From an uncultured Bacilli bacterium (GTDB lineage: Bacteria; Bacillota_I; Bacilli_A; RF39; UBA660): 64,000 nucleotides of DNA. The notes beneath the pieces are model-generated. The model had not been told where the DNA came from. It made no database searches and saw only the letters and a list, made by a program, of their open reading frames with translations. This document shows positions 1 to 64,000 of this stretch, piece after piece. The position numbers were made by a program, and so were the translations under genes. Location of the stretch: the NCBI GenBank assembly GCA_934085595.1, contig CAKOHK010000001.1, positions 77,429 through 141,428 of the forward strand, in the 5' to 3' direction. The number at the start of each line of letters is the position of its first letter. Positions within the stretch are counted from its first letter, which is position 1.

Positions 1-150
1 ATAATATTGATGCGATAGTTATAAATAGTAATTTTGTAAATATTTTATTTTCAAGTTTATTTATTTTTTCTTTCTTTAAAAACATTATAGTTATAATTAC
101 TGTATACACTAAAGCTGATACACTTAAAAATATACTTCCACTATTATTCA
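1..150 (-). CDS. Partial CDS (N-terminus only, runs off window start): small hydrophobic/membrane protein start
   Basis: Reverse-complement reading from 150 gives MNNSGSIFLSVSALVYTVIITIMFLKKEKINKLENKIF..., open to the window edge. AGAGG RBS lies just upstream. It sits immediately downstream of a TGTTATAAT extended -10 carried in the duplicated segment. Confidence 0.35.
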
Positions 151-207
151 TTTCTAACCTCTTTATTCTTTTTAATTATAACAAAAAATTGACTTAATAG
201 CCAATCT

Positions 208-2007
208 TTAATTAATTTTATTTACTAATTTTAATGAGTATTTGTTATCAACTAATTCTTTTCCCATATCTTCAAGTAATCTAAAGTCTAGTTTTTGATT
301 AGGAGTATATGGTATTTTGTCTAATTTTTCAAAGTACGTTGGTATTTCATAATCAGGTAGTTCTTCTTCGCATATATTTTTGATAGTATCTTTTACATCT
401 TCAAAATTAATTCCTTCTTTTAATACAACAAAAGACATTAATGTTGATCCATTTATTTCATCAGGAACACCAACTACTATAGTACTTTCTACAAAAGGAA
501 GTTTATTTATCACTTCTTCAATCGAATCAGGACTAATTTTAAATGCTGCTTTATTAATAACTCTTCTATTTCTTCCTCTTATAAAAACATAACCATCTTT
601 ATCAATATACCCAAGATCTCCAGATTTAACCCATTCTTTATTATTTGAATCTTTTTCTTTAATTTTATCTGTTGCTTCTTGATTATTTAAATATTGAACA
701 AACAAATTATCTGATGATATATATATTTCACCCGTACTTCCTACCGGTAATTCTTCTAAAGTATCAGGATCAACAACTTTAATATCAACACCTTTCATAG
801 GAAGCCCTATACTACCAGGCTTATTAGCATACATTGAATTAACTATAACAGCACCTAAACATTCATTATTTCCATAACCATTAACTATCGTAGTATCAAA
901 AGCTTGCTGCATATCAATAATTTCTTCTTCTAAAATCTTATCTCCACCAGAAACAAACGCTTTAGCTCTATTAATTCCATCAAGAACACGCTTTAATTCT
1001 TTCATTTTTTTCTTAAGTTCTTTTTTAGATGAAATAGAACTATCTTTACTAAGCATATCTATATCTTTATTTAATTCAATTATTTTTTTATAAATATATC
1101 TATAATGACCAGGAGTCGCTAATGAAATATCAAACTTACCTAAATCATCATAAACAATACCTTCATTTATAAACGGATTCATTTCAGCTTTCATTGTAAA
1201 AGCCATACTAGCATAAACAGAATTACCAAGTCCATATATTATGAAAGGAGGAACAGATACATGCATAGTATTACCCCTATAAAAAGGTAAATCAGCATAA
1301 GCCATCTTTTGAACCGCTGAATTAAAATTATATTCAGTGTGAACTATTTGCTTAGGTTTACCAGAACTTCCACTTGACTGTACAATCAAAGATGGTCTAT
1401 CTTTTTCAAAATTAATAGGAATTACTTCTTCACTTCTTCCATATTTTGAAATAAAATCACTAAATCTTATAAATCTAGGATCATCAGGAATAACAATTTT
1501 CTTATTATCTTTTCTGTCTTTAAATGTTACAAACATCTTACCAGCAAGGGATAAATAATCTTTAGCAGAACATACAATAACTTTTTGTACATTTGTTTCA
1601 TCTATTATTGCTGATACTAAAGGAAGAATATTTTCAAATACTATAACTGTTTTACAATCACTATTATTAATATAATTTATAATGTCTTTTGCTTTACATC
1701 TTAAATCAATAAAAGAAATACTAGCTCCTAATTTAGATATAGCAAGCAATGTTTCTTGTACAATAGGCATACTAATACTAAGTATAGCAACATTACTATT
1801 TTCTTTTACCCCAATTGATTTAAGAGCACTTGCAAATAAATCTGCTTCACTTATAAGTTCTTTATAACTAATTTCATTTCCCATAAATCCTACCGCAGGA
1901 TAATTCATATAATCTTTACTTTCATTAGTAATAAGACTATACATAGTTTGATTAATATCAAACTCTTTAATAGGTTTCTTTCTATGATATTTTATTTCAT
2001 TTTCCAT
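208..2007 (-). CDS. AMP-dependent synthetase/ligase (long-chain acyl-CoA synthetase-like)
   Basis: ORF track 208..2046. AMP-binding motif SSGSSGKPKQ and a C-terminal ligase domain are present. The better start is the internal ATG at 2007 (MENEIKY...), preceded by AAGGGG RBS; the ATG at 2046 has no RBS. Confidence 0.8.
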   Translation of the reverse strand: MENEIKYHRKKPIKEFDINQTMYSLITNESKDYMNYPAVGFMGNEISYKELISEADLFASALKSIGVKENSNVAILSISMPIVQETLLAISKLGASISFIDLRCKAKDIINYINNSDCKTVIVFENILPLVSAIIDETNVQKVIVCSAKDYLSLAGKMFVTFKDRKDNKKIVIPDDPRFIRFSDFISKYGRSEEVIPINFEKDRPSLIVQSSGSSGKPKQIVHTEYNFNSAVQKMAYADLPFYRGNTMHVSVPPFIIYGLGNSVYASMAFTMKAEMNPFINEGIVYDDLGKFDISLATPGHYRYIYKKIIELNKDIDMLSKDSSISSKKELKKKMKELKRVLDGINRAKAFVSGGDKILEEEIIDMQQAFDTTIVNGYGNNECLGAVIVNSMYANKPGSIGLPMKGVDIKVVDPDTLEELPVGSTGEIYISSDNLFVQYLNNQEATDKIKEKDSNNKEWVKSGDLGYIDKDGYVFIRGRNRRVINKAAFKISPDSIEEVINKLPFVESTIVVGVPDEINGSTLMSFVVLKEGINFEDVKDTIKNICEEELPDYEIPTYFEKLDKIPYTPNQKLDFRLLEDMGKELVDNKYSLKLVNKIN

Positions 2008-2082
2008 AACATACCCCTTCAAAACATAGTTAGTATGATACCACATTTTTCATATTTTTTCAATTTTATTTTATTATGATTA

Positions 2083-3759
2083 TCAAAAAAGAGCAGAATA
2101 TTCTTGAAATAGTTTCTCCATCTCTTCATGACTAATATCACTTCTTGCCATCATTTCTTCTAAACACTTTTTTCTATCAGAAATATCATTATCTTTTTCA
2201 TTTGTCATCTTATCATCAAAATATTCACTATATCCTTTGTCTATCTTTTTAACTTCTTTGTTTTCAAATACTATTAGAGAATTAGTAAGATTTTTAAGTA
2301 AATATCTATCATGTGTCGCGATTAATATACTTCCAGGAAATGTTATTAAAGCATTCTCTAGTTCTATTTTATTTTCTAAATCCAAATGATTTGTAGGCTC
2401 ATCAAGCACAAGTAAATTATATTCTTCTAGTATAATTTGTACTAGTTTAATTTTCATCCTTTGTCCTAAGCTAAGACTACTTATTTTATTCTTAAATATA
2501 CTTCTATCTACACCCATATTAACTAAATTGCTAAAGAAAAATTGTTTTTTATTAGCGTCAAATCTACTAGCAAACTCATTTATAGTTAAGCTATCATCTA
2601 TATCAAAAACATCTTGACTCATATACGCCATTTTAAGTGAAGGTGTTTTCCATATACTTCCGGTAGTAGATTCTATTTCTCCATTAATAATTTTAATGAG
2701 CGTACTTTTACCACATCCATTTGGCCCAATTAATCCAATTTTATCATTTGACTTAATTTCAAAATTAGCATTTTCAAAAATAAGTTTTCCATCATATTCT
2801 TTGGAAACATCGGTAAGTTTTACTAAAGCATTAGCTCTCAAATCTTCCCCATTAAAGAAATATTTTATATCTTTACTTTCATAAGGTTTATCTATAAAAT
2901 CTTCTCTTAACTTTTCAAGTCTTTTCTTTTTATTTTCAGCAGAAGAAGATAGTTTGGCTGCTTTTCTTTGAGCATTGGTTTTAACACCTTTTATTTTAGA
3001 ATCAGACCTCATTCCACCTTGTCTGCCAGCTTCTCTTTCTCCTTTATTAGACCATTCATTAAGTTTCTTAATTTCATTTTTAATTTTTTTATCTAATTTC
3101 TGTTCATTTTCATATCTACTTTTCATCTTAGCAAGTTCTTTTTCTTTTTCTAAAGCATAATAATCATAATTTCCATTATATATATTTATTTTTCCTCTAT
3201 CAATTTCAATAATTTTATTTACAGTTTGATTTAAAAAATATCTATCATGAGAAACAACTATTAAAGTACCACTATAATTTTTAATTATATTAATTAAATA
3301 ATCTATACTTTTAATATCAACATGATTAGTAGGCTCATCCATTATTAATATTGAGGGGTCTTTTGATAATATATACGACAAAGCTATTTTAGTTTTTTCT
3401 CCACCACTTAAGTTTTTAAGTCTTTCTGCAGAATAATCTATATTTTTTGTAATTCCAAACTCACTATTTAGTTTTAAAAACCTAGTTAAACCTTCTTTAT
3501 TTGTACACATATTTAAAAAGTCTTCATTTGTATACTCAGTTATTTGTTTTAAGTACCCTATTCTATCATCAGAAACAATAACACTTCCTTCATAATCATC
3601 TATATCACCACATATAATTTTGATAAGCGTACTTTTACCGCATCCATTCTTCCCAATAATACCTATTTTATCAGAAGAATTAATACTCAAAGATATATTA
3701 TCAAGAACTAAATTATCATTAAAACTCTTAGATAGATTAGTAATTTCAATAATCCTCAT
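2083..3759 (-). CDS. ABC-F family ATPase (tandem ABC domains, no TMD; ribosome-associated/possible antibiotic-resistance type)
   Basis: Two Walker A motifs (GKNGCGKST, GPNGCGKST) and two signature motifs (LSGGEKTKIAL, LSLGQRMKIKL). A K/E/R-rich inter-domain linker of ~80 aa is present and there is no membrane domain. AGGAGG RBS lies at 3766-3771. Confidence 0.85.
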   Translation of the reverse strand: MRIIEITNLSKSFNDNLVLDNISLSINSSDKIGIIGKNGCGKSTLIKIICGDIDDYEGSVIVSDDRIGYLKQITEYTNEDFLNMCTNKEGLTRFLKLNSEFGITKNIDYSAERLKNLSGGEKTKIALSYILSKDPSILIMDEPTNHVDIKSIDYLINIIKNYSGTLIVVSHDRYFLNQTVNKIIEIDRGKINIYNGNYDYYALEKEKELAKMKSRYENEQKLDKKIKNEIKKLNEWSNKGEREAGRQGGMRSDSKIKGVKTNAQRKAAKLSSSAENKKKRLEKLREDFIDKPYESKDIKYFFNGEDLRANALVKLTDVSKEYDGKLIFENANFEIKSNDKIGLIGPNGCGKSTLIKIINGEIESTTGSIWKTPSLKMAYMSQDVFDIDDSLTINEFASRFDANKKQFFFSNLVNMGVDRSIFKNKISSLSLGQRMKIKLVQIILEEYNLLVLDEPTNHLDLENKIELENALITFPGSILIATHDRYLLKNLTNSLIVFENKEVKKIDKGYSEYFDDKMTNEKDNDISDRKKCLEEMMARSDISHEEMEKLFQEYSALF

Positions 3760-3819
3760 AGTTCCTCCTTATCTTAATTTGTCTTAATTATAACAAAAAA
3801 TTGACTTAATAGCCAATCT

Positions 3820-4002
3820 TTAATTAATTTTATTTACTAATTTTAATGAGTATTTGTTATTAACTAATTCTTTTCCCATAAATCCTACCGCAGGATAATT
3901 CATATAATCTTTACTTTCATTAGTAATAAGACTATACATAGTTTGATTAATATCAAACTCTTTAATAGGTTTCTTTCTATGATATTTTATTTCATTTTCC
4001 AT
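3820..4002 (-). pseudogene. Internally deleted remnant of the acyl-CoA synthetase gene (first ~44 codons fused in-frame to last 16 codons)
   Basis: The 73-aa ORF 3820..4041 has an N-terminus identical to ORF 208..2046 and its last 16 aa match that ORF's C-terminus. At nucleotide level 3789-3878 matches 176-265 and 3879-4064 matches 1867-2070. The junction falls in the shared 9-bp microhomology TTTCCCATA. Confidence 0.8.
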
Positions 4003-4238
4003 AATATACCCATTCAAAACATAGTTAGTATGATACCACATTTTTCATATTTTTCAATCTTACCCAAAATTAAAATGATACATATAGCAAAACAATATCA
4101 ATTTAAACTCTAAAATGTTATTTATGCTTACTAAATTGCTTTGCTCATACTTATCAAAATTCTTTATAAAACAATATATATTTCTAAAGTAAAAACCACC
4201 ATTAGTCAACAATAATGGTGGCTTTTACTTAAATATTT

Positions 4239-6251
4239 TTACTTTTGATTATACACAATAAGTTTATGTTGTGCTCTTGTTATCGCAACATAATATAAAT
4301 ATCTCTCTTCATCATTAAACTTATTATCTTTTTCAGTATATATAATAACACTATCAAACTCTAAACCCTTAGCCATATAAACTGGAACTACAATAAACTT
4401 TCTATTAAACTTCATCACAGTATTATCTATTTTACTAATACCCTCATCCTTAAGTAATTCATATATTTTATTACATTCTTCTTGATTCTTAGTAATAATA
4501 GCCATGCTCTTTCCATATTTATTACACTCTTTAATATCATCTATAAGTTGATTATATAAATTATCTTCTTTCTTTTCATCAACTGGTACATTATTATCTC
4601 TCCTAATAGCTGTAACATGATTTAAATGAAGTACTCTATTACTATATTCAACTATTTCTTCACTAGAACGATATGTTTTAGTAAGTTCTATATATTTACT
4701 ACTAGGTAATATCTTGCATATATCTTCAAGACTATCATATTTATAATATGGATTAATAGTTTGATTAATATCTCCAAGTATAGTATAACTAGCATTTCTA
4801 AATATCTTACTAATTAGTTTTAATTGTCCTAAAGTATAATCTTGTGCTTCATCTATAACAATTTGTTTAATAGAAATATTATATTCATAACCATATAGTT
4901 TACATTTCATATATACATATAAACAAGCATCATCATAATATATTAATTTCTTATTATCTTTTATATTACTTATATCTTTATTTATATAACTAAACTTACT
5001 ATTAAAGAAATTAATATATACATCAGCTAAATCTTTAGGTAAGTTTAATCTATCATATAACTCTTTAGATATCTTTTTACTTTTAGATGTTCTTCCATTA
5101 AAATTATTTTCGCTTATTTTTTCAACCATAGTTTGTAATCTACTACCAAGAGGTAACTTACTATATCTTACATTAAGCATATAATCTAGTTCACTCTTAG
5201 TATAACTATAATCTCTTGTAAATAAATCATCATTAAATCTAATATTCTTACATAAATCATCTATATATTTATCTATATCATCATATACTCTATCACTTTG
5301 TTTATATTTAATAAAATCAAAATCACATGTACCACTATAACTTCTTTCTATGAATGCCGTAAACGTTTCTACATCATAAAACTCTTTTATCTCTGTACTT
5401 AAAAAATCATTAATAGTTGTCTGCATAGTATTATTTTCACCTAGTTCTGGAAGTACATTACTTATATATTCTGAAAATACTTTATTTGGTGAAAATATTA
5501 ATATATTATCACTTCTTAAATTATCTATTCTATATAATAAAAATGCTATTCTATGAAGTGCTACACTTGTTTTACCACTACCCGCTATTCCTTCTACTAT
5601 TAAGTTTCTATCTTCTGTATTTCTTATAACTGTATTTTGTTCTGCTTGTATTGTATTAACAATATTTTTCATTTTTTCGCTACTAGCACTTGCTAATACT
5701 TCTTGTAATAATTCATCATCTATATTAGTATTATTATCAAAAATATGTTTAAGTTTCCCGTCTTTAATAGTATATTGTCTTTTAAGTGTTATCTCACCCT
5801 CTATTTTACCAAGAGGCGCTATATAACTTGCTTTACCTACTTCATAATCATAAAATAAATTACATATAGGGCTTCTCCAATCATATACATAGTAGTTATT
5901 ATTATCATCTTCTACATGAGTAATACCAATATACACATCATCCTTATTTATACCATCAGTAAATATAATTCTTCCAAAGTAAGGATTTCCTTGTATTCTA
6001 TAAAGTTTTTGTAAATATTCGCCCTTCTTCATCATCATGCTAACTTCAAGATCACTATCACTCATCATAGTTTTAAGTTCAGTAGGATCCATATCAGACC
6101 TATTATCCCACATGAATCTCTTAAACTCTTCTATCTTATCTTCTCTATCATATAGTTCTTGTCCTAGAAGAGATATCTTTTTTCTAACCAAATTAATGGT
6201 ATCTTCAAGTCTAGTTTCTTCAAGTTTTACATCATTTTTTGATAAACCCAT
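4239..6251 (-). CDS. helD: HelD-like UvrD/Rep-family helicase (DNA helicase IV, RNAP-associated)
   Basis: Walker A GIAGSGKT and Walker B VIDEAQDY are present, together with UvrD-like C-terminal motifs and an N-terminal coiled/HelD-like region. The start is chosen at MGLSK (6251), which has a GGAGGTG RBS; the ORF track extends to 6308. Confidence 0.75.
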   Translation of the reverse strand: MGLSKNDVKLEETRLEDTINLVRKKISLLGQELYDREDKIEEFKRFMWDNRSDMDPTELKTMMSDSDLEVSMMMKKGEYLQKLYRIQGNPYFGRIIFTDGINKDDVYIGITHVEDDNNNYYVYDWRSPICNLFYDYEVGKASYIAPLGKIEGEITLKRQYTIKDGKLKHIFDNNTNIDDELLQEVLASASSEKMKNIVNTIQAEQNTVIRNTEDRNLIVEGIAGSGKTSVALHRIAFLLYRIDNLRSDNILIFSPNKVFSEYISNVLPELGENNTMQTTINDFLSTEIKEFYDVETFTAFIERSYSGTCDFDFIKYKQSDRVYDDIDKYIDDLCKNIRFNDDLFTRDYSYTKSELDYMLNVRYSKLPLGSRLQTMVEKISENNFNGRTSKSKKISKELYDRLNLPKDLADVYINFFNSKFSYINKDISNIKDNKKLIYYDDACLYVYMKCKLYGYEYNISIKQIVIDEAQDYTLGQLKLISKIFRNASYTILGDINQTINPYYKYDSLEDICKILPSSKYIELTKTYRSSEEIVEYSNRVLHLNHVTAIRRDNNVPVDEKKEDNLYNQLIDDIKECNKYGKSMAIITKNQEECNKIYELLKDEGISKIDNTVMKFNRKFIVVPVYMAKGLEFDSVIIYTEKDNKFNDEERYLYYVAITRAQHKLIVYNQK

Positions 6252-6427
6252 ATTCACCTCCATACACAAAAAACGCTTTTTATTTTCAAAAAAACGTTTA
6301 TTTATCAAATACTATTCTAGCAGTCCTATCAAATGTATCATATTTATATTAATATTACAAGATATTTAAAGGAAAAAGTATAAATAATTATTTAATTGAT
6401 TTTATATTTATAAACTATTACTATATT

Positions 6428-6612
6428 TGTGCTAATAATAAATATGCTTCTTTACCATCAGTATATTTTAACTCTAACTTTGTAGTATTCACATTAATAG
6501 TCTCTACTACATCATTACCACTTATAGTTAAGCTAAATATACATAAGTAAGTACTATTGTTAACAAAAATACTGACAATAACCCACTTGTAAATATAAAC
6601 TTTTTATCTTTC
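6428..6612 (-). pseudogene. Frameshifted/truncated N-terminal remnant of the TasA-like variable-protein family
   Basis: The reverse strand reads MMKDKKFIFTSGLLSVFLLTIVLTYVYLA*, then ...SGNDVVETINVNTTKLELKYTDGKE in another frame. A 1-nt deletion relative to the paralogues (YAYFSLVVSGNDV) causes the frameshift. The family's upstream promoter and 5'UTR sequence is retained at 6613-6680. Confidence 0.7.
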
Positions 6613-6675
6613 ATCATATTTTCCTCTATTCTCTATTAGTACTACAATTTAACTAATTATACATTTCAATGTCAA

Positions 6676-6712
6676 AGCCAAACAAAAAGCAAACACTTCT
6701 CATGTTTGCTTT
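6676..6712 (-). terminator. Rho-independent terminator downstream of tig
   Basis: Stem AAAGCAAACA / TGTTTGCTTT (6686-6695 / 6703-6712), followed on the minus strand by TTTTGTTTGG. Confidence 0.6.
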
Positions 6713-6720
6713 CATAAATA

Positions 6721-7965
6721 CTATTCAGTAATAGTTTTCATAGCCTTCTTCATTAACATATCATATTTATAAAGATCTTTAGATCCAACTTCTTTAATGA
6801 ACTCTTCTTTACTAATTCCATAATTCTTAGCAGTTTCTTCTAAATCTTTTTCAAGTTCTTCTTCTGTTACATCTAATTTTTCAGCTTTAACTATTTCATC
6901 TAAAATTAATCTATAACCTATTCTCTTATTAGCTTCATCTTTTAATGTTTCTTTAAACTCATTAATTTCTTTTCCTAAGAACTTTAAGTAATCTTTTAGA
7001 TTTAATCCTTGATATTTTAATTTATCTTCAAAGTCTTTAACCATTCTATTAACTTCATCACTAGTCATTTCTTCTGGTATTTCAAACTTAGAATCACTTA
7101 CTATTTTATCTAAGCATTTAAATAGGTATTTATCTTCATTTTCTTTCTTTTTACCAGTTTTAATATTCTCTTCAATATATTTCTTTAATTCTTCTAGTGT
7201 AGTTACTTCTTTAATACCTAAATCATCAAAGAAATCTTTATTAAACTCAGGAAATACTCTTTCTTTTACTTCTTTAACTGTTACTTTGAATATTACTTTT
7301 TTACCTTTAAGATTTTCAGCTCCATAGTTTTCAGGGAAAGTAACATCTAAATCTTTACTATCACCTTTCTTAAGTCCAACTAGTCCTTCTTCAAATCCTG
7401 GTATAAATGTATGAGATCCTATTGTTAAAGGATAATCATTTCCTTTACCACCATCGAATGCTTTGCCATCTAAGAATCCCTCAAAATCTATAACAGCAAT
7501 ATCTCCATCTTTAATTTCATGGTTATCTTCTGCTACTTTTTCATCTACAAAATGTTCTTTTAAATGATTAAGTTCATGTTCTACTTCTTCTTCATTGACT
7601 TTAATTTCTTCTTTCTTAATTCCTAATGATTTATATTTACCAAGTTTTACTTCTGGAGCACCTACTATAGTAAACTCTATTTCTACCATATCTTTACTAA
7701 TATTCTTAATATCAATACTTGGAGTAGCAGCAGGTACTACTGTTTTTGGATCTTCCATTAATTTAGCATATAATATATCTACTGCATAATCAATAGCGTT
7801 TGTATAAAGTCTTTCAATACCAAACTTCTTAATAAATATTTCTTCTGGTACTTGTCCTTTTCTAAATCCATCTACTTTTAAATCTTTTCTTTCTTTCTTA
7901 AAAGATTTATCTAAACAATCTTTCCATTCTTTTCCCTCTAACTTTAGTGTGTATACTTCTTTCAT
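6721..7965 (-). CDS. tig: Trigger factor (ribosome-associated chaperone/PPIase)
   Basis: 414 aa. Contains an FKBP-type PPIase motif (GFRKGQVP) and a trigger-factor N-terminus (MKEVYTLKLEGKEWKD...). Confidence 0.9.
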   Translation of the reverse strand: MKEVYTLKLEGKEWKDCLDKSFKKERKDLKVDGFRKGQVPEEIFIKKFGIERLYTNAIDYAVDILYAKLMEDPKTVVPAATPSIDIKNISKDMVEIEFTIVGAPEVKLGKYKSLGIKKEEIKVNEEEVEHELNHLKEHFVDEKVAEDNHEIKDGDIAVIDFEGFLDGKAFDGGKGNDYPLTIGSHTFIPGFEEGLVGLKKGDSKDLDVTFPENYGAENLKGKKVIFKVTVKEVKERVFPEFNKDFFDDLGIKEVTTLEELKKYIEENIKTGKKKENEDKYLFKCLDKIVSDSKFEIPEEMTSDEVNRMVKDFEDKLKYQGLNLKDYLKFLGKEINEFKETLKDEANKRIGYRLILDEIVKAEKLDVTEEELEKDLEETAKNYGISKEEFIKEVGSKDLYKYDMLMKKAMKTITE

Positions 7966-7993
7966 ATTTCCCTCCTATAACAAATAAGGATAA

Positions 7994-8464
7994 TTAGCTT
8001 ATCCTTACTATATTTACTTTATACATACCATCTGGAGAACAAACTTCAACAGTATCTCCAGCTTTTTTTCCTAATATTGCAGCAGCAATAGGACTTTCAT
8101 TTGATATCTTATTATTAAATGGATCAGCTTCTTGACTTCCAACTATAGTATAAGTTTCTATTTCGTCATCATCATCGTATTTTAGTTCTACTTCACACCC
8201 AATACTTACTTTTCCATTATCAGCAGCTTTGTCAATAACAGTAGCATGTTCTAAAGTGTATTCTATTTCTATAATTCTCTTTTCTAAATTAGCTTGATCT
8301 TCTCTTGCTTGTTCATATTCTGAGTTTTCAGATAAATCTCCAAGAGCTCTTGCTTCTTTTAGAGTTTGTGTTACTTCTTCTCTTTTAGTTGTTTTTAAAT
8401 AATTTAATTCTCTTTCTAATTCTTCCTTACCTTCTGCTGTAAGAAATATCTCCTTTTTCTTCAT
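7994..8464 (-). CDS. greA: Transcription elongation factor GreA
   Basis: N-terminal coiled-coil plus a C-terminal FKBP-like domain (MKKKEIFLTAEGKEELERELNYLK...). The start is at the internal ATG 8464, which has a GGAGGG RBS; the ORF track extends to 8512. Confidence 0.9.
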   Translation of the reverse strand: MKKKEIFLTAEGKEELERELNYLKTTKREEVTQTLKEARALGDLSENSEYEQAREDQANLEKRIIEIEYTLEHATVIDKAADNGKVSIGCEVELKYDDDDEIETYTIVGSQEADPFNNKISNESPIAAAILGKKAGDTVEVCSPDGMYKVNIVRIS

Positions 8465-8518
8465 GTAAATTCTTCCCTCCTCGCATGAATAAAATGATAC
8501 CACAATAAACATTATTTG

Positions 8519-9691
8519 TCAAGAAATTTTAACCCTCATTATATCGTATTTAGATAGTTTAAAAGGCACTTTTATTTTAACTATTTCTCTTGCATGATTA
8601 GATGTATTAACACTTATATTATCAGAGTTTATTATGTCTTTAATAGTATATGTAATAGGTTCTAAATTAGGACCAAAAAACTCTACTTCATCATCTACAT
8701 TAAATCTATTTCTTTGTTCAATAACTGCATACCCATCTTTATCATAATCTAGTACAAGACCTAAAAAATCTTGATTACTTACTTCTACTCTTCCATTATA
8801 ATATTCAGCATCTACTCCATATTCACCATTATAAAACTGAGCCATATTCTCTCTATTAGAACATCTATTTAATACTTTTTTATAGTATTCTATCTTATTG
8901 CTAGTAAGATCACCATTAATTTTAGCATCTATTACATTTCTATATGCATTACATACAGTAGCTATATAATACATACTTTTCATTCTACCTTCTACTTTAT
9001 ATGACTCTATACCTAAATCCATCATATCAGATATATAATCTATCATATTTAAATCTTTACTACTAAATGTAAACTTATTAGAATGCTTATTATCAAATAC
9101 AAATCTACATATTTGAGCGCATCCACCTCTATTAGAATCTCTCTTAGTTATATAATTTGATAGTACACATCTTCCACTATATGAAGTACACATAGCTCCA
9201 TGTATAAATACTTCCACTTCACAATTAGTATTTTCTTTAATATATTTTATATCATCTCTTGAGCACTCTCTTGCCAGTACTACTCTATAAGCACCAAGTG
9301 ACTCATAAAACTTAACTGCTTCTAAATTAGTTATTGATTTTTGAGTTGATATAAAAAAAGGTATTTTAAGTTCTAATCTTTTAATAGACTCTATTACTGC
9401 AAAATCACTAATTATTAAAGAATCAACTCCTATTTTATCTAAAGTTATTAAATATTCATCTAAATCTTTTAAATCTTCATTATGAAATATCATATTAACT
9501 GTTACATATACTTTTTTATTAAGTTTATGTGCAAATTCACATGCTTCTTTTATTTCATCTATAGTAAAGTTATTAGCATTAGCTCTTAAACTATAATTAG
9601 TTCCCCCTATATATACAGCATCAGCCCCATATATAAAAGCAAACTTAAGTCTTTCTAAATCTCCTGCTGGTAATAATAATTCATATTTCAT
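8519..9691 (-). CDS. Peptidase U32 family protein (YrrO-like)
   Basis: 390 aa with a U32 collagenase-like N-terminus (LLLPAGDLERLKFAFIYGADAVYIGG). Synteny matches the mltG-yrrM-yrrN-yrrO-greA arrangement. Confidence 0.8.
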   Translation of the reverse strand: MKYELLLPAGDLERLKFAFIYGADAVYIGGTNYSLRANANNFTIDEIKEACEFAHKLNKKVYVTVNMIFHNEDLKDLDEYLITLDKIGVDSLIISDFAVIESIKRLELKIPFFISTQKSITNLEAVKFYESLGAYRVVLARECSRDDIKYIKENTNCEVEVFIHGAMCTSYSGRCVLSNYITKRDSNRGGCAQICRFVFDNKHSNKFTFSSKDLNMIDYISDMMDLGIESYKVEGRMKSMYYIATVCNAYRNVIDAKINGDLTSNKIEYYKKVLNRCSNRENMAQFYNGEYGVDAEYYNGRVEVSNQDFLGLVLDYDKDGYAVIEQRNRFNVDDEVEFFGPNLEPITYTIKDIINSDNISVNTSNHAREIVKIKVPFKLSKYDIMRVKIS

Positions 9692-10497
9692 TTTATATCA
9701 CCCACTTTATATTTAATATCATTTTCTAAGAAATAATAATCTGTATCAAGTATATTAATAAGTTCTTTATCTCTATAATGTTCAAGAGTAACTTTTAACT
9801 CTAAATCACTCATAGTACTTGTATTTATTATTAAATAATCTATATCTAATAATTCATCTATATATTTATTAGCTGAAAATAATTTAAAGTTATTAATTAC
9901 TGTAGAATCTTCTTCCTCTCTTATCATTAATGGATGATGTGATACTTCTTCTTTAAGATTATATTTTTTACTATCACTATCTATATTATAATGAGTTTTA
10001 TAATTTGTTACTAGTTTTCTTTTAGAATATAAAAGAGTATTTCTATTTATTAAAAAATAATATAATTTACTTTTAGTTTTACTTCTTATTTCTTTAATTT
10101 CATCTATAGTTAAATCATTATTTATAACTACATTATTAATACCAATTTCACTTAAAAAATTAATAGCTTTATAATTAGATTCTATATGATTTTCAAATAA
10201 TACAAGTCTTTCTTTATCTATTATAGATGTTAACCCTATATCTTCTACTATAAACATTATATTTTTATTAAACTTTTCATATATTTCTTTAAAACTATTT
10301 ACACTTTTATGAATTAATTTATTCATAATTACATATGTTTTATGTTTAAGAGATATTTCATTTATTTCTTCTATACTATAATATATATCAAATCCACATG
10401 AATAATCTTTTAAAGGTAATATAAAAGCATTAAGTCCATGATCTAAAAATATATTTAAATCTTTTTTATTTGGAATTACTAAATATTTTTCTTGCAT
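9688..10497 (-). CDS. Peptidase U32 family protein (YrrN-like, shorter paralogue)
   Basis: 269 aa, adjacent and overlapping the second U32 gene. The position matches the paired U32 genes downstream of the O-methyltransferase. Confidence 0.6.
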   Translation of the reverse strand: MQEKYLVIPNKKDLNIFLDHGLNAFILPLKDYSCGFDIYYSIEEINEISLKHKTYVIMNKLIHKSVNSFKEIYEKFNKNIMFIVEDIGLTSIIDKERLVLFENHIESNYKAINFLSEIGINNVVINNDLTIDEIKEIRSKTKSKLYYFLINRNTLLYSKRKLVTNYKTHYNIDSDSKKYNLKEEVSHHPLMIREEEDSTVINNFKLFSANKYIDELLDIDYLIINTSTMSDLELKVTLEHYRDKELINILDTDYYFLENDIKYKVGDIK

Positions 10498-11072
10498 ACT
10501 ATTATACCATCTCCTATATCTACATGTTTAACACTATATTCATTTTGATTATCTATATATTCATGAAATGCTTCAAGTTTTCTAACTAGGCCTCTTAAAT
10601 TACGACTTTTAATAGTACTACTTTTACCTACAAATCCATGAAATAACATATTATCCACTATTATAGCACCATTATCGTTTAAATTATTTTTATACTTTTC
10701 AAAAAACTTAATATTTTGACTTTTAGCAGCATCTATTATTATTAAATCATATTTATCTTTAATATCTATCATAAGTGCATCTCCATATATTAAATTAATA
10801 TCAGAAAGATTACTTTTCTTTACATTACTAACAGCTATATTATATCTTTCTATATCTCTTTCAATACTAGTTACTTTAATATCATTATTATTTCTCAAAT
10901 ATATAGAAGAGTACGCTATTGCTGTACCTATTTCTAGTACACTTTTATACTCTTCTTTTTTAATCATATCATCTATATAAAATAATGTATCTTTTATCAT
11001 TATAGGTACATTATTTATTTTAGCATATTCTTCCATTTCACTTATTAAATTAGTATTCAAACCAAAGACCAT
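10479..11072 (-). CDS. SAM-dependent O-methyltransferase (YrrM-like)
   Basis: 197 aa with a class I methyltransferase fold motif (VLEIGTAIAYSSIYL...DIKVTSIERD). Positioned in synteny between mltG and the U32 genes. Confidence 0.75.
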   Translation of the reverse strand: MVFGLNTNLISEMEEYAKINNVPIMIKDTLFYIDDMIKKEEYKSVLEIGTAIAYSSIYLRNNNDIKVTSIERDIERYNIAVSNVKKSNLSDINLIYGDALMIDIKDKYDLIIIDAAKSQNIKFFEKYKNNLNDNGAIIVDNMLFHGFVGKSSTIKSRNLRGLVRKLEAFHEYIDNQNEYSVKHVDIGDGIIVCKKNI

Positions 11073-12117
11073 CCTTCTTTAACTTATTTATAGTACTTAC
11101 ATGTGCACTATCTGTTTTATTAAAATATGTTTTTCCATTTTTATCAGCAACAAAATAATAGTAATCACTCTTACTAGGATTAATACTAGCTTCAATTGAT
11201 TTAACACTCATATTACATATAGGCCCTACTGGCAATTTACCATTCATACATGTACTTCTTGTATTATATTTATTACAATCATTTAGTTCACTCTTATATA
11301 AATCTCTTTCATGTAAATCTATTTTAGCTGCATAGTATGTTGTTACATCACTTCCAAGAGACCATCCTGCATTTAGTCTATTATAAAATACTCCAGCAAC
11401 TCCCTTTCTATCATCAGCATTCCCAGCTTCAAGTTCAACTATAGATGCTAAAGTTAACATTTCATGAATACTATATTTACTACTATCTATTTGAGATTTA
11501 TAAGGATTAAGCTTATCACTCATATTATCAAGTAGTTTAGAAAACACTTCTTCAAGAGTACTATTTTTATAAAACTCATATGTATCAGGATATAAATACC
11601 CCTCAAGTGAATAATATAAATCTTTATTTTTAATATCATTTGTTAAGAACCAATATTTATTTATTAAACTATCTAAATATTTACTATCACTTAATTTGCT
11701 AGTTATCTCTTTTTCAGTAAAATTAAAATTAGACGTAAGTATTCTGATATACTTTCTCATATTTTCCCCAGGCTTAAATGTAAGAGTAACTGTTTCCATA
11801 GTACTACTAGTACCATCTTCTAATTTACTAATTAAATCTTTTAATTTTAAGTTTTTATTAAGATTATATTCACCTGCTTCAAGTCCACTCTTAGGTGTAT
11901 TTAATTTAATATATAGTCTATATGCAAAAGTACTCCTAATTAATCCTTCACTTTTAAGTTTATTATATATCGTACTATAAGTATCATCACTATCTATAGT
12001 AAGCACCACTTCACTACTATTTTTACTTGGCGCAGATATTAAATAAAACCATCCCCCTAACATAATTAATATTATAGATATTAATAATATAATTATTATA
12101 ATTAACTTCTTTTTCAT
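11050..12117 (-). CDS. mltG: Endolytic murein transglycosylase MltG (YceG family)
   Basis: 355 aa with an N-terminal TM helix and a YceG-like domain. Conserved position downstream of ruvX/DUF1292. Confidence 0.8.
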   Translation of the reverse strand: MKKKLIIIIILLISIILIMLGGWFYLISAPSKNSSEVVLTIDSDDTYSTIYNKLKSEGLIRSTFAYRLYIKLNTPKSGLEAGEYNLNKNLKLKDLISKLEDGTSSTMETVTLTFKPGENMRKYIRILTSNFNFTEKEITSKLSDSKYLDSLINKYWFLTNDIKNKDLYYSLEGYLYPDTYEFYKNSTLEEVFSKLLDNMSDKLNPYKSQIDSSKYSIHEMLTLASIVELEAGNADDRKGVAGVFYNRLNAGWSLGSDVTTYYAAKIDLHERDLYKSELNDCNKYNTRSTCMNGKLPVGPICNMSVKSIEASINPSKSDYYYFVADKNGKTYFNKTDSAHVSTINKLKKDGLWFEY

Positions 12118-12127
12118 TCTTTTACTC

Positions 12128-12385
12128 CTATTTTTGTAATGTATTTAATATTTTAGTTATAAATATAATATCATCCTTTTCTTTTATATTTTTAAGTTTA
12201 GTCATATTCCCTTTATCACTTATTTCATATGAACTTATAAAAGCACGTACTTCGCCATCTTCATCTTCTAAATCATCTGTATATATTACATAATTTTTAT
12301 TATTAGCGCTTTCTATATTAAAAAGTATTCTATATTCTTTCTTAGTACCATTCTTATCTTTAAAACTAAGGTAATTTTTTTTCAT
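12128..12385 (-). CDS. DUF1292 family protein (YrzB-like)
   Basis: 85 aa, acidic (YTDDLEDEDGEVRAF). Position conserved between ruvX and mltG. Confidence 0.65.
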   Translation of the reverse strand: MKKNYLSFKDKNGTKKEYRILFNIESANNKNYVIYTDDLEDEDGEVRAFISSYEISDKGNMTKLKNIKEKDDIIFITKILNTLQK

Positions 12386-12794
12386 TATTACTCCTATCTA
12401 AATATGTTTGTAATATTATAGTTGATGCCATTTTATCTATAACTTTTCTTCTTTTCTTTCTTCTAGTATTATTACTTATAAGTATATTTTCAGCTTCTAC
12501 TGTAGATAATCTCTCATCTTGCATAATAACTTCAATATTAAACTCTTTAGTAAGTTTATCTTTAAACTCATATGATATTATACTTCTTTTAGATTCAGTT
12601 CCATTCATATTAAGAGGATTACCTAGTATTATTTTAGTTATATTTTTTTCTTCTATTATTTCTCTAAGTCTATTAAATAGTTCTTCTTCTTTTTCATATC
12701 TTATTACTTCTAAAGGTGAAGATATTATATTACTTTTATCACTAATACTTACGCCTAGTGTTTTACTTCCTAAATCAAGCCCCAAATATGGCAT
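12366..12794 (-). CDS. ruvX: Putative pre-16S rRNA nuclease / Holliday junction resolvase-like YqgF (RuvX)
   Basis: 142 aa with the N-terminal motif MPYLGLDLGSKTLGVSISD typical of YqgF/RuvX. Confidence 0.85.
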   Translation of the reverse strand: MPYLGLDLGSKTLGVSISDKSNIISSPLEVIRYEKEEELFNRLREIIEEKNITKIILGNPLNMNGTESKRSIISYEFKDKLTKEFNIEVIMQDERLSTVEAENILISNNTRRKKRRKVIDKMASTIILQTYLDRSNNEKKLP

Positions 12795-13051
12795 TACTTA
12801 ATAAACTCCTCAAGCATTACTTCTAATATTTCTTCTATTTTAAACTCAAGTATTCTTCTTCTACATTCTTTATAACTTGAAATATACCCAGGATCACCAC
12901 TAACCAAGTATGCAACTATTTGTTTAACTGGATTGTGTCCTCTTTCACTTAGATCCTCACATATACCAAGTAAAGTACTCCTAATATTATTATTAATTAT
13001 AGTTTTAGTATCTACAACAGTAGTTTTATCTCCCATAACATCACCTTCCAT
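12794..13051 (-). CDS. ireB: UPF0297 family protein IreB-like (YrzL)
   Basis: 85 aa (LSERGHNPVKQIVAYLVSGDPGYISS). Conserved ireB-ruvX-DUF1292-mltG order. Confidence 0.7.
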   Translation of the reverse strand: MEGDVMGDKTTVVDTKTIINNNIRSTLLGICEDLSERGHNPVKQIVAYLVSGDPGYISSYKECRRRILEFKIEEILEVMLEEFIK

Positions 13052-13090
13052 TTACTTATTCTATCAAAATATATATACATTTTCAAGCAA

Positions 13091-13118
13091 ACAAAATAAA
13101 AAATGAACATAAGTTCAT
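13091..13118 (-). terminator. Rho-independent terminator of variable-protein gene 1 (family-conserved ATGAAC/GTTCAT hairpin + T tract)
   Basis: Stem ATGAAC(13103-13108) loop ATAA GTTCAT(13113-13118). On the minus strand it is followed by TTTTTTATTTT. The same element follows the paralogues at ~36899-36925 and ~51543-51563. Confidence 0.65.
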
Positions 13119-13121
13119 TAA

Positions 13122-14570
13122 TTATTGAATAACAAAAGGATTATCAGTGCTTCCATCACCTGATATATATTTGACATTAGTATCAAGATATACAGACTGA
13201 CGCAATCCGCCGCTGCGGTTCGTACCAGTGTAGTCCACACCACCGTTGCTGAACACACCCAACGCACCAGCTGAGACATACGAAATAGGCGACACGGCCC
13301 AAAACCAATTACTTGTATCTAATAGCCAGTTAGTACTTTTACATGTTTCACTTCTATAGTCTGTATTATATGGTGAAGAACCACTATCATCATAACCTTT
13401 TTTAGTATCATCATTATAACATGCGCTACTTGCATACATATAATCACTTGGATATATTAATGCTACTTTCCCATCCCATGTTTGTTTATTTCCATTATGT
13501 ACATTAGTACTTCTTTCTTGAGTATATATTTCTTTTGTAGTTCCATATCCAACATTATTTGTCCACACAACACTCCCAAGGTACCATTTTGTACTGCTTA
13601 TTTGACCTTTTGCTTTATCTGTTAAGCCATTGCTTGCATATGTACCTGTTCTATTGTAATACTCTCCTCTATTTAATGTGGTCATTAATGTAGCGGTCGT
13701 CCAGTCATTATAGTTTGTTGCTGAATTAGTCTCGTTCCATACTGCTGTTCCGATGCTTTCCCTTACTATTTTGACTTTATTTTCTCTCGTGTATGTTCCA
13801 TCACCATTAGGTGTTTCTGCTTCAAATACTCCAATTATTCTCCACACTCCAGTTTCCCCATTAAATGTTATATAGTTATTTGGAGTTTTACCCTGGTATC
13901 TATATTCTGTTGTTGCATAGTTTTGATTGCCTGATGCTGTTTGGTCTATTTTTGTTAAACCTAATGTACTATAATTATCTATTAGATAATTTGTAAGTAT
14001 TACTTTCTTACTACTCTCTGCTGCCGCAAGAACTCCATAGAACTTTTTACCTTGGTTATAATTTTGCGCTTTATCTTCATAATTTATAAACTCTATAGTT
14101 ACTGTATAAGTGTGTTTCTCACCCGGCAATATTTTCACATTTTCTTTATATGGATATATTACTTTATTTGTTTCTGCGGTTACTTCTGAAGTTTGTGGGA
14201 TAATCACATTTTCAGTATTATCACATGTTCCACCAGTAGCTCCACTACTTATACATGTACTTCTTATAACAAGTTCCTCTTTTTGAATCTCATTATAAAG
14301 CTTTTGCCATCCTAAAGCATAATATGCTTCTTCATTACCAGTATTTTCTACAGTTATAGTTTTAGTAGTTGTCCATTTTGGCTCAATACTATCTACTTTA
14401 ATTTCTTTTCCATCAGTATAAATTAATTCAATCTTAGTAGTACTTACATTTATAGTTTCTGCTACATCATTACCACTTACTACTAAGCTAAAATATGCAT
14501 AAGTAATTCCGGTAATTATTAAAAACACACTTGTAAGTATTACTGCTAATAATATTTTTTTATCTTTCAT
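13122..14570 (-). CDS. Secreted hypervariable protein, paralogue 1: TasA/camelysin-like N-terminal domain (SipW-type signal peptide) + conserved C-terminal domain ending in a DGR-type variable repeat
   Basis: 482 aa. The N-terminus MKDKKILLAVILTSVFLIITGITYAYFSLVVSG resembles the SipW-cognate AYFSD class. The block ...ITVENTGNEEAYYAL...DKAQNYNQGKKFYGVL parallels camelysin (...FLLQNSGSL...GKDQNIFQGDSLNLEW). The C-terminal ~40 codons (approx 13185-13305) are GC-rich and differ from the paralogues mainly at positions that are Asn codons in the 51567..51797 copy. Confidence 0.8.
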   Translation of the reverse strand: MKDKKILLAVILTSVFLIITGITYAYFSLVVSGNDVAETINVSTTKIELIYTDGKEIKVDSIEPKWTTTKTITVENTGNEEAYYALGWQKLYNEIQKEELVIRSTCISSGATGGTCDNTENVIIPQTSEVTAETNKVIYPYKENVKILPGEKHTYTVTIEFINYEDKAQNYNQGKKFYGVLAAAESSKKVILTNYLIDNYSTLGLTKIDQTASGNQNYATTEYRYQGKTPNNYITFNGETGVWRIIGVFEAETPNGDGTYTRENKVKIVRESIGTAVWNETNSATNYNDWTTATLMTTLNRGEYYNRTGTYASNGLTDKAKGQISSTKWYLGSVVWTNNVGYGTTKEIYTQERSTNVHNGNKQTWDGKVALIYPSDYMYASSACYNDDTKKGYDDSGSSPYNTDYRSETCKSTNWLLDTSNWFWAVSPISYVSAGALGVFSNGGVDYTGTNRSGGLRQSVYLDTNVKYISGDGSTDNPFVIQ

Positions 14571-14596
14571 TCTATGTACTCCTATCTTCTATTAGT

Positions 14597-14625
14597 ATTA
14601 TACTTTAATTAAATCTATATTTCAA
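14597..14625 (-). promoter_or_regulatory. Consensus sigma-A promoter of variable-protein gene 1 (TTGAAA-N17-TATAAT)
   Basis: On the minus strand the -35 TTGAAA lies at 14620-14625, followed by a 17-bp spacer and -10 TATAAT at 14597-14602. The 5'UTR then carries an AGGAG RBS before ATG 14570. The promoter block is conserved upstream of all family members. Confidence 0.6.
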
Positions 14626-14676
14626 TATCAAAATAAAAAGCAAACATAAATGTTCACTTTTCATACATCAATTATA

Positions 14677-16251
14677 TTATAATGATGAAACAGGTTCTTC
14701 TTTAAATCTTAAAGCAATATATCCAACTGTAAATGCCCCTAGTATTGCAAGTAATAAAGTACCATAATCTTCTACACCAGTTTTAGCATTATATTCTAGT
14801 TTAACTTCATTATGAGGATTAACATCAATAATCTTAGCACTTACTATTACTACTTGATCTAGTTTAGATTCTGAATAGAACAATCTTCCTCTATTACTAT
14901 CAGTATTATATACTTTACCTTTACCATCTAAATCAATATTAATTTGAGTAGTAGATTTATATTTATTATCTATTCTTATATAGAACTCTGAATATCCTTC
15001 ATTATCACTATTATTAATATTTGTTACATTATATACTTTCTTACCATCTACTTCACTATATGGAAGTTCTTTTAAATCTTTATCCACTAAAGTAACACCT
15101 TCAGAAGGATTTGTAACTTTAGCAGTTATGCTATTCCAATCAGTAACTAACATTTTAGATTTAACTTTATATGGTCCATAATATTCAGCATCACTTTCAC
15201 TTTTATATGCTTCTTTACTTGGAAGTTCAAGTACTAATTCATTTTTATATGTGTCATCTACATATTTATCTCTATCTTTAATTAAGAATTGATATAATTT
15301 ATTAAGTTCACTATTACCAACTAATGTATCACCTAAATATAATTTATTTTCCCCATCAAGTTCATAATATTCCCCTATTACTTTCCATACTGCATATTGT
15401 ACAGTAGCATACACAGCATTACTTACATTTTCTTCACTATTATTTAAAGATGAAAGTAATGTTTCATAAGATACTCCAGCATATTCTAAACTATCTTTTA
15501 AACTTAGTGATGGATAACTATGCTCTATAATATATAAAGCTTTTCTATATCCTATACTATCACTCATTTCACTTGCTGTATAATGGTTAATCATAAAATC
15601 ACTTTTCTTAAATGTTACACTTACTTTACCATCAACTATTTCTTTTCCAAGACTAGATGCTATATCATTAGCATTTAATAATTTAACATCTCTACTATTA
15701 GCTTTTGGTATAAAACCTATACTAGTCATACTAGAAGTAATCTCTTCTCCATTATTAAATGCAGTAATAGTGCTTTCACTAGGATCACTTACCATATCAA
15801 CATAATATCCAGTAACATCATCTATACCATCAAGTAAATTACAACCACTTTTATTATTACATTCTTTTAATATTTGAAAAGCAGTCATTATTTTAATTAA
15901 ATCTTTACCACTCATAGTAGTAGCAATATATTGATATTCTGGATATTTTTTATTTCCATCCATACAATAAGCACTAAAATAATTACTTTCATTTCCACTA
16001 TAAATAATTTTCATATCACTTTTACCAGTAATATACTTATCATTTACATTAGTAGTAAACTTAACATAACTATAGTCAAAAGAATCTCCTACTGTAAAGT
16101 CTCTCTTATCCCCTACATTAAATCCACTTTCATTTATTTTAGGAATTATTCTAGCACTATTAGCACTTTGACTTGCTGCTATAACATCAGTTTTTAACAT
16201 AAAACCTAAAACAAAAGTAAATAAAACAAACAATAAAAATCTTTTTTTCAT
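14677..16251 (-). CDS. Secreted surface protein, putative thioester-domain (TQXA-like) adhesin with C-terminal sorting-signal-like anchor
   Basis: 524 aa with a signal peptide (MKKRFLLFVLFTFVLGFMLKTDVIAAS). A Cys-containing motif SAYCMDGNKKYPE is present, together with a Gln motif ATVQYAVWKV resembling TQXA(V)W. The C-terminus YNAKTG-VEDYGTLLLAILGAFTVGYIAL-RFKEE looks like an LPXTG-type tripartite signal with a non-canonical NAKTG motif. Confidence 0.4.
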   Translation of the reverse strand: MKKRFLLFVLFTFVLGFMLKTDVIAASQSANSARIIPKINESGFNVGDKRDFTVGDSFDYSYVKFTTNVNDKYITGKSDMKIIYSGNESNYFSAYCMDGNKKYPEYQYIATTMSGKDLIKIMTAFQILKECNNKSGCNLLDGIDDVTGYYVDMVSDPSESTITAFNNGEEITSSMTSIGFIPKANSRDVKLLNANDIASSLGKEIVDGKVSVTFKKSDFMINHYTASEMSDSIGYRKALYIIEHSYPSLSLKDSLEYAGVSYETLLSSLNNSEENVSNAVYATVQYAVWKVIGEYYELDGENKLYLGDTLVGNSELNKLYQFLIKDRDKYVDDTYKNELVLELPSKEAYKSESDAEYYGPYKVKSKMLVTDWNSITAKVTNPSEGVTLVDKDLKELPYSEVDGKKVYNVTNINNSDNEGYSEFYIRIDNKYKSTTQINIDLDGKGKVYNTDSNRGRLFYSESKLDQVVIVSAKIIDVNPHNEVKLEYNAKTGVEDYGTLLLAILGAFTVGYIALRFKEEPVSSL

Positions 16252-16340
16252 ATCCTCTCCTTATACTATAAACATAATATCATTTTTATATGTAAACATC
16301 AATATATTTTTAAAAAATCAAGTAAGAAAAAAGCACAAAA

Positions 16341-16970
16341 TTAATTTTTGTACTCATTATAATTACATTTATTTTTAAATGGACAATCATTACATTTCGG
16401 ATTCTTAGCTGTGCATATATATCTTCCAAATAAAACCATCGCACTATTTATATAATTCCATTTATCTTTATCAAAATACTCTTTTAGTTTTACTTCTGTA
16501 CTTAATACATCATCTTTATCATTTGTAATTCCAAATCTTTTACTTACTCTAAATACATGTGTATCTACTGCAAATGATGGTTCATTAAAAAGTATTCCTA
16601 ATACTACACTTGCTGTTTTTCTTCCAACTCCAGGTAAACTTTCTAAATATTCTCTATCATTAGGTACATATCCTATAGCATTAAGTTTATTTACTATTTC
16701 TTTAAAATGTAATGCTTTAGTTTTATAAAATCCAAGACTTCTAATATATCGTTCTATTTCATAAACACTAAGATTATTAAGCTTTTCTAAAGTATCATAT
16801 TTATTATATAATTCTTTAGTAACTATATTTACTCTTTTATCTGTAGTTTGAGCAGATAACATAACTGAAAGTAATAATTCATAATCATTTTTATACAGAA
16901 GTTCACATTTAGCATCTTTAAATAATCTTTTAAACTCTTTATATACTTCTTCTTTATTCATCATCTTCAA
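16341..16970 (-). CDS. nth: Endonuclease III (DNA glycosylase/AP lyase)
   Basis: HhH-GPD family with a C-terminal 4Fe-4S cluster loop (CTAKNPKCNDCPFKNKC). Adjacent to the dnaD-like gene, as in Bacillus. Confidence 0.85.
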   Translation of the reverse strand: MKMMNKEEVYKEFKRLFKDAKCELLYKNDYELLLSVMLSAQTTDKRVNIVTKELYNKYDTLEKLNNLSVYEIERYIRSLGFYKTKALHFKEIVNKLNAIGYVPNDREYLESLPGVGRKTASVVLGILFNEPSFAVDTHVFRVSKRFGITNDKDDVLSTEVKLKEYFDKDKWNYINSAMVLFGRYICTAKNPKCNDCPFKNKCNYNEYKN

Positions 16971-17550
16971 GCCAATTATAATCCTCTATATCTTTATATT
17001 TTTCATGAGTATTATTACTTCTTTTCTTAATACCATTTTTATTCCATTCATATACTATCTTTTCTATATATTTAAAATTACCCGCACCACTTAATATAGC
17101 TTCTTTAAGTGCTCCTTTTATTATATCTTCACTAACCCCATCACTTATCCATCTTTCAATCATTTCATATTCAAAACTAGAAAGTCCTCTTCCAAGTTCT
17201 TTTTCATATAATTTAAATATATCTGTATTTTCATCAACTTTTTTATTTAATAATAATCTATCATAAAAAGAATCAAGTTTTATTTTTTCTAAAACATTTC
17301 CATTATTATTAACTACATTCATCCCAATATATTTCTTTTTAATTAAATTATTAAATGCTTCATATATTTCTTCATCTTCAAGGCCTATCTTATCTTTTAT
17401 ATCATCCATATTTAAATCACATGATATATTGATAAAATATAATATAAGTAAAAACTCATTTAAACTTAAATCTAATTTAGATATACATTTAACTACATTA
17501 TGATTAATAATAAAGTCTTTAGTAATATATTCATTTCTTAAATCCCCCAT
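16954..17550 (-). CDS. dnaD: DnaD/DnaB-domain replication initiation protein (DnaD-like)
   Basis: 198 aa. The C-terminal DnaD-like domain (YIEKIVYEWNKNGIKK) resembles the YxxxIxxxW motif. Position conserved next to nth. Confidence 0.55.
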   Translation of the reverse strand: MGDLRNEYITKDFIINHNVVKCISKLDLSLNEFLLILYFINISCDLNMDDIKDKIGLEDEEIYEAFNNLIKKKYIGMNVVNNNGNVLEKIKLDSFYDRLLLNKKVDENTDIFKLYEKELGRGLSSFEYEMIERWISDGVSEDIIKGALKEAILSGAGNFKYIEKIVYEWNKNGIKKRSNNTHEKYKDIEDYNWLEDDE

Positions 17551-17559
17551 AATTCCTCC

Positions 17560-18633
17560 TTATTTTTCTTGTTTTTTATACCACTTTTTTACATATCTAA
17601 TTATACTTTTTTTCTTATTTCTAATTTTTCTATCTAATATAGCTTTTTCTATATCTTTAAAACATCTATTTATATATTTTTTATCTATTATTTCTAGTAA
17701 GTCATTATTGTTTATGTCTATATCACTTCTATTATGTATTGGCATAAGAGCAAATTCTATTAATGCACTTTTCTTTTTAAGTATCATACATGCTAGAAGT
17801 ACTAAAATAAACTCATTATAATACAAATCATATTTATCTATTTTCTTTTTACGTACTAGTTCTTTTATTTTATTTATCGCATCTCTATCAAACTTACAAA
17901 AATTAATATCTGTTTCTATTTGTGCCCATATTCCCCATCCAAGTGCTGGTACTATTTTATCATATTCTAAGTGTAAATATGATTTTAAATTATATTCATC
18001 CACAAAATCAAAAAAATCTTTTACATAATCTCCTTCAAATATTTTATCTAGTTCACTATGTATAAACTCTTTACTTAATGTTTTAAATACATCTTTATTT
18101 AAAAGTATAAAATCTGTTATTTCTTCATCTAATTTAAATCCGAGAGTAAAACTAAGTCTTATAGCTCTAAGTACTCTTGTATTATCTTCCATAAGTTTAT
18201 CATGTGTATTTCCAATACATCTAATTATTTTATTTTCAAAATCATTTATACCATCACCTGATGGATCAATAACTTCTCCATCTATCCCAGCATATAAAGC
18301 ATTTATAGTAAAATCACGTCTTACATAATCTTCTTCTATACTATTACATAGCTCTATTTTAATTGGTTTATTATTTTTATATTTAAGTTCTTTTCTAAAT
18401 GTAGTTATTTCATATGTCATAATGTCATATTTAAAATGTATACTTGAATATTCTTTAAACTTCTTAATATTATATTTAGAAAATAACTCACATAATGTAT
18501 CAAAATCAGCATCTGTACATATATCTACATCAAAATAAGGCAAGTAAGCTATATTAGATCTTACACACCCACCAACTAAATAAGCTTGATAACCTGCTTT
18601 TAATAAAATATTTAAAACTATTTCTTCATCCAT
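17560..18633 (-). CDS. cca: tRNA nucleotidyltransferase (CCA-adding enzyme, poly(A) polymerase family)
   Basis: 357 aa. Head-domain motif GGCVRS and the RRDFTINA motif are present. Confidence 0.75.
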   Translation of the reverse strand: MDEEIVLNILLKAGYQAYLVGGCVRSNIAYLPYFDVDICTDADFDTLCELFSKYNIKKFKEYSSIHFKYDIMTYEITTFRKELKYKNNKPIKIELCNSIEEDYVRRDFTINALYAGIDGEVIDPSGDGINDFENKIIRCIGNTHDKLMEDNTRVLRAIRLSFTLGFKLDEEITDFILLNKDVFKTLSKEFIHSELDKIFEGDYVKDFFDFVDEYNLKSYLHLEYDKIVPALGWGIWAQIETDINFCKFDRDAINKIKELVRKKKIDKYDLYYNEFILVLLACMILKKKSALIEFALMPIHNRSDIDINNNDLLEIIDKKYINRCFKDIEKAILDRKIRNKKKSIIRYVKKWYKKQEK

Positions 18634-18721
18634 ACATTAATTGTATCAAATATTATTAAATTGTTCTACTTAAAAATTAAAAATAGATTTATAATTAACA
18701 TTAAATTAAAAAAGAATATTT

Positions 18722-19924
18722 CTATTCTTCTTTTAGTAGCCAATCTATTACATTCATTTTAGTTATACCATCATAATCAGTTTCTAAATCCATGTCTAAT
18801 GTAAGTAAAACTCTCGGATAATAATCTCCTGTTTTACGAAGTGATCTTAGTTCTCTTTCTAAAACTTTTTCATCTCTTACAGTTAAAGCAACTTGATAGT
18901 ATTTTAGTCCATCTCTATTTTCTGCTACAAAATCTATTTCTAAATCATCTACTTTACCAGTATAAACTCTATATCCTCTTCTTAATAATTCAAGATATAC
19001 TATATTTTCTAATATATGTCCCATATCACTATCTGCTTTTTTACCTAGTAAATAACTTCTAAGCCCCAAATCAACCGTATAGTATTTATAATCTCTTGCT
19101 AGTAAACTTTTGCCTTTTACATCAAATCTTTCAGTTTTATAAATCAAGAAAGATTCTAAAAAAGCTGATATATAGTTTTCTACAGTATGATTACTAGTTA
19201 AAGTTCCTTTACTTGTAAGTGTATCACTTATCTTTTTAGTTGAAATAGGACTACCTATACTATCAAATATAAACTTTAATATACTTTCAAGTAACAATTT
19301 ATCTGTAATATTATTTCTAGCCATTATATCTTTATATACAATTGTACTAAATATACCATCTAAGTATTTATCTATATCATTAGGATTACTTTTCAATATG
19401 TTTATGCTCCCTGGCATACTTCCATTTCTCATGTAATCTAAAAATAATTTTGAATAATTATTATCATCAAACGCTGATATATATTCTTTAAATGAAAGTG
19501 GTAACATTTTAATTTCTATATATCTTCCAGACAATAAGGTAGCAAGTTCTCCTGATAATAAATATGCATTTGAACCCGTTATATATACATCAACATTCTT
19601 TTTTATATATAAACTATCCACTGCCCTTTGAAAATCTTTTACACTTTGAACTTCATCTATAAATATATAATATTGTTTCTTAGAACTAAGTTTATCATTA
19701 ATGTATTTATATAGTTCTTTATAATCTTTAAAATCATAGCTAGCATCTTCTAAATTAATATGTATAATTTGTTCTTTAGTAACACCATTTTCTATTAAAT
19801 AATTAATAAATAATTCAAATAATGTACTTTTGCCACACCTTCTTATACCAGTTACAACTTTTATTAAATCTTTATCTTTCCATCTTATTAATTCGTTAAG
19901 ATAATTTGTTCTTTCTATCAACAT
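18722..19924 (-). CDS. AAA+ ATPase, DUF4143 family (ATP-binding protein)
   Basis: 400 aa with Walker A GIRRCGKST and Walker B YIFIDEVQ. The architecture is typical of DUF4143/AAA_14 proteins. Confidence 0.7.
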   Translation of the reverse strand: MLIERTNYLNELIRWKDKDLIKVVTGIRRCGKSTLFELFINYLIENGVTKEQIIHINLEDASYDFKDYKELYKYINDKLSSKKQYYIFIDEVQSVKDFQRAVDSLYIKKNVDVYITGSNAYLLSGELATLLSGRYIEIKMLPLSFKEYISAFDDNNYSKLFLDYMRNGSMPGSINILKSNPNDIDKYLDGIFSTIVYKDIMARNNITDKLLLESILKFIFDSIGSPISTKKISDTLTSKGTLTSNHTVENYISAFLESFLIYKTERFDVKGKSLLARDYKYYTVDLGLRSYLLGKKADSDMGHILENIVYLELLRRGYRVYTGKVDDLEIDFVAENRDGLKYYQVALTVRDEKVLERELRSLRKTGDYYPRVLLTLDMDLETDYDGITKMNVIDWLLKEE

Positions 19925-19976
19925 AATTTAAGTTCACCTCTATTAAAAGTATATTACGTTTTCACAAAAAAGTCAA

Positions 19977-20000
19977 GTTTTGGAAAAATATTTCCAAAAC
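19977..20000. promoter_or_regulatory. Perfect 10-bp-arm palindrome GTTTTGGAAA-AATA-TTTCCAAAAC between mraY and the DUF4143 gene
   Basis: Seen directly. It lies downstream of the mraY terminator hairpin (AGAGA/TCTCT + T6 at ~20033-20058) and ~50 bp upstream of the ATPase start. It could be an operator or a second terminator. Confidence 0.35.
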
Positions 20001-20062
20001 ATTAAAAAATTATATGTAATTTGAATAAGCACAATTAAAAAAGAGAACTTAATCTCTTTATA

Positions 20063-21055
20063 TTACATCCAAACACCATAATATACAGCAATCATACCAA
20101 GTCCAAATCCAACTAGATAAAATAGCTTAACTATATCTGTTTCTTCCCAACCTAATTTTTCAAAATGATGATGTATAGGTGCCATTAAGAATACTTTCTT
20201 TCCTCTTCTTTTAATTGAATATATTTGTATTATTGATGATAATGTTTCAATAACAAATACTCCTCCGATAACTGCAAGACTTAATTCGTGTTTAGTAAGT
20301 ATTGCTACAGCCGCTAGTGTTGCTCCAAGAGCCATGCTTCCTGTATCTCCCATAAATACTTTTGCTGGATGAGAGTTAAAGTATAAAAATCCAAGTAATG
20401 AACCTACAAGTACAAAGCAGAATATTGCTATATCCTGATAACCTGTAATCCAAGTACTACCCCAAGTAATAATGCCAAAACATAAAAATGCAATCGCACT
20501 AAGCCCACCAGCAAGTCCATCAAGTCCATCAGTCAAATTAACCGCATTACTCGAACCAACAAGCAAGAATAAAATAAATATTCCATAAAACCATTTTAAA
20601 TCTATATTTATATTTAAAGATGTAATAGTTAAATAAGTATCTCCTCCACCTTTAATATATATAAAGAAGAATATAAGAGCTATAAGAACTTGAATAATTA
20701 ATTTTTGAACTATACTAAGTCCTTTATTATCATGCTCACGCACCTTTAAATAATCATCTACAAAGCCAAGTAAAGCGTATGATATAAATACAAACACAAT
20801 AATTAATATATTATGAGATAACTCAACACTACCCCTAATATAAAGTAATATCATAGCAAGTAACGTAGGTATTATAAATATAAGTCCCCCAATAGTTGGA
20901 GTTCCATTCTTAGATGCATGTCTAAAAGCAGTATACTCACTTATAGTTTGCCCTACTTTTAGTTTTCTAAGTAATGGTATTATTAAATAACCACAAATAA
21001 TAGCCCCAAATAATCCAATCATTAATCCTAAAATACTCTTAGCAAGTATCAACAT
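20063..21055 (-). CDS. mraY: Phospho-N-acetylmuramoyl-pentapeptide transferase MraY
   Basis: 330 aa polytopic membrane protein. The conserved MraY motif NAVNLTDGLDGLAGG is present. Confidence 0.9.
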   Translation of the reverse strand: MLILAKSILGLMIGLFGAIICGYLIIPLLRKLKVGQTISEYTAFRHASKNGTPTIGGLIFIIPTLLAMILLYIRGSVELSHNILIIVFVFISYALLGFVDDYLKVREHDNKGLSIVQKLIIQVLIALIFFFIYIKGGGDTYLTITSLNINIDLKWFYGIFILFLLVGSSNAVNLTDGLDGLAGGLSAIAFLCFGIITWGSTWITGYQDIAIFCFVLVGSLLGFLYFNSHPAKVFMGDTGSMALGATLAAVAILTKHELSLAVIGGVFVIETLSSIIQIYSIKRRGKKVFLMAPIHHHFEKLGWEETDIVKLFYLVGFGLGMIAVYYGVWM

Positions 21056-21111
21056 ATTTTATCACTTCCTACTATAATTATACATAAAATATTAAAAAAT
21101 ACTATACAAAA

Positions 21112-22050
21112 TTATATATTTAATAAAAAGTTTTCAATTACTTTATAACCATCAACACTACTAGATTTCATATCTATATCTATTAAATACAATTTATGTA
21201 GTATATTCATCACTTCTTTATTACTGTATAAATTAATATAATTTATCTGAGCACTAACCATATATTTATTAACTAGAAGTTCCCTTGCTATATCATCATT
21301 ATTAAACTCTTTACTAAGTATTTTAATTTGTAATAATGTTCTATACTGTTTAGATAAAGTATTAATTATAAAATATGGATCTATTATAAGCTCTTTAATA
21401 ATCTTAAACTCATTAAATATCTTTTCTTTATTTTTACTAATAACTATATTACAAAAATTAAATATTTCATTTTCCATATTCTTAGAAATAATACTTTCAA
21501 CATCACTATTAGTTATACTATTTTCTCCATATTTATAAGCAATTAATTTCATCACTTCATTAAATATATATCCATTATCACTACTATAATTATTATATCC
21601 ACATCTATTTATAATCTTACTGCATAAATCACTATTTACTTTAAATCCTTCTTCATTAAATATTTCTTTAATTTTATCAGCAAGTTTAAATCTATCTAGT
21701 TTCCCAAAGTACACAGCATTATTATTACTTTTTATTTTCTTAAATAAACTATTTTTTTCATTAATCTTTTCTTCACATTTAATAATAAGTACTTTATCAT
21801 CTATATTATCTATTATTTTATTAAACATTTCTTCTTCATCTTTATTTATATTTTTAAATGAAAAATTACTTAAAATAATTAATTTCTTATTACCAAATAT
21901 ATCATTATACATAACTTCTTCATATAATCTATCTATTTTATCTTCTTCATAGTCTAGATTTATAATATTATCTATATTACTTTCTTTTATTAAAATAGAT
22001 GTATATCTTCTAGCTAAAAAAAACTCTTCTCCATATATCAAATATATCAT
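21112..22050 (-). CDS. holA: DNA polymerase III delta subunit (HolA-like)
   Basis: 312 aa. The N-terminus MIYLIYGEEFFL is typical of delta subunits. The size and alpha-helical C-terminus fit. Confidence 0.5.
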   Translation of the reverse strand: MIYLIYGEEFFLARRYTSILIKESNIDNIINLDYEEDKIDRLYEEVMYNDIFGNKKLIILSNFSFKNINKDEEEMFNKIIDNIDDKVLIIKCEEKINEKNSLFKKIKSNNNAVYFGKLDRFKLADKIKEIFNEEGFKVNSDLCSKIINRCGYNNYSSDNGYIFNEVMKLIAYKYGENSITNSDVESIISKNMENEIFNFCNIVISKNKEKIFNEFKIIKELIIDPYFIINTLSKQYRTLLQIKILSKEFNNDDIARELLVNKYMVSAQINYINLYSNKEVMNILHKLYLIDIDMKSSSVDGYKVIENFLLNI

Positions 22051-22910
22051 TACTTAACCTCTATTATTTTAACATCTCTAGTTATAACAAAATCATTTAT
22101 ATCACTATACATATTACCATTTATATAAACACTTTTGTTTTTATATTTAATTTTAAATGTATCTAATACCTCTGTTAAACTACTATAAACTTTAGTTTTA
22201 ATTGCTACTTTATTATTATCACTTATTATACTTATCATAGTACTATCAAAAAATGAATCTTGATGTATTGCTTTACCAGCAGCCATTATATCTTCTACAT
22301 CATAAAAGACACATGATTTATCATTAAACTTTTTATTACTATGAACTATACATATATTATCAAAAGCATTTATATATTTATTATAAGCATCTATACTAAC
22401 AAAATCTTCACGAGGAACAACTATATAACATACTTTAATATTATATACATTAAGTATTTCATCTATAGTTTCAAGTATCTCATCATAAGATTCATAATTA
22501 ATAAACATATCTCCTATATCATTCTTAGAATTATAAGTACTATTAACTATTAAAGTACTCTTACTATTAAGTCTTTTATATAGTCCGTGTTTTATAAGTA
22601 AATCATTAATTTCATTCTTATTAAGACTAGAAATATCTTTATATGGATTTAATACTTTCTTTCTATCCATAAAATCATTTTCTATAATAAGTGCTTCACT
22701 ATGTCCACTTAAATAATTCATTTTCATGCTACCTGCAAGTACTCCACTTACATCACTAAATATATTACTATTATCTTTTCTAGTTCCTATTATAGAATTA
22801 TTATATATCTTTTTATCTTTTCTAATACTTAAGTTTTCTATATTATCATAAGGTATATATACAAAAGAAGGACTATAAAAAGTTAAATATTCATAAGTTT
22901 TCTTTTTCAT
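22050..22910 (-). CDS. Hypothetical protein
   Basis: 286-aa ORF with a start coupled to holA. No recognisable motifs. Confidence 0.4.
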   Translation of the reverse strand: MKKKTYEYLTFYSPSFVYIPYDNIENLSIRKDKKIYNNSIIGTRKDNSNIFSDVSGVLAGSMKMNYLSGHSEALIIENDFMDRKKVLNPYKDISSLNKNEINDLLIKHGLYKRLNSKSTLIVNSTYNSKNDIGDMFINYESYDEILETIDEILNVYNIKVCYIVVPREDFVSIDAYNKYINAFDNICIVHSNKKFNDKSCVFYDVEDIMAAGKAIHQDSFFDSTMISIISDNNKVAIKTKVYSSLTEVLDTFKIKYKNKSVYINGNMYSDINDFVITRDVKIIEVK

Positions 22911-23004
22911 ATATTCCTCCTAATAACATTATATATTAATTAATCTTTTTTTTAAAGAAAAAATTAAAAAACACACAAGATTACATCTCATGTGCTATAA
23001 ATAA

Positions 23005-23448
23005 TTATTGTAATTTAGATTTAATTAATGTACTAACTTTAGCCATATCGTATCTACCTTTTACTTTAGGAGTAACTTCTTTCATAATTTTACCCATATC
23101 TTTAATACCAACCGGCTTAACTTCAAGTATAATATCATCAACTATTTTAATTACTTCTTCTTCACTTAATTGTTCAGGTAAATATTTCTTTAATAGATTT
23201 ATTTCTCTCTTAGCATTTTCTATCAAATCATTTCTATTACCTTTTTCAAACTCTATTATAGTAGCTTCCAAAGTCTTAATTTGTTTGCTTACTACACCTA
23301 TTACTAAGTCATCAGTTATTTCTTCTAATTTATTATTTATTCTATCTAAATCAATTGCGCTTTTAAGCATACGAATCGTACCAAGAGTCTCTTTATCATG
23401 ACTCTTCATAGCTTCTTTCATATCATTAGATATTACTTGATATAACAT
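23005..23448 (-). CDS. GatB/YqeY domain protein
   Basis: 147 aa. The N-terminus LYQVISNDMKEAMKSHDKETLGTIRMLKSAIDL matches the YqeY family. It sits immediately downstream of rpsU, as in Bacillus. Confidence 0.75.
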   Translation of the reverse strand: MLYQVISNDMKEAMKSHDKETLGTIRMLKSAIDLDRINNKLEEITDDLVIGVVSKQIKTLEATIIEFEKGNRNDLIENAKREINLLKKYLPEQLSEEEVIKIVDDIILEVKPVGIKDMGKIMKEVTPKVKGRYDMAKVSTLIKSKLQ

Positions 23449-23457
23449 ATTTCCTCC

Positions 23458-23652
23458 TTAGTCGTTTCTTTTCTTATTATGTTTTCTAGCATTTTTAATG
23501 CCTTCTTTTTTAGCTTCTCTTCTAAGAACGCCTGGTTTAGAATATTCTTTTCTTTTCTTACATTCTGAAGGGATGCCACTTCTTTGAACTTTAACTTTAA
23601 ATCTCTTTAAAGCGTTTTCAATATTACCATCTTTAACATCTACATGAGTCAT
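23458..23652 (-). CDS. rpsU: 30S ribosomal protein S21
   Basis: MTHVDVKDGNIENALKRFKVKVQRSGIPSECKKRKEYSKPGVLRREAKKEGIKNARK. The internal ATG at 23652 has a GGGAGGG RBS; the ORF track extends to 23712. Confidence 0.85.
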   Translation of the reverse strand: MTHVDVKDGNIENALKRFKVKVQRSGIPSECKKRKEYSKPGVLRREAKKEGIKNARKHNKKRND

Positions 23653-23751
23653 ACTTACTACCCTCCCTTCATGACCAATTATGATTATAATACAAAATAG
23701 TCCAAATTTCAAGCACCTTTTTGCATAGATTTGACATAAAATTACATAAAA

Positions 23752-24768
23752 CTACATATTTAATAGTTCACTTATCACATCATGTAGTGTTTCACCAGTT
23801 ATTATTTTAATATTAAGATTATATTTATTACGTACTTTTATTGCTTCATCATAGTTTCCTTTAGGTACTATAAATATATCTGCTTTCTTTTTAGAAGCAC
23901 CAAGTAACTTATATTTAACTCCATCAATAATACCAATTTTCCCATTTTCATCAATAGTTCCAGTACCAGATATTTTATAGCCTTTAGTTAAATCATAACT
24001 AGTAATTTTATCATAAATATATAAAGCACACATAAGTCCTCTTGAAGCACCACTCTCATTATCTTTAAAAACATATTCAACTGTAGGATTAGTACTCACA
24101 TTCTTAACTTCAGCTATCATAACTCCCATAATAACTCTATTATTTTCTTTATATAATTTAGAATAACATTCTTTATTTTTACCATCACGAATAACACTTA
24201 TTTTTATAGTTTCACCGCTACTATACTTAGATATTATATTTTTTAAATCATTAAAATCTTTAACTTCTTCACCATTTATCTTCTTAATAATATCTCCAAC
24301 TATCATATCAGTATCACTATCATTATTAACAAAAGATACAGTTAAATCATAACTATCTATATTATAACTAATCCCAGCTTCCTTAAAAGCACTAATAACC
24401 GCATCATAACTAGTTTCTTTTAAATATATTTTATTTCTTAAAACTATTTCATCAGCATTCTCATCTTCTATTCTAGATTTATCTATACTAACAAGATCCC
24501 AATTAGGTATTATATAAGATAGTAATATAATCGGAAGAGTTCCATTTTTAGCACTTACATAAGTTAAATTAAAGCTTCCACTACTCTTATATTCATCACT
24601 AACTTTAATCCTACCATCTAAATCAATTAATGAACCAGGACTATAAATATAATAATTAAATCTAATGAAAAACCACGGTACTATAAGCAAAAATATAATA
24701 TATGCTTTATAGTTACATCTAATATCATTCTTAATATATTTTAAAACTTTATTTATAACTTCTTTCAT
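23752..24768 (-). CDS. PDZ domain + Lon-like (S16) C-terminal domain protein (YlbL/SepM-like)
   Basis: 338 aa with an N-terminal TM helix, a PDZ region and a Lon protease-like C-terminal domain. Confidence 0.6.
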   Translation of the reverse strand: MKEVINKVLKYIKNDIRCNYKAYIIFLLIVPWFFIRFNYYIYSPGSLIDLDGRIKVSDEYKSSGSFNLTYVSAKNGTLPIILLSYIIPNWDLVSIDKSRIEDENADEIVLRNKIYLKETSYDAVISAFKEAGISYNIDSYDLTVSFVNNDSDTDMIVGDIIKKINGEEVKDFNDLKNIISKYSSGETIKISVIRDGKNKECYSKLYKENNRVIMGVMIAEVKNVSTNPTVEYVFKDNESGASRGLMCALYIYDKITSYDLTKGYKISGTGTIDENGKIGIIDGVKYKLLGASKKKADIFIVPKGNYDEAIKVRNKYNLNIKIITGETLHDVISELLNM

Positions 24769-24815
24769 TTTATCCTCCCATAATAATATTATTATAACAT
24801 AAAGGAGATATGTAA

Positions 24816-25736
24816 ATGCATAAAAAATATATACTACTAACTTTTATATTAATAATATTTTTACTTAATATAAACATAGTACTTTCATCAGTAACTGAAG
24901 CTTCAGTTATATTTTATACCAAGATATTTGTATCAGTATTTCCATTTATAATATTATCAAACATATTAATATATTTTAATTATCACTTATTCTTAAATAA
25001 AATATTTAAAAAACCACTAAATAAACTATTTAATATATCTTCTTCCTCTATAATATTTATACTAAGTATTTTATCAAGTATGCCATCAAACTCTATATAT
25101 ACTAAAAACTTACTTGATAACAAATTAATAAATACTACTGAAGCAAATAAAATATTAACTTTTACATACTTTCCATCTATAAGTTTCATGATCGGTACGG
25201 TGGGTTATAAAATGTTTAATAATATTAAAATAGGTATAATTTTATTATTATCTAACTACATATATAATATTTTAATAGGTATATATTTAAGAAAAGATAA
25301 AATTAACTTCACTTTAGAAAATGAAAACTCTATCAATAAAACATCATTTTTTGATATGTTAACAAATACCATATTAAATGCATTTAAAACATGCGCTATT
25401 ATATTAGGTAACTTAATAATATTTATAATTATAATAAATATATTAAATAAATATTTAAATATAAATAATACTTTATTATCTATACTATCAGGACTACTTG
25501 AATTAACAACTGGAAGTGATATGTTATCTTTATTAGATATTAATATAAACTTAAAAATAGCTCTTACTTCTCTAATAATTAACTTTAGTGGTCTATCTAT
25601 ATTATTTCAATCTAAAAGTATATTAAATGATTATAATATAAATATAAAAAGAATATTAATTATTAAACTAATATTCTCTATAATAATATCTATTTTATTA
25701 TATATATTCTTATATTATAGTGCTTTATATTCATAA
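24816..25736 (+). CDS. Polytopic integral membrane protein (possibly YlbJ-like sporulation membrane protein)
   Basis: 306 aa with multiple hydrophobic helices. It is divergent from the YlbL-like gene, as ylbJ is in Bacillus. The match is weak. Confidence 0.45.
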   Translation: MHKKYILLTFILIIFLLNINIVLSSVTEASVIFYTKIFVSVFPFIILSNILIYFNYHLFLNKIFKKPLNKLFNISSSSIIFILSILSSMPSNSIYTKNLLDNKLINTTEANKILTFTYFPSISFMIGTVGYKMFNNIKIGIILLLSNYIYNILIGIYLRKDKINFTLENENSINKTSFFDMLTNTILNAFKTCAIILGNLIIFIIIINILNKYLNINNTLLSILSGLLELTTGSDMLSLLDININLKIALTSLIINFSGLSILFQSKSILNDYNINIKRILIIKLIFSIIISILLYIFLYYSALYS

Positions 25737-26326
25737 TTTTTATAATTTGAATATAACTTTACATCATAATTTCTATCACTAGCAATTATAGTTATAATAA
25801 ATACTTTTTCTTTATTACTTATATCTATAGTAGTATTAGTAATAGAAGCAAAATGATAATTATATACATTTATAAGTTTACTAGCACTATCATTTCCTTC
25901 ATAATTAGAAGTTGATTTAATAGTTTTAATAAACATATTTTTATCATTCTTACTATCTCTATATTCAATAGTACTATAAGTTTCAATACTAAATCCATTA
26001 CTTCCTCTATTAGTATAATTTTTTTTATCCTTTTTTATTCTAAGAGCAAGACTTCTCTCTTCCCCATCCATTAGTTTAATATTGCACATATATCTATTAT
26101 CATTTTCTTTATTACAAGAAACTTCTCTTATTCCATCATGTGCTATAAAATCATCATTTATAATATTACTAGTAAGACTACCAAATACTTTAATATCAGT
26201 ATCATTATCACTATCATTATATACTTCTCTAAGTCTTATTAAACTAGACATCATAAATACAAGTATAACACTAACAAGAGTAATACTAACAAGTAACTCT
26301 ATTAAAGTAAATCCTTTCTTATTCAT
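25715..26326 (-). CDS. Prepilin-type N-terminal cleavage/methylation domain protein (type IV pilin/pseudopilin-like)
   Basis: The N-terminus MNKKGFTLIELLVSITLVSVIL matches the class III signal (G-F-T-L-I-E, with Glu at +5). Confidence 0.7.
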   Translation of the reverse strand: MNKKGFTLIELLVSITLVSVILVFMMSSLIRLREVYNDSDNDTDIKVFGSLTSNIINDDFIAHDGIREVSCNKENDNRYMCNIKLMDGEERSLALRIKKDKKNYTNRGSNGFSIETYSTIEYRDSKNDKNMFIKTIKSTSNYEGNDSASKLINVYNYHFASITNTTIDISNKEKVFIITIIASDRNYDVKLYSNYKNYEYKAL

Positions 26327-26330
26327 ATAT

Positions 26331-26813
26331 TTACTCCATTTCTATAGAAGCATAATAATATTTCCCGTTTCTATAAAACACCCCTACTGCATAAGTCTTA
26401 TTATTATCTTTCTCTTTATCACTTATATATTCTAAATAATTAATAGTTCCACTTTGATATCTACTATAATTGTTTTTAACTTCATTACTTAGATTTTTAA
26501 TAACACCAGCATATAACAAATCATACTTTTTCATAACACTATCACATGAACTTATATATTTATTTATATCACTACTACTACAGTTATCTCTTCTAGTAAA
26601 GAAATTACTTCCATAAGTTATATAATTATCTTTAAGTGTAGTACCAATATTCATAAAAGTATAAAGAGCATATATATCACTTGAATTATCATAATATGTA
26701 TTAATATCTACTCTTTTCATAATAATAGTATAATTAACAAGTAACATACTAGTAGCTAACGCAACCACTGTAAGAACAGCAATAGTTTCTAAAAACACAA
26801 ATCCTTTTTTCAT
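26331..26813 (-). CDS. Pseudopilin-like protein
   Basis: The N-terminus MKKGFVFLETIAVLTVVAL is prepilin-like (G-F-V-F-L-E). 160 aa. Confidence 0.6.
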   Translation of the reverse strand: MKKGFVFLETIAVLTVVALATSMLLVNYTIIMKRVDINTYYDNSSDIYALYTFMNIGTTLKDNYITYGSNFFTRRDNCSSSDINKYISSCDSVMKKYDLLYAGVIKNLSNEVKNNYSRYQSGTINYLEYISDKEKDNNKTYAVGVFYRNGKYYYASIEME

Positions 26814-27712
26814 AGTTTCACCACATATGGACTATAATATTTTCCATTTCCTCTTTTAACTCTAACACTGCTTTTGAAAGATATAACGCCCTTTAAATAA
26901 GCATTAGAAGTATAACTTGTACTAACTAAAGTATTATTATATACATATATATTATTACCACTTCTTGACATAGTCCATATATTATTAGGAATATAAGAAT
27001 TAGATAAACCACTAAGTACTACTTCACTAGCACTAACAAGCCCCATAGGATATTTAAGTTTACCGTTTCCATTATAACTAGAAACACTATAAGAATAATT
27101 AGAACACTTTAACGATATACTAGAATTATACACATCAGCACAATAAACACTATCTTCTAAATAATCTTTATACTTTAATATATTATTTTCATAAAAACTA
27201 TCTAAATTATTTTTAACATTACTACTTTCATATAAATTATTACTAGTAGAATAACTAACTAAACTTCCATTATCAACACTACATGCTTCATTACTATATT
27301 TTCCATAATATATTGCCCTAACTCCAGAAGAAGTATTACTTTTAATAATTCTAAAACACATATTTCCAAGAGCCACAAAATTATTAACATCTTTTCCCCT
27401 ATAATAATATATCTTATTACTATCTAAAGTTCTATATAAAAGCCCTTCTCCATTAGTACTACTACTATTTTTAGTAAAATCTATAGAAGAATCACTAACC
27501 GGATTATTATCATTAATTATTCTGCATAAAAGAAAATCACTATCACTATCGCACATACCATAATTAAGTTTAATTTCGCTCTCTACTTTTTCATTTATAG
27601 TATTTAAATAATTAAGTTTCCTAGTATAATTAAGTACTATTATTACATTAATAAATACAAAAACTATAAAAAATGAATAAACAAGTGTAGTTGAAACAAA
27701 TCCCTTTTTCAT
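26810..27712 (-). CDS. Pseudopilin-like protein (minor pilin, lacks Glu+5)
   Basis: N-terminus MKKGFVSTTLVYSFFIVFVF. 300 aa, Ser/Tyr/Asn-rich. First gene of a three-gene overlapping operon. Confidence 0.5.
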   Translation of the reverse strand: MKKGFVSTTLVYSFFIVFVFINVIIVLNYTRKLNYLNTINEKVESEIKLNYGMCDSDSDFLLCRIINDNNPVSDSSIDFTKNSSSTNGEGLLYRTLDSNKIYYYRGKDVNNFVALGNMCFRIIKSNTSSGVRAIYYGKYSNEACSVDNGSLVSYSTSNNLYESSNVKNNLDSFYENNILKYKDYLEDSVYCADVYNSSISLKCSNYSYSVSSYNGNGKLKYPMGLVSASEVVLSGLSNSYIPNNIWTMSRSGNNIYVYNNTLVSTSYTSNAYLKGVISFKSSVRVKRGNGKYYSPYVVKL

Positions 27713-27777
27713 ATACTCTCCTACTATAATTATATATTTACTAAAATATTTTGTAAAGCATTTATTAAATAAATAAG

Positions 27778-27808
27778 TTTGACTTAAGTATATATATTAT
27801 GTTATAGT
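27778..27808 (+). promoter_or_regulatory. Sigma-A-like promoter for lipoprotein gene (TTGACT ... TGTTATAGT)
   Basis: TTGACT is at 27778-27783 and an extended -10 TGnTATAGT lies ~18 bp downstream. The GGGAGG RBS precedes ATG 27832. Confidence 0.45.
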
Positions 27809-27831
27809 ATCTTTAAATCAGGGAGGCAAAA

Positions 27832-28503
27832 ATGAAAAAGAAATTAAATAGACTTTTATCTAGTATTTTATGTACTCTTAGCATTATATCTTTAAGTTCA
27901 TGTGCTAAAGATACGAATTGTGATATTGATATTAAGCATTATCATATTTATAAAAATGAAGAAACGGGTTATAGTAAGTTTTCTAAAGGCGAAAAAGAAT
28001 ATATACATACTTTAGAAGGTACTTTATATAAAACTGATGCTTATGCTTACATAGATGATTATACTAATATGCTTTACAAAAATAATTTATCTTATGTATT
28101 TGATAATAAAGATTATTTAAGAACTAAAATGACTCGTATAGATGAAAGAGAAGAATATAAACTTGTATCTAAATATGGCTATCATTATTCTTATGAGTAT
28201 GATTATAATCCAGCGACTGAAGAATATGAATTCTTTTATGGTAATCATTACGGATATTATGAAGAGTATGATTGGGTAGAAATATCTCCATATGAATACA
28301 CTTATAATAAAGTAAGAGATATACACTACACTTATAAGTTTTATAAATATGAAGATGGTAAATTAATATCAAAAACATTTGATAAATTAGAAGATGTACC
28401 AAGTGAATATAATTTATTTAATTCTTCTTCCTTAATTGTAAAAGAAATATCTGATGATTATTATTTAACACCTGAAAATACAAAAACAATAAAAAATAAT
28501 TAA
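27832..28503 (+). CDS. Tyr-rich lipoprotein
   Basis: The signal peptide has a lipobox (LSIISLSSC-AKD). The mature part is very Tyr/Glu-rich (YEYDYNPATEEYEFFYGNHYGYYEEYDW). Confidence 0.65.
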   Translation: MKKKLNRLLSSILCTLSIISLSSCAKDTNCDIDIKHYHIYKNEETGYSKFSKGEKEYIHTLEGTLYKTDAYAYIDDYTNMLYKNNLSYVFDNKDYLRTKMTRIDEREEYKLVSKYGYHYSYEYDYNPATEEYEFFYGNHYGYYEEYDWVEISPYEYTYNKVRDIHYTYKFYKYEDGKLISKTFDKLEDVPSEYNLFNSSSLIVKEISDDYYLTPENTKTIKNN

Positions 28504-28554
28504 AAAAGTATTGAAAAACATGTATAATTATGATATATTTTATACATGTCTTAT

Positions 28555-28631
28555 GGCGATGTAGCTCAGTTGGCTAGAGCACACGGTTCATACCCGTGGT
28601 GTCGAGGGTTCGAATCCCCCCGTCGCTACCA
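28555..28631 (+). tRNA. tRNA-Met (CAT), elongator-type
   Basis: 77 nt GGCGATGTAGCTCAGTTGGCTAGAGCACACGGTTCATACCCGTGGTGTCGAGGGTTCGAATCCCCCCGTCGCTACCA. The cloverleaf has a CAU anticodon and an encoded CCA. The acceptor and anticodon arms resemble Bacillus elongator tRNA-Met. An upstream promoter TTGAAA-N17-TATATT lies at 28511-28539. Confidence 0.85.
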
Positions 28632-28665
28632 AAAAGATATTTACCCAAAACTTGGGTTTAATAAA

Positions 28666-28698
28666 AACTAATTCTAAAAAGGAATTAGTTTTTTATTA
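28666..28698 (+). terminator. Rho-independent terminator after tRNA-Met
   Basis: Stem AACTAATTC(28666-28674) loop TAAAAAG GAATTAGTT(28682-28690), followed by TTTTTATTATT. Confidence 0.7.
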
Positions 28699-28848
28699 TT
28701 CAAAATAAAAACTATAACTATAAAGTCATCTATAGCACTTCTATTATAACTTCAATATCACCACCCTTCACTTAACAAATCATATATCATAAATTGACAA
28801 ACATATCAAAAAATGATAATATAATTACCAATTTGGAGAAACACATTA

Positions 28849-29876
28849 TGGAAGAAAGAAATAAAGAAAAATTAATAGAGCTAAATAATATAGCAGACAT
28901 GATAAGACTAAGTTATCTTAAATTAGAAAAACTAGAAATGGAAGGAAAACAAGATACTAAAGCTTATCATGAAACTATTGAATATTTAAAATCTCAAATA
29001 GAAATGGAAGAAAATACTTATAAAAGATTTTGTTCTACTTATGAAGAAGCTCGCTCTCTAGCAGCAATAGTTTGTAAAAGATTATATAATGATGATGATA
29101 TAGAAAACAAAAACTCTATTACGTTAGAAAATGGTAGTATTTTTAATGGTAAACTAGAAGATTCAAATAACAAAAGAATATTAGATAAATTAATGGACTA
29201 TATGGATAAAGATACAAAAGGAACTTTAAAAGCACTTACCAATGCTGATAATATGGTAGCATTATTATCAATAATAAATAGTTCACTAGAAACAGAAATA
29301 GCAAGAACATCTGCAATATTAAAATCAATCAAATATGATATAACTATTCTAGTTCTTAAATATTTAGATGAATATATAAATGACGATAAATATAAAAATA
29401 TAAGAGAAACTCTTATAAGAATTAAATACTATATAATTTATACAAAAACAATTATGGAATATAGTTTAATTAATAATTCTTTTGAACTTCCAAAAGATAT
29501 AATCTTAACATCTAAAATGGTTCATGAATATAATACACCAGAAAATATAGGCGAATATGAAGATAATACAGATACAGTTATAACTAACAATACAATAGTT
29601 ATAATGAATGATATTGTTGCTTTAAACGATTCAGAAATAACCGATCCAAATAATATATGTGCTATCATGAAAATATGTTTCTTTAAAGCATATATGACAT
29701 TAATAAGTAGTTCTACAAGTGAAATATTAAAAGAAGCATACTTACAATATACAAGTTCAGAAGGATATAAAAAGAACAATAAAAACTATAAAATAACAGA
29801 AGAAACAATATTATCTATCATAAACGAAACAGAAAAATATAAAAAATGTATAAGTAGATTCACATTAAAAAGATAA
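28849..29876 (+). CDS. Hypothetical cytoplasmic protein
   Basis: The ORF track gives 28794..29876. The start is preferred at ATG 28849 (MEERNKEK...), which has a GGAG RBS. The protein is alpha-helical with no known motifs. Confidence 0.45.
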
Positions 29877-29902
29877 AAAAATTACTAAATATATTAGTAA
29901 TT

Positions 29903-31636
29903 TTAATTTATAACAAATGGATTACTCTTAGTTCCATCACCACTTACATAGTTTACCTTAGTATTAAGATACACAGACTGACGCACGCTACCATAGTTAA
30001 TTGAGCTGGTGTAATCCACATTACCATAAACGTTCACAAACATTGCATTACCCGGATGGTTAGAATTTAGTGACACAACCCAATACCACGCTCCAATAAA
30101 TAACCAATTAGTATTAATGCATTTTTCATTTCTATAATCTTTGCTTGAATCAGAAACATTATTAGCTTTCATTGTATTGTCATTATAGCATGCACTACTT
30201 GCATACATATAATCACTCGAATATATAAGTGCTACTTTCCCATCCCATGTTTGTTTTTTGCCACTATGTACACTTGTGCTTCTTTCTTGAGCGTACATTT
30301 CTTTTGTATTACCATAACCAACATCAGAAACCCACGTTCCATTTCCTAAATACCATTTTGTCATGCTTATTTGACTTTTTGCAGTACTTGTTAAGCCATT
30401 ATTTGCATATGTACCCACTTTATTGTAGTAATCTCCATTATTTAACAACTTCATCAGTGTTGCGGTTGTCCAGTCATTATACGATTTTGTAGAGTTCCAT
30501 TCAATCAATCCAATTCTATCTCTTACTATCTTTACCTTATATTCTTTTGTATATCCACTTCCATTTGGTGTTTCTACTTCAAAAACTCCAATAATTCTCC
30601 ACACTCCAGTTTCATCATTGAATGTTATATAGTTGTTTGGAGTTTTACCTTGATATCTATATTCTGTTGTAGCATAATTCTGATTACCTGTCGCCGTTTG
30701 TGATATTTTAGTTAGACCAAATAGTGTATAATTATCTTTTAAACAATTAGCTAATGTTTTACCTGTGCATATGCTTTCAAGAGTACTTTTCCAGTGTGCA
30801 TACAAAGTATGATTAGTATTAGTTGTAACTTTAGTATTTGCATTAACTTTTACTCCACCATTTAAAGAAGTGTACCAGCCCATAAAATCATATCCGCTCT
30901 TAACTGGAGTACATAACTCACCATAGTTTAATCCATATGATACGTCTTTAGAACTACAGCCTGATCCTCCATTATTATCATATGTTAGCTTAACTTTATT
31001 TTCTATAAAATTGATAGTACATTTTTCATCTTTAACAATATTCTTAAAGGTAATCTTATCATTATTAACTATTATATTTGTGCAAGTACTACTATAGTAT
31101 TTATATCCAGTTTTAGGAGTAACTGTAAATATAGCATCTCCTCCATCATAAACAAAAGCATATGCTGGACTTACAGTTCCTTTATTTTCATCACTACTTG
31201 ATACTTCAAGTAAATTATAAGGCACAAACTTCCAAGGATCTTTATAAGTACCTCTTCCTATAATTTTAACTTCTTTCTTAATATACTCTGTTACTCTAAT
31301 ATTACTATCAGTACTTGATTCATTATTTATCACTTTTCCATCAATAGTAAAATAAGGCAATGATGTAACTAAATATGAAGAATCATCTGTTTTAGATGAG
31401 TTCACTTCATATATATTTATAAGTCCACCAGTATTAAATCCATTTACATATGATATAGTTTTATTGTTATATCCAAATGGTATTTTAGATGTATTTATTA
31501 GATATGCTATATTTTTTCTATTATTTTTTATATAGTTATTACTTATATCTTTACCTTCATCAAAACTATAAGCGTTAATATTACTAATAAACATAAATAT
31601 ACATAAAAAACTAATTATTTTAAATACTCGTTTCAT
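29903..31636 (-). CDS. Secreted hypervariable protein, paralogue with alternative N-terminal region and the family's C-terminal domain + variable repeat
   Basis: 577 aa with a different signal peptide (MKRVFKIISFLCIFMFISNINAYSF) and a ~290-aa N-terminal region. From ...LFGLTKISQTATGNQNYATTEYRYQGKTPNNYITFN onward it is homologous to the family's C-terminal domain. The C-terminus ...GNAMFVNVYGNVDYTSSINYGSVRQSVYLNTKVNYVSGDGTKSNPFVIN aligns to the TR-like copy. Confidence 0.75.
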   Translation of the reverse strand: MKRVFKIISFLCIFMFISNINAYSFDEGKDISNNYIKNNRKNIAYLINTSKIPFGYNNKTISYVNGFNTGGLINIYEVNSSKTDDSSYLVTSLPYFTIDGKVINNESSTDSNIRVTEYIKKEVKIIGRGTYKDPWKFVPYNLLEVSSSDENKGTVSPAYAFVYDGGDAIFTVTPKTGYKYYSSTCTNIIVNNDKITFKNIVKDEKCTINFIENKVKLTYDNNGGSGCSSKDVSYGLNYGELCTPVKSGYDFMGWYTSLNGGVKVNANTKVTTNTNHTLYAHWKSTLESICTGKTLANCLKDNYTLFGLTKISQTATGNQNYATTEYRYQGKTPNNYITFNDETGVWRIIGVFEVETPNGSGYTKEYKVKIVRDRIGLIEWNSTKSYNDWTTATLMKLLNNGDYYNKVGTYANNGLTSTAKSQISMTKWYLGNGTWVSDVGYGNTKEMYAQERSTSVHSGKKQTWDGKVALIYSSDYMYASSACYNDNTMKANNVSDSSKDYRNEKCINTNWLFIGAWYWVVSLNSNHPGNAMFVNVYGNVDYTSSINYGSVRQSVYLNTKVNYVSGDGTKSNPFVIN

Positions 31637-31818
31637 ATCTCACCTATCATAAATATAATATCATATTAATATTAAATTTGAAATATAATTTGATTCATTC
31701 TTTTTCATCTCATAACATTTATTCATTATTATGTCTTTTCTATATTAATATTATTGTTTCTATATTATAAGACATTGCAAGTAAAAAAAAGTCATAAACA
31801 CTTGAAATTTATAACTTT

Positions 31819-32415
31819 CTACTTCACATAATCACTAACAGGTTTAAAAGTCTTTCTATGTTCTTTAAGTACGCCATACTTCTTAATAGCTTCAATATGT
31901 TTTTTAGTTCCATATCCCTTATTACTTTTAAAATCATACATTGGATATTCTTTATCAAGTTCCTTCATCATATTGTCCCTATATACTTTAGCAACTATTG
32001 AAGCAGCCGCGATTGATTCACTTTTAGCATCTCCCTTAATAATTGCAGTATATGGTATATCTATATCTAATTTAACAGCATCTATAAGTACATGTTCAGG
32101 TTTAACACTAAGATTATTTATAGCCATTTTCATAGCCATCTTAGTAGCATTTAATATATTAACTTTATCAATAGTTTCACTATCAACAACACCTATCCCA
32201 ACACTAACAGCTTTTTCCATAATAATTGGATATAATTCTTCCCTTTTCTTTTCACTAAGTTTTTTAGAATCATTAATTTCACTCATATAAAACCCAGAAG
32301 GTAATATAACTGCTGCCGCAACTACACTACCAATCAAAGGTCCTCTTCCAACTTCATCTACGCCCGCTATTAAATTAATACCTTTACTATTTAATTCTTC
32401 TTCATACTCTCTCAT
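31819..32415 (-). CDS. rnhB: Ribonuclease HII
   Basis: 198 aa. The motif AGVDEVGRGPLIGSVVAAAVIL matches the RNase HII active-site region. Confidence 0.9.
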   Translation of the reverse strand: MREYEEELNSKGINLIAGVDEVGRGPLIGSVVAAAVILPSGFYMSEINDSKKLSEKKREELYPIIMEKAVSVGIGVVDSETIDKVNILNATKMAMKMAINNLSVKPEHVLIDAVKLDIDIPYTAIIKGDAKSESIAAASIVAKVYRDNMMKELDKEYPMYDFKSNKGYGTKKHIEAIKKYGVLKEHRKTFKPVSDYVK

Positions 32416-33086
32416 TATCTTGACCTAACACATTTAGATTCTATTATACTTACATCAACTCTATAATTACCATTATTATTTTCATCAATATATACAGGAA
32501 GTTCACTAATATTATTTTCTTCAATTATTTTTCTAACATCCATCCACATATTTTCACTTCTATAATTTTCTTCTTTTGAAGTAAACGGATTTATACCAGT
32601 ACATATTACATAAAATGGATTAACAAAATCTCTAAGTTCTTCTTCATCTACTTCTACCCCAGTTATCTTAGCCATTATTTTACCTTTAGAACTTATATTA
32701 GTATACTTTTTATATTTATAAAGTGTAGTTATTAAACCAAATAAACTAATTATAAATACACTACTTCCCGCTATTATAAATACATAAGATAAATCATTAG
32801 AATGTATAGTAATACATCTATTATTTTTACAATAAATATTAATTTTATCATTAACATTACCTTTATTTATAAAAGCACTATATTCTATTTTATTTTCTAT
32901 ATTATCTTTATTATATATTGCTTCTATTTTATATTTATCTATATTTTTAATAGTTCCTTCATATATATTTGCTTCTTTAATAAACTTATTATTATATAAA
33001 AGTAATAATAATCCTGTTATTAAAAATATTAATCCTACTACTATATATGGTATAGATGCATATTTACTTACACTCTTACTATACAT
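32415..33086 (-). CDS. Membrane protein, hypothetical
   Basis: 223 aa with two predicted TM helices. The stop overlaps the rnhB start. Confidence 0.4.
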   Translation of the reverse strand: MYSKSVSKYASIPYIVVGLIFLITGLLLLLYNNKFIKEANIYEGTIKNIDKYKIEAIYNKDNIENKIEYSAFINKGNVNDKINIYCKNNRCITIHSNDLSYVFIIAGSSVFIISLFGLITTLYKYKKYTNISSKGKIMAKITGVEVDEEELRDFVNPFYVICTGINPFTSKEENYRSENMWMDVRKIIEENNISELPVYIDENNNGNYRVDVSIIESKCVRSR

Positions 33087-33107
33087 AAAACACCTTCTAT
33101 TCTTTTA

Positions 33108-33971
33108 TTATTCTATTTCTATTAATTCATATTCAAGACTACCCACACCAAGAGTAGCTGCAGTATTTGTAGTATGTATTCCATTTCTTGATTCTATTCT
33201 TTCTATTAAATGATCTTTCCCTTCATCATTTGAATTATATATTTTATCAAGACATGCTTTATCAAGTGCTACTGGATCAAGACTTGCTAGTATCCCTATA
33301 TCTTTCATACATGGATCTTCTGCTTTAGCACAACAATCACAATCAACACTCATATTAGCCATAATATTAATAAATGCTATTTTATTTTTATATTTATCCA
33401 TTATTGAACTAGCTGCTTCTGCCATTGATTCTAAAAACTTATCATGATCAGCAGTCCATATTTTATTAACATCACCTGCTCCATGAATGTATGCTTTTCC
33501 ACGTGATGAAGCAAGTCCTATAGATATATTCTTAATTGCTCCTCCATATCCACCCATCGGATGACCTTTAAAATGAGAAACAACAAGCATAGAATCATAA
33601 TTATTTAAGTGACTACCTACATAATTAACATGTATATTTTTACCATTTCTAATAGGTAATTCTATTTCTCCATCTCTATCTAAAATATCTACTTCACCTA
33701 TAGTATTCCATCCATGTTTAACAATTAACTTTTCATGTTTATCAGTTGTATTCCTCTGTCCATCATATGCTGTATTACACTCTACTATTGTTCCATTAAC
33801 ACGCTCTACTATATCTTTAAGTAATACTGGTTTCATATAATTTTGATTACCATCTTCTCCACTATGTACTTTAACAGCTACATTCCCATCAAGTTCTATT
33901 CCTAGCTTTTCATATAATTTAACTATATTATTACTATTAATCTTACTAATAAAATATACTTTTGATTTCAT
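33108..33971 (-). CDS. DUF362 domain protein (possible Fe-S binding, CxxC...C cluster)
   Basis: 287 aa. A Cys cluster VDCDCCAKAEDPC is present. The overall sequence resembles the DUF362 family. Confidence 0.5.
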   Translation of the reverse strand: MKSKVYFISKINSNNIVKLYEKLGIELDGNVAVKVHSGEDGNQNYMKPVLLKDIVERVNGTIVECNTAYDGQRNTTDKHEKLIVKHGWNTIGEVDILDRDGEIELPIRNGKNIHVNYVGSHLNNYDSMLVVSHFKGHPMGGYGGAIKNISIGLASSRGKAYIHGAGDVNKIWTADHDKFLESMAEAASSIMDKYKNKIAFINIMANMSVDCDCCAKAEDPCMKDIGILASLDPVALDKACLDKIYNSNDEGKDHLIERIESRNGIHTTNTAATLGVGSLEYELIEIE

Positions 33972-34065
33972 ATAATTTCCTTTCGCATAAATAAATTATA
34001 GTCACAAAATACTATAATTACCTATAGAAATTATATCATTAATTACTTAATATGTCACATACTTT

Positions 34066-34995
34066 TTATTCCATTTTAAAACTATCTATATTATTTACAT
34101 CTTTAGTACTAAATACTACTTCCTTAACCCCATAACTATCTATAACAGAACTACCTATAGTATATTTAACTTCTTCAAGTATTTTATCTGTACCAATACT
34201 TTCAAATATATAGTCATTAAATATAATATTAATAGTATTTTCACTCTTACTTATATTATAAGCATCTAAATCATTAGAAATATAACTTTCTAAATTATCA
34301 ACACTATATACACTACTTTTAAGTTCATCAAGTATAATACTTATCTTTTCATCATTAGAATTATATACTTTACTTATCGGAACATAATATTCCATATTAC
34401 CATTATCTTTTATAAAATACATTGTACACATATTTATATCTTTTAAATCACTTACATCATATCTCTTATTAATACCAATATGTCTATTAAGAGGATTATT
34501 ATATAAACTATATTTATTTATATCTTCTTTATCTATAGTAATATATATATTATTAATACCATTTATTTCTGTTAAAGAATAAACTATTGCTTCTATAACA
34601 TTTTCAAAATCATTAGACTTTATTATATCTTTACTAAAATCTATATATACATTATCTTCTTTTACTTTAATATCATTTATTTTAGTTTCTTTTGGTATAA
34701 CAGTTTTAAAATCTATTACATCTTCACTACCATCTCTTAATATAATAAGTTTTTCTTTAATAATATCTTCTATATTATCTTTATCTATAAATATAGATAC
34801 TTTAGATACATAATCATCTTTATCAAGTAAATAAATAGCACTATTACTTTCTTTAATTACTTCTTCATTTACATAAGGAATTATTTTATCTTTTCCTCCT
34901 AGTGATAGTATACATATTAAAATAAGAGCACATGTTGCTATATTAATTTTATTAATACAATATCTTTTTATCATATTAAATATTATGTTAAACAA
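34066..34995 (-). CDS. Putative secreted/lipoprotein with GerMN-like repeats (sporulation/germination-associated)
   Basis: 309 aa with an N-terminal hydrophobic signal. The assignment is weak and based only on architecture. Confidence 0.3.
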   Translation of the reverse strand: MFNIIFNMIKRYCINKINIATCALILICILSLGGKDKIIPYVNEEVIKESNSAIYLLDKDDYVSKVSIFIDKDNIEDIIKEKLIILRDGSEDVIDFKTVIPKETKINDIKVKEDNVYIDFSKDIIKSNDFENVIEAIVYSLTEINGINNIYITIDKEDINKYSLYNNPLNRHIGINKRYDVSDLKDINMCTMYFIKDNGNMEYYVPISKVYNSNDEKISIILDELKSSVYSVDNLESYISNDLDAYNISKSENTINIIFNDYIFESIGTDKILEEVKYTIGSSVIDSYGVKEVVFSTKDVNNIDSFKME

Positions 34996-35020
34996 ATAAA
35001 AAAATGACTTCTTTTAAAAG

Positions 35021-35236
35021 TCATTTAACACTTATTTCTCCTAGTTTAATAAGTTCAATAACAGCACCTGCTCTACCTTTACATCCAAGTTTTTGCATAG
35101 CATTAGATATATGATTTCTAACAGTCTTTTCACTTATAGATAAACTTTGTGCTATTTCTTTTGTTGTTTTATTTTGTATTAATAATTCAAATACATTTTT
35201 CTCTCTTTTGGTTAATATATTATTTGTCATAAACAC
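35021..35236 (-). CDS. LuxR/GerE-family HTH transcriptional regulator (stand-alone)
   Basis: 71 aa. LTKREKNVFELLIQNKTTKEIAQSLSISEKTVRNHISNAMQKLG matches the canonical GerE/LuxR HTH. Confidence 0.8.
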   Translation of the reverse strand: MFMTNNILTKREKNVFELLIQNKTTKEIAQSLSISEKTVRNHISNAMQKLGCKGRAGAVIELIKLGEISVK

Positions 35237-35311
35237 CTACCTTAAACATATCTTTTCTAATATCCCTCTAAAGTAATTTATGTTTAAAATAGAAAAATGT
35301 TACGAAACAAA

Positions 35312-35803
35312 CTATGCTTCAAACTTAACCGTAATATTCTTTTTATCCTTAAACTCTTCTTGAACACATCTCATTATATTATTAGCAAGTTCTACATTAT
35401 GTTCTTTTGAGTTAATTGATATTTTTATATTATCATTGTCTATTTGTACAAATGATTTAATTTTAAAGTTATCTAGTATTTTATCTTCTAGCATAGTTTC
35501 TTTTCCTTTTGCTAGATTTAATATTTGTAATTCTTCAAAAGCAGCATTTCTTTCATCTGTTGTTATATTTGGTGATGTTATTTTAGTTTGTAAATCTCTC
35601 ATTGTTCCTTCTATTTTTTCATTTCTCTCTACTCTTAAAGCAACTAGTTTATCACTTTCACTTACATTTACATCTACTTGCTTATTTACAGTTTTAGTAT
35701 TTTCTGCATTAAATATTTCACTTGGTAATGTAATATAATAAACACCTAAAACTAAAATAAGAGAAAATAAAGTCAAAAACCATAGATTCTTTCTATTAAT
35801 CAT
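35312..35803 (-). CDS. Membrane-anchored hypothetical protein
   Basis: 163 aa with a single N-terminal TM helix. Confidence 0.4.
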   Translation of the reverse strand: MINRKNLWFLTLFSLILVLGVYYITLPSEIFNAENTKTVNKQVDVNVSESDKLVALRVERNEKIEGTMRDLQTKITSPNITTDERNAAFEELQILNLAKGKETMLEDKILDNFKIKSFVQIDNDNIKISINSKEHNVELANNIMRCVQEEFKDKKNITVKFEA

Positions 35804-35852
35804 ATATTCCTCCTGATAAATATTATTACAAAGAATAAAAAATATGATTAAT

Positions 35853-36641
35853 TTATGATAGTCCTACATCAAGTACCATCATTACACTAAATCCTATTAG
35901 TGTGAATAGTGCCATTAAACTTTTTCTTTCGTTTGTTTGACTTTCTGGTATTAATTCTTGTGTAACTACATATATCATAGCCCCTGCTGCAAAAGCAAGA
36001 AGATATGGAAGTAACCATCTAACTTTTAATACAAGTAGTGCTCCTATTACCGCAGATATTGGTTCTACTATTCCACTAAGGCTTCCATATAGAAATGCTT
36101 TACCTCTAGAAAACCCTTCTCTTCTTAAAGGTAAACTAACTGCTGCCCCTTCAGGAAAGTTTTGAAGTCCAATACCAAGAGCTAACATACATGAATTTGT
36201 AAGAGTAGCTCCATCTAGCGAATATGCAAGTGATCCAAACGCAACACCAACAGCCATTCCTTCTGGTATATTATGAAGCGTTATTGAAAATATTAATAAA
36301 ACTATTCTCTTAAGTTTGCTATCACTTCTATCAGTTACATGCTCATATATTTTATCTCCAGTAAATAAAAGAATACCACCACCCATAAATCCAATTAAAA
36401 TCGTAAGCCAAGCACAAAGTCCAAGAGAATTACTCATATCAATAGAAGGACTTAAAAGTGACCAAAAAGATGCAGCAATCATAACACCAGAAGCAAAACC
36501 AAGCATCGCATCCATAATATTTTTATTAACTTTTTTAAACAAGAAAACGATTGCTGCCCCACATATAGTAACAAACCAAGTAAATAAACTAGCAATTAAA
36601 GCTTGAATAGTAAAATCTAAACCATTAAAAAAACTTATCAT
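35853..36641 (-). CDS. zupT: ZIP family zinc transporter ZupT
   Basis: 262 aa. The ZIP signature HNIPEGMAVGVAF and eight TM segments are present. Confidence 0.8.
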   Translation of the reverse strand: MISFFNGLDFTIQALIASLFTWFVTICGAAIVFLFKKVNKNIMDAMLGFASGVMIAASFWSLLSPSIDMSNSLGLCAWLTILIGFMGGGILLFTGDKIYEHVTDRSDSKLKRIVLLIFSITLHNIPEGMAVGVAFGSLAYSLDGATLTNSCMLALGIGLQNFPEGAAVSLPLRREGFSRGKAFLYGSLSGIVEPISAVIGALLVLKVRWLLPYLLAFAAGAMIYVVTQELIPESQTNERKSLMALFTLIGFSVMMVLDVGLS

Positions 36642-36762
36642 ATAAACCCCTAAATTATTCTATGATAAGTTATTTATTGTGTTATTATTCTATTATAACT
36701 AATTGATATTTAGCATAAAATATAGTATATTATTATTGTATTTTAAAGAATGCAAAGCTGAA

Positions 36763-36864
36763 AATGTTCTCGCTCCCGGATGGTGCGAGTAATAAAATAT
36801 TCCGGGTGACAATGTTTCTCGCTCTCGGGTGGTGCGAGTAATAAATTATCCCGAACGACAATGT
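36763..36864. repeat. Tandem 48/49-bp relatively GC-rich direct repeat (2 full units + 5-bp partial) with internal hairpin potential
   Basis: Unit 1 is 36763-36810 AATGTTCTCGCTCCCGGATGGTGCGAGTAATAAAATATTCCGGGTGAC. Unit 2 is 36811-36859 AATGTTTCTCGCTCTCGGGTGGTGCGAGTAATAAATTATCCCGAACGAC, followed by AATGT. Each unit has CTCGC...GCGAG stem potential plus complementary CCCGGA/TCCGGG segments. Confidence 0.7.
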
Positions 36865-36929
36865 AAACTTCTATCTTTTAATAGAGTTTTTTTACAAGCA
36901 AAAATAAAAAATGAACATAAGCTCATTAA

Positions 36930-38351
36930 TTATTCTATAACAAACAGATTATTACTACTACCATCACCTGACATGTATTTGACACTAGTATCAAGATATA
37001 CAGACTGACGCACGCCGCCGGAGCTGAAACTCGTATCGCCCGTATTCACCTTACCGGAATTGTTCACATACCTCGCACCGTCCGAACTGCTAGAACTAGG
37101 CGACACGGCCCAAAACCAATTATTCGTATCTAATAACCAGTTAGTACTTTTACAAATTGAATCATCATAGTTAAAACCTATTGTTCCATTATTGTAGCAA
37201 CTGCTACTCGCATACATATAATCACTTGGATATATTAGTGCTACTTTTCCATCCCATGTTTGTTTATTTCCACTATATACATTAGTACTTTTTTCTTCTT
37301 GATATGTTCCTTGACAATCCTTACTACTACTTCCATAAGTAACATTTCCTAAGTACCATTTTGTACTACTTATCTGATTTTTTGCATTTTCTGTTAAACC
37401 GTTGCTTGCATATGTACCTGTTCTATTGTAATACTCCCCACTATTTAATGTGGTCATTAATGTAGCGGTCGTCCAGTCATTATAGTTTGTAGCTGAATTA
37501 GTTGCATTCCATGCTGCTTTTCCTATTGTATCTCTTACTATTTTAACTTTATTTTCTTTTATATATGTTCCGTCACTTTGTGGTGTTTCCACTTCGAATA
37601 CTCCAATTATTCTCCATACTCCTGTTTCACCATTGAACGTTATATAGTTGTTTGGTGTTTTACCTTGATACCTATATTCACTTGCTGCATAATTTTGATT
37701 ACCTGTTGCTGTTTGGTCAATTTTTGTTAAACCTAATGTACTATAATTATCTATTAAGTAGTTTGCAAAAGTTTGAGTTTGTTCTTTTCCACTACTTTCT
37801 GCTGCTCCAAGAACTCCATAGAATCTTTTGCCTTGATTATAATTTTGTGCTTTATCTTCATAATTTATGAACTCAATAGTTACAGTATAAGTGTGTTTCT
37901 CACCTGGTAATATTAATACATTTTCTTTATACGGATATAATACTTTATTTGCTGCAGCATTTACTTCTGATGTTTGAGGGATAGCTACATTGTCTGTACT
38001 TGAGCAAGTCCCTCCTGTTGCTCCACTACTTGTACATGTACTTCTTATAACAAGTTCTTCTTTTTGAATCTCATTATATAGTTTTTGCCATCCCAAGGCA
38101 TAATATGCTTCTTCATTACCGGTATTTTCTACTGTTATAGTTTTAGTAGTTGACCATTTAGGCTCAATATTATCTACTTTAATTTCATTTCCATCAGTAT
38201 AGATTAATTCTATTTTAGTAGTACTTACATTAATAGTCTCTGCTACATCATTACCACTTACCACTAAACTAAAGTATGCATAAGTAATTCCTGTAATAAT
38301 CAAAAATACACCTGTAAGTAATACTGCTAATAATATTCTTTTATCTTTCAT
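36930..38351 (-). CDS. Secreted hypervariable protein, paralogue 3 (TasA-like N-domain + C-terminal domain with variable repeat)
   Basis: 473 aa, ~85% identical to paralogue 1 outside the C-terminal variable block (~36993-37113). That block is GC-rich: ...SPSSSSSDGARYVNNSGKVNTGDTSFSSGGVRQSVYL. The gene has its own promoter TTGACT-N17-TATAAT (38379-38407) and an AGGAG RBS. Confidence 0.8.
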   Translation of the reverse strand: MKDKRILLAVLLTGVFLIITGITYAYFSLVVSGNDVAETINVSTTKIELIYTDGNEIKVDNIEPKWSTTKTITVENTGNEEAYYALGWQKLYNEIQKEELVIRSTCTSSGATGGTCSSTDNVAIPQTSEVNAAANKVLYPYKENVLILPGEKHTYTVTIEFINYEDKAQNYNQGKRFYGVLGAAESSGKEQTQTFANYLIDNYSTLGLTKIDQTATGNQNYAASEYRYQGKTPNNYITFNGETGVWRIIGVFEVETPQSDGTYIKENKVKIVRDTIGKAAWNATNSATNYNDWTTATLMTTLNSGEYYNRTGTYASNGLTENAKNQISSTKWYLGNVTYGSSSKDCQGTYQEEKSTNVYSGNKQTWDGKVALIYPSDYMYASSSCYNNGTIGFNYDDSICKSTNWLLDTNNWFWAVSPSSSSSDGARYVNNSGKVNTGDTSFSSGGVRQSVYLDTSVKYMSGDGSSNNLFVIE

Positions 38352-38378
38352 TCTATGTACTCCTATTCTCTATTTATA

Positions 38379-38407
38379 ATTATATAGTTTCACTATTAAC
38401 AAGTCAA
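38379..38407 (-). promoter_or_regulatory. Perfect-consensus sigma-A promoter of paralogue 3 (TTGACT-N17-TATAAT)
   Basis: On the minus strand the -35 TTGACT is at 38402-38407, followed by a 17-bp spacer and -10 TATAAT at 38379-38384. Confidence 0.6.
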
Positions 38408-38449
38408 TCTTAATATATAAAAACTCTACTTTTGATAGTAGAGTTTAAA

Positions 38450-39310
38450 TTATTTCTTAGGTCTTACATTTATATTAATATACTTATATTCTTTATATAA
38501 ACTTTTTATATCATATTTTATCTTTTGATCAAGTTCATAAAACTTATTTATACTCATTCTTCCATTTACTTCTATATCAATAATAAGCATTCTATAAGTA
38601 CCATATTTTAATATAGTAATTCTTCTTATATTCTTAATTCCTTTATATTTACATAATACATTTTTAATATTATTTTTACTTTCTTTTTCTATATCTACTT
38701 CACCTAGTGAAGAATTAAAGTTTAATATAAACAAAGATATACCTACTTTAAAAGTCATAATAGATATAACTATACTACCTATAGTATCTGCATACTTAAG
38801 TAAACTACATTTATCTTGATAAAAACTAAGTAATATAAACACAAAAGCAAATGCACTTGATAAAACATCATATTTACTTTCAGTACCGCTAGTAACAAGT
38901 ATATTACTATTTAATATTTTTCCTTTTTTAATTAATAAATTACTAATAAAATATTTAGTTACTATAGATATAAAAGATATTAATAATATATAATAATTAT
39001 CTATTTTATATGTAGGTGTAAATGAATTAATAAATATTTTTATTGATAAAATTATAATAAAAATACTAATAAATATACTAGTTATATATTCTGCTTTTCC
39101 ATGTCCAAAAGGATGATTTACATCTGGCTTCTTACTTGATATTACATTACCTATATATCCTATTATATCTGTAAGCATATCACTTGCACAGTGTACTCCA
39201 TCTGCTATTAAAGTTTTACTTTTTGATATATATCCAAAAAATAATTTTATTAGTGTTAGAAAAACATTATTAGCAAAACTTATCTTTATATATTTATTAG
39301 CATTATTCAT
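38450..39310 (-). CDS. Cation diffusion facilitator (CDF) family metal efflux transporter
   Basis: 286 aa with a TM domain, a CDF motif (LIADGVHCASDMLTD) and a C-terminal cytoplasmic domain. Confidence 0.7.
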   Translation of the reverse strand: MNNANKYIKISFANNVFLTLIKLFFGYISKSKTLIADGVHCASDMLTDIIGYIGNVISSKKPDVNHPFGHGKAEYITSIFISIFIIILSIKIFINSFTPTYKIDNYYILLISFISIVTKYFISNLLIKKGKILNSNILVTSGTESKYDVLSSAFAFVFILLSFYQDKCSLLKYADTIGSIVISIMTFKVGISLFILNFNSSLGEVDIEKESKNNIKNVLCKYKGIKNIRRITILKYGTYRMLIIDIEVNGRMSINKFYELDQKIKYDIKSLYKEYKYININVRPKK

Positions 39311-39312
39311 AT

Positions 39313-41877
39313 TTATTTAGCATTATACCAGTTATTTCCAGTATTAATTTCTACTTTTAATGGTACTGATAAACACTCTACCCCTTCCATAGTATTTTTT
39401 ACTACTTCTTTAACTATATCCATCTCTTCAACAGGTACTTCAAATATTAATTCATCGTGTACTTGAAGTATCATTTTAGTTTTTAATTTTCTTTTATTTA
39501 ATTCTTCATACATTTTTACCATAGCTATTTTAATTATATCGGCAGCAGTACCTTGTATTGGAGTATTAAGCGCTATTCTCTCTCCCATATTTCTTATTAT
39601 ATAGTTTGTATTTCTAATTTCTTCTATTTCTCTCTTTCTACCAAAAAGAGTTCTAACATACCCTAGTTCTTTAGTTTTATCAACTATATCTTTCATATAA
39701 ACAGCTACGTCCGGATACATAAGTAAATATTTTTCTATATATTTTTTTCCTTCACTAACTGGTATATTTAAGTTTTCAGATAATCCATATCCACTAATAC
39801 CATATACTATTCCAAATATAACACTTTTAGCTATACGTCTTTGTTCACTTGTAACATCTTTTTCATCTATTCCAAATATATCACTAGCTACATGTCTATG
39901 TATATCTTCATTATTAATAAATGCGTTTTTAAGTTCTTTAGAACCAGTAATATGAGCAAGTACTCTAAGTTCTATTTGTGAGTAATCACTTGATAATAAC
40001 ATTGATCCTTCTGGTGCTAGAAATGCTTTTCTTATTTCTTTTCCTTCATTTGCTCTAACAGGTATATTTTGTAGATTAGGTTCTATAGATGAAAGTCTTC
40101 CAGTTCTAGCTACATTTTGTTTATATATAGTATGTATCTTTCCATCACTATGTACATAATCATTAAATGGTAATATATAACTACTTTCTAGTTTATTAAG
40201 ACGTCTATATTCTAATATTTCTTTTATAATAGGGTGTTTGCTTTCAAGTTTAACAAGTACTTCATGAGCAGTAGAATTTCCTTTTCCAGCAGGCAACTGT
40301 AATTTTTCATAAAGAATACTAGCAAGCTGTTTTGGACTACTTAAATTAAACTCACATCCGGCATACTCATAAATATTATTTTGTACTTCAAGTATTTTCT
40401 TTCTTGTAACTTCTTTTAAATCATCTATAACACTAGTATCTACAAGAACACCATTAATTTCCATATCAGAAAGTACATATATTAAAGGATGTTCTATTTC
40501 ATAGTATAGTTTATCTAATTCTTCTTTTATAAGTTTATCTTTAAAATCATTATAAGAATCATATAAAAACTTAGCTTTTAATACTATATTACTTCTTATA
40601 ATTTCATCACTTACAGTAACTTTACCATTAAATAAATTATCATAATATTCTATCTCTGTTCCAAAAGCCATAGATAAATATGCTATATCATCTTTAGTAT
40701 TATAATTAAGTAAGTATGACACTATCATAGTATCAAAACTACTTTTTACTTTAATATCATATTTATTTAATAAAACTATATTCTTTTTTAAATCAAATGT
40801 TACCATAGAATCACTAAATAAATCTTTATTTAATATTAAACTTGGTAAATCAAAGTAATATAATTTATTACCATCATATATAGATGCTCCTATTATTTTA
40901 CCTAAATTATAGTTTGAATTATCACATTCTATATATGTACTATAATTATTATTTATTAGGTTTAGTTTTCCTTCTACTTTTTCATATACTACTTTTCCAT
41001 CTTCATTTTTCATTGATGGTATAGTTTTTAAAAATGAATTAAACTCTAGTTCTTTATATAGATTTATTAAATTACTATAGTCTGGTCCATTATATTTTAT
41101 ACTTTCAAATGTATATTCAAAGTCTATATCTTTATATATAGTTGCTAGTTTATATGAAAAATAAGCATTATCTTTATCTGCTATTAATTTAGCTTTAGCT
41201 CCTGGTGATACACTTTCTATATTTTCATATATTCCATCTAAACTTCCATATTTTTGTAATAATGCAAGTGCTGTTTTCTCTCCTATTCCTTTAACTCCCG
41301 GAATATTATCTGAAGCATCTCCCATTAAAGCTTTTAAGTCTACCATCTTTTTAGGCTCAATTCCATATTCTTCATAGAATGTTTTATTATTCATCATAAC
41401 ATAACCTTTTTGCTTTAATAACTTAACATCTACTTCATCACTAATTAACTGTAATAAATCTTTATCACTACTTACAATCGTAGCATTAAACTCCTCATTT
41501 TCATCTGCCATCTTAGCAAATGTCCCAATTATATCATCTGCTTCATAATTATCACATTCTATATATTTAATTCCCATATAATCACATAGCTTTTTAGCAA
41601 CTGGAAATTGTTTCTTTAAATTATCAGGAGTAGTAATTCTACCAGCCTTATAATCATCATACATTTCTCTTCTAAAGTTAGATCCCTTATCAAAAGCACA
41701 CATAACGTACTCAGGTTTTTCTTCATTAATAATTTTATTTAGCATATTAACAAGTCCATATAACCCATTTGTAGGAAATCCTTTTGAATTATTCATAAAG
41801 TTATTAGCATATGCAGTAGCATAATAACTTCTAAATAATAAATTATTGCCATCAATTAAAATAACTCTTTTTTTCAT
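39313..41877 (-). CDS. polA: DNA polymerase I
   Basis: 5'-3' exonuclease, a 3'-5' exo-like domain and a pol domain (motifs RRxAKxxNFGxxYG-like RRIAKSVIFGIVYG and QVHDELIFE). The start is at ATG 41877, which has a GAGGAAG RBS; the ORF-track GTG at 41883 is less likely. Confidence 0.9.
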   Translation of the reverse strand: MKKRVILIDGNNLLFRSYYATAYANNFMNNSKGFPTNGLYGLVNMLNKIINEEKPEYVMCAFDKGSNFRREMYDDYKAGRITTPDNLKKQFPVAKKLCDYMGIKYIECDNYEADDIIGTFAKMADENEEFNATIVSSDKDLLQLISDEVDVKLLKQKGYVMMNNKTFYEEYGIEPKKMVDLKALMGDASDNIPGVKGIGEKTALALLQKYGSLDGIYENIESVSPGAKAKLIADKDNAYFSYKLATIYKDIDFEYTFESIKYNGPDYSNLINLYKELEFNSFLKTIPSMKNEDGKVVYEKVEGKLNLINNNYSTYIECDNSNYNLGKIIGASIYDGNKLYYFDLPSLILNKDLFSDSMVTFDLKKNIVLLNKYDIKVKSSFDTMIVSYLLNYNTKDDIAYLSMAFGTEIEYYDNLFNGKVTVSDEIIRSNIVLKAKFLYDSYNDFKDKLIKEELDKLYYEIEHPLIYVLSDMEINGVLVDTSVIDDLKEVTRKKILEVQNNIYEYAGCEFNLSSPKQLASILYEKLQLPAGKGNSTAHEVLVKLESKHPIIKEILEYRRLNKLESSYILPFNDYVHSDGKIHTIYKQNVARTGRLSSIEPNLQNIPVRANEGKEIRKAFLAPEGSMLLSSDYSQIELRVLAHITGSKELKNAFINNEDIHRHVASDIFGIDEKDVTSEQRRIAKSVIFGIVYGISGYGLSENLNIPVSEGKKYIEKYLLMYPDVAVYMKDIVDKTKELGYVRTLFGRKREIEEIRNTNYIIRNMGERIALNTPIQGTAADIIKIAMVKMYEELNKRKLKTKMILQVHDELIFEVPVEEMDIVKEVVKNTMEGVECLSVPLKVEINTGNNWYNAK

Positions 41878-42038
41878 ATACACTTCCTCATATAATTATT
41901 TTACTACATAAAGCTAAAAAAATATAATAAAATTATAAATCCATATTGTTTTATCAAGTAAAATCTTCTTAAATTAATATTTTACTTTATTTTTTACTAT
42001 TAAAAATATTCTTATTAAATATACGATAAATTAATATT

Positions 42039-42147
42039 TCCATTGAAGATTTTTGCCACTTGTGGCAATTTTCTTCAATGGAATAAACTAAATAGCATTA
42101 ATTTTTTTAAAAATGGTACATTGAAACTCTTAAAAATGGTACATTGA
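42039..42147. promoter_or_regulatory. Imperfect 44-bp palindrome plus two perfect 17-bp direct repeats upstream of polA
   Basis: Palindrome 42039-42082: TCCATTGAAGATTTTTGCCACT | TGTGGCAATTTTCTTCAATGGA, with 17 of 22 arm positions matching. Direct repeats TAAAAATGGTACATTGA lie at 42108-42124 and 42131-42147. The palindrome arms and direct repeats share the CATTGA core. Confidence 0.55.
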
Positions 42148-42222
42148 TGTTAAATAATGTGGTTAAATAGATTATATATACATACAAAAAGCATAGTATT
42201 TACTATGCATTTATCTAATTAT

Positions 42223-42507
42223 TTATCTAAGAAAACTAGGTCCTTTAAATCTTAAAGTGTATTCACTCTTATCACAAACTTTAATATCTTCAAATAAACT
42301 ATTTCCTTCTTTTACAGTATTACCATATATACCATCTACTAAATCAAGAAGCTCATACATACTATATTCCATATAACCATCTATTTCATTTTTAAATATA
42401 ACATTAATAAGAGAAGGATTTATATCAAGAACATCTTTATATTTATTTTTTATTGCCTCTACACCTCCACTACTAAACTTAACTTTAAATCTTATTTGAT
42501 TATTCAT
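42223..42507 (-). CDS. Hypothetical small protein
   Basis: 94-aa ORF. Its start overlaps the alr stop. Confidence 0.35.
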   Translation of the reverse strand: MNNQIRFKVKFSSGGVEAIKNKYKDVLDINPSLINVIFKNEIDGYMEYSMYELLDLVDGIYGNTVKEGNSLFEDIKVCDKSEYTLRFKGPSFLR

Positions 42508-43567
42508 ATATTGCTCCTTCTACTTCATACTCTTTTTTAATATCTTTATCTATAATACATGTAACTTCACTAGGTGCAGTATCTAAATATTTAGAAATAT
42601 CCATAACATGCTTACTATCTTTAATAATATAAACTACATCATTTATATTAACACTCTCATCTATTTTAACAAATAAATTACACATACATATATTACCAAC
42701 AATATAGTATTCTTTATTATTAATATACACACTTCTCTTAGTATTCTTTTTTATAATACCATTATTATAACCAATCTGCACTACAGCAATCACTTCATCT
42801 TTTTCTGCACTATAAGAAGCATCATATCCTAAAGTATCACCTTTTTTAAGATACCTTATTTCACTTATTCTACTTTTTAAACTATATACACTTTTAAACT
42901 CTTTTAGATATGTAAGTCCATAAAGTAAATCGCCTATTCTAATACCAGTTGTATATTTAAACTTATCATAATATAATAACCCTTCACTATTCATAACATG
43001 CACTATAGGTATATCTTTTTTATCTATATTTTCTAAAATACTATAAAACTTATTAATTTGATTCATAGTTATATCCTTATTACTAGCATAATATAAATGA
43101 GTATATATTCCCTCTATAATAGCTCCATTCAATGAAGAATAATTTATAATATCATTTATTTCTTCTATATCACTTATTCCATATCTATTCATACCGGTAT
43201 TTATACTAATATGTATTTTAAGATTCGAAATACAACCTATCCCCTTTAAATAATTAATGCTATCAACCATTACACTATAATTATCTTTAATACATTCATT
43301 AATATAATATTTAGGTATATTACTCATAATTAATATACCAAGATTTGTATACTTTCTAACTTTTCTTGCTTCATCTATATTAGTAACTGCAAAAAAATTA
43401 ATACCTGCTTCTTCCATAGTTTTTATAGTATTTAAGTATCCACATCCATAAGCATTAGCTTTAACTACTCCAATATAATATTTATAATCAGAATATTTAT
43501 TTTTAATATATAAAACATTATTCTTAATACCACTTAAATCTATATTATAAATACTATCATCAATCAT
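42500..43567 (-). CDS. alr: Alanine racemase
   Basis: 355 aa. The PLP-binding Lys motif is present (VVKANAYGCGY). Confidence 0.8.
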   Translation of the reverse strand: MIDDSIYNIDLSGIKNNVLYIKNKYSDYKYYIGVVKANAYGCGYLNTIKTMEEAGINFFAVTNIDEARKVRKYTNLGILIMSNIPKYYINECIKDNYSVMVDSINYLKGIGCISNLKIHISINTGMNRYGISDIEEINDIINYSSLNGAIIEGIYTHLYYASNKDITMNQINKFYSILENIDKKDIPIVHVMNSEGLLYYDKFKYTTGIRIGDLLYGLTYLKEFKSVYSLKSRISEIRYLKKGDTLGYDASYSAEKDEVIAVVQIGYNNGIIKKNTKRSVYINNKEYYIVGNICMCNLFVKIDESVNINDVVYIIKDSKHVMDISKYLDTAPSEVTCIIDKDIKKEYEVEGAIYE

Positions 43568-43615
43568 CTACTTCACACCACTTTCTTTTATCATTAAAAG
43601 TTTTCACATAAACAT

Positions 43616-44629
43616 TTATTTTTTAATCTCATCACCAAGTAAATTAATTACTTTTTCATAATAATTCATTTTTTCGTTTGCTTCATGCATTAAATAATAT
43701 TGATAATTTGTATAACATGGATATGGATTAACTTCTATTATATCTGCTCCATCTGGTGTTATAGCTATATCCCATCCTATAAATCTTATATTAGCAATTT
43801 CTCTAGCAGCACTTTCTATAAGTTCATAAACACTCTTAGCATTAGGTATCTTTATTCCCTCAAACTTAAATCCGGTTACTGGATGAGTCTTATATATATT
43901 TAAATCATCATCAACCATATCAGATATTAAATTAAACTCTTCATCAAGTCTTCCTTGTATATCATGAGAACTAATCGTATCAGTAAGACCGTCATTTATT
44001 CTAAGTATTCTTTCTATATAATACACTTTATTATCTTTAAGTAAAGTAACTACTCTTATATTATTAACTGCTGCTGGATTAATTTCAGTAAGAGTTTTAT
44101 GTTGTTTAATTTCTTCTTCTACTAAGAATTGTCTATTTTTACATAAATCATCATATAATTTCTTATAATCTTTAATTTCATTTACTTTGATCTTAACAAC
44201 TCCTGCTCCCCCAAAACCATCAACAAGTTTAGCAAAAACATTCTCTTTTCCTTTTAAAAACTCTTTAAACTCTTCAAGACTACACACTCTAAGATCAATA
44301 TAACTTCTCTTTAAATATTTACTAAATATCTTATTACAAATAATTTTATCATCCATAACAACCCTATATTTAATAGGATTTAAATAATGTAAAAGTTCTT
44401 TATAATTTTCACCAGTAAATAATTTCTTAATATCTTCATCCTTTAAATTAACAGCGTTACATTTCATATAATCAACATAACCCATCTTATATTTTAAAGC
44501 ACACTTTAAAAAATCAAACTTAACAGATATCTTACTCTTATTAGCCCTCTTAGCCTCTCTATTTAATACTTCATTCATACGTCTAAACTCTATAGATTTA
44601 ATTCTTTTTACATAATATTTTAAACTCAT
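43616..44629 (-). CDS. ATP-grasp domain protein (sugar-transfer-associated ATP-grasp-like)
   Basis: 337 aa with a C-terminal ATP-grasp-like region. Function unknown. Confidence 0.4.
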   Translation of the reverse strand: MSLKYYVKRIKSIEFRRMNEVLNREAKRANKSKISVKFDFLKCALKYKMGYVDYMKCNAVNLKDEDIKKLFTGENYKELLHYLNPIKYRVVMDDKIICNKIFSKYLKRSYIDLRVCSLEEFKEFLKGKENVFAKLVDGFGGAGVVKIKVNEIKDYKKLYDDLCKNRQFLVEEEIKQHKTLTEINPAAVNNIRVVTLLKDNKVYYIERILRINDGLTDTISSHDIQGRLDEEFNLISDMVDDDLNIYKTHPVTGFKFEGIKIPNAKSVYELIESAAREIANIRFIGWDIAITPDGADIIEVNPYPCYTNYQYYLMHEANEKMNYYEKVINLLGDEIKK

Positions 44630-44638
44630 TTATTCCTC

Positions 44639-45379
44639 CTAATTTACAATTGTTATTTCATTTGCGTAAGCAGTTTTAATATCAATTCTATTATCTATTG
44701 CTTTTCTATTTGTTTCATATGCTTTTTCATATGTATTATCATGTTCACTTATATGAATTAATACTATTTTTTTAGTATTATTCCCTATAATCATATTTAA
44801 ATACTTGGCACAATCCTCATTAGATAAGTGTCCTGTATCTCCTATATTTCTAAGTTTAGTTTGAAAGTCTTTACTTCCATTCATTTCCATTTCCACATCA
44901 TGATTACTTTCCATTAAATATATTTTTTTATTTCTCATTTTATCTAAAAACTTAGTATATATAAGACCAGTATCAGCAATATAACAAAGAGAGTCATCTA
45001 AATATTCAAAAGTATAACCATATCCTACCGCATCATGACTAATAGGTATTTTATCTATTTTAATTCCCATTATATTATCTAGTTCATCAACAAATATTAC
45101 ATCTTTAACTTTATCTTTAATTTTAACCTCTTTATATGTATCTATACCTATATATATAGGTATATTTAATCTATAAAAAGTATATAAACTATTTATATGA
45201 TCACTATGAGCATGTGTAATAATTATAAAATCTAGATTCTTAACTTCTTCATTTATTTCTATAAGTTTATCACTAATATATTTAAACGAAAAACCTACAT
45301 CTATTAAAAACTTAATTCCATTTATTTCTACAAACGTACTATTACCTTTACTACTACTTCCAAGAACTACCACTTTCAT
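44639..45379 (-). CDS. MBL-fold metallo-hydrolase
   Basis: 246 aa. The HxHxDH motif is present (ITHAHSDHI). Confidence 0.75.
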   Translation of the reverse strand: MKVVVLGSSSKGNSTFVEINGIKFLIDVGFSFKYISDKLIEINEEVKNLDFIIITHAHSDHINSLYTFYRLNIPIYIGIDTYKEVKIKDKVKDVIFVDELDNIMGIKIDKIPISHDAVGYGYTFEYLDDSLCYIADTGLIYTKFLDKMRNKKIYLMESNHDVEMEMNGSKDFQTKLRNIGDTGHLSNEDCAKYLNMIIGNNTKKIVLIHISEHDNTYEKAYETNRKAIDNRIDIKTAYANEITIVN

Positions 45380-45382
45380 ATT

Positions 45383-48300
45383 TTACACTCCAAAATCAAA
45401 TATAGATAACTGACTACTTTCAGGAAGTCCTTCAAATATATTCATTCCTCTCATAATATCTATTAATGTTTGTGATACTTTTCCTCTATTTTGAACGTCT
45501 TCAATTGATACAAATGGTTTCTTATCTCTTTCTTCAGCAAGTTTTCTTGCTCCTATATCTCCCATTGATGGAAGAGATGAGAATGGTGGAATTAAACCTT
45601 TACCATCTTCAGTTACTCTAAACATAACCGCATCACTCTTTTCTAAACTAATATTCTCAAAATGGAATCCTCTTTCAAGCATCTCATTAGCGACAAGTAA
45701 TGTATCATATACAGCTTCATCTTTAGCCTTACGATCATTATCTTCTTCTATTTGTTTAATCATCTTTTTAACAGCATCTTTACCTTTAATCATAGTTTCA
45801 ATATCAAAGTCACTCTTTCTAACAGAGAACATGACTCTATAATAATATATAGGATAATATACTTTAAACCAAGCAACTCTAAATCCATTTATAACGTATG
45901 CCGCAGCATGTGCTTTTGGAAACATGTATTTTATCTTCTCACATGAACCAATAAACCATTCAGGAACATTATGATCTTTCATAATTTGAGCATATCCTGC
46001 CCAAGTTTCTGGATCTTTAGCAACTTTACCTTTACGAACAAACTCACTTATTTTAAATGATTGTTGACTTTCAATACCATAACTTATAAGAGAAACCATA
46101 ATATCATCTCTACATCCAATAACATCTTTAAACTCACATATACCTTGTTTAATAATTTCTTGAGCATTGCCAAGCCATACATCAGTACCATGAGATAAAC
46201 CAGATATTTTAATAAGTTCAGCAAATGTTTTAGGTCTTGTATCTTCAAGCATCTGCATAACAAACTTAGTACCAAACTCCGGAACACCTAAAGAACCAAC
46301 AGTAGTCCATATTTGTGATTCATTAAGACCAAGAGCTTCACTACTACTAAATAAACTCATAACTTTTCTATCATCAAGAGGTATATCATTAAGTTTAACA
46401 CCAGTATCATCACTTAAATATTTAAGTACAGTCGGATCATCGTGTCCAAGTATATCTAATTTTAATACATTTTCTTCTATATCATGAAACTCAAAATGTG
46501 TTGTAAGCCATTCTGCTTCCATATTTTCAGCAGGTTTTTGATAAGGTGTAAAATCAAATACATCTTTATAATTCGGAATAACAATAATACCACCCGGATG
46601 CTGACCAGTTGTTCTTTTAATACCAGTTATATTTTGAGCAAGTCTTTCTATTTCCGCTCTTCTTAAATGTATTCCTTTATCTTCTGTATATTTAAGAACA
46701 AATCCATATGCTGTCTTTTCAGCAATAGTTGTAACAGTACCCGCTCTATAAACATATTCATCTCCAAATAGTACACGAGTATATTTATGTGCTTCAGCTT
46801 GGAACTCACCTGAGAAGTTTAAATCTATATCCGGTGTTTTTTCTGCTTTAAATCCAAGGAATGTTTGAAATGGTATATTTTGTCCTTGCTTCTTCATCAT
46901 ACTGCCACATTCACACTTAAGATCAGGCATATCAAAACCACTACCATATTTCTTATCAAGGCTCTCCCCATCTACTTCAAATAAACACTTTTTACATTTA
47001 GGGCATACATAATGAGGAGGAAGAGGATTAACTTCTGTAATATTCATAAAAGTCGCAACTAATGAAGAACCAACACTACCTCTTGAACCAACTATATACC
47101 CTGATTCATTAGAGTGTTTAACTAGTCTTTGAGCGATTAGATAAATAACATCATATTGTCCACCTATAATACCATTAAGTTCTGTTTCAAGTCTTGTTTC
47201 AATTATTTCAGGTAACACCTCTCCATATATAGAATGTGCAGTTGTATAAACAATATCTCTCATTTCTTGTGCAGAGTTTTCCATTTTAGGAGCACATAAC
47301 CCTGGTTTAATAATTTGTACATCTCCAACCATATCAGCAATCTTATGAGTATTATCAATAACTATCTCACGTCTTTTTTCTTCATCTATAAAATCAAACT
47401 CACTAAGCATTTCATCAGTAGTCCTAAGATAAGCATTAGGTATAGTTTTAATCGCACTTCTGTTAAGCGGATGAACGCCACCTCCAGGTTGTTTTTGAGC
47501 AACTAATATTTCTCTATATATATTATCATTTGGATCAAGCGTATGCACATCTCCACATGCACAAACAGGTTTATTAATACTATCTGCTGTATTTATAATC
47601 TTCTTTATAGTTTCTTTAATCTCAAACATATTAGCAAAATCACTAGTTTCAGTTAAATGTGTTAGTATACTAGGAGGATTAACTTCAATAAAATCATAAT
47701 ACTCCATCACATTCCTAAGATCATCTTCACTCTTAGTTTTAGCTGCTTCAAATACTTCTCCTGTATAAGAACCACTACCTATAATTATACCTTCTCTTAA
47801 TTTAGTAAGTTCACTCTTGGGCATCCTTGCCCCTTTAAAGAAATATTTAGTATTAGCATAACTAATAATCTTAAATAGATTCTTAAGCCCAACATTATCT
47901 TTAACTATTAATATAATATCAAATGGTCTACTAGTTTTCATAATAGTATCTATATTAACTAGTTTCTTTAAATCACTTATAACTTTAAAATCTTTTTTAT
48001 CTACATGTTCAAGCATCTTATAATATGCTTTCCCAGTACCTGCTGCATCATAAGTAGCTCTATGGTGAGCATCTGCTTCAAACGTAACTCCATATCTTTT
48101 AGTTAATGATTCAAGATCATGACGTCTTTCATCTGGAGTAAGCGCTCTTGACATTTCAAGTGTATCTATAACAGGATTATCAAACTCCCCAAGATTATAT
48201 TTTTCATAACAACTCTTAATAAAAGACACATCAAACTTAGCATTATGCGCTATCATAGGTTTATTTCCATAATACTCTTTAAATCTCAAAAATACTTCTT

Positions 48301-49669
48301 CTTCAAAAGGTTTATCTTCAAGCATATCATCTGTTATATGAGTAACATCTATAATTGCTTGTTTAAGTTTACGCCCTGGATTAATAAGTTCACTAAACTC
48401 ACTTATAATTTCACCATTTTTAATAGTAACTGCTCCTATTTCAATAATAGAATCTCCAGCAAACGCATTAAAACCTGTTGTTTCAAAATCAAATACAACT
48501 ATCTCATCATATAATGAAACATCACTATCTTTAGTAATAATCTTATTAACATCATCTATAACACTAAGTTCACATCCAAAAAGTACTTTTAAATCCCCTT
48601 TATTTTTATATAATTTAGGAAATACTTGTATACTATTCTTATCAGTAACAGCAACTGCATTCATGCCAAAATCTTTTACTTTACTAAGTAATTTCTTAAA
48701 CGGAATAAGACCATCCATCTGACTCATATTAGTATGTAAATGAAGTTCTATACGTTTATTTTCAGCAGTATCAGTTCTTTTTTCTTTACTTCTATTATGA
48801 GTTTCCATATCATTAACACTAAATACATAATCTCCACTTCTAGTATCAAGTTTAACATATCCTCTAAAAGTATACCAAGAACCAACGTTTATTTCACCAA
48901 GTACTCTATCATATTCACTTTTAGCTTCTTTTCTATAAAACATATTAGCAACTATACTATCACTATAATCACTTATCTTAAGTGTAATTATATTCCATCC
49001 ACTAGGTGTAGTTTTCCCCTCTATCCCAAAGACAAACCCAGTAATAATAACATTATCCATCGCAGTAATAAGATTCTTTATAAGAGTACTCTCCCCCTTA
49101 ATAAATGAACCCTTAATAATCTTTTTAGCATCTTTAGGAGCACTTTCTTTACTATTACTTACTTCAAGATTAATCTCTTCCTTAAGTTTATTATGTTCTT
49201 CTTCATTAATATTAGTTTTAATATCTACATCAAAACCCATTAATTTCATAAAAGAAATTATTTCATCTTTATAAGACATAATCTTATCTTCTTCAGCACT
49301 ATTAAGTACTTCAAAAGTAATAATATTATCTTCATACTTAACTTTATTTAAATCTGTAGAACATAAACTAGGACATTTATTTATAATCAAATTAAAATAG
49401 TATTCAAGATACTCTTTTATATATTTATTTTTATCTTCTAATATAAATACATATTCTACTTTACTAGCACTAGTAAAGTTTTTACTTTTACTCACAAGGT
49501 CTTTATATGCATCTACCCCCATTATCTCATGCATTTTAATATATAAAGTCATACTATTAAGTTTTTTATTTAAAGTAACTTTATCTAGTAAATACTCATT
49601 AAAATATGGATATTTATTTATATCAAAATCTATCTTATTTAAAAATCTTTCAAGTTTAACATCTTTCAT
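45383..49669 (-). CDS. polC: DNA polymerase III PolC-type (Gram-positive replicative polymerase)
   Basis: 1428 aa with an internal DEDDh exonuclease domain, a PHP domain and a pol III alpha core. The domain order is characteristic of PolC. Confidence 0.95.
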   Translation of the reverse strand: MKDVKLERFLNKIDFDINKYPYFNEYLLDKVTLNKKLNSMTLYIKMHEIMGVDAYKDLVSKSKNFTSASKVEYVFILEDKNKYIKEYLEYYFNLIINKCPSLCSTDLNKVKYEDNIITFEVLNSAEEDKIMSYKDEIISFMKLMGFDVDIKTNINEEEHNKLKEEINLEVSNSKESAPKDAKKIIKGSFIKGESTLIKNLITAMDNVIITGFVFGIEGKTTPSGWNIITLKISDYSDSIVANMFYRKEAKSEYDRVLGEINVGSWYTFRGYVKLDTRSGDYVFSVNDMETHNRSKEKRTDTAENKRIELHLHTNMSQMDGLIPFKKLLSKVKDFGMNAVAVTDKNSIQVFPKLYKNKGDLKVLFGCELSVIDDVNKIITKDSDVSLYDEIVVFDFETTGFNAFAGDSIIEIGAVTIKNGEIISEFSELINPGRKLKQAIIDVTHITDDMLEDKPFEEEVFLRFKEYYGNKPMIAHNAKFDVSFIKSCYEKYNLGEFDNPVIDTLEMSRALTPDERRHDLESLTKRYGVTFEADAHHRATYDAAGTGKAYYKMLEHVDKKDFKVISDLKKLVNIDTIMKTSRPFDIILIVKDNVGLKNLFKIISYANTKYFFKGARMPKSELTKLREGIIIGSGSYTGEVFEAAKTKSEDDLRNVMEYYDFIEVNPPSILTHLTETSDFANMFEIKETIKKIINTADSINKPVCACGDVHTLDPNDNIYREILVAQKQPGGGVHPLNRSAIKTIPNAYLRTTDEMLSEFDFIDEEKRREIVIDNTHKIADMVGDVQIIKPGLCAPKMENSAQEMRDIVYTTAHSIYGEVLPEIIETRLETELNGIIGGQYDVIYLIAQRLVKHSNESGYIVGSRGSVGSSLVATFMNITEVNPLPPHYVCPKCKKCLFEVDGESLDKKYGSGFDMPDLKCECGSMMKKQGQNIPFQTFLGFKAEKTPDIDLNFSGEFQAEAHKYTRVLFGDEYVYRAGTVTTIAEKTAYGFVLKYTEDKGIHLRRAEIERLAQNITGIKRTTGQHPGGIIVIPNYKDVFDFTPYQKPAENMEAEWLTTHFEFHDIEENVLKLDILGHDDPTVLKYLSDDTGVKLNDIPLDDRKVMSLFSSSEALGLNESQIWTTVGSLGVPEFGTKFVMQMLEDTRPKTFAELIKISGLSHGTDVWLGNAQEIIKQGICEFKDVIGCRDDIMVSLISYGIESQQSFKISEFVRKGKVAKDPETWAGYAQIMKDHNVPEWFIGSCEKIKYMFPKAHAAAYVINGFRVAWFKVYYPIYYYRVMFSVRKSDFDIETMIKGKDAVKKMIKQIEEDNDRKAKDEAVYDTLLVANEMLERGFHFENISLEKSDAVMFRVTEDGKGLIPPFSSLPSMGDIGARKLAEERDKKPFVSIEDVQNRGKVSQTLIDIMRGMNIFEGLPESSQLSIFDFGV

Positions 49670-49747
49670 AAGTACTCCTATAACTAAAATAATTATACAA
49701 ACAAATTAAAATTATATCAATTATAAATCGATATAATTTTAATATTT

Positions 49748-51463
49748 TTACTCAATCACAAAAGGATTACCACTAGTTCCATCACCGCTTACATATTTTA
49801 TATTAGGACTAAGATATATCGAAGGACATAAACCAGCTGTAGAACTTTTAATTACAAGACCATTTATCAAATTACCGACATTATTTACGTATAATGCACC
49901 AAGTTTATCCACGGAAACAGGTGTTACACTCCAGTATCGTAATCCACTAAATAACCAATTAGTACTTGTGCATGTAGAATCAGAATAACCATTTCCCAAA
50001 ACTCCACTATTATAACATGTACTACTTGCATACAAATAATCGCTTGGATACATTAATGCTACTTTTCCATCCCATATTTGACTATTACCATTATGTACAC
50101 TTGTGCTTCTTTCTTGTACATATAAATCTTTTGCACTTTTATTGTTATCTCCATTTCCTAGATACCATTTTGTTGTGCTTATTTGGCTTTTTGCTTCAAT
50201 AGTTAATCCATTACTTAAATACGTACCGGTTCTGTTATAATAATCACCAGAATTTAATGTTGTCATTAACGTTGATGTAGTCCAATCGTTGTCGCCTTCA
50301 CTACCATTTTCATTCCAAGCTATATTTGTTTCAATACTATCTCTAATTATCTTTACTTTATTTTCTTTTGTATATATTCCATTCCCGTTAGGTGTTTCAA
50401 CTTCAAATACGCCTATTATTCTCCAAACATTATCTTCCCCATTAAATGTTATATAGTTATTTGGAGTTTTACCTTGATATCTATAGTCTACTGTTTCATA
50501 ATTTTGATTACCAGTTAGGGCTTGATTGATTTTAATTACATTTAAACTTTCATAATTATCAATTATATAATCTGACAATTTATAATCTAAATTAATATTG
50601 GATATCTTTTGATTATCAACAATAACATCAAGCCGTATATTTTTACTTATCGGTTTAACACTATAAGATTCATCAGATTTAATTATCTCGTTTTCTCCAT
50701 TAAAAAGTTTTATTTGAGTAGTAGTAATATCGTCATTATTGTCAACTGTTAAAGTATGATTACCAAGTTCTACATCATTAAATATTACTGTACCATTTTC
50801 ATCTGTTGTTCCAGTCATTGGTGTTGAATGTAATGTTACCTTGCTATTTGGAATAACAGTTCCATCAGTGTTTTTAACATTAAGTGTAAGATTATATGTA
50901 TTATATGCTTCAACAAGTCCTAAAACTCCGTAGAACTTTTTACCTTGATTATAGTTTTGTGCTTTATCATCATAATTTATAAACTCTATAGTTACCATAT
51001 AGGTATGAGTTTCTCCTGGTAATATTAGTGCTGCTTCTTTATATGGATACAATATCTTGCCAGATTCTCTGGTTACCTCTGCCGTTTGCGGAATAACAAC
51101 ATTATCTGTGTTATCACACGTACCACCTGTAACTCCACTACTTGTGCATGTACTTCTGATTACTAGTTCTTCTTTTTGAATCTCATTATATAATTTTTGC
51201 CATCCTAAAGCATAATATGCTTCTTCATTACCAGTATTTTCTACAGTAATTGTTTTAGTAGTAGTCCAGTTAGGCTCAATACTATCTACTTTAATTTCAT
51301 TTCCATCAGTATAAATTAATTCAAGTTTAGTAGTACTTACATTAATAGTTTCTGCTACATCATTACCACTTACTACTAAGCTAAAATATGCATAAGTAAT
51401 TCCAGTAATTATTAAAAACACACTTGTAAGTATTACTGCTAATAATATTCTTTTATCTTTCAT
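49748..51463 (-). CDS. Secreted hypervariable protein, paralogue 4 (TasA-like N-domain + inserted CnaB/CarboxypepD_reg-like domain + C-terminal domain with variable repeat)
   Basis: 571 aa. An extra ~115-aa segment NVKNTDGTVIPNSKVTLHSTPMTGTTDENGTVIFNDVELGNHTLTV shows the TDENG...G.YTL pattern of Cna-B/carboxypeptidase-regulatory-like domains. The variable block is ~49811-49935 (…VDKLGALYVNNVGNLINGLVIKSSTAGLCPSIYL). The promoter TTGAAA-N17-TATACT lies at 51490-51518. Confidence 0.8.
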   Translation of the reverse strand: MKDKRILLAVILTSVFLIITGITYAYFSLVVSGNDVAETINVSTTKLELIYTDGNEIKVDSIEPNWTTTKTITVENTGNEEAYYALGWQKLYNEIQKEELVIRSTCTSSGVTGGTCDNTDNVVIPQTAEVTRESGKILYPYKEAALILPGETHTYMVTIEFINYDDKAQNYNQGKKFYGVLGLVEAYNTYNLTLNVKNTDGTVIPNSKVTLHSTPMTGTTDENGTVIFNDVELGNHTLTVDNNDDITTTQIKLFNGENEIIKSDESYSVKPISKNIRLDVIVDNQKISNINLDYKLSDYIIDNYESLNVIKINQALTGNQNYETVDYRYQGKTPNNYITFNGEDNVWRIIGVFEVETPNGNGIYTKENKVKIIRDSIETNIAWNENGSEGDNDWTTSTLMTTLNSGDYYNRTGTYLSNGLTIEAKSQISTTKWYLGNGDNNKSAKDLYVQERSTSVHNGNSQIWDGKVALMYPSDYLYASSTCYNSGVLGNGYSDSTCTSTNWLFSGLRYWSVTPVSVDKLGALYVNNVGNLINGLVIKSSTAGLCPSIYLSPNIKYVSGDGTSGNPFVIE

Positions 51464-51542
51464 TCTATGTACTCCTATTCTCTATTAATAGTATACTTTA
51501 ATTAAATCTATATTTCAATATCAAAAAAAGCTAAGCATAATA

Positions 51543-51797
51543 AAAAAATGAACATAAGTTCATTAATTATTGTATCACAAATGGATTATCAGTAGTCCCA
51601 TCACCACTTATATAATTTATGTTAGTGTCCAAGTAAACGGAGGTACGCACACCGCCAGAGCTGTTGTTCGTATTATTGTTGTTCACATTACCGTTGTTGT
51701 TCACATTCATCGCATTGTTCGAATTGTTAGAACTAGGCGACACGGCCCAAAATACAAGACTTGCTAAGGGGCTAACCCTATTAAAGGCAAATGCCAT
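51543..51797 (-). other. Putative DGR template repeat (TR): non-genic, Asn(AAC/AAT)-rich copy of the family's 3' end including terminator
   Basis: Homology to the target 3' ends starts at FWAVSP (~51762) and runs through the stop (51567) and the ATGAAC/GTTCAT terminator (51543-51563). The TR encodes WAVSPSSNNSNNAMNVNNNGNVNNNNTNNSSGGVRTSVYLDTNINYISGDGTTDNPFVIQ, with 15 Asn among the 40 variable-block codons. The preceding 15 codons are not homologous and there is no RBS or promoter of its own. Confidence 0.6.
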
Positions 51798-51829
51798 TTA
51801 ACCATTGTTTGTTAATATTTAATAACTTG

Positions 51830-51859
51830 GTGCCCGCACAGTTCCACCGTGCAGGGCAC
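51830..51859. promoter_or_regulatory. GC-rich nested hairpin between target 5 stop and TR (no U-tract)
   Basis: The sequence is GTGCCC-GCAC-AGTTCCACC-GTGC-A-GGGCAC. It is about 68% GC in a ~25% GC genome. It lies 17 bp downstream of the paralogue-5 stop (51876) and 33 bp upstream of the TR-like copy. Confidence 0.6.
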
Positions 51860-51875
51860 TTTACATTTTCTCTTT

Positions 51876-53393
51876 TTATTCTATCTCAAACGCCTTTTCT
51901 GTAGTACCATCTCCTCCTATGTACTTTACGCTGGAATCAAGATATACGGACTGGCGCAAGCCGTTGCCGCTGTAGTACGTAACACTGTTGCCCACAAGAC
52001 CGTCGCTGTTCACAACCATCGCACGGCCCGAACCGGTAGAACTAGGCGACACGGTCCAAAACAAATTATTTGTATCTAATAACCAGTTAGTACTAGTACA
52101 AGTTTCACTTCTATAATCCGTATTATATGGTGAAGAACCATTAGAGTCATACGCTTTTTTAGTATCGTCATTATAACATGCACTACTTGCATACATATAA
52201 TCACTCGGATATATTAATGCTACTTTCCCATCCCATGTTTGTTTATTTCCACTATGTACACTAGTACTTCTTTCTTGAGTATATATTTCTTTTGTAGTTC
52301 CATATCCAACATTACTTGTCCACACTACATTTCCTAAGTACCATTTTGTACTACTTATCTGATTTTTTGCATTATCTGTTAAACCGTTGCTTTCATAATT
52401 ACATATCGCTGTTTCGCTTGTTGTAGTATCATATCCAGTTGAACAAGCAAGCTGTGTATAGCCAGAAGTCCTATTATAGTATGGTCCGGTATTTAACATT
52501 GTCATTAAAGTTGATGTTGTCCAGTCATTGTAATAATTTAATGAACCCTTACGATCCCATGCTACTCCTCCTATTTTATCTCTTACTATCTTTACTTTAT
52601 TTTCTTTTGTATATGTTCCGTCACTTTGTGGTGTTTCCACTTCGAATACTCCGATTATTCTCCATACATTTTGTTCTCCATTAAATGTTATATAGTTATT
52701 TGGAGTTTTACCTTGATATCTATATTCTATAGTGTTATAGTTTTGGTTACTTGTCGCTGTTTGTTCTATTTCTGTTAAACCTAATGTACTATAATTATCT
52801 ATTAAATAGTTTGCAAGAGTTGGTAATTTCTTAGTGCTTTCTGCTGCTCCAAGAACTCCGTAGAACCTTTTGCCTTGATTATAGTTTTGATGTTTATCAG
52901 TGTAATTTATAAACTCTATAGTTATCGTATAAGTATGAGTTTCTCCTGGTAATATTAATACATTTTCTTTATATGGATATAATACTTTATTTGCTGTAGC
53001 ATTCACTTCTGATGTTTGAGGGATAATTACATTATCAGTACTATCACATGTTCCTTCTGTTACTCCACTACTTATGCATGTACTTCTTATAACAAGCTCA
53101 TCTTTTTGAATCTCATTATATAGTTTCTGCCATCCTAAAGCATAATATGCTTCTTCATTACCTGTGTTTTCTACTGTAATAGTTTTAGTAGTTGTCCAAC
53201 TCGGCTCTATGCCATTTGCTTTAATTTCTTTTCCGTCTGTGTACTTTAGTTCTATTTTAGTAGTACTTACATTTATAGTTTCCGCTACATCGTTACCACT
53301 TACTACTAAACTAAAGTATGCATAAGTAACTCCAGTAATTATTAAAAATACACTTGTAAGTATTACTGCTAATAATATTCTTTTATCTTTCAT
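51876..53393 (-). CDS. Secreted hypervariable protein, paralogue 5 (TasA-like N-domain + C-terminal domain with variable repeat)
   Basis: 505 aa. Variable block ~51939-52060 (…SPSSTGSGRAMVVNSDGLVGNSVTYYSGNGLRQSVYL). Promoter TTGACA-N18-TATAAT at 53421-53450. The RBS AGGAG precedes ATG 53393. Confidence 0.8.
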   Translation of the reverse strand: MKDKRILLAVILTSVFLIITGVTYAYFSLVVSGNDVAETINVSTTKIELKYTDGKEIKANGIEPSWTTTKTITVENTGNEEAYYALGWQKLYNEIQKDELVIRSTCISSGVTEGTCDSTDNVIIPQTSEVNATANKVLYPYKENVLILPGETHTYTITIEFINYTDKHQNYNQGKRFYGVLGAAESTKKLPTLANYLIDNYSTLGLTEIEQTATSNQNYNTIEYRYQGKTPNNYITFNGEQNVWRIIGVFEVETPQSDGTYTKENKVKIVRDKIGGVAWDRKGSLNYYNDWTTSTLMTMLNTGPYYNRTSGYTQLACSTGYDTTTSETAICNYESNGLTDNAKNQISSTKWYLGNVVWTSNVGYGTTKEIYTQERSTSVHSGNKQTWDGKVALIYPSDYMYASSACYNDDTKKAYDSNGSSPYNTDYRSETCTSTNWLLDTNNLFWTVSPSSTGSGRAMVVNSDGLVGNSVTYYSGNGLRQSVYLDSSVKYIGGDGTTEKAFEIE

Positions 53394-53571
53394 TCTATGT
53401 ACTCCTATTCTCTATTAATAATTATAAAGCAGCCTCCTCTCTCATGTCAACATTCAAACATTCATTTGCTTTAAACGCTTCGAATTTTTGCAAATTATTT
53501 TGTACTTAATTCTTGTATCTCTATTTTCAATTTACCAAAAGTGTGTAAATACACAAAAAAAGTAAATGGAA

Positions 53572-53790
53572 TTATTTTATATCCATAAACTTACTTATTA
53601 AATCAATACTGTCAACTACATTATCTACTTTATCAATAACCCTAAGTTTATATTTTTCTTTCATTTCTTTTTTAAAAGTATCATAATACTTATAATCTCT
53701 ATTAAGTTCTTTATAATAATTAGAGTTTTCTCTTAAAAATAATCTATATTTTTCTTCACTAATTAGTTTATCAAGAACACTTCTATTCAT
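53572..53790 (-). CDS. YlbE-like small protein
   Basis: 72 aa. LFLRENSNYYKELNRDYKYY resembles the Bacillus YlbE family. It overlaps the preceding YlbD-like gene. Confidence 0.5.
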   Translation of the reverse strand: MNRSVLDKLISEEKYRLFLRENSNYYKELNRDYKYYDTFKKEMKEKYKLRVIDKVDNVVDSIDLISKFMDIK

Positions 53791-54124
53791 TATATATATC
53801 CTCTATTATTTCTCTTTTAGGAACTACTTTCTTCTCTTTTTCTTCTTCCTTAGTAAACTCTTCTACTAACCCAACAGCTTTTTGTATAGAATTAATATTT
53901 TCTTCAAGTGAATCTAAATTAATATTTTTAAGAGTATTTAAAATACCTTTAAAATTAATACTTTTTTCACTACTAGTTAAATATTTATCCCAAATACTAT
54001 TATTTTCTCCATAAATATCATAAAGTTCATATAATTCCTGAAAAGAAGCATCATTATTTCTTACATAATCTACAAACTCAGGATGTTTTGAAACAAACTT
54101 TTTAAAATCATCTTTCTTACTCAT
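53783..54124 (-). CDS. YlbD-like protein (putative coat protein family)
   Basis: 113 aa. FKKFVSKHPEFVDYVRNNDASFQELYELYDIYGENNSIWDKY parallels the B. subtilis YlbD N-terminus. Confidence 0.5.
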   Translation of the reverse strand: MSKKDDFKKFVSKHPEFVDYVRNNDASFQELYELYDIYGENNSIWDKYLTSSEKSINFKGILNTLKNINLDSLEENINSIQKAVGLVEEFTKEEEKEKKVVPKREIIEDIYNE

Positions 54125-54154
54125 ATTAAATATTATGAAAAAAGAGTAAATTAA

Positions 54155-54823
54155 TTACTCTTTAATTTCAAAATAATTACCGCTATCTAAATATAGTATT
54201 CCTTTATTATTATCTAGTTTACGTACTATATCTACATATTTATTCATATTTTCAAGTTTAGATATATTTATATAAACATTATTATAATCATTCATATAAA
54301 ATAAGAATCTCTCTTCATCATAGCTTGTCTTACTATATTCTATTTCACTTATTTTACTTATTATATCAAAGTCTAGTTTACTAAACTTATTTGTAAACTT
54401 AGTAAGTATATTACTTGGTACATAATTTATTAATGTAGGAACTTCATATGGAACATTTATATTTCTATATATATTATCACCACACATATATTCATTTGTT
54501 TCTTTTGACTTAAATAAAACTTTCTTTTCTTTAACATCTACTTCTAAAACAAATCCATATTTCTTACGTATCTTAGCACTTTCTATAAGTTCTAACTTCT
54601 TTAGTTTATTTACTCCACTACTTCTATTATATAATATAAATCTAGGATAATCCTCTATTCCTAAAGTCTCTATTATCTCTTCATCACTATAATATTTATT
54701 ATTTAATATAACTATATTTTTAATTCTAATACTAAATAAATAAGTAGATAAATAATAAAGTAAATATAATATAAGTAAAAATATAATAAACTTTAGCAAA
54801 TTAAACTTCTTTTTCCTTTTCAT
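54155..54823 (-). CDS. divIB: Cell division protein DivIB/FtsQ (POTRA-containing)
   Basis: 222 aa with an N-terminal TM helix and POTRA/FtsQ-like domains. Its start overlaps the murG stop. Confidence 0.7.
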   Translation of the reverse strand: MKRKKKFNLLKFIIFLLILYLLYYLSTYLFSIRIKNIVILNNKYYSDEEIIETLGIEDYPRFILYNRSSGVNKLKKLELIESAKIRKKYGFVLEVDVKEKKVLFKSKETNEYMCGDNIYRNINVPYEVPTLINYVPSNILTKFTNKFSKLDFDIISKISEIEYSKTSYDEERFLFYMNDYNNVYINISKLENMNKYVDIVRKLDNNKGILYLDSGNYFEIKE

Positions 54824-55901
54824 TCTTTCCTTTTATTCTTTTATTAACTTCTTCCATTATTATACTAGAAGAGGCTCTATCTTTTATTTCTTTTAAATTA
54901 TTTTTATACATTTCATATTTTTTAGGGTCGAATATTTTATTTATCGCATCCACTAGATTCTTTTCATTTAAATCTTTTTCTTCAAGCATAACTGCTACAT
55001 TCTTATTTACTAGTTCAAGAGCATTATAATATTGATGATTATTCGCAACATATGGACTAGGCACTAGTATTGAAGGTATTTTTGTTGCTACTATTTCTGC
55101 TATTGTAGATGCTCCTGCTCTTGATATTATTAAATCAGCGCTTTTCATTAAACTAGGTAAATTATCAAAGAAAGGTACTAAATGTGTTGATGATGGAACT
55201 ATTAAATTATTATCTAAATCTTTAAAATTATTTTTACCAGTTATAAATAATATTTCTACATCTTCCTTATGATAATTTCTTAAGAAATCTAATATTTTTT
55301 CATTAACACTACTACTTCCAAGAGAACCCATAACTATAATAATTAGTTTCTTTTCTTTATTAAATCCAAGTTTAGTCTTATCATATTTTTTACATAAACT
55401 TGCTCTTTGACTTACAGGATTTCCAGTATATATAATATCTTTACATTTCAGTTTTTCGTTTCCTTTATCAAATGAAGTAAACACTGCTGTTGCTTTTTTA
55501 GATAAGAATATATTTGTTTTACCAGGTAACATATTTTGTTCATGTAAGAACATAGGAATACCTCTTTTATGAGCTGCAAGACATACAGGTAAAGTTACAT
55601 ATCCACCAAAAGCAATAACTGCATCAGGTTTAAACTCATCCATTATCTTAAGAGCTTTCTTATAAGAATCTTTAATATATTTAATATTCTTAATATTTCT
55701 TATCATATCACTCTTAGAAAGACCATAAATAGTAAGTCCTTCATATGGTATACCCATAGATGGTATTAAATCTGCTTCCATCCTATTAGTTGTACCAATA
55801 TATAGGTATTTATTATTTTTATCTTTCTTTATTTCCTCTAATATTGCTAGTGCAGGATAAATATGTCCACCAGTTCCACCAGCCGTTAATATATATTTCA
55901 T
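54801..55901 (-). CDS. murG: UDP-N-acetylglucosamine--N-acetylmuramyl-(pentapeptide) pyrophosphoryl-undecaprenol GlcNAc transferase MurG
   Basis: 366 aa. The N-terminus ILTAGGTGGHIYPALAIL and a GT28 C-terminal domain are present. Confidence 0.9.
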   Translation of the reverse strand: MKYILTAGGTGGHIYPALAILEEIKKDKNNKYLYIGTTNRMEADLIPSMGIPYEGLTIYGLSKSDMIRNIKNIKYIKDSYKKALKIMDEFKPDAVIAFGGYVTLPVCLAAHKRGIPMFLHEQNMLPGKTNIFLSKKATAVFTSFDKGNEKLKCKDIIYTGNPVSQRASLCKKYDKTKLGFNKEKKLIIIVMGSLGSSSVNEKILDFLRNYHKEDVEILFITGKNNFKDLDNNLIVPSSTHLVPFFDNLPSLMKSADLIISRAGASTIAEIVATKIPSILVPSPYVANNHQYYNALELVNKNVAVMLEEKDLNEKNLVDAINKIFDPKKYEMYKNNLKEIKDRASSSIIMEEVNKRIKGKNEKEKEV

Positions 55902-55930
55902 ATATACTTCCTTTCTGTCATTATTATATA

Positions 55931-56533
55931 CTATTTTTCCATTAATTCCAATATTTTATTTCTAAGTAATGTATTTGCCTCACTAAGTTCCATATCATTT
56001 ATATAAAATGCTTTACCTATATGAGTAGTAATACCACTTCCATCATATCTACCACTAATACCAAACGGAATAATAGGTACATTCATTTTTTTAGCTAAAG
56101 AAACAGCCCCATATTTAAAATCTAAAAGTTTAACTTCATCTTTAGTACCAATGGTTTTATTACGTGTCCCCTCAGGAAATATCCCAAGAGCTTTACCACT
56201 TTTAAGAATACTTATAGCCTCACTCTTAGCATTCTCATCATGAATACTTCTATCAACTCTAATACATCCAGCAAATCTATAAAACCAAGCAGTCTTTTTA
56301 TTATCAAAATATTCTTCTTTAGCCATATAATGTATAACTCTATTAGTAACCATCATAACATTATATTGATCATCCTTATGTATATGGTTTCCACATATTA
56401 TAAATGCCCCATCACGAGGTATATTTTCCCTACCATATACTTTAGGATGATATTTAAGTTTGAACTTTAAAAGTACAAAAGGTTTCATTAATCTGTATCC
56501 AAACTCGCTTCCAGGTTTAATCATCTTCTTCAT
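55931..56533 (-). CDS. 1-acyl-sn-glycerol-3-phosphate acyltransferase family protein (PlsC-like)
   Basis: 200 aa. The HxxxxD motif (CGNHIHKDD) and the FPEGTRN motif are present. Confidence 0.75.
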   Translation of the reverse strand: MKKMIKPGSEFGYRLMKPFVLLKFKLKYHPKVYGRENIPRDGAFIICGNHIHKDDQYNVMMVTNRVIHYMAKEEYFDNKKTAWFYRFAGCIRVDRSIHDENAKSEAISILKSGKALGIFPEGTRNKTIGTKDEVKLLDFKYGAVSLAKKMNVPIIPFGISGRYDGSGITTHIGKAFYINDMELSEANTLLRNKILELMEK

Positions 56534-58187
56534 CCTTTAAATCATTATACGCTATTTTACCTACTTTAGTTTTAGGAAGTACTTTTCTATATCCATAAGC
56601 ATAAGGTAAAGCATAAGTAGGTATATTTTTTTCACATAAAGCTTTAATACTCTTTTTAACTTCACTAGTAAGTTCTACTCCATCCTTAAGAACTATATAT
56701 GCTTTAGCGACCTCTTTTTTATATGGATGAGGCATCCCTACAACAGCACATTCACGTACATAAGGGCTTTTCATAATAACTTCTTCTATAACACTAGGAT
56801 AAACATTATATCCACTAGAAACTATCATTCTTTTAATTCTACTTTTAAAATATACAAATCCCTCTTTATCCATACATCCAAGATCACCTGTATGAAGCCA
56901 TAATCTTCCATCACTATGTTTTTTTAGTATGTTTTTAGTTTCTTCTTTTTCATTATAATACTCCTTCATAACACAAGGTCCACTTACGCATATTTCTCCA
57001 TCTTTAAGTATTTCTTCTTCCTTAGTAGTACCACTTTTGCATATCTTAATAAGTACTCCAGGAATAGGCACGCCAACACTTCCCTCCCTGCATGTTTCAA
57101 GAGGCATCATCGTAACCCCAGCAGTACATTCAGTAAGTCCATAAGCACATCTAACTTTAGCTATACTTCCTTTATCTTTCAAGAAATCATTAACTCTATT
57201 TAAAAGCGAATTACTAATGCTATCTCCCCCACAAACTACACACTTAATAAAATCAAGACTTTTATATTTTAGTTTCTTACTATAAGTAATACCTTCAAGT
57301 ATACTAGGTACACAAGCTATTACATTAGGTTTATTATTAATAAGAACTTCATCAAACTTCTTAGGATCAACACTAGGAAGTATAATAGCTCTAGCTCCAC
57401 TTACAAAACAAGCATGAAATGTACAACCAAGCCCAAATCCATGAAATATAGGCATAATCGCAAGTATACTAGTTCCATGAGCAAGCACTTTATTAATAGA
57501 TAGTTCACTTAAAATAAGACTATTAAAATTATTATTAGTTAATATAATACCCTTACTTTTACCAGTAGTACCTCCACTATATAATATAGCGGCCACATTC
57601 TCCCCATCACTAATGCTTTTAACTTCACCCTTTTGATAAAATTCTTTAAAAGAAATAACATTATCCCCATAAGGAGTAAGTATCTTAATCCCACGAGTAA
57701 AGAAATATCCAAACTTAGTAGAAACATCCATACTATCACTAACACTAGAATATATTATTTTATTAAGTTTTACATCATTAATAATATTTCTTACTTTTGG
57801 AAAAACCATATCAATCATTAAAAGATATTTACTTTTAGTATTATTAATATAATTCTTTATTTCTTCTTCACTACTCAAAGGATGTATTATATTAGCTTTA
57901 ACTCCTATTTTATTAAGTGCATAAAAACTAAGTATTGCCTCCGGTGTATTAGGCATACATATAGTAACTATATCATCCTTAGTAACTCCTATTTTAGTAA
58001 AAGAATATGCTATATTATCTATTTTCTTAAGCATTCTTTTATATGTAACATCATTTTTAAAATAAGAATATGCTATACTTCTAGGATACTTTTCACATGT
58101 CTTTTTAATCAAAGAATACATACTCTCATTTCCATAAGATATGTTTTTATCCATATCTATATAATATTTATCCCAACTATTTTCCAT
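56517..58187 (-). CDS. AMP-dependent synthetase/ligase (acyl-CoA synthetase-like)
   Basis: 556 aa. AMP-binding motif YSGGTTGKSKG and a C-terminal ligase domain are present. It lies between two PlsC-like genes, with overlapping starts and stops. Confidence 0.8.
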   Translation of the reverse strand: MENSWDKYYIDMDKNISYGNESMYSLIKKTCEKYPRSIAYSYFKNDVTYKRMLKKIDNIAYSFTKIGVTKDDIVTICMPNTPEAILSFYALNKIGVKANIIHPLSSEEEIKNYINNTKSKYLLMIDMVFPKVRNIINDVKLNKIIYSSVSDSMDVSTKFGYFFTRGIKILTPYGDNVISFKEFYQKGEVKSISDGENVAAILYSGGTTGKSKGIILTNNNFNSLILSELSINKVLAHGTSILAIMPIFHGFGLGCTFHACFVSGARAIILPSVDPKKFDEVLINNKPNVIACVPSILEGITYSKKLKYKSLDFIKCVVCGGDSISNSLLNRVNDFLKDKGSIAKVRCAYGLTECTAGVTMMPLETCREGSVGVPIPGVLIKICKSGTTKEEEILKDGEICVSGPCVMKEYYNEKEETKNILKKHSDGRLWLHTGDLGCMDKEGFVYFKSRIKRMIVSSGYNVYPSVIEEVIMKSPYVRECAVVGMPHPYKKEVAKAYIVLKDGVELTSEVKKSIKALCEKNIPTYALPYAYGYRKVLPKTKVGKIAYNDLKDEEDD

Positions 58188-58791
58188 CTTTTTCCTTTCT
58201 TTTAAGCATATTAATTATTGTATTTTGTAGTTTTTCATTTTCTTTTTCAAGATCATCTCCTACATAATATGCTTTTCCATATTCAATAGTAATACTTTTT
58301 CTAAATAGTTTATATTTTCCAGTAATAACAAAAGGTACTATCGGACTATGTGTTTTAGATGCAAAACTTACTGCTCCATATTTAAATGGTAGTATTATTT
58401 TATCTGTTTTATTTACAGTTCCTTCTGGAAACAACGCAATAGCTCCTTCATTATTAAGTACATTTATAGCTTCACTCTTAGCATTCTCATCATGAATACT
58501 TCTATTAACACTAATACATCCCATACTTCTAAAAAAAGCATTTCCTATTTTACTATTAAATAGTTCTTTTTTAGCAAGAGTATGAACTATTCTATCAGGA
58601 ACACTTATCATAAATGCGGCATCTAAATTACTAGTATGATTGCCACATATAATAACTCTTCCATCAAGAGGTATATTTTCTTTACCTATAATAGTAGGTC
58701 TAAAGATTAATTTAAACAAAGGTGTACCTACACATTTAACAATTTTATATAATCTATACTTCATACTTTCACCTAAATAATTATACATCAA
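58177..58791 (-). CDS. 1-acyl-sn-glycerol-3-phosphate acyltransferase family protein (PlsC-like), second copy
   Basis: 204 aa. Motifs CGNHTSNLD and FPEGTVNK are present. Confidence 0.75.
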   Translation of the reverse strand: MMYNYLGESMKYRLYKIVKCVGTPLFKLIFRPTIIGKENIPLDGRVIICGNHTSNLDAAFMISVPDRIVHTLAKKELFNSKIGNAFFRSMGCISVNRSIHDENAKSEAINVLNNEGAIALFPEGTVNKTDKIILPFKYGAVSFASKTHSPIVPFVITGKYKLFRKSITIEYGKAYYVGDDLEKENEKLQNTIINMLKRKEKDGK

Positions 58792-58825
58792 AATAAATAA
58801 AAAAAGAAGTACAACACTTCATTAT

Positions 58826-58915
58826 TTAATCACAAATGGATTACTAGCGCTTCCATCTCCACTTACATATTGTGCTGTATCATTACCGCTTACTACTAAA
58901 CTAAAATATGCTTGT
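58826..58915 (-). pseudogene. Internal-deletion remnant of the hypervariable-protein family (start region fused to last ~17 codons)
   Basis: 58830-58880 matches the family's 3' end (ttatttaatcacaaatggattactagcgcttccatctccacttacata). 58881-58920 matches the 5' coding region (…tgctgtatcattaccgcttactactaaactaaaatatgc). The reading frame is broken (MKDTSIF*). The junction falls in ACTTAC microhomology. Downstream is a degenerate terminator hairpin GAAGT-ACAAC-ACTTC. Confidence 0.65.
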
Positions 58916-59038
58916 ATCTTTCATATTATATATGCTTCTATTTTCTATTTAAATTATATTTTAGTTATAATCACATTTCAAGGTGCAAATAAAAACTTGT
59001 AAAACACATTTATCATATATCTTACAAGTAATATTATT

Positions 59039-60415
59039 TTATTGTTTTTTAATATCATACCCGTCTCTCTTATCAAGTATTTCGTATCCCACATCAAGTA
59101 ACTTATTACGTAATAAATCACTTTTAGCATAGTCTTTATTTAATTTAGCATTCCATCTTTCCTCTGCCATTTTAACTACTTCTTCTGGTATTTCACTCTT
59201 TTCTTCATCTTCTTCTTTATCAAGTTCAAGACCAAGTACTTTATCAAAATCAATAATTAAATTATAAATATCAATAGACGCTTCTTCTTTTAATATAGTA
59301 AACATTTCTCCAATTGCTAAAGGAGTATTTAAGTCATCATTAACAGCATCTAATAGTCTTTTCTTATATTCATCTATTTTTTCACTACTAATCTTTCTAT
59401 CACTATTCTTATGTTCAAGTAACATTTTCTTAAGACTCTTTCTAGCACTTCTAGCACTATCTAAAGCATCAAATGTAAAATTAATAGTCTTTCTATAATT
59501 AGAGTTTAAACAGAAGAATTTAAAGTCTAAAGAACTATATCCTCTTTCTTCTAAATCTTTAAGAGTATATATATTATTTAAACTCTTACTCATTTTTCCA
59601 CCATCAACCATCAAGAACTCACAATGCATCCATCTCTTAACTACTCTATGTCCCATAGCACAATCATTTTGAGCTATTTCATTTTCATGATGTACACTTT
59701 TATGATCTACTCCTCCAGTATGTATATCTATATTTTCTCCAAGTATATCATTACTCATAACAGAACATTCTATATGCCATCCAGGACATCCAACTCCCCA
59801 AGGACTATCCCATTTCATAATATGATTTGGACTAACTATTTTCCATAACGCAAAATCAAATGGATGATGCTTATTTTCATTTTCTTCTATTCTACTATTT
59901 CTACTAGCATTCATATCTTTATTACTAAGCATTCCATATCCCTTAAATTTCATAACATCAAAATATAATCCATCATCAAGCATATAAGTATACCCTTTAT
60001 CTTCAAGTATCTTTATAAACTTAATCATCTTATCTATATATTCTGTAGCTTTAGTAATATGTTCTGGAATATCAATATTAAGTCTATTCAAATCTTCCAT
60101 AAATATATTAGTATAATATTCTGCTATTTCATAAGGACTTTTCTTTTCTCTTTTACTAGCAACTTCCATCTTGTCTTCCCCTTCATCTTCATCACTAGTT
60201 AAATGTCCTACATCTGTTATATTCATAACTCCATCTATTTTAAATCCATTATATTTAATAGTTCTTCTTAAGTTATCCATAAATATATAGGCTCTCATAT
60301 TACCTATATGAGGATAACTATATACAGTAGGCCCACATGAATACATCTTAACTACTTCTCCATATGGAACAAACTCTTCTTTCTTTCTACTTAATGAATT
60401 ATATAAACTAAGCAT
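59039..60415 (-). CDS. cysS: Cysteine--tRNA ligase
   Basis: The HIGH motif is HIGNMRAYI and the KMSKS motif is present. The start is at ATG 60415 (MLSLYNSLSRKKEEF), which has a GGAAGTG RBS; the ORF track extends to 60436. Confidence 0.9.
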   Translation of the reverse strand: MLSLYNSLSRKKEEFVPYGEVVKMYSCGPTVYSYPHIGNMRAYIFMDNLRRTIKYNGFKIDGVMNITDVGHLTSDEDEGEDKMEVASKREKKSPYEIAEYYTNIFMEDLNRLNIDIPEHITKATEYIDKMIKFIKILEDKGYTYMLDDGLYFDVMKFKGYGMLSNKDMNASRNSRIEENENKHHPFDFALWKIVSPNHIMKWDSPWGVGCPGWHIECSVMSNDILGENIDIHTGGVDHKSVHHENEIAQNDCAMGHRVVKRWMHCEFLMVDGGKMSKSLNNIYTLKDLEERGYSSLDFKFFCLNSNYRKTINFTFDALDSARSARKSLKKMLLEHKNSDRKISSEKIDEYKKRLLDAVNDDLNTPLAIGEMFTILKEEASIDIYNLIIDFDKVLGLELDKEEDEEKSEIPEEVVKMAEERWNAKLNKDYAKSDLLRNKLLDVGYEILDKRDGYDIKKQ

Positions 60416-60495
60416 ATTATCACTTCCTTTACCCAATTATAACATATCAAAAATAACTTGTCATTTAATTTTATAAATCAAATTAAAAAATAGAA

Positions 60496-61395
60496 CTATT
60501 TAGTCCTACGTTTTAAATATATCTTACTATAATATAAATATGAAAAGAATAATATTACTAAAATACCTATTCCAATTCCTAAAGATAACTCTAATATATT
60601 AAATGTACTAGTATTTTTATTTCTATTATTTTCCATTTCAGTTATCGCATCTATCGCATCCATACCACTTATCTTATCTTTATTTATATTAAATCCAAAT
60701 ATTGATTTATCAAATAATATTCTATTTTCTATATAACTTCCTTTTTTATAGTTAGTTATTTTATTATGTACTATAGATTCATTTTCATCTATGCTTGTTT
60801 TCATATTTTTATTTCCATGAGCCCATACTTTAAATAATTCTGATTTATATGGAAGTCCAACTATTATTTCTATATTATCTACATCATAATAAAAGTTATC
60901 TAAAAATCTATAATATAATTCTGCACAATCATTATGCTGCACTAATATATTAGTAACTACATAGTCTAAATAATATACACTTTCTTCTTCATCACTTTTA
61001 TCTACTTTAATAGTATACTCATTTTTATTATCATTTAACTCTACATCTATCTTTTCAAAATCATCTGTTACAAACTCATCCATTCCAAATGCTTCATAAT
61101 TTATTTTATCACTGTTTACTTTATATGATCCATACATACCTACAGATGTACCATTATATATTTCACTTTTATTAAAACTTTCTTTAGTTCCATCAAATAC
61201 TTTAGCATTCTTATTTTTAAGATAAACATTCACAATTAAATCTTCATCCATGTTTTTAACTTTAATAAGTTCTCTTATTCTAATACCACCAGCTATTTCT
61301 GCTTCTGCATACATCTTAATATCTTTAACTTCCATAGCACTTATACTACTAATAGAAATAAATAAACTTAATATAATAAATAATAACTTTTTCAT
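60496..61395 (-). CDS. Secreted/membrane-anchored hypothetical protein (signal peptide + C-terminal TM)
   Basis: 299 aa with an N-terminal signal peptide and a C-terminal hydrophobic segment LGIGIGILVILFFSYLYY. Confidence 0.4.
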   Translation of the reverse strand: MKKLLFIILSLFISISSISAMEVKDIKMYAEAEIAGGIRIRELIKVKNMDEDLIVNVYLKNKNAKVFDGTKESFNKSEIYNGTSVGMYGSYKVNSDKINYEAFGMDEFVTDDFEKIDVELNDNKNEYTIKVDKSDEEESVYYLDYVVTNILVQHNDCAELYYRFLDNFYYDVDNIEIIVGLPYKSELFKVWAHGNKNMKTSIDENESIVHNKITNYKKGSYIENRILFDKSIFGFNINKDKISGMDAIDAITEMENNRNKNTSTFNILELSLGIGIGILVILFFSYLYYSKIYLKRRTK

Positions 61396-61469
61396 ATCTT
61401 CACCTATTTAATTTTAAAACACATTATAAATTAATGCAAGAAAAAGCGAATAATTATATATTATTCACT

Positions 61470-61919
61470 TTAATATTTATTATCAACATCTTTAAAATCA
61501 ACTTTATCAAGTTCATTTATTACTTCTAATTGTGTTTCTATAATTTGTCTTATTCTTCTCTTTAATATATTAGTGTTTCTTTTCAATTGATCTGCTTGAT
61601 CTTGAGCTTTCTCTGCTTTAATAAGAGCATCGTTAATTATTCTACTAGCATTACGTCTAGCTTCATTAATCATACTTTCACATTCACGTCTAGCACTACT
61701 TTTAATTTCATCACTAGCATTCTCAGCTACAAATAATGCCCTATTTAATGTTTCTTCTTTCTTTTCATAATAAGAAAGTTTTTCAAGCAACAATTTATTA
61801 TCCGCTTCAGTCTTTTTACTCTTATTAAGAAGTCCTTCATAACTCTTGATTATTTCATCAAGACACTTATGTACTTCATTCTTATCATACCCACGGAAAA
61901 CAGTATTAAACTTTTCCAT
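61470..61919 (-). CDS. DivIVA-domain protein
   Basis: 149 aa. The DivIVA N-terminal motif FNTVFRGYDKNEVHKCLDEI and a coiled coil are present. Confidence 0.7.
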   Translation of the reverse strand: MEKFNTVFRGYDKNEVHKCLDEIIKSYEGLLNKSKKTEADNKLLLEKLSYYEKKEETLNRALFVAENASDEIKSSARRECESMINEARRNASRIINDALIKAEKAQDQADQLKRNTNILKRRIRQIIETQLEVINELDKVDFKDVDNKY

Positions 61920-61958
61920 ATCACACCTCTATATTAAATCTATATTAATTATATACTT

Positions 61959-62369
61959 CTACCAATTATTTTCTTCACTTTGTTTACTACTACTTTTTTT
62001 ATTGTCATCCTCTGATATATTACCTTCTATTTCACACCCTTTAGGAGCACAAATAACAATACCAGGCCCAAGTTTTTGCATAGTTCCATCAATAGCATAC
62101 ACTATTCCATGTAAAAAATCCATTATTCTTTTTGATACATCAGTAGTAACTCTTTTAAAATTAACAACGACTTGATTTTTACTCTTTAAATAATCAGCTA
62201 TTTGTTGTGCTTCACTAAAAGCTCTAGGTTCTACTAATATAGTTTTATTTCTTATATCCTTATTTATTTTAACTTGTTTTTCTTCATATTCATTTTCTAA
62301 ATCATCATCTTCAGTAGCACTCTTAAATATATCTTTAATTCCCATCGCATCCTCCTTTATTCTATACAC
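61959..62369 (-). CDS. sepF: Cell division protein SepF
   Basis: The C-terminal SepF domain is NQVVVNFKRVTTDVSKRIMDFLHGIVYAIDGTMQKLGPGIVICAPKG. Confidence 0.75.
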   Translation of the reverse strand: MYRIKEDAMGIKDIFKSATEDDDLENEYEEKQVKINKDIRNKTILVEPRAFSEAQQIADYLKSKNQVVVNFKRVTTDVSKRIMDFLHGIVYAIDGTMQKLGPGIVICAPKGCEIEGNISEDDNKKSSSKQSEENNW

Positions 62370-62446
62370 TCTAATTCTAGCACATATAACTTATTCATTC
62401 AAGTACAAATTATTTTATTTTTAAAAAAGTAGTTCTTTAAAAACTA

Positions 62447-62830
62447 CTACAACTTATCACTATCAAATGGATATGGACATATTTCTTCTACTGTATGTTC
62501 TTCCATCTCTCCTAGTATATTCATAAATATAACTTTAGCTGTTTTATCAAATAATTCACTAATAACTTGTCTACATAGGAAACATGAAGGTCCTATTTTA
62601 TCAGTACTATTCATAATATATATACTATCAAAGTCTCCTTTAGTATACCCATTACTTATCGCACTAACTATTGCACTTCTCTCCGCACATATACATGCTC
62701 CATAAGAAGCATTTTCAACATTTACTCCTTTAAATGTCTTCCCATCTTTCATAACTACAATAGATGCTACACTATAATGAGAATAAACACTATAACTATT
62801 ATTAAGTAAACTCTTTAATTCTTCTACCAT
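62447..62830 (-). CDS. cdd: Cytidine deaminase
   Basis: 127 aa. The zinc-binding CAERSAI motif is present. Confidence 0.8.
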   Translation of the reverse strand: MVEELKSLLNNSYSVYSHYSVASIVVMKDGKTFKGVNVENASYGACICAERSAIVSAISNGYTKGDFDSIYIMNSTDKIGPSCFLCRQVISELFDKTAKVIFMNILGEMEEHTVEEICPYPFDSDKL

Positions 62831-62838
62831 ATATTCTC

Positions 62839-63048
62839 CTATTGATATTTTTGCATTTGTTTCATTAATTGATTAACTTGTTTTTGACTTGGATTTCTAC
62901 CCATTCCTCTCATTAAAGTCTTTATCATTTCTTCATTAATAGGTGGATTTTCTTTTAATTGTTTAGTAAACATTTTTTTAGCTATTAAAAAACCACTAAC
63001 TAATCCTACTATTAAACCTATTAATACATATAATATATCCCATAACAT
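62839..63048 (-). CDS. UPF0154 family small membrane protein (YneF-like)
   Basis: 69 aa. LYVLIGLIVGLVSGFLIAKKMFTKQLKENPPINEEMIKTLM resembles Bacillus YneF. Confidence 0.65.
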   Translation of the reverse strand: MLWDILYVLIGLIVGLVSGFLIAKKMFTKQLKENPPINEEMIKTLMRGMGRNPSQKQVNQLMKQMQKYQ

Positions 63049-63085
63049 AATTATTACTTCCTTTCATAAATATATTATCATATTT

Positions 63086-63520
63086 TTATACACTTACGCA
63101 AGAATTATAAACTGTTTCTTCTAGTAAAAAATAATCTTTATTATTAAAATCACACACAAATATATTATTAAACTTTCTTATATTATAAAAGAATGATGGT
63201 GCATTTTTATTACTTTTAATTTTTATATGTGAGTTATTTATTATCATTTTAGTTGATTCATCATTATAAAAATCATTTATTATATGTGTATAGTTATAAC
63301 ATATATAGTTTTCATTTTCCATATTCTTTTCTTTTATATAATTATTTACTATATCTTTCTTCATAGGATTTACTATTTTTTCAAATATATCATATCCTAG
63401 TACTAAATCTTCTTCTTTTAGTTTATATACACTTTCTAATATTTCATATAACTCATCATAATTATGTTTATAGTTTTTAAGAATATTATCTTTTATATCA
63501 AATAAATAGTATGTTCTCAT
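63086..63520 (-). CDS. Hypothetical protein
   Basis: 144-aa ORF with no motifs. Confidence 0.35.
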   Translation of the reverse strand: MRTYYLFDIKDNILKNYKHNYDELYEILESVYKLKEEDLVLGYDIFEKIVNPMKKDIVNNYIKEKNMENENYICYNYTHIINDFYNDESTKMIINNSHIKIKSNKNAPSFFYNIRKFNNIFVCDFNNKDYFLLEETVYNSCVSV

Positions 63521-63584
63521 TTTTTCCTCCTAAGAACATACTATCAAATTATATTTAAAATATTTGTCGAATTAAATATATATT

Positions 63585-64000
63585 TTAATGTTTGTTAGTT
63601 TTATTTTTATCTTTATCAAGTAGTTCATTTACTGTAGTAGTTAAAGTAGTTAAACTTTGTAAATCAGATGGTATTATTATCTTTGTAGATTTTCCGTTTG
63701 CTGCTTCAATAAAAGCTTCATAACTTTTTAGTTTTAATACTGATTCATCCACATTTGCCTCTTTAAGTAATTTTAATCCTTCAGCAGTTGCTTTTTGTAT
63801 TTTTAATATTGCTTCCGCTTCTCCTTCTGCTTCTTTTACTTGTGCTTCTTTTTTAGCTTCTGCTCTTAAAATCATACTTTGTTTTTCACCTTCAGCAGTA
63901 AGAATCGCTGCTTTTTTCTCACCTTCAGCTTGTAAAATCTTTTCACGTCTTTCACGTTCAGCACGCATTTGTTTTTCCATAGCCTCTTGTATATCACTAG
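63585..64000 (-). CDS. SPFH/band-7 (flotillin/YqfA-like) protein, C-terminal part (continues beyond window end)
   Basis: An Ala/Glu-rich repeat region (EKKAAILTAEGEKQSMILRAEAKKEAQVKEAEGEAEAIL) is typical of the SPFH C-terminus. The frame remains open through 64000. Confidence 0.55.
   Translation of the reverse strand, partial: SDIQEAMEKQMRAERERREKILQAEGEKKAAILTAEGEKQSMILRAEAKKEAQVKEAEGEAEAILKIQKATAEGLKLLKEANVDESVLKLKSYEAFIEAANGKSTKIIIPSDLQSLTTLTTTVNELLDKDKNKTNKH

Follow-up and report, generated by a model that had tools for sequence, protein, structure and literature searches.

Adenine-biased variable repeats and an Asn-rich template repeat, with no linked reverse transcriptase, in secreted lectin-like paralogues of a gut bacterium

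Which process wrote the short, GC-rich and extremely variable blocks that several secreted proteins of a very AT-rich chromosome carry near their C-termini, and is that process still at work? We addressed this question in a stretch of 64,000 nucleotides (hereafter the window) from a gut bacterium of 26% GC related to the Bacilli. As the preliminary description of this DNA had listed, the window contains five intact paralogous ORFs, all on the minus strand: g13 (13122-14570, 482 aa), g29 (29903-31636, 577 aa), g36 (36930-38351, 473 aa), g49 (49748-51463, 571 aa) and g51 (51876-53393, 505 aa). The 80-90% identity ascribed to them holds roughly for g13, g36 and g51, in which g13 shares 80% of its amino acids with g51, and g36 shares 77-82% with either of them. 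It does not hold for g49, 70-73% identical to these three, nor for the distant paralogue g29, 43-51% identical to the other four. The proteins form a multi-copy family of secreted paralogues scattered among housekeeping genes. In g13, a signal peptide and a beta-sandwich N-terminal part are followed by a C-type-lectin-like C-terminal domain with the variable repeat (VR), while g29 and g49 carry inserts, a Listeria-Bacteroides repeat (Pfam Flg_new) in the former and a CarboxypepD_reg-like domain (Pfam) in the latter.

The location of the VR within a C-terminal C-type-lectin-like fold is shared with the C-type-lectin-fold targets of diversity-generating retroelements, or DGRs (Mtd, TvpA and the DUF1566/DUF6273 class). 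Searches of Pfam and NCBIfam with g13 gave no match, and neither database placed the target domain in DUF6273, DUF1566 or FGE-sulfatase. Its C-terminal 138 aa had no Pfam match even at E values up to 10, DUF6273 included, so that, unlike DUF6273-type targets, the domain falls below every Pfam threshold. The target protein also had no sequence match in the PDB, and it shows no detectable sequence similarity to the N-terminal domain of the Thomasclavelia ramosa IgA peptidase (PDB 9qa6) or to the C-terminal domain of Legionella Lcl (8q4e). Neither of these two proteins is known to be a DGR target.

A scan of the window for at least 50% GC in 100 nt returned only the blocks of g13, g36 and g51 and one tRNA; this last peak, at 28531-28660, had been a candidate template repeat (TR) and was ruled out as such because it is tRNA-Met. 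The GC-rich block that had been placed at 13185-13305 is real and corresponds to the VR of g13, which we now position at 13182-13304 (minus strand, 57% GC; the core comparable with the TR spans 13200-13304, 105 nt). The VR of g36 occupies 36990-37115 (minus strand, 56% GC, core 37008-37115) and that of g51 occupies 51936-52061 (minus strand, 58% GC, core 51954-52061). Five GC-rich variable blocks had been proposed, of which these three are both GC-rich and adenine-biased and the homologous blocks of g29 (29963-30085) and g49 (49811-49936), with 40% and 34% GC, are not.

The Asn-rich template with 15 Asn codons announced in the preliminary description was confirmed at 51645-51752 on the minus strand. 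Its 15 codons are all AAY, and 30 of the 34 adenines of this TR core lie within them, as is expected of a DGR template. The scaffold codons avoid adenine: none of the 18 has it at the third position (P about 1e-4), and 11 of the 18 end in G or C, versus 1.4 expected from host codon usage. The core is embedded in a TR unit (51542-51797, minus strand) that is a 5'-truncated copy of the C-terminus of a paralogue, with a pseudo-ORF of 76 codons (51567-51797, minus strand) and an AT-rich terminator hairpin at its end (51542-51564, minus strand); in its tail and terminator the unit matches the 3' end of g13 at 77-85% identity. Upstream of the unit lies a spacer of 123 nt (51753-51875, minus strand) that was found only beside TR copies or copies of a variant template, TR'. 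A scan for promoters and terminators detected neither a TR promoter nor a canonical terminator, and Rfam gave only a chance-level match in the TR region. An AAY-degenerate TR pattern had 0 matches in a metagenome collection. A second, GC-rich hairpin folds right after the stop codon of g51 (51830-51859, minus strand), and was not called a terminator by the scan because it has no U-tract. We rejected it as a part of the TR unit and assign it to the 3' untranslated region of g51, since the P0004 allele (L113) retains it but has no TR downstream.

We then counted the mismatches between each VR and the TR over the 108-nt core, separating adenine sites from the others. The VR of g13 differs from the TR at 22 of 34 adenine sites and 8 of 71 other sites (p = 4e-8), that of g51 at 20/34 and 9/74 (p = 1e-6), and that of g36 at 15/34 and 9/74 (p = 4e-4). 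Textbook active DGRs have fewer non-adenine mismatches than these 8-9 per VR; in g51, seven of the nine sit in the last 15 nt, and when the VR of g36 was compared with a TR' variant from another strain the count dropped to 6/81. The block of g29 showed no adenine bias (15/34 versus 22/71, p = 0.14), and neither did that of g49 (19/34 versus 34/74, p = 0.23). The blocks of g13, g36 and g51 are thus DGR-type variable repeats, g29 keeps just a decayed former VR and g49 has none. Of the five targets originally counted, three stand; g29 has decayed, and g49 is as diverged at its other sites as at its adenines, the very outcome that had been named beforehand as evidence against a DGR. Other details of the preliminary description were accurate, including the 2-6 Asn residues per block against 15 in the TR, the scaffold residues that stay in register (with a one-codon deletion in g13 and in g29), and the coincidence of variable positions with TR adenines and Asn codons, which was borne out in g13, g36 and g51 and across the family.

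The 3' boundary of the mutagenised stretch has a signature of its own. Just 3' of it, all VRs carry CAGTC(T/C)GTATATCTTGAT, and the TR has ACCTCCGTTTACTTGGAC at the corresponding site, differing at 9 of 18 positions. On sequence grounds, this switch is consistent with a putative IMH (initiation of mutagenic homing) site on the VRs and a mismatched IMH* on the TR, the pair that in DGRs makes transfer one-way, and it resembles the IMH/IMH* boundary of the DGR of Bordetella phage BPP-1. The BPP-1 system shares with the window the AAY-codon template, the adenine-specific substitutions and the position of the VR on a C-type-lectin fold near the C-terminus. Unlike in BPP-1, the VRs studied here end ~40 codons before the stop codon and the homology with the TR runs on through the tail and terminator.

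The footprint extends to the whole family. Among 44 distinct VRs the entropy was 3.05 bits at the 15 TR-Asn positions versus 0.74 bits at the other 26 (p = 9e-8), and 98.3% of the residues at those 15 positions can be reached from AAY codons by adenine substitution. These data bear on the simplest alternative, ordinary divergence of paralogues, perhaps joined by gene conversion from a pilS/pilE-type silent cassette, in which no reverse transcription took place and the Asn-rich copy is a diverged fragment. Several observations fit it. As in Neisseria, a promoterless, 5'-truncated gene copy, here with its own tail and terminator, lies beside expressed paralogues; recombination evidently moves C-terminal modules between copies, and the same VR was found on different gene backbones (e.g., P0004 and P0085); and g29 and g49 are compatible with plain drift. 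However, in three genes the differences cluster at the adenines of the template, and in the family at its 15 Asn positions; 98% of the substituted residues fit NNY codons, and the variation is not the mosaic of cassette tracts that a pilE/pilS system would give. The VRs differ from the TR at about half of its adenines, and none of them shows a stretch identical to the TR across the Asn codons, the trace that gene conversion should leave. Third-position adenines are missing from the scaffold codons, and islands of 56-58% GC in a 26%-GC genome are not expected from drift. This explanation is already disfavoured, and we regard it as highly improbable.

The GC content of the islands is also the starting point for another explanation, namely that GC-rich C-terminal cassettes arrived ready-made, by recent horizontal transfer, from a donor of higher GC, the DGR having acted in the donor and never in this lineage. 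The strongly foreign codon usage of the TR and VR scaffold, described above, is what such an origin would predict. Against it, closely related gene bodies of low GC, at many loci of the core chromosome, carry dozens of different VRs, the TR lies beside a target in the same lineage, and the decreasing GC of the g29 and g49 blocks suggests decay after a long residence. Moreover, TR DNA and the target protein found no match in phage or plasmid collections; in viral contigs the VR scaffold pattern, the GC-rich hairpin, the 123-nt spacer and the AAY-degenerate TR pattern gave 0 matches each. We consider a recent arrival very unlikely.

If a reverse transcriptase (RT) wrote these repeats, its gene would be sought beside the TR. 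DGRs are recognised by an RT near the TR and an accessory protein in the cassette, and we found neither in the window, its flanks or 112 loci around family members. Specifically, the ~82 kb made up of the window, 8 kb on its left and 9.5 kb on its right contain no RT or Avd gene. The window has 66 ORFs of at least 90 aa, and a Pfam scan of 58 of them returned no RVT_1, bAvd, HRDC or MutS_I; the remainder are PolC, MurG, an ORF of 131 aa and five short ones that run antisense to larger genes. The precomputed Pfam annotation of the right and left flanks contained no RT, bAvd, HRDC or MutS_I, and the leftmost gene of the window (208-2046) had no recorded entry. A scan of the window for the YxDD motif was negative, and NCBIfam detected no RT among the unannotated window ORFs. 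The ORF at 28794-29876, examined as a possible RT, was rejected for having no Pfam or NCBIfam match and no RT motif. Tblastn, phmmer and motif searches with the RT and bAvd of L032, a complete DGR cassette of a gut Firmicute, were also negative in the window and in the 112 loci (1.23 Mb). With neither an RT nor an Avd gene in the window or its flanks, the existence of a complete element is not demonstrated, and the claim of one element serving all targets is not supported. Nor are all targets in trans, as had been stated: g51 lies directly upstream of the TR, and its VR core ends ~200 nt before the start of the TR core.

Next, we compared the loci between related strains, and found the VRs to be the same. 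With divergence measured in the flanking DNA, the VR of g13 had 0/123 differences in strains L026 and L027 (1% diverged) and that of g36 had 0/126 in strain L028 (1.8% diverged), these strains coming from different cohorts; the VR of g51 was identical in L006, L007, L014 and L015. A single VR was common to nine g13 protein variants and another to four g36 variants, and the g29 block was invariant in 11 cluster members. Among homologue pairs at least 98% identical outside the VR, none had a VR identity below 93%. In clusters of proteins at least 90% identical, a threshold that under-samples very close pairs, variation in the VRs does not exceed that in the remainder of the protein; nine further clusters had variable columns at 14/251 positions in the VR versus 317/4216 elsewhere. 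Ongoing diversification is therefore not supported, and the hypervariability between close relatives by which DGRs are known is absent, although low-level diversification within a sample would be invisible because assemblies give the majority allele.

The TR is identical in six further contigs from five samples, and an intact, adenine-avoiding TR conserved in this way could still be under selection. In other strains it is absent, shifted to the g36 locus or decayed, and strains in which it is absent or decayed retain the same VRs. The TR' copies are not assembly chimeras, as they have substitutions of their own and recur in independent samples.

Could the system then be active, with its parts far apart? 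In one form of this proposal, the RT (and Avd) would be encoded at a distance from the TR of more than 22 kb on the downstream side or 59 kb on the upstream side, if not on a separate replicon or mobile element; TR RNA would be used in trans, and retrohoming to g51, g13 and g36 would be rare or conditional. The state of the TR across samples speaks for it, as does the very large diversity of VRs in the family, and there is precedent for avd, TR and brt acting in trans and for targets more than 100 kb away (PMC5758913). A scan of a genome-contig collection returned a single 31%-identical relative, in the related metagenome-assembled genome L018, which has a GC-rich VR yet no TR or RT within 10 kb. 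In addition, L016 and L017, two contigs that come from different samples, are broken at one and the same base (about position 51985) within the VR of g51, which could reflect coexisting VR variants. On the other side stand the failure to find an RT in the 1.23 Mb around family members from many genomes, the identity of VRs across strains 1-1.8% diverged, the lack of excess VR variation within clusters, and the persistence of the same VRs in strains whose TR is lost or decayed. Furthermore, TR copies here have no adjoining RT, whereas in L032, the one complete related cassette that we retrieved, the TR is beside Avd and RT. On balance, we find an active system of this kind possible but doubtful. 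A more elaborate form, which we hold to be unlikely, is a physically split DGR in which the chromosome holds the TR and at least three VR-bearing lectin-like paralogues while RT and Avd reside tens of kb away or on a mobile element. Diversification would then come in rare bursts, between which the VR repertoire is frozen and recombined and TR units move among paralogue loci; with RT and Avd so placed, the enzyme would be expected in some strains only.

The explanation that we consider probable is that the VRs of g13, g36 and g51 were written by a DGR on the C-type-lectin-like tip of secreted paralogues and that this DGR is now quiescent or has no RT. To generate the VRs, an Asn-codon-rich template would have been reverse transcribed in the past with mutagenesis at its adenines, and the cDNA would then have replaced the repeat; the TR at 51645-51752 would be one copy of that template. 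In the present population the system may be quiescent, with VR sequences fixed across strains and neither RT nor Avd linked to the TR, and homologous recombination, moving complete C-terminal modules as well as TR units from one paralogue locus to another, would give the current differences between strains. The data show the adenine-specific footprint, the fold, the sameness of the VRs between strains and the lack of a linked RT; we infer that the VRs are the work of an RT, since lost or silenced. With no enzyme gene close by, and with tips that are now the same from strain to strain, a known mechanism looks silent here.

Among the closest known systems are gut Firmicute DGR cassettes with DUF6273-type targets such as L032, which is also AT-rich and whose TR peptide has a very similar pattern, SP.(A/S)NN(T/S)NN.MNVN.NGNVNNNN.NN. 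That cassette is complete (target, MutS_I-like gene, bAvd, TR and RT, with bAvd and RVT_1 beside the TR), while the window has no linked enzyme genes. The prototype of BPP-1 (mtd-avd-TR-brt) is phage-borne and has a single adjacent target with Avd and RT beside the TR, unlike the window. In the DGR of Treponema denticola, the TR lies in a cassette with the RT and the VR sequences differ between strains. Compared with that system (TvpA and remote targets), no RT or Avd was found here within ~82 kb and the VRs are fixed across strains. The arrangement of several, remote targets had been called unusual, but DGRs on chromosomes are already documented with as many as seven targets that are not adjacent, some of them at distances above 100 kb (PMC5758913).

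These results add an uncultured gut bacterium of very low GC to the organisms with DGR-diversified surface proteins, and enlarge the set of known DGR targets by a family of secreted lectin-like paralogues that lacks annotation. The large DGR catalogues take the RT gene as their starting point, and surveys of that kind would overlook loci like these. Should the RT turn out to be distant or mobile, the case would bear on how widely separated DGR components can still function. The locus offers a picture of a DGR after or between active periods, in which adenine-avoiding GC-rich islands persist in a 26%-GC chromosome, the TR is uncoupled from any RT, and TR copies move or decay. Within the window, the paralogues form a graded series that runs from an intact VR (g51, g13 and g36) through a decayed block (g29) to no trace (g49).

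The five paralogous genes named in the preliminary description, g13 (13122-14570), g29 (29903-31636), g36 (36930-38351), g49 (49748-51463) and g51 (51876-53393), were confirmed as intact open reading frames, all on the minus strand. They lie in core chromosome with a GC content of 25.8%, which carries PolC, PolA, MurG, FtsQ, DivIVA, SepF, trigger factor, GreA and CysRS as well as several genes for sporulation; contigs near-identical to the window were recovered from human gut metagenomes. The genes g13, g36 and g51 are 77-82% identical to one another, g49 is 70-73% identical to these three, and g29 is only 43-51% identical to any other paralogue. Extra domains were found in g29 (Flg_new) and g49 (CarboxypepD_reg-like). 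Further paralogues were observed outside the window: two that lack a variable repeat (VR), of 515 and 578 aa, just beyond its right side (L001 5094-6641 and 6770-8506), and one of the P0052 type that carries a VR and probably lies to the left, after a GtrA gene (L029 beyond 21677 together with L019 10001-11542). Each genome would therefore hold at least eight copies of the family.

When the window was scanned for 100-nt segments of 50% GC or more, only four places came up. Three correspond to the C-terminal blocks of g13, g36 and g51; the block originally flagged is the GC-rich segment close to the 3' end of g13 (13182-13304). The fourth is a plus-strand tRNA-Met gene (28555-28631; GC peak 28531-28660), flanked by two of the few plus-strand ORFs in the window, one lipoprotein-like (223 aa) and one helical (360 aa), neither with a family match.

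Between g51 and g49 we found a minus-strand pseudo-ORF of 76 codons (51567-51797) that codes for ...FWAVSPSSNNSNNAMNVNNNGNVNNNNTNNSSGGVRTSVYL..., after which come a tail like that of the paralogues and a terminator. Its 108-nt core (51645-51752, minus strand) contains 34 adenines, 30 of them within 15 AAY Asn codons. Adenine never occupies the third position of the 18 degenerate scaffold codons (P ~1e-4 from host codon usage), and 11 of these codons have G or C there, where 1.4 would be expected. Judged from its composition, this Asn-codon core in an adenine-avoiding scaffold has the anatomy of a template repeat (TR) of a diversity-generating retroelement (DGR). The TR unit (~51542-51797) is a paralogue C-terminus truncated at its 5' end, with a g13-like tail and terminator. 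We assigned the GC hairpin at 51830-51859 to the 3' untranslated region of g51 because a P0004 allele (L113) retains the hairpin without a TR downstream.

To compare the blocks with the TR, mismatches across the 108-nt core were counted separately at adenine and other TR sites. They were concentrated at adenines in g51 (20/34 adenine and 9/74 other sites, p = 1e-6; 58% GC), g13 (22/34 and 8/71, p = 4e-8; 57% GC) and g36 (15/34 and 9/74, p = 4e-4; 56% GC), so these three genes carry genuine VRs; seven of the nine non-adenine mismatches of g51 fall in the final 15 nt. The proposal of five VR-bearing targets thus held for these three and not for g29 (15/34 and 22/71, p = 0.14; 40% GC) or g49 (19/34 and 34/74, p = 0.23; 34% GC). 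The g49 block fits plain drift, the outcome that the preliminary description had named as contradicting a target, and the g29 block is a decayed former VR. The sequence CAGTC(T/C)GTATATCTTGAT is common to all VRs directly 3' of the mutagenised part, and the TR reads ACCTCCGTTTACTTGGAC at the equivalent site, unlike the VRs at 9 of 18 positions. In known DGRs, the boundary sequences IMH (on the VR) and IMH* (on the TR) make transfer one-way, and the switch observed here would fit such a pair.

The same footprint extends across the family. A database query with g51 returned 1023 homologues, and among the top matches listed, genes whose bodies are 60-86% identical to g51 carry dozens of distinct VRs. 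Across 44 distinct 41-residue VR blocks, the 15 TR-Asn positions had an entropy of 3.05 bits and the other 26 one of 0.74 bits (Mann-Whitney p = 9e-8), bearing out the earlier suggestion that variable positions coincide with TR-Asn positions. Replacing adenines in AAY, which gives NNY codons, can yield 98.3% of the residues present at the Asn positions. As the origin of the blocks, paralogue drift or conversion from a cassette, with no reverse transcription involved, is barely credible, since on these alignments it cannot explain the family-wide entropy or the NNY fit. We infer that adenine mutagenesis of the reverse transcriptase (RT) type wrote the VR sequences at some past time.

No RT or accessory gene was detected in the window by Pfam scans of 58 of the 66 ORFs that reach 90 aa (the remainder comprise PolC, MurG, a 131-aa ORF and five short ORFs that run antisense to larger genes), and an RT motif scan of the window was negative; its largest intergenic gap is at most ~350 nt. 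Neither turned up in the DNA flanking the window, over 9.5 kb on the right side and 8 kb on the left. Searches by tblastn and phmmer with RT and bAvd queries taken from a related, complete gut Firmicute cassette (L032) gave no match in 112 loci totalling 1.23 Mb, 80 of them metagenome loci surrounding family members. Viral contigs had no match to the TR, VR scaffold, hairpin or spacer, and phage and plasmid collections none to the TR or target protein.

The VRs proved invariant between strains. That of g13 showed 0/123 differences in two strains 1.0% diverged across 11-13 kb (L026 and L027), that of g36 0/126 in a strain 1.8% diverged (L028), and the g51 VR and TR were identical among contigs of several samples. 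One VR is common to nine distinct g13 variants and another to four g36 variants (clusters of at least 90% identity). In homologue pairs with 98% identity or more outside the VR, VR identity never fell below 93%, very close pairs being under-sampled by clustering at 90% identity, and in nine further clusters (51 sequences) 14/251 VR columns varied versus 317/4216 elsewhere, all comparisons representing the majority alleles of assemblies. At loci with differing VR alleles (P0004, P0009) the flanking C-terminal sequence differs as well, and the same VR occurs on different gene backbones (e.g., P0004 and P0085); therefore, whole C-terminal modules move by recombination. That the VRs were imported as ready-made cassettes seems to us very improbable. 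In the P0058 cluster, two alternative VR 5' halves (KSNNSGNAL and SSYGSSLVA) were observed on one identical 3' half, as either partial homing or a recombination event within the VR could produce.

The TR itself is polymorphic. In other strains, TR-like units lie upstream of the ZIP transporter gene, that is, at the g36 locus (L020 1-460; L021-L025; L035 7712-7948), preceded by the same 123-nt spacer as the window TR. The L020 copy is identical to the window TR in its 5' part and g36-like, with substitutions of its own, in its 3' part; other copies lack three codons through deletion and retain only ~10 Asn codons. Non-adenine mismatches of the g36 VR number 6/81 against the L020 copy and 9/74 against the window TR. 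One metagenome (ERZ857629) has VRs identical to those of g36 and g13 and a TR at neither locus, and two strains (L005 and L008) have another paralogue set at the g51/g49 locus, with the TR absent. A TR lost, moved or decayed with VRs unchanged fits a system no longer selected for mutagenesis. In one sample (L007 6802-7999), the TR is followed by a gene that matches g13, not g49, at 99% identity, which reflects either a recombinational exchange between paralogue loci or a chimeric assembly.

The reading we favour, with moderate confidence, is that a DGR would have written the VRs from the window TR or earlier variants of it, that the system would then have become quiescent or been left without RT, and that present diversity would be reshuffled through recombination. 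Its main rival, a split DGR that is still active but seldom fires and whose RT is distant or mobile, we consider rather unlikely; in its favour are the intact, adenine-avoiding TR and two contigs from different samples (L016 and L017) that both start at the exact same base within the g51 VR (~51985), which could indicate coexisting VR variants differing in their 5' part, or a strain mixture.

The system works like a DGR, its closest analogue being the multi-target chromosomal DGR of Treponema denticola. The locus shows TR/VR adenine bias, AAY codons and a lectin fold, and a linked RT, an accessory gene and current hypervariability were not found within the region examined; it is therefore described as TR and VR components of a DGR rather than as an element shown to be complete. 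The presence of five paralogues over 40 kb had been considered unusual, but DGRs are documented with targets more than 100 kb away, with up to seven non-adjacent targets and with action in trans (PMC5758913), and the arrangement is therefore not unusual in itself. What is new here is the host lineage and target family, the kind of mechanism being already known; only the possibly unlinked TR could add novelty.

For the paralogue proteins, no curated family in Pfam or NCBIfam reached threshold and no sequence match was found in the PDB, and faint Peptidase_M73 (camelysin/TasA family) matches are on record for some homologues; on this basis they resemble binding proteins, secreted or located at the cell surface, that carry a variable lectin tip of DGR type. 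Immediately upstream of g13 lies a 524-aa thioester-domain protein (TED, PF08341; 14677-16251, minus strand), which may be a covalent adhesin adjoining a variable lectin-like paralogue. In a distantly related MAG, from an uncultured rabbit-gut Bacilli member (L018 8852-9116), a 31%-identical homologue has a VR of 68% GC and a GC hairpin directly after the stop codon; neither a TR nor an RT occurs within 10 kb. An AAA_14/DUF4143 ATPase gene (18722-19924, minus strand) is present in the window and L027 and missing from the otherwise collinear Hadza strain L026, and is thus a strain-variable insertion. Finally, a small minus-strand operon (25715-27712) encoding a protein with an N-terminal methylation motif of the pseudopilin type and two ORFs without family match may be a competence pseudopilus cluster.

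Follow-up and report, generated by a model that had tools for sequence, protein, structure and literature searches.

We identified, in a 64-kb stretch of DNA (here the window) from an uncultured low-GC gut Bacilli lineage, a gene, referred to as g13, whose product consists of a signal, a TasA-like N-terminal module (N-module) and a C-type-lectin-like C-terminal domain (C-domain) that carries a variable repeat (VR) at its C-terminal end. The mismatch spectrum between this VR and a template repeat (TR) in the same window, together with complete homologous cassettes in related genomes, indicates that the VR was written by a diversity-generating retroelement (DGR). The combination of a TasA module with a DGR lectin is real, and several gut and rumen MAGs of related Bacilli have it too, in complete cassettes. 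The lineage encodes at least seven or eight paralogous secreted surface proteins, of which g13 is one. The cassette at 51.7 kb of the window appears truncated, and the VRs of g13 and of two paralogues, g36 and g51, are probably frozen, a reading that we hold with little better than even confidence.

The window has about 25% G+C and nearly all of its genes are on the minus strand. The parts of the g13 locus are the following.

13122..14570, minus strand: target gene g13, 482 aa, ATG start, a single ORF in the ORF listing
14597..14625, minus strand: promoter-like site, TTGAAA-17-TATAAT, near-consensus (11/12)
14496..14570, minus strand: signal peptide or N-terminal hydrophobic helix, residues 1-25, ending ...ITGITYA and followed by YFS, putative SipW-class cleavage region
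14010..14495, minus strand: N-module, residues 26-187, beta-sandwich with a conserved C106-C116 loop and a QNYNQGK motif
13125..14009, minus strand: C-domain, residues 188-482, enlarged C-type-lectin-like domain, IgAse-NTD-like
13200..13304, minus strand: VR of g13, residues ~423-457, hypervariable at 429-454
13103..13118, minus strand: terminator hairpin, ATGAAC-TTAT-GTTCAT and a T-run

Exactly one ORF was found where the earlier note had placed the target gene, and the strings ITYAYFSLVVSG (residues 22-33), TVENTGNEEAYYAL (73-86) and DKAQNYNQGKKFYGVL (166-181), as well as WRIIGVFE, WDGKVALIYPSDYMYASSACY and GDGSTDNPFVI, were all found in its protein. One string had been misassigned: GGVRQSVYLD, quoted for g13, belongs to the paralogue at 36930-38351, and g13 itself has GGLRQSVYLD. 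The ribosome-binding site of g13 is AGGAG. The region upstream of the gene is repeated ahead of paralogues (repeat families D16 and D18), and its terminator sequence recurs 3′ of g36 and of the TR fragment.

The exact g13 protein was found on at least 10 human-gut metagenome contigs, on which its neighbours are constant, with a gene for a thioester-domain (TED) protein on one side and ireB/ruvX on the other. The TED gene, directly upstream of g13 (14677-16251, minus strand), encodes 524 aa that include a TED adhesin domain (PF08341, 27 bits) and end in a hydrophobic anchor; two adhesin-type genes thus adjoin here. An Rfam scan of the whole window detected one tRNA only. Among the few plus-strand genes are two at 27832-28503 (223 aa, lipoprotein-like) and 28794-29876 (360 aa, rich in Lys, Glu and Ile), both with no family match, which adjoin the tRNA at 28555-28628 and at which the local GC skew is reversed.

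Paralogues of g13 in the window were located by repeat and ORF searches. They are given here together with the TR.

51645..51752, minus strand: TR, 35 adenines, nearly all in AAY codons, Asn-codon rich, SPSSNNSNNAMNVNNNGNVNNNNTNNSSGGVR
51876..53393, minus strand: paralogue g51, 505 aa, N-domain as in g13, directly upstream of the TR, VR at 51954-52061
36930..38351, minus strand: paralogue g36, 473 aa, N-domain as in g13, VR at 37008-37115
29903..31636, minus strand: paralogue g29, 577 aa, g13-type C-domain on a different N-terminus (Listeria-Bacteroides repeat)
49748..51463, minus strand: paralogue g49, 571 aa, with an extra CarboxypepD_reg-like insert

The TR is the core of a 76-codon pseudo-ORF directly downstream of g51. 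The VR of g13, in which one codon is deleted, differs from it at 22 of 34 adenine sites and at 8 of 71 other sites (Fisher p = 4e-8), so that 73% of the mismatches are at A; the earlier note's label of the C-domain as DGR-variable is borne out by this TR in the same window and by the preference for template adenines. The VR of g51 is changed at 21/35 A and 8/74 non-A sites (p = 2e-7), being adenine-specific in its core with all non-A changes at the 3′ edge, and that of g36 at 15/34 and 9/74 (p = 4e-4). No significant preference was found for g29 (14/33 A, 21/72 non-A) or for the VR-equivalent region of g49 (19/35 A, 33/69 non-A); having no adenine bias, the latter is no target of the TR at 51645-51752. 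VR and TR share identical GC-rich flanks in this 25% GC genome.

Column entropy over 72 family members peaks at residues 429-454, with 2.4-3.6 bits at the variable positions, which are those templated by AAY codons in the TR; G443, V439, A436 and V445 are comparatively conserved among them (0.3-1.7 bits). The ~30 residues that directly precede the conserved GGLRQSVYLD…NPFVI tail are the putative ligand-binding variable region, carried C-terminally on a C-type-lectin-like fold in the model. A search with the TR peptide found that TRs of canonical DUF6273-type DGRs show nearly the same Asn pattern, and one of them sits between bAvd and a reverse transcriptase (RT). DUF6273 has been reported as a C-lec-like DGR target whose VR is a surface beta-hairpin (PMC10743442).

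Complete DGR cassettes whose target has the two-domain architecture of g13 were found in related Bacilli MAGs. In L011, from goat caecum, the target is accompanied by a 113-nt TR/VR pair, bAvd and a 506-aa RT; 15/33 A and 0/80 non-A sites of this pair are changed, making it cleaner than the g13 pair. L144 and L145 have a 532-aa target collinear with g13 (BLASTP E 1e-23; PF12389 24.3 bits), then TR, bAvd and RT, and the same order follows a partial target in L143, which lies at the contig edge, its N-terminus not covered. RNAalifold predicted for the canonical loci (L011:1608-1850, L143:881-1124 and L144:6712-6953) that the motif 5′ of the TR pairs with the spacer motif GGAAACAAGTTYAAYCCTTCT and the TR 3′ end with TAAGGAAA, which would put the TR inside a long-range helix; the prediction draws on three sequences, with a few compensatory changes. 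DGR RTs of this Bacilli clade (L011, L143, P0144-P0162) are ~500 aa long with a C-terminal MutS_I-like domain (PF01624), and separate MutS_I ORFs stand beside bAvd and RT in L142.

The AlphaFold2 model of g13 (mean pLDDT 87), as well as the point where paralogues and distant relatives cease aligning, fits the proposed split into an N-domain of ~185-190 aa and a C-domain of ~290 aa. The C-domain matched nothing in Pfam, NCBIfam or PDB sequences, its family profile included for Pfam and PDB. FGE-sulfatase and DUF1566, for which the earlier note had suggested a check, gave no Pfam match for g13, nor did DUF6273 (PF19789), which was matched by 1 of 14 family members at E 0.014; hhalign of the g13 C-domain with three DUF6273 domains was not significant (probability 0.5%). 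What DUF6273 shares with the g13 family is only the TR/VR peptide pattern.

In the fold search, the model of the N-terminal part alone had no match to 9QA6 (IgAse), so the match of g13 to 9QA6 lies in residues 190-482. The Thomasclavelia ramosa IgAse has a 290-aa N-terminal domain (NTD) with a C-type-lectin-like core "double the size of a typical CTLD", the closest relative of which is the Lcl domain (PMC12237041). As this NTD is described in such terms, we infer that the match falls on it. The guess of a CLec-type fold for the C-domain is therefore supported, with a more precise relative than expected.

As for the N-module, the earlier note had likened it to TasA and camelysin, and a Pfam scan that was expected to return Peptidase_M73/TasA gave Peptidase_M73 (PF12389) as its sole match. 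The whole protein scored 18.7 bits (E 0.0017) and the isolated N-domain 22.5 bits, equal to the Pfam gathering threshold. Both matches are confined to positions 4-75 of the 196 in the profile, and none extends beyond about 4-80; scores of paralogues and relatives range from 24 to 45 bits. The signal region covers profile positions 4-27 and aligns with the TasA signal end and AFND motif. With hhalign, residues 17-81 of g13 aligned with 19-79 of Bacillus subtilis TasA at a probability of 28%. NCBIfam TIGR04090 (BsaA, SipW-dependent) gave E 2.7e-4 and 20.7 bits for g13, where the cut-off is 60; such far sub-threshold matches are the only ones to touch the module, g13 matching the BsaA model and its relatives both this and the TasA model.

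This direct evidence is weak by itself, and a bridge homologue identifies the module as a divergent TasA-family domain. In L140, the N-terminus of a 965-aa protein encoded beside a family member aligns with the g13 module as a homologue across 180 columns (hhalign 99.9%, E 2e-37), and this protein matches PF12389 at positions 5-180 of 196 with 38 bits. Transitively through this protein, the alignments make the module homologous to PF12389 over the whole domain, not the signal peptide alone. An exhaustive profile search found the module at the head of 2074 clusters at 50% identity (698 at E <= 1e-10), and 61 of 84 remote relatives scanned with Pfam (73%) match PF12389. The C-terminal passengers among these 84 include DUF285 (20), CarboxypepD_reg (18), BspA-type LRR (14), Flg_new (8), FNIP (8) and DUF6273 (4), and others are GDSL lipase, GH18 and more. 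We conclude that the N-module, by these profile matches, is a divergent Peptidase_M73/TasA-family domain that serves in this lineage as a general N-terminal carrier for many passengers. The likeness to TasA and camelysin thus stands as membership of a divergent kind, although TasA was retrieved neither by the fold search with the N-module model, in which the fold is a generic beta-sandwich, nor at E <= 10 by the N-domain profile against PDB sequences, where the TasA constructs have no signal peptide.

Cleavage of g13 after TYA by a SipW-class signal peptidase is probable, and both SipW processing and fibre formation by the module are inferences. A simple regular expression for the signal-peptidase-I motif had no match in the window or in the majority of the related low-GC loci retrieved. 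Of the idea of a variable lectin riding on a TasA-like fibre, the two domains and the DGR link stand, whereas the fibre does not yet hold and the module, as a general carrier, is no DGR speciality. It may instead be that the N-part is not TasA-like in function, with an uncleaved signal anchor (the model has a helix at residues 4-22) and a generic membrane-proximal beta-sandwich stalk that shares the TasA-like signal motif only. We regard this as rather unlikely, a judgement made on an axis separate from the readings of the DGR's state and not to be summed with them, since the L140 homologue matches nearly the whole PF12389 profile, most distant relatives match it too, and BsaA and TasA are the only NCBIfam models that touch the module. 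Moreover, the -3/-1 residues (T-Y-A) suit signal-peptidase cleavage, and both models leave residues 25-43 without structure (pLDDT < 50), which is how a free donor strand would look.

Several small genes are clustered at 25715-27712 (minus strand); one of them carries a type IV pilin N-methylation motif (PF07963, E 4e-7), and two match no family. Secretion of Clostridium perfringens BsaA, whose family model TIGR04090 is the NCBIfam model that matches the N-module best, is reported together with type-IV-pilus-associated genes (PMC11580942), and a putative link may exist between this cluster and the BsaA-like N-module of g13.

The paralogues recombine freely. Their N-domains are 80-89% identical and the first 50 mature residues almost invariant. 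Besides the paralogues given above, the following copies were found.

6400-6620, minus strand: decayed remnant, a frameshifted N-terminal fragment with its promoter kept
58822-58930, minus strand: decayed remnant, a mini-ORF with the signal end AYFSLVVSGND joined directly to the C-terminal tail YVSGDGSASNPFVIK
L134:8325-9872: family member beyond the right edge of the window, 515 aa, C-domain on another N-terminus
L134:10001-11737: family member beyond the right edge of the window, 578 aa

The 578-aa member is 93-100% identical in all 12 homologues recovered and is thus not hypervariable. A further family member stands at a different locus in a related strain. The 515-aa gene by a P0107-type paralogue was tried as a homologue of the TED protein upstream of g13 and rejected; it is not homologous and resembles a further C-domain paralogue.

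When L004 was compared with 9863-15385 of the window, the flanking housekeeping genes differed by 1.1-3.5% and g13 with both intergenic regions showed 0 mismatches in 1625 nt, a pattern that indicates a recent recombinational exchange of the whole allele between strains. At the g36 locus of other strains (L068:7790-8011 and L141:167-397), TR-like ORFs join the 5′ part of the TR to the VR and 3′ end of g36 and stand after a gene with a g51-type 3′ end. The composition of these hybrids is evidence that the g51-TR unit and the g36 locus have exchanged sequence by gene conversion.

We then considered the state of the element around the TR, where three further features were identified.

51772..51785, minus strand: DGR-type motif TTTAATAGGGTTAG, just 5′ of the TR, common to L011, L143 and L144 in an alignment
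51830..51859, minus strand: GC-rich hairpin between the g51 stop codon and the TR
51545..51644, minus strand: TR 3′ flank, a paralogue 3′ coding end (…RTSVYLDTNINYISGDGTTDNPFVIQ and stop codon) with a terminator at 51548-51563

This 3′ flank occupies the place of spacer, avd and RT in canonical cassettes. The 5′ motif is kept, and the spacer motif of the homologous cassettes is absent from the window. The search for RT and Avd covered ~85 kb of the scaffold and ±10 kb around other family loci. No RT was detected in the window by a YxDD motif scan, by Pfam on unannotated ORFs or by tblastn with three cassette RTs, and no Avd by tblastn with two Avds from homologous cassettes; another ~20 kb of this scaffold and the 10 kb to either side of the other family loci inspected yielded neither. 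The plus-strand 360-aa ORF at 28794-29876, which contains YNDD, was rejected as an RT for having no Pfam match. RT homologues retrieved by search could not be tied to this genome, the inspected contexts (L143 and L144) being relatives with different TRs.

An exact 27-mer of the TR had no match among genome contigs, and a protein-pattern scan of these contigs returned distant N-module relatives only and nothing from the source species. A 16-nt VR/TR flank pattern, too short for the purpose, hit 120 loci in metagenome contigs, mostly random high-GC sequence, of which only L068 was relevant; flank patterns in viral contigs gave chance matches in unrelated phages only. Identity of g13 across samples was rejected as proof of inactivity: most g13-bearing contigs are 100% identical over 12-21 kb, and as these are clonal and the L004 allele was imported by recombination, such identity is uninformative on DGR activity.

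The DGR may nevertheless be alive, with RT and Avd elsewhere in the chromosome, maybe beside a second complete TR-spacer unit, diversifying g13, g36, g51 and other paralogues in trans, while the TR at 51.7 kb either could still serve as template or is a by-product. We take this to be possible without thinking it probable. DGR components act in trans, with remote targets known at more than 100 kb (Wu et al. 2018), and the inspected DNA amounts to the ~85 kb of scaffold and the family loci named above. All 35 adenines of the TR are intact, which is also a sign against frozen VRs, and a slightly different master TR would explain some third-codon-position differences in the VRs. The identical GC-rich flanks may be cited in the same sense, but they fit recent homing and recent loss alike. 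Against activity in trans stand the absence of RT and Avd near the TR or any inspected family locus, a TR without the spacer that pairs with its 5′ motif in homologous cassettes, and a search for TR ORFs that gave only gene-flanked or hybrid copies for the g13 family. The non-A mismatches, ~11% here and 0% in L011, point the same way and are a sign for frozen VRs.

It is far less probable, and in our view very improbable, that no retroelement was involved and that ordinary mutation, positive selection and gene conversion shaped the VRs, the Asn-rich fragment being a decayed 3′ pseudogene. Paralogues that recombine freely (hybrids, remnants, allele exchange), the lack of adenine bias in g29 and g49 and an RT not found in the DNA covered would all suit such a history. 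However, three paralogues and a strain variant show a strong adenine bias (odds ratio 12-14, p ~1e-7; g36 itself at p 4e-4), the fragment has the 5′ motif of canonical TRs and an Asn pattern that matches TRs beside bAvd and RT, and homologous targets stand in complete cassettes. On the preferred reading, that of a truncated cassette with frozen VRs, the most likely cause of truncation is TR x VR recombination with a downstream paralogue, by which spacer, avd and RT would have been removed; the TR/VR hybrids at the g36 locus in L068 and L141 are comparable.

The mechanism that we propose would run as follows. The protein would be secreted through its TasA/camelysin-type signal, with a SipW-class cut after TYA, and a beta-sandwich TasA-family module of ~160 aa would carry the enlarged lectin head of ~290 aa. 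A cDNA copied from the AAY-rich TR, with random bases opposite template adenines, would have replaced the VR. TR x VR recombination would later have cut off spacer, avd and RT, so that the TR would now be an orphan and the VRs in g13, g36 and g51 would preserve an earlier diversification in frozen form; variation seen today would pass between paralogues and between strains by recombination. The N-module may either polymerise as TasA does or merely space the lectin away from the cell. Perhaps the near-identical modules of the paralogues even co-polymerise by donor-strand exchange into one surface fibre, each subunit with another DGR-written lectin head, and in uncultured gut Bacilli the TasA fold is a polymerising carrier of universal use, with over 2000 kinds of passengers. 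This we consider unlikely, but if true, co-polymerised modules would form a combinatorial, hypervariable adhesive fibre.

Known DGR targets display lectin- or Ig-fold tips on phage tails, pili and lipoproteins. Like Mtd of the Bordetella phage, TvpA of Treponema and the DUF6273-type phage tentaclins, g13 has its VR at the C-terminal end of a CLec-like domain, and with CLec-type DGR proteins it shares an AAY-rich TR, adenine-specific substitutions and a conserved G/C-rich 3′ boundary before a conserved tail, the peptide pattern of DUF6273-type TRs being nearly identical to that of 51645-51752. It differs from them in a C-domain about twice the minimal CLec size with no FGE-sulfatase, DUF1566 or DUF6273 match, in being carried by a TasA-family module in place of a phage tail, Ig or lipoprotein scaffold, and in having no RT or Avd adjoining the TR. 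In Treponema denticola and lineage-4 DGRs, several paralogous targets are likewise scattered over tens of kb for one TR, and distances of over 100 kb between target and RT are on record (Wu et al. 2018); those systems keep the TR beside the RT, whereas the only TR found here is flanked by target genes, with no spacer, Avd or RT.

With TasA, the CalY camelysins and BsaA, g13 shares the signal end (TYA before YFS… in g13, TWA before AFND… there), the first strands (…GT-L-L…, N-I/L-K/E-PG…TK…N-G), a C-terminal QNYNQG-type motif, the beta-sandwich and family-level Pfam matches. Unlike TasA, its module is shorter (~160 and ~210 aa) and followed by a large passenger domain, has no adjacent sipW or tapA, does not retrieve TasA in the fold search and scores far below the NCBIfam cut-off. 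The lectin-like domain of IgAse (PDB 9QA6) lies N-terminal to a metzincin protease and is not needed for activity; it is not known to be hypervariable and has no sequence-level match with the g13 C-domain. The VR-on-CLec principle, multiple and remote targets and modular target proteins are already established. New are the TasA/camelysin-family carrier, as no paper in the literature searched links DGRs with TasA, camelysin or Peptidase_M73, the lectin head as an IgAse-NTD-like enlarged CTLD without a family model, and the orphan TR.

The locus shows an apparent route of DGR death, in which TR x VR recombination orphans the TR and freezes the VRs, which recombination afterwards spreads. The g13 C-domain gives the double-size C-type-lectin domain of the T. 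ramosa IgA protease a second, hypervariable context, and the protein as a whole is a concrete candidate for variable-adhesin display by low-GC gut bacteria that are uncultured and poor in cell wall. In this lineage the TasA-type module very commonly serves as N-terminal carrier (more than 2000 clusters at 50% identity, with LRR, DUF285, Flg_new, DUF6273 and enzyme passengers), and if it polymerises, the result would be fibres decorated with functional heads.

Follow-up and report, generated by a model that had tools for sequence, protein, structure and literature searches.

A probable diversity-generating retroelement template repeat behind its own target gene, tens of kilobases from any detected reverse transcriptase

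[quoted passage not shown] The variable repeats (VRs) of P5, of its paralogues P3 and P1 and of further family members appear, from sequence comparison, to have been derived from this TR by adenine mutagenesis. That high confidence is the sum over three DGR readings, in which the TR is served in trans by a distant reverse transcriptase (RT), is a relic, or is a secondary copy. We favour the first of these at roughly even odds (about 0.5): a real TR, placed behind its target gene P5, on which a distant RT acts rarely and in trans. The TR/VR signature itself is unambiguous, and a TR parked behind its own target, tens of kilobases from any RT, is a non-canonical DGR layout.

Five intact paralogues of the family lie in the window, all on the minus strand:

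13122–14570, minus strand: P1, target gene; VR at about 13212–13286; 22 of 30 core mismatches at TR adenines
29903–31636, minus strand: P2, non-cognate paralogue; no adenine bias (p = 0.19)
36930–38351, minus strand: P3, target gene; VR at 37023–37097; 15 of 34 A sites and 7 of 41 non-A sites changed
49748–51463, minus strand: P4, non-cognate paralogue directly downstream of the TR; no adenine bias (p = 0.41)
51876–53393, minus strand: P5, target gene directly upstream of the TR; VR at 51969–52043; 20 of 34 A sites and 0 of 41 non-A sites changed

Two further members lie just to the right of the window, and three more in another region (P0090) of the same organism. The family proteins begin with a signal peptide, followed by a weak match to camelysin (Peptidase_M73), and otherwise match no Pfam family. 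Using the C-terminal 293 residues of P1 as a query, we recovered 730 relatives, all of them in metagenome or MAG assemblies (ENA, MGnify, NCBI and Logan). The window differs hardly at all from a human-gut metagenome scaffold of 137.5 kb (ENA ERZ28613964 scaffold_182; one substitution in 4.5 kb), and the same organism is present in Hadza and other cohorts. Nearly all window genes are on the minus strand. The gene content, with PolC, PolA, MurG, FtsQ, SepF and DivIVA together with the sporulation-linked YlbD/YlbE, SirA and SpoIIIAH, marks the source as a Firmicute.

Other features of the window touch the family or its neighbours. Two orphan family fragments, both on the minus strand, were identified: a 5′ piece at 6448–6676, with promoter, signal-peptide region and the start of the N-terminal domain, adjoins a UvrD-like helicase gene, and a 3′ tail piece with terminator (58822–58885) lies upstream of the gene at 59039–60436. 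Two pairs of direct repeats (160–268 and 3772–3880; 1862–2059 and 3857–4054), each 95–96% identical, flank the neighbouring genes 208–2046 and 2083–3759, the latter encoding an ABC_tran protein, and suggest a recent local duplication. Adjoining P2 is a small plus-strand island (27832–29876) with two ORFs without Pfam match (223 and 360 amino acids) and a tRNA (28555–28628); GC and AT skew are reversed at 28–30 kb. Further surface-protein genes near the family (14677–16251 and 25715–27712) include one for a thioester-domain (TED) protein adjoining P1, and a nearby run of small genes includes one for a prepilin-type N_methyl protein.

The TR occupies the interval between P5 and P4. Read 5′ to 3′ on the minus strand, its parts are:

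51876–51878, minus strand: P5 stop codon
51830–51859, minus strand: GC-rich hairpin directly 3′ of the P5 stop codon (sequence and fold), without a U-tract
51753–51829, minus strand: TR leader, 77 nt, non-homologous to the family genes; codons 1–15 of the spurious ORF fall inside it
51735–51752, minus strand: 5′ homology anchor, 18 nt, TTTTGGGCCGTGTCGCCT, common to TR and VRs and near-invariant in all VR-bearing genes
51660–51734, minus strand: mutagenic core, 75 nt, TR codons 22–46, with 34 adenines and 15 AAY codons; A-specific mismatches to the VRs
51645–51659, minus strand: GC-rich junction TCTGGCGGTGTGCGT (alignments of TR to VRs)
51627–51644, minus strand: TR-specific block ACCTCCGTTTACTTGGAC, where all VRs have CAGTCTGTATATCTTGAT (alignments)
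51567–51626, minus strand: TR tail, with family homology over the final 19 codons and the stop; mismatches not A-biased
51542–51563, minus strand: AT-rich hairpin and U-run (AUGAAC-UUAU-GUUCAU-U7), from sequence, alignment to the P1 and P3 terminators, and fold

The element had originally been noticed as a 76-codon ORF-like fragment without ribosome-binding site or promoter and with a non-homologous start, and this description holds. The fragment, at 51567–51797 on the minus strand in the ORF list of the window (product MAFAFNRVSPLASLVFWAVSPSSNNSNNAMNVNNNGNVNNNNTNNSSGGVRTSVYLDTNINYISGDGTTDNPFVIQ), has no Shine–Dalgarno-like sequence 5′ of it on inspection; no promoter-like site was detected on the minus strand between P5 and the ORF; and its first 15 codons resemble nothing in the family genes. 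In alignments, family homology extends from TTTTGGGCC (51752) through the stop codon and the AT-rich terminator hairpin. The claim that the fragment copies the 3′ end and the terminator of all five genes stands for the homology up to the stop codon, but the terminator is an almost exact match to those of P1 and P3 only, not to those of P2, P4 or P5. This terminator is the likely 3′ end of a TR RNA. The GC-rich hairpin behind P5 is probably not a full terminator because no U-tract follows it, and terminator prediction made no call there. The fold of the P5–TR interval is not significant (z = −1.6), and an Rfam scan of the window matched only one tRNA.

The 15 asparagine codons described for the variable block are all present within the 25 codons of the mutagenic core, as nine AAC and six AAT; AAC thus makes up 9 of the 15 in the TR, against 6% of Asn codons in window genes (p = 4e-8), a usage that has not drifted towards the AT bias of the genome. 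Immediately 3′ of GGCGGnnTGCGT, the aligned TR and VRs part company at the block listed above, and some TR alleles of other strains carry the VR-type block there. This difference has the appearance of an IMH*/IMH-like asymmetry, as in the Bordetella phage DGR; in DGRs, IMH in the VR and IMH* in the TR stand at the 3′ end of the repeat and give the process its direction. Four intact family genes (P0030, P0041, P0046 and P0061) have a TR-type junction (…GGLRTSVYLDTN…) and not the usual RQS; they either resemble the source gene of the TR tail or received the TR-type block by copying. Two other assemblies (L006 and L007) carry hairpin, leader and TR at 100% identity; in three further loci (L034, L042 and L055), hairpin and leader are 96–98% identical; and the leader peptide is common to six TR-ORF alleles.

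We sorted the mismatches between the TR and each paralogue by TR base over a 108-nt core, with a Fisher test for each, and used the 75 nt of 51660–51734 as a strict block. TR adenines account for 22 of 30 mismatches in P1 (p = 4e-8), 15 of 24 in P3 (p = 4e-4) and 20 of 29 in P5 (p = 1e-6), which is the excess anticipated for such a tabulation. The earlier codon-by-codon comparison with P1 was reproduced exactly, with ten codons changed only at adenines and two with non-A changes, in addition to a one-codon deletion that had gone unmentioned. P1 and P3 carry some non-A mismatches to the present TR allele; in P5, over the strict block, 20 of 34 adenines are changed and the 41 other sites all agree with it, so that TR and VR differ here almost only at template adenines, as in known DGRs. 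Over the same 108-nt core, no A bias was found in P2 or P4 (p = 0.19 and 0.41), and the cognate VRs in the window are therefore three (P1, P3 and P5) and not the five first proposed. Orthologues of P4 (cluster 8) show ordinary variation in the block equivalent to the VR. The 3′ tail of the TR/VR alignments has no A bias either (p = 0.05–0.8). Pooled over ten distinct VRs from the window and related contigs, 181 of 340 A sites (53%) are changed versus 43 of 410 non-A sites (10%; p = 2e-38), with a spectrum of 84 A>G, 62 A>T and 35 A>C. The variable blocks are GC-rich, as had been stated, at 57–59%; the background needed correcting, to 31% for the rest of each family gene and 18–35% for most 1-kb windows.

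The same design is visible across the family. Entropy over 108 distinct C-termini is 2.7–3.6 bits in the 15 columns that correspond to AAY codons of the TR, and NNY can encode all of the residues most frequent there (N, S, Y, D, G, H, T, I, A, F and R), whereas the interleaved Ser, Ala, Val and Gly columns reach 0.2–1.4 bits. AAY codons outside the block (codons 59, 61 and 71) are not hypervariable in this manner: they have 1.4–2.2 bits, and two of the three count Lys, a residue beyond the reach of NNY, among their most frequent residues. This is the variability pattern predicted from adenine mutagenesis of the TR. Drift towards AT is ruled out as the explanation, because the effect is specific to strand and base and because AAC provides 9 of the 15 TR Asn codons.

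Structural modelling predicts that the target domain has an enlarged C-type-lectin-like fold closed by the variable block, as in known DGR targets. Matches to the model include the C-terminal domain of Legionella Lcl, Treponema denticola TvpA, many animal CTLDs and FGE-type proteins, and the VR lies in this fold at the C-terminus of the target, where DGR targets are expected to carry it. A close known counterpart lies at the N-terminus of the Thomasclavelia ramosa IgA peptidase (PDB 9qa6), a C-type-lectin-like domain described as a CTLD about twice the usual size (PMC12237041). Its sequence identity to the target domain is only 17%; it sits in a metallopeptidase, whereas the target belongs to a protein with a camelysin-like N-terminus; and, unlike the target, it is not known as DGR-diversified.

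DGR cassettes encode an RT together with the TR, and an accessory gene (Avd/bAvd, HRDC, MSL or CH1), and we searched for both. A six-frame scan of the window for the motifs YxDD and [ILV]GxxxSQ found nothing RT-like, and Pfam calls for every gene from 10 kb to the left of the window to 10 kb to its right included no RVT_1, bAvd or MutS_I; apart from the two family genes on the right, these flanks hold only housekeeping genes. The search by phmmer used Brt and Avd of phage BPP-1 together with two gut DGR RT/Avd pairs and covered about 80 family loci (1.3 Mb), including 73 metagenome loci around family members and the P0090 paralogue cluster of the same organism. It gave no match to RT or, with the three Avd queries, to an accessory gene. 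The 73 metagenome loci contain no RT, no Avd and no further TR beyond chimeras of TR and P3, and the P0090 cluster adds its three family genes and no RT. In the source organism, the search covered about 84 kb of the 137.5-kb scaffold and scattered loci. The nearest RT, if there is one, is therefore separated from the TR by 22 kb or more in one direction and by at least 61 kb in the other.

The search had the sensitivity to find such genes, because it does find RT and Avd beside TRs of similar design. With the spurious TR ORF as a protein query, we recovered alleles of the present TR as well as the TR ORFs of other DGRs of very similar design; the latter have bAvd and RVT_1 as neighbours, and Brt as query matches the RTs beside them (E = 3e-15 and 3e-11). 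By contrast, all six TR-ORF alleles that share the present leader adjoin family genes or a Zip gene, and never an RT. A scan of genome contigs with an A-masked VR pattern gave only chance matches (high-GC Actinobacteria and one Rhodobacteraceae genome), and TR scans of viral contigs, phages and plasmids returned nothing relevant. The original identification of the element as a DGR template is thus upheld by the mismatch spectrum, the column variability, the C-type-lectin-like fold and the TR-specific junction, but not by its neighbourhood, in which RT and Avd are missing.

Two of the cassettes recovered in this way come from low-GC gut organisms. L125:344–2841 and L127:9567–12087 are canonical DGR cassettes, from organisms with 26–27% GC (L125 itself, 26%), in the order MutS_I-domain gene, bAvd, TR, RT, MutS_I-domain gene, with both MutS_I-domain genes small. 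The L125 RT is split in two by a frameshift, and most contigs with an RT of this type are short, as if assemblies break at the cassette. The RT family to which they belong (clusters P0204 and P0205) has 2,265 matches and includes what are plausibly the closest relatives of the missing RT. Among the 120 best relatives and ten clusters, none of these RTs could be tied to contigs of the source organism. The TRs of L125 and L127 do not fit the VRs of the present family. A possible homology between the leader and the flank of the L125 TR was rejected, as 66 of 2,000 shuffles reach its score.

Variation of the VRs across strains had been named beforehand as a test of the DGR identification, and on this point the outcome goes partly against it: orthologous VRs are constant between strains from different hosts, and heterogeneity between populations with constant flanks, as expected of an active DGR, was not found. 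The P5 VR is identical in three assemblies, the P3 VR is identical at the nucleotide level in five strains with differing flanks, and the P1 VR is identical in nine cluster members. Across ten 90%-identity clusters (77 members from different hosts), the VR has zero or one residue difference, as against up to 45 elsewhere in the protein. In the few cluster members with a different VR, the flanks and tail are heavily different too, which indicates recombination between paralogues. The diversification is therefore seen between paralogues and deeper lineages, and not between strains.

Recombination also involves the TR. Fusions in L034, L042, L055 and several short contigs join a P5-like gene, with hairpin, leader and a 5′ portion of the TR, to a P3-like 3′ half. 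They sit at the P3 locus, with the P3 3′ flank, upstream of a Zip gene:

L034:8259–8600, TR/P3 fusion
L042:7707–8060, TR/P3 fusion
L055:758–1110, TR/P3 fusion
L119:167–397, TR/P3 fusion
L120–L124, TR/P3 fusions

The fusion alleles have a 12-nt deletion and only about ten Asn codons, and some carry the VR-type junction block; by sequence, they resemble recombinants of TR and VR. Exchange between family loci therefore extends to the TR region. Several VRs share features with the variant TR allele of L034, L042 and L055. The P3 VR fits this allele better in its 3′ half, but the allele lacks the 12 nt that are present in P3.

We propose that the element functions, or has functioned, as a 3′ appendage of P5, composed of stop codon, GC hairpin, leader, anchor, template, junction with IMH*-like block, gene tail and terminator. 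Transcription of the TR would most likely occur by read-through from P5, yielding an RNA that ends at the TR's own terminator. A DGR-type RT would copy this RNA and misincorporate opposite template adenines, and the cDNA would replace the homologous VR at the end of the C-type-lectin-like domain in P5, P3, P1 and further paralogues, turning AAY codons into NNY codons and keeping the scaffold codons. The RT would act in trans, encoded either on a mobile element or at a chromosomal distance of no less than 22 kb in one direction or 61 kb in the other. Homing would have to be rare, because the VR of each orthologue is fixed across strains.

Alternatively, the DGR may be a relic: past diversification, followed by loss of the RT, would have left VRs that are now under purifying selection and a TR that is an inert 3′ appendage of P5. 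We regard this as the main rival, although clearly less probable than a TR served in trans. It would account for the absence of RT and Avd from all reachable sequence and for orthologous VRs that are unchanged across strains and hosts, and it agrees with the state of the TRs in other strains, which are being reshuffled with the 3′ end of P3 and have lost four codons and several Asn codons. Against it, the present TR keeps 15 intact AAY codons, 60% of them AAC as against 6% in the genome; assemblies with the same layout have leader and TR without a single change; and over 75 nt the P5 VR shows no non-A difference from precisely this TR allele, which speaks for homing in the fairly recent past. 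The stretches of scaffold and scattered loci searched for an RT are also a small part of the genome. An unlikely option is that the working TR lies elsewhere, beside an RT/Avd cassette, and that the present element is a duplicate, used or unused, that recombined into its place behind P5. Canonical low-GC cassettes with TRs of very similar design do occur in gut metagenomes (L125 and L127), their RT family is large, and the TR clearly recombines between loci, since in other strains it sits at the P3 locus. However, no RT-linked TR of the present sequence was found, the leader-sharing alleles all adjoin family genes or Zip, the scans of viral contigs, phages and plasmids were empty, the TRs of the L125 and L127 cassettes disagree with the VRs, and the leader resembles the L125 TR flank only marginally.

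It is very improbable that the element has nothing to do with a DGR, and is instead a decayed pseudogene or a silent gene-conversion cassette (pilS/vls-like) whose Asn richness arose by AT drift and recombination. It is indeed a promoterless 3′ partial copy among paralogues, and the TR/P3 chimeras of other strains show recombination with family genes. But AT drift would enrich both A and T and favour AAT, whereas the changes here are specific to A on one strand (53% versus 10%) and AAC dominates; and gene conversion would move Asn codons into the genes, and not yield NNY precisely where the TR has AAY. Nor is there a cassette archive, only one type of cassette. A silent cassette is copied unchanged, in segments, into an expression locus, and this is not what we see: the differences are A-to-N changes at fixed columns, and not mosaic identity. 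The mismatch spectrum already contradicts the pseudogene and silent-cassette reading.

The DGR of Bordetella phage BPP-1 (mtd VR1, avd, TR, brt) shares with the present system an adenine-rich TR of AAY codon design, a C-terminal VR that closes a C-type-lectin fold, A-to-N changes, and, 3′ of a GC-rich junction, a block in which TR and VR diverge, in the manner of IMH and IMH*. It differs in layout and targets. In BPP-1, avd, TR and brt are contiguous (AY029185), whereas here no Avd or RT lies within tens of kilobases; the TR here, unlike that of BPP-1, includes the whole gene tail and terminator; and the targets are several chromosomal genes in place of one phage tail-fibre gene. Closer in the latter respect are the DGRs of T. 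denticola and Trichodesmium, which are chromosomal and have, as here, many dispersed paralogous targets of CLec or FGE type; TvpA, a structural match of the target model, is one such protein of T. denticola. The Treponema DGR acts on as many as seven targets that do not adjoin it, and some of them lie more than 100 kb from it; TR and RT on opposite strands are documented as well (PMC5758913). In Trichodesmium, the TR is reported as a separate sRNA of about 265 nt that serves 12 targets (PMC6596454). These cases are precedents for a TR served in trans. The L125 and L127 cassettes resemble the present system in host GC content and in TR design (ASPSANNTNNVMNVNYNGNVNNNNYNNNN versus SPSSNNSNNAMNVNNNGNVNNNNTNN); their TRs, flanked by bAvd and RVT_1, are unmatched to the present VRs, and the present TR has no such neighbours.

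What sets the present system apart from the catalogued cassettes is that the TR itself, and not only the targets, lies apart from the RT. In each of the 48 architectures catalogued by Wu et al. (PMC5758913), TR and RT share one core, as TR-RT, RT-TR or avd-TR-RT. DGR catalogues are built by finding the RT first and then seeking repeats within about 1–20 kb, and the largest survey demands a repeat within 1 kb of the RT (PMC8144416). Because the present TR is unlinked from an RT, RT-anchored pipelines would not report it.

The TR served in trans, which we favour, may be one instance of a split DGR, with the TR fixed in the chromosome as the 3′ UTR of its own target, the RT far away or on a visiting mobile element, and, as host, a dispersed family of at least ten paralogues for secreted, lectin-tipped proteins. 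We put this forward tentatively and consider it doubtful in its full form. If true, diversification would be gated by the presence or induction of the RT, and surveys that start from RTs would miss such systems altogether.

If TRs can sit beside their targets and be served in trans, the number and reach of DGR-diversified families would be underestimated. [quoted passage not shown]

Follow-up and report, generated by a model that had tools for sequence, protein, structure and literature searches.

Homing in the DGR of Bordetella phage BPP-1 takes its direction from three elements of the target, namely (GC)14, a 21-bp IMH and a stem-loop beside it, and the template repeat (TR) carries an IMH* that differs from the IMH at a few positions (PMC5703328; PMC3240598). 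Of 372 DGRs in one survey, nearly all had putative IMH/IMH* pairs, the two being sometimes identical, and only 34% had GC-rich inverted repeats (Wu et al. 2018, PMC5758913), so the inverted repeat is a weak criterion for such a system.

The locus described here lies in a stretch of 64,000 nucleotides (the window) of AT-rich chromosomal DNA (26% GC) from a spore-forming gut Firmicute. It shares with BPP-1 an A-rich TR, variable repeats (VRs) at the 3′ ends of the target genes and a TR-VR homology that ends at a GC-rich motif, and in the window strain the next 21 nt likewise differ between template and targets. It departs from BPP-1 in that the GC motif is 12 nt long and not pure G/C (14 bp of G/C only in BPP-1), the 21 nt contain 9–10 differences (5 in BPP-1), a GC-rich inverted repeat stands 94 nt off for one VR and is absent for the other two, and neither avd nor brt lies beside the TR. 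Priming in BPP-1 depends critically on the 3′ flank of the TR; here that flank is made up of a gene tail and a terminator that vary among lineages, with no conserved spacer, and conservation along the locus is lowest in it (67–77% identity). Pairing of the RNA downstream of the TR with the target 21-mer, an idea taken from BPP-1, gave no match better than shuffled sequences.

As in the surveyed DGRs (PMC5758913), an imperfect TR-VR repeat with a GC-rich start follows the A-to-N region, identical IMH/IMH* pairs occur in some members (here in the related loci L006/L008), and non-A-to-N differences and indels are found in some; the surveyed DGRs were, however, found via their reverse transcriptase (RT), whereas here no RT was found within reach of the TR. 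Multi-target DGRs of the Treponema denticola type (‘Lineage 4’, Wu et al.) also have several paralogous targets, putatively C-type-lectin-like, scattered along a bacterial chromosome over tens of kb, as are those at 13, 37 and 52 kb in the window. In that type it is the targets alone that are remote, the TR adjoining the RT, whereas no RT lies within at least 12 kb of the TR described here in one direction or 51 kb in the other. Neisseria pilS/pilE is a silent-cassette recombination system, which this locus resembles in having a promoter-less partial gene copy beside expressed paralogues and in exchanging modules at conserved junctions; unlike pilS, the template here is adenine-coded, and its adenine-specific differences are not made by recombination.

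We consider it probable that the sequence is the 3′ end of a DGR-type TR whose boundary difference from the targets reflects history, its tail having come from a coding paralogue in a system now dormant or dead, and that no dedicated directional signal accounts for the difference.

The template repeat and its variable repeats

Genes in the window include those for PolC, MurG, FtsQ, DivIVA, SpoIIIAH and a GerE-type protein, and lie on the minus strand nearly throughout. Among them are five paralogous secreted-protein genes (473–577 aa; ends at 13122, 29903, 36930, 49748 and 51876), and the 51876 and 49748 genes have between them a truncated copy of the 3′ end of a family gene, which holds the TR (Table 1). 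The first-pass annotation had identified the interval 51640–51690 as the 3′ end of the TR, and both its coordinates and its TR sequence proved right (the reverse complement of the interval is ...AACAGCTCTGGCGGTGTGCGTACCTCCGTTTACTTG).

Asn codons in the TR are AAC or AAT, with fixed codons in between. The boundary motif (GGCGGNNTGCGY) has 75–83% G+C over its 12 nt in a genome of 26% GC and is interrupted by T or A; ACCTCCGTTTACTTGGAC stands directly 3′ of GGCGGTGTGCGT at the TR edge (minus strand), and the tail that follows contains GTGCGTACCTCCGTTTACTTGGAC. Open reading frame calling in metagenomes treats the TR as part of a 76-codon protein, which has no obvious ribosome-binding site and is therefore probably not a real gene. 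The same AT-rich terminator was present after the TR tail, the 13122 gene and the 36930 gene. A scan of the TR surroundings for promoter/terminator consensus sequences did not rise above the shuffle level; the terminator next to the TR was not listed by that scan because it has fewer than three G-C pairs. In base composition the VRs reached 56–58% GC and the TR core 44%, against 26% for the genome (intervals in Table 1), and the constant flanks of the VRs and the TR kept GC-rich codons (GCC GTG TCG CCT; GGC GGC).

Table 1. Coordinates of the features discussed (positions in the window; A-site, template adenines)
Feature	Position	Strand	Remarks
TR core	51645..51752	-	starts TTTTGGGCCGTGTCGCCTAGTTCT, 15 AAY (Asn) codons, ends GGCGGTGTGCGT; aligns with three VRs, A-specific mismatches
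GC-rich 3′ boundary motif of TR, GGCGGTGTGCGT	51645..51656	-	final stretch common to TR and VRs
21 nt past TR boundary, ACCTCCGTTTACTTGGACACT	51624..51644	-	IMH*-equivalent position; 11–12/21 identity with target-type copies
TR tail	51567..51644	-	copy of family gene 3′ end; in frame to family stop codon (TSVYLDTNINYISGDGTTDNPFVIQ*)
76-codon ORF containing TR, MAFAFNRVSPLASLVFWAVSPSS...	51567..51797	-	called as protein in metagenomes
AT-rich hairpin and T-run, ATGAACTTATGTTCAT TTTTTTT	51541..51563	-	3′ of TR tail
Intergenic leader, 123 nt, 51876-gene stop codon to TR	51753..51875	-	93–100% identical among lineages
GC-rich inverted repeat GTGCCCTGCACGG-TGGAA-CTGTGCGGGCAC	51830..51859	-	predicted stem
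VR of gene 51876–53393	51954..52061	-	mismatches 20/34 A-site vs 9/74 non-A, p = 1e-6
Target-type 21 nt past 51876-gene VR, CAGTCCGTATATCTTGATTCC	51933..51953	-	IMH-equivalent position
VR of gene 36930–38351	37008..37115	-	mismatches 15/34 A-site vs 9/74 non-A, p = 4e-4
Target-type 21 nt past 36930-gene VR, CAGTCTGTATATCTTGATACT	36987..37007	-	
VR of gene 13122–14570	13200..13304	-	mismatches 22/34 A-site vs 8/71 non-A, p = 4e-8
Target-type 21 nt past 13122-gene VR	13179..13199	-	
Homologous region of gene 29903–31636	29960..30085	-	without A-bias, p = 0.19; target-type boundary CAGTCTGTGTATCTTAAT
Homologous region of gene 49748–51463	49805..49936	-	not a VR; no A-bias, p = 0.41

The window TR has three real VRs only, in the genes ending at 51876, 36930 and 13122. 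Mismatches fell on template adenines and not on thymines (20/34 versus 4/26; 22/34 versus 3/24), which excludes AT-biased decay as their source, and TR-VR homology stopped after GCGT/GCGC in all three VRs. The 24-nt 5′ end of the TR was identical in the 36930 VR and 1–2 positions off in the other two, and the 13122 VR was 3 nt shorter than the TR. Adenine-specific mismatches were also found in five VRs of relatives, the p values ranging overall from 1e-3 to 4e-9. Alongside this DGR-type A-bias, 4–15% of non-A sites differed too; every TR/VR pair had 3–21 non-A mismatches, and in the best case there were 3–9 per VR against the closest TR. The homologous region of the 29903 gene is an old, drifted copy, and that of the 49748 gene was nearly invariant across 14 cluster members.

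At its non-A bases the 36930-gene VR had 3–6 mismatches with the TRs of sister lineages and 9 with the window TR, the better-fitting sister type reading AAT TCC ... AAT ACG GGC; this suggests either earlier recombination between TR and VR or a second TR allele, since lost. Pfam and PDB sequence searches gave no match for the C-terminal domain of the family, and in a Foldseek search with a full-length family model the N-terminal beta-sandwich domains dominated the matches.

The template-versus-target contrast within the genome

The target-type string TGCGYCAGTCYGTATAT occurred in three exact copies (13188–13204, 36996–37012 and 51942–51958) and once with one mismatch (29969–29985, GTGTAT), against a chance expectation of 0.03. 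The claim that all five targets share the same 3′ boundary stood for these four copies and failed for the gene ending at 49748, where the boundary is TTATGTCCTTCGATATAT (LCPSIYL), that is CCTTCGATATATCTTAGT / CCTTCGATATAT (CPSIYL). Since the four target-type copies are paralogues of shared ancestry, they do not amount to four independent confirmations.

When the sequences 3′ of each block were compared as the first-pass annotation had suggested, the local contrast was real and confined to the 21 nt after the motif: over the 21 nt following GCGT the TR matched the target-type copies at about 55% of positions, differing at 9–10 of them, and those copies matched one another at 16–21/21 (88%), whereas over the other 54 nt of the tail identity was 73% between the TR and the target-type copies and 68% among the copies themselves. 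The exact TR 21-mer of the window was seen in the window strain only (window and fetched loci), and the window TR was the most intact, with 15 Asn codons and no 9-nt deletion.

By analogy with known DGRs, the 21 nt past the GC-rich motif are where an IMH (targets) and an IMH* (template) would lie. The target-type 21-mer has retained codons that are unusual in a genome of 26% GC (CAG and CTT), which hints at constraint at the nucleotide level. Taken together, the arrangement looks like a routine DGR boundary, probably dormant, with a putative directional function. Since nearly all DGRs have predicted boundaries of the IMH/IMH* kind, the boundary itself adds little, and a difference between template and targets that is seen in one genome and repeated over paralogous targets is no independent evidence of function.

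Boundary variants in sister lineages and the wider family

Clusters of the TR-ORF were recovered from human-gut metagenomes, one (P0001) 100% identical and five (P0002–P0006) 66–80% identical, and the TR loci of relatives were taken from contigs of these clusters together with two from a metagenome DNA scan. In contigs that reach upstream, the order was a stop codon of the 51876 type, the 123-nt leader with its GC-rich hairpin, the TR, the gene tail and the terminator. The 3′ boundary of the TR varied among them: CGT ACC TCC GTT TAC TTG GAC in the window; CGT ACC TCT GTA TAT CTT GAT in L001 and L128, one codon from the target version; CGT CAG TCT TTA TAC CTT GAT (CAGTCTTTATACCTT) in the L127 type, 2 nt from the target version; and CAT CAG TCT GTA TAT CTT GAT (CAGTCTGTATATCTTGAT) in L006–L008, which is the target version with 0–1 nt off. 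R-T-S was the reading in three of the six TR variants and [H/R/C]-Q-S in the other three, and the target version in sister-lineage TRs was CAGTCTGTATATCTT.

The wider family was represented by 119 full-length sequences, in which RQSVYL occurred 55 times, CQSVYL 10 times, RP..YL about 35 times and RTSVYL four times. The Thr version was found in genes or VRs of L131, L132 and L135: in L132 the boundary CGT ACT TCT belongs to a diversified VR that has kept its native tail and hairpin, the TR being deleted, and in L135 a paralogue that is neither Asn-derived nor diversified has the Thr boundary.

These observations contradict the earlier proposal that RTSVYL is confined to the TR, since four of the 119 full-length representatives carry it, and the expectation that in relatives templates always have the one version and targets always the other, as half of the TR variants are of the Gln type and the L132 VR is of the Thr type. 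The two boundary variants were mixed regardless of Asn-richness (TRs of L006–L008, VR of L132, paralogue of L135), a finding that the first-pass annotation had itself named as evidence against its interpretation. The Thr version was enriched in TR-ORFs (3/6 versus 4/119, p = 0.002), a test in which the TRs are orthologous and not independent, so that the enrichment may represent a single event.

TRs with a target-like 3′ end had 8–10 Asn codons against 15 in the window TR, and the TRs of L001 and L128 had kept ACC, yet were eroded as much as the CAG-type TRs. Nine nucleotides that are missing from most sister TRs (all but L001) were present in the VRs of the same lineages. In L128 a lineage-specific AGC was common to TR and VR just 5′ of the motif and divergence set in just 3′ of it, and this pattern fits a transfer tract that would have ended at the GC-rich motif.

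The distinction between template and target was not kept among the related elements (L001, L127 type, L128, L006–L008), and on comparison of these loci the difference in the window is a lineage-specific mosaic and no conserved directional mark. The broader proposal of a DGR with flow from TR to VR fared differently in its parts: the A-specific TR/VR mismatches and the end of homology at the GC motif support it, and the boundary difference as a constant mark of the template does not hold.

Conservation along the locus

The leader (Table 1) contains AATGGCATTTGCCTTTAATAGGGTTAGCCCC and was more conserved than the coding DNA upstream of it, which was only 81–87% identical in the same lineages. The block formed by the VR tail, leader and 5′ end of the TR (51876–51956, 51753–51875 and 51726–51752) was 91–100% identical among lineages, and the adenine-rich part of the TR 78–82%; differences within the leader block clustered in the hairpin (L127) or just past it (L006/L008). 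The GC-rich hairpin, which starts 94 nt downstream of the 51876-gene VR boundary, carried uncompensated mutations in the lineages L127 and L132, and an Rfam search of 49.0–54.5 kb returned no family. The strong conservation of the leader suggests that the TR locus is still under selection.

Origin of the template tail

Between the window TR tail and the 13122 tail there were 11 synonymous and 4 non-synonymous codon differences, and the five codons past Thr/Gln had all changed silently (TCT>TCC, GTA>GTT, TAT>TAC, CTT>TTG, GAT>GAC). Because the changes in the TR tail are mostly synonymous, they indicate a coding history and not selection on a non-coding template. A consistent difference at this position had been thought hard to explain by ordinary paralogue divergence; that argument is wrong, for the family at large has the target version as its consensus, and even a paralogue that is no target carries it. 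The codons CAG (Gln) and ACY (Thr) are each one step from CCN (Pro), which is common in the wider family, and this distance fits an old divergence of paralogues.

We infer that the window TR is a mosaic, the 3′ part of which would have come from a coding paralogue by recombination at the junction. No donor paralogue with ACCTCCGTTTACTTGGAC or the exact 21-mer was present in the window or the fetched loci. Exchange of tails was seen directly elsewhere in the family: one VR had two different tails in P0030/P0043, and likewise in cluster 4; genes in L131 and L135 ended in the tail and terminator that are found after the TR in L006; and a 36930-like tail stood on the TRs of L001, L127 and L128, with a Zip gene adjoining the TR in L001 and L127, as a Zip gene follows the 36930 gene in the window.

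In the sequence of events that we propose, a DGR-type system would once have rewritten the putative C-type-lectin-like C-terminal domain of a secreted-protein family, from a TR housed in a truncated 3′ end of a family gene (conserved leader, Asn-codon template, GC-rich motif, gene tail, stop codon and terminator). Transfer from TR to VR would have ended at the GC-rich motif, beyond which the target version is the coding consensus of the whole family. The window TR would have gained its tail from a coding paralogue via recombination at the junction, and tail swaps of this kind recur in genes and TRs of sister lineages.

A possible but unlikely alternative is that CAGTCYGTATATCTTGAT serves the targets as a working IMH and that the window TR has a selected, diverged IMH* protecting the template from rewriting, the sister TRs having degenerated through VR-into-TR conversion or self-homing. 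This would account for a TR divergence restricted to just the 21 nt that follow the GC-rich motif and for the fact that the window TR, the most A-rich and free of the 9-nt deletion, has more Asn codons than the target-like TRs (15 against 8–10), and the L128 sharing that ends at the motif and the Thr enrichment in TR-ORFs, among orthologous and non-independent TRs, are also in keeping with it, as is the part played in BPP-1 by (GC)14, a 21-bp IMH and a stem-loop (PMC5703328; PMC3240598). However, silent changes only in the five codons after Thr/Gln are the mark of a coding history, retention of ACC did not spare the TRs of L001 and L128 from erosion, and in L132 it is a VR that carries the TR-type boundary. 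Nor does any GC-rich inverted repeat lie beside the 21-mer (the nearest is 94 nt away and at one VR, the other VRs having AT-rich terminators only), and the lack of a detected RT, the frozen VRs described below and the lack of complementarity between TR-downstream RNA and the 21-mer all count against a working signal.

Reverse transcriptase and activity

No RVT_1/RVT domain and no Avd-like match was found by Pfam in the scanned window ORFs of at least 100 aa (47/63), and a six-frame motif search of the window gave no RT-like YxDD context. Neither RT nor Avd was found in the 10 kb past the right end of the window, and there was no RT within 3.5–7.8 kb of the TR in L127, around the paralogues in L131, L135 and L136, or among the neighbours in L129 and L133. 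DNA and protein scans of viral contigs for an RT yielded nothing. The absence of an RT applies to the DNA covered, some 75 kb of this genome and syntenic pieces, and an RT may lie elsewhere. A scan of genome contigs with TGGRCCGTGTCGCCYRNTTC, a string too degenerate to be specific, gave 114 chance matches in GC-rich genomes, none of them related.

The VRs were also unchanging. The 51876-gene VR was identical in assemblies found via the TR-ORF, a route unbiased for the VR, and in nine contigs with the exact protein; the L127-type VR was identical in four samples, and within 90% clusters the VRs were unchanged while the rest of the protein diverged by 4–15%, all in consensus assemblies, in which low-frequency VR variants are invisible. 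One lineage had no TR (L132) and another a VR fused to the TR (L131). With no RT near the TR, frozen VRs and accumulated non-A mismatches, the locus reads as an old DGR that is dormant or dead, and the system appears to be so in the sampled lineages.

A different reading of the same absence, which we regard as doubtful, is that of an orphan template, kept with its conserved 123-nt leader in at least five lineages, in none of them beside an RT, and dependent on an RT acting in trans from a distant chromosomal site or from a mobile element that comes and goes, so that diversification would occur in episodic bursts. If this were true, sister TRs would have lost adenines because VR-TR recombination had done away with the IMH* distinction. 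The locus is a reasonable natural case for the study of DGR decay or of service in trans in a widespread human-gut bacterium: its template has no RT close by, VRs and TRs have fused, TRs have suffered deletions, tails are swapped at the homing boundary and VR haplotypes are frozen.

Recombination, remnants and rearrangements

In an RT-independent cassette system the A-rich copy would be a silent cassette, and the C-terminal modules would vary by homologous recombination or gene conversion only. Such a system would leave behind frequent swaps of tails and modules, fusions of VR and TR, remnants of collapsed genes and breaks of synteny where family members lie, all of which are seen, but recombination cannot confine mismatches to template adenines with AAY codon periodicity, and the VR sequences were unique to each lineage and not reshuffled cassettes; we therefore judge this explanation improbable. 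That no retroelement was ever involved and the TR is a decaying pseudogene fragment, A-rich through AT-biased mutation, is hardly credible, since, although the fragment lacks the 5′ part of the gene in a genome of 26% GC with other family pseudogene remnants, A sites and not T sites were hit, the TR has 44% GC, its 24-nt 5′ end matches the VRs (that of 36930 exactly) and its leader is 93–100% conserved.

Two family-gene remnants were present in the window. At 58822–58935 (minus strand) a collapsed gene begins with MKDTSIF*, is frameshifted and continues ..YFSLVVSGND-TAQ-YVSGDGSASNPFVIK*, so that its N-terminus is joined almost straight to the C-terminal tail. At about 6440–6617 (minus strand) an N-terminal fragment (MMKDKKFIFTSGLL...SGNDVVETINVNTTKLELKYTDGKE) with a frameshift and a stop lies upstream of a UvrD-like helicase gene (4239–6308). 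Among the relatives, a VR-TR fusion was seen at 11360–11620 of L131, where the VR of a full-length gene leads straight into a tail and terminator of the TR type, the TR of L132 was deleted just past the leader hairpin (1809–2286), and the non-diversified paralogue of L135 with the Thr boundary was located at 11430–11730.

Gene order at family members varied between lineages (GtrA-gene-TR-Zip, GtrA-gene-HAD and YlbE-gene-TR-paralogue-PolC), and the family thus marks synteny breakpoints. Near the start of the window, two pairs of direct repeats (160–268 / 3772–3880, 109 nt; 1862–2059 / 3857–4054, 198 nt; 95–96% identical) flank an ABC-F gene (2083–3759). Outside the window, the P0132 cluster, a paralogue of the RPTVYL type, had two haplotypes of the ‘VR’ region (LIAQSEGTLYINGV versus LIARNDGTLYIAGV) on otherwise identical proteins, a dimorphism that suggests allele exchange by recombination and not hypervariation.
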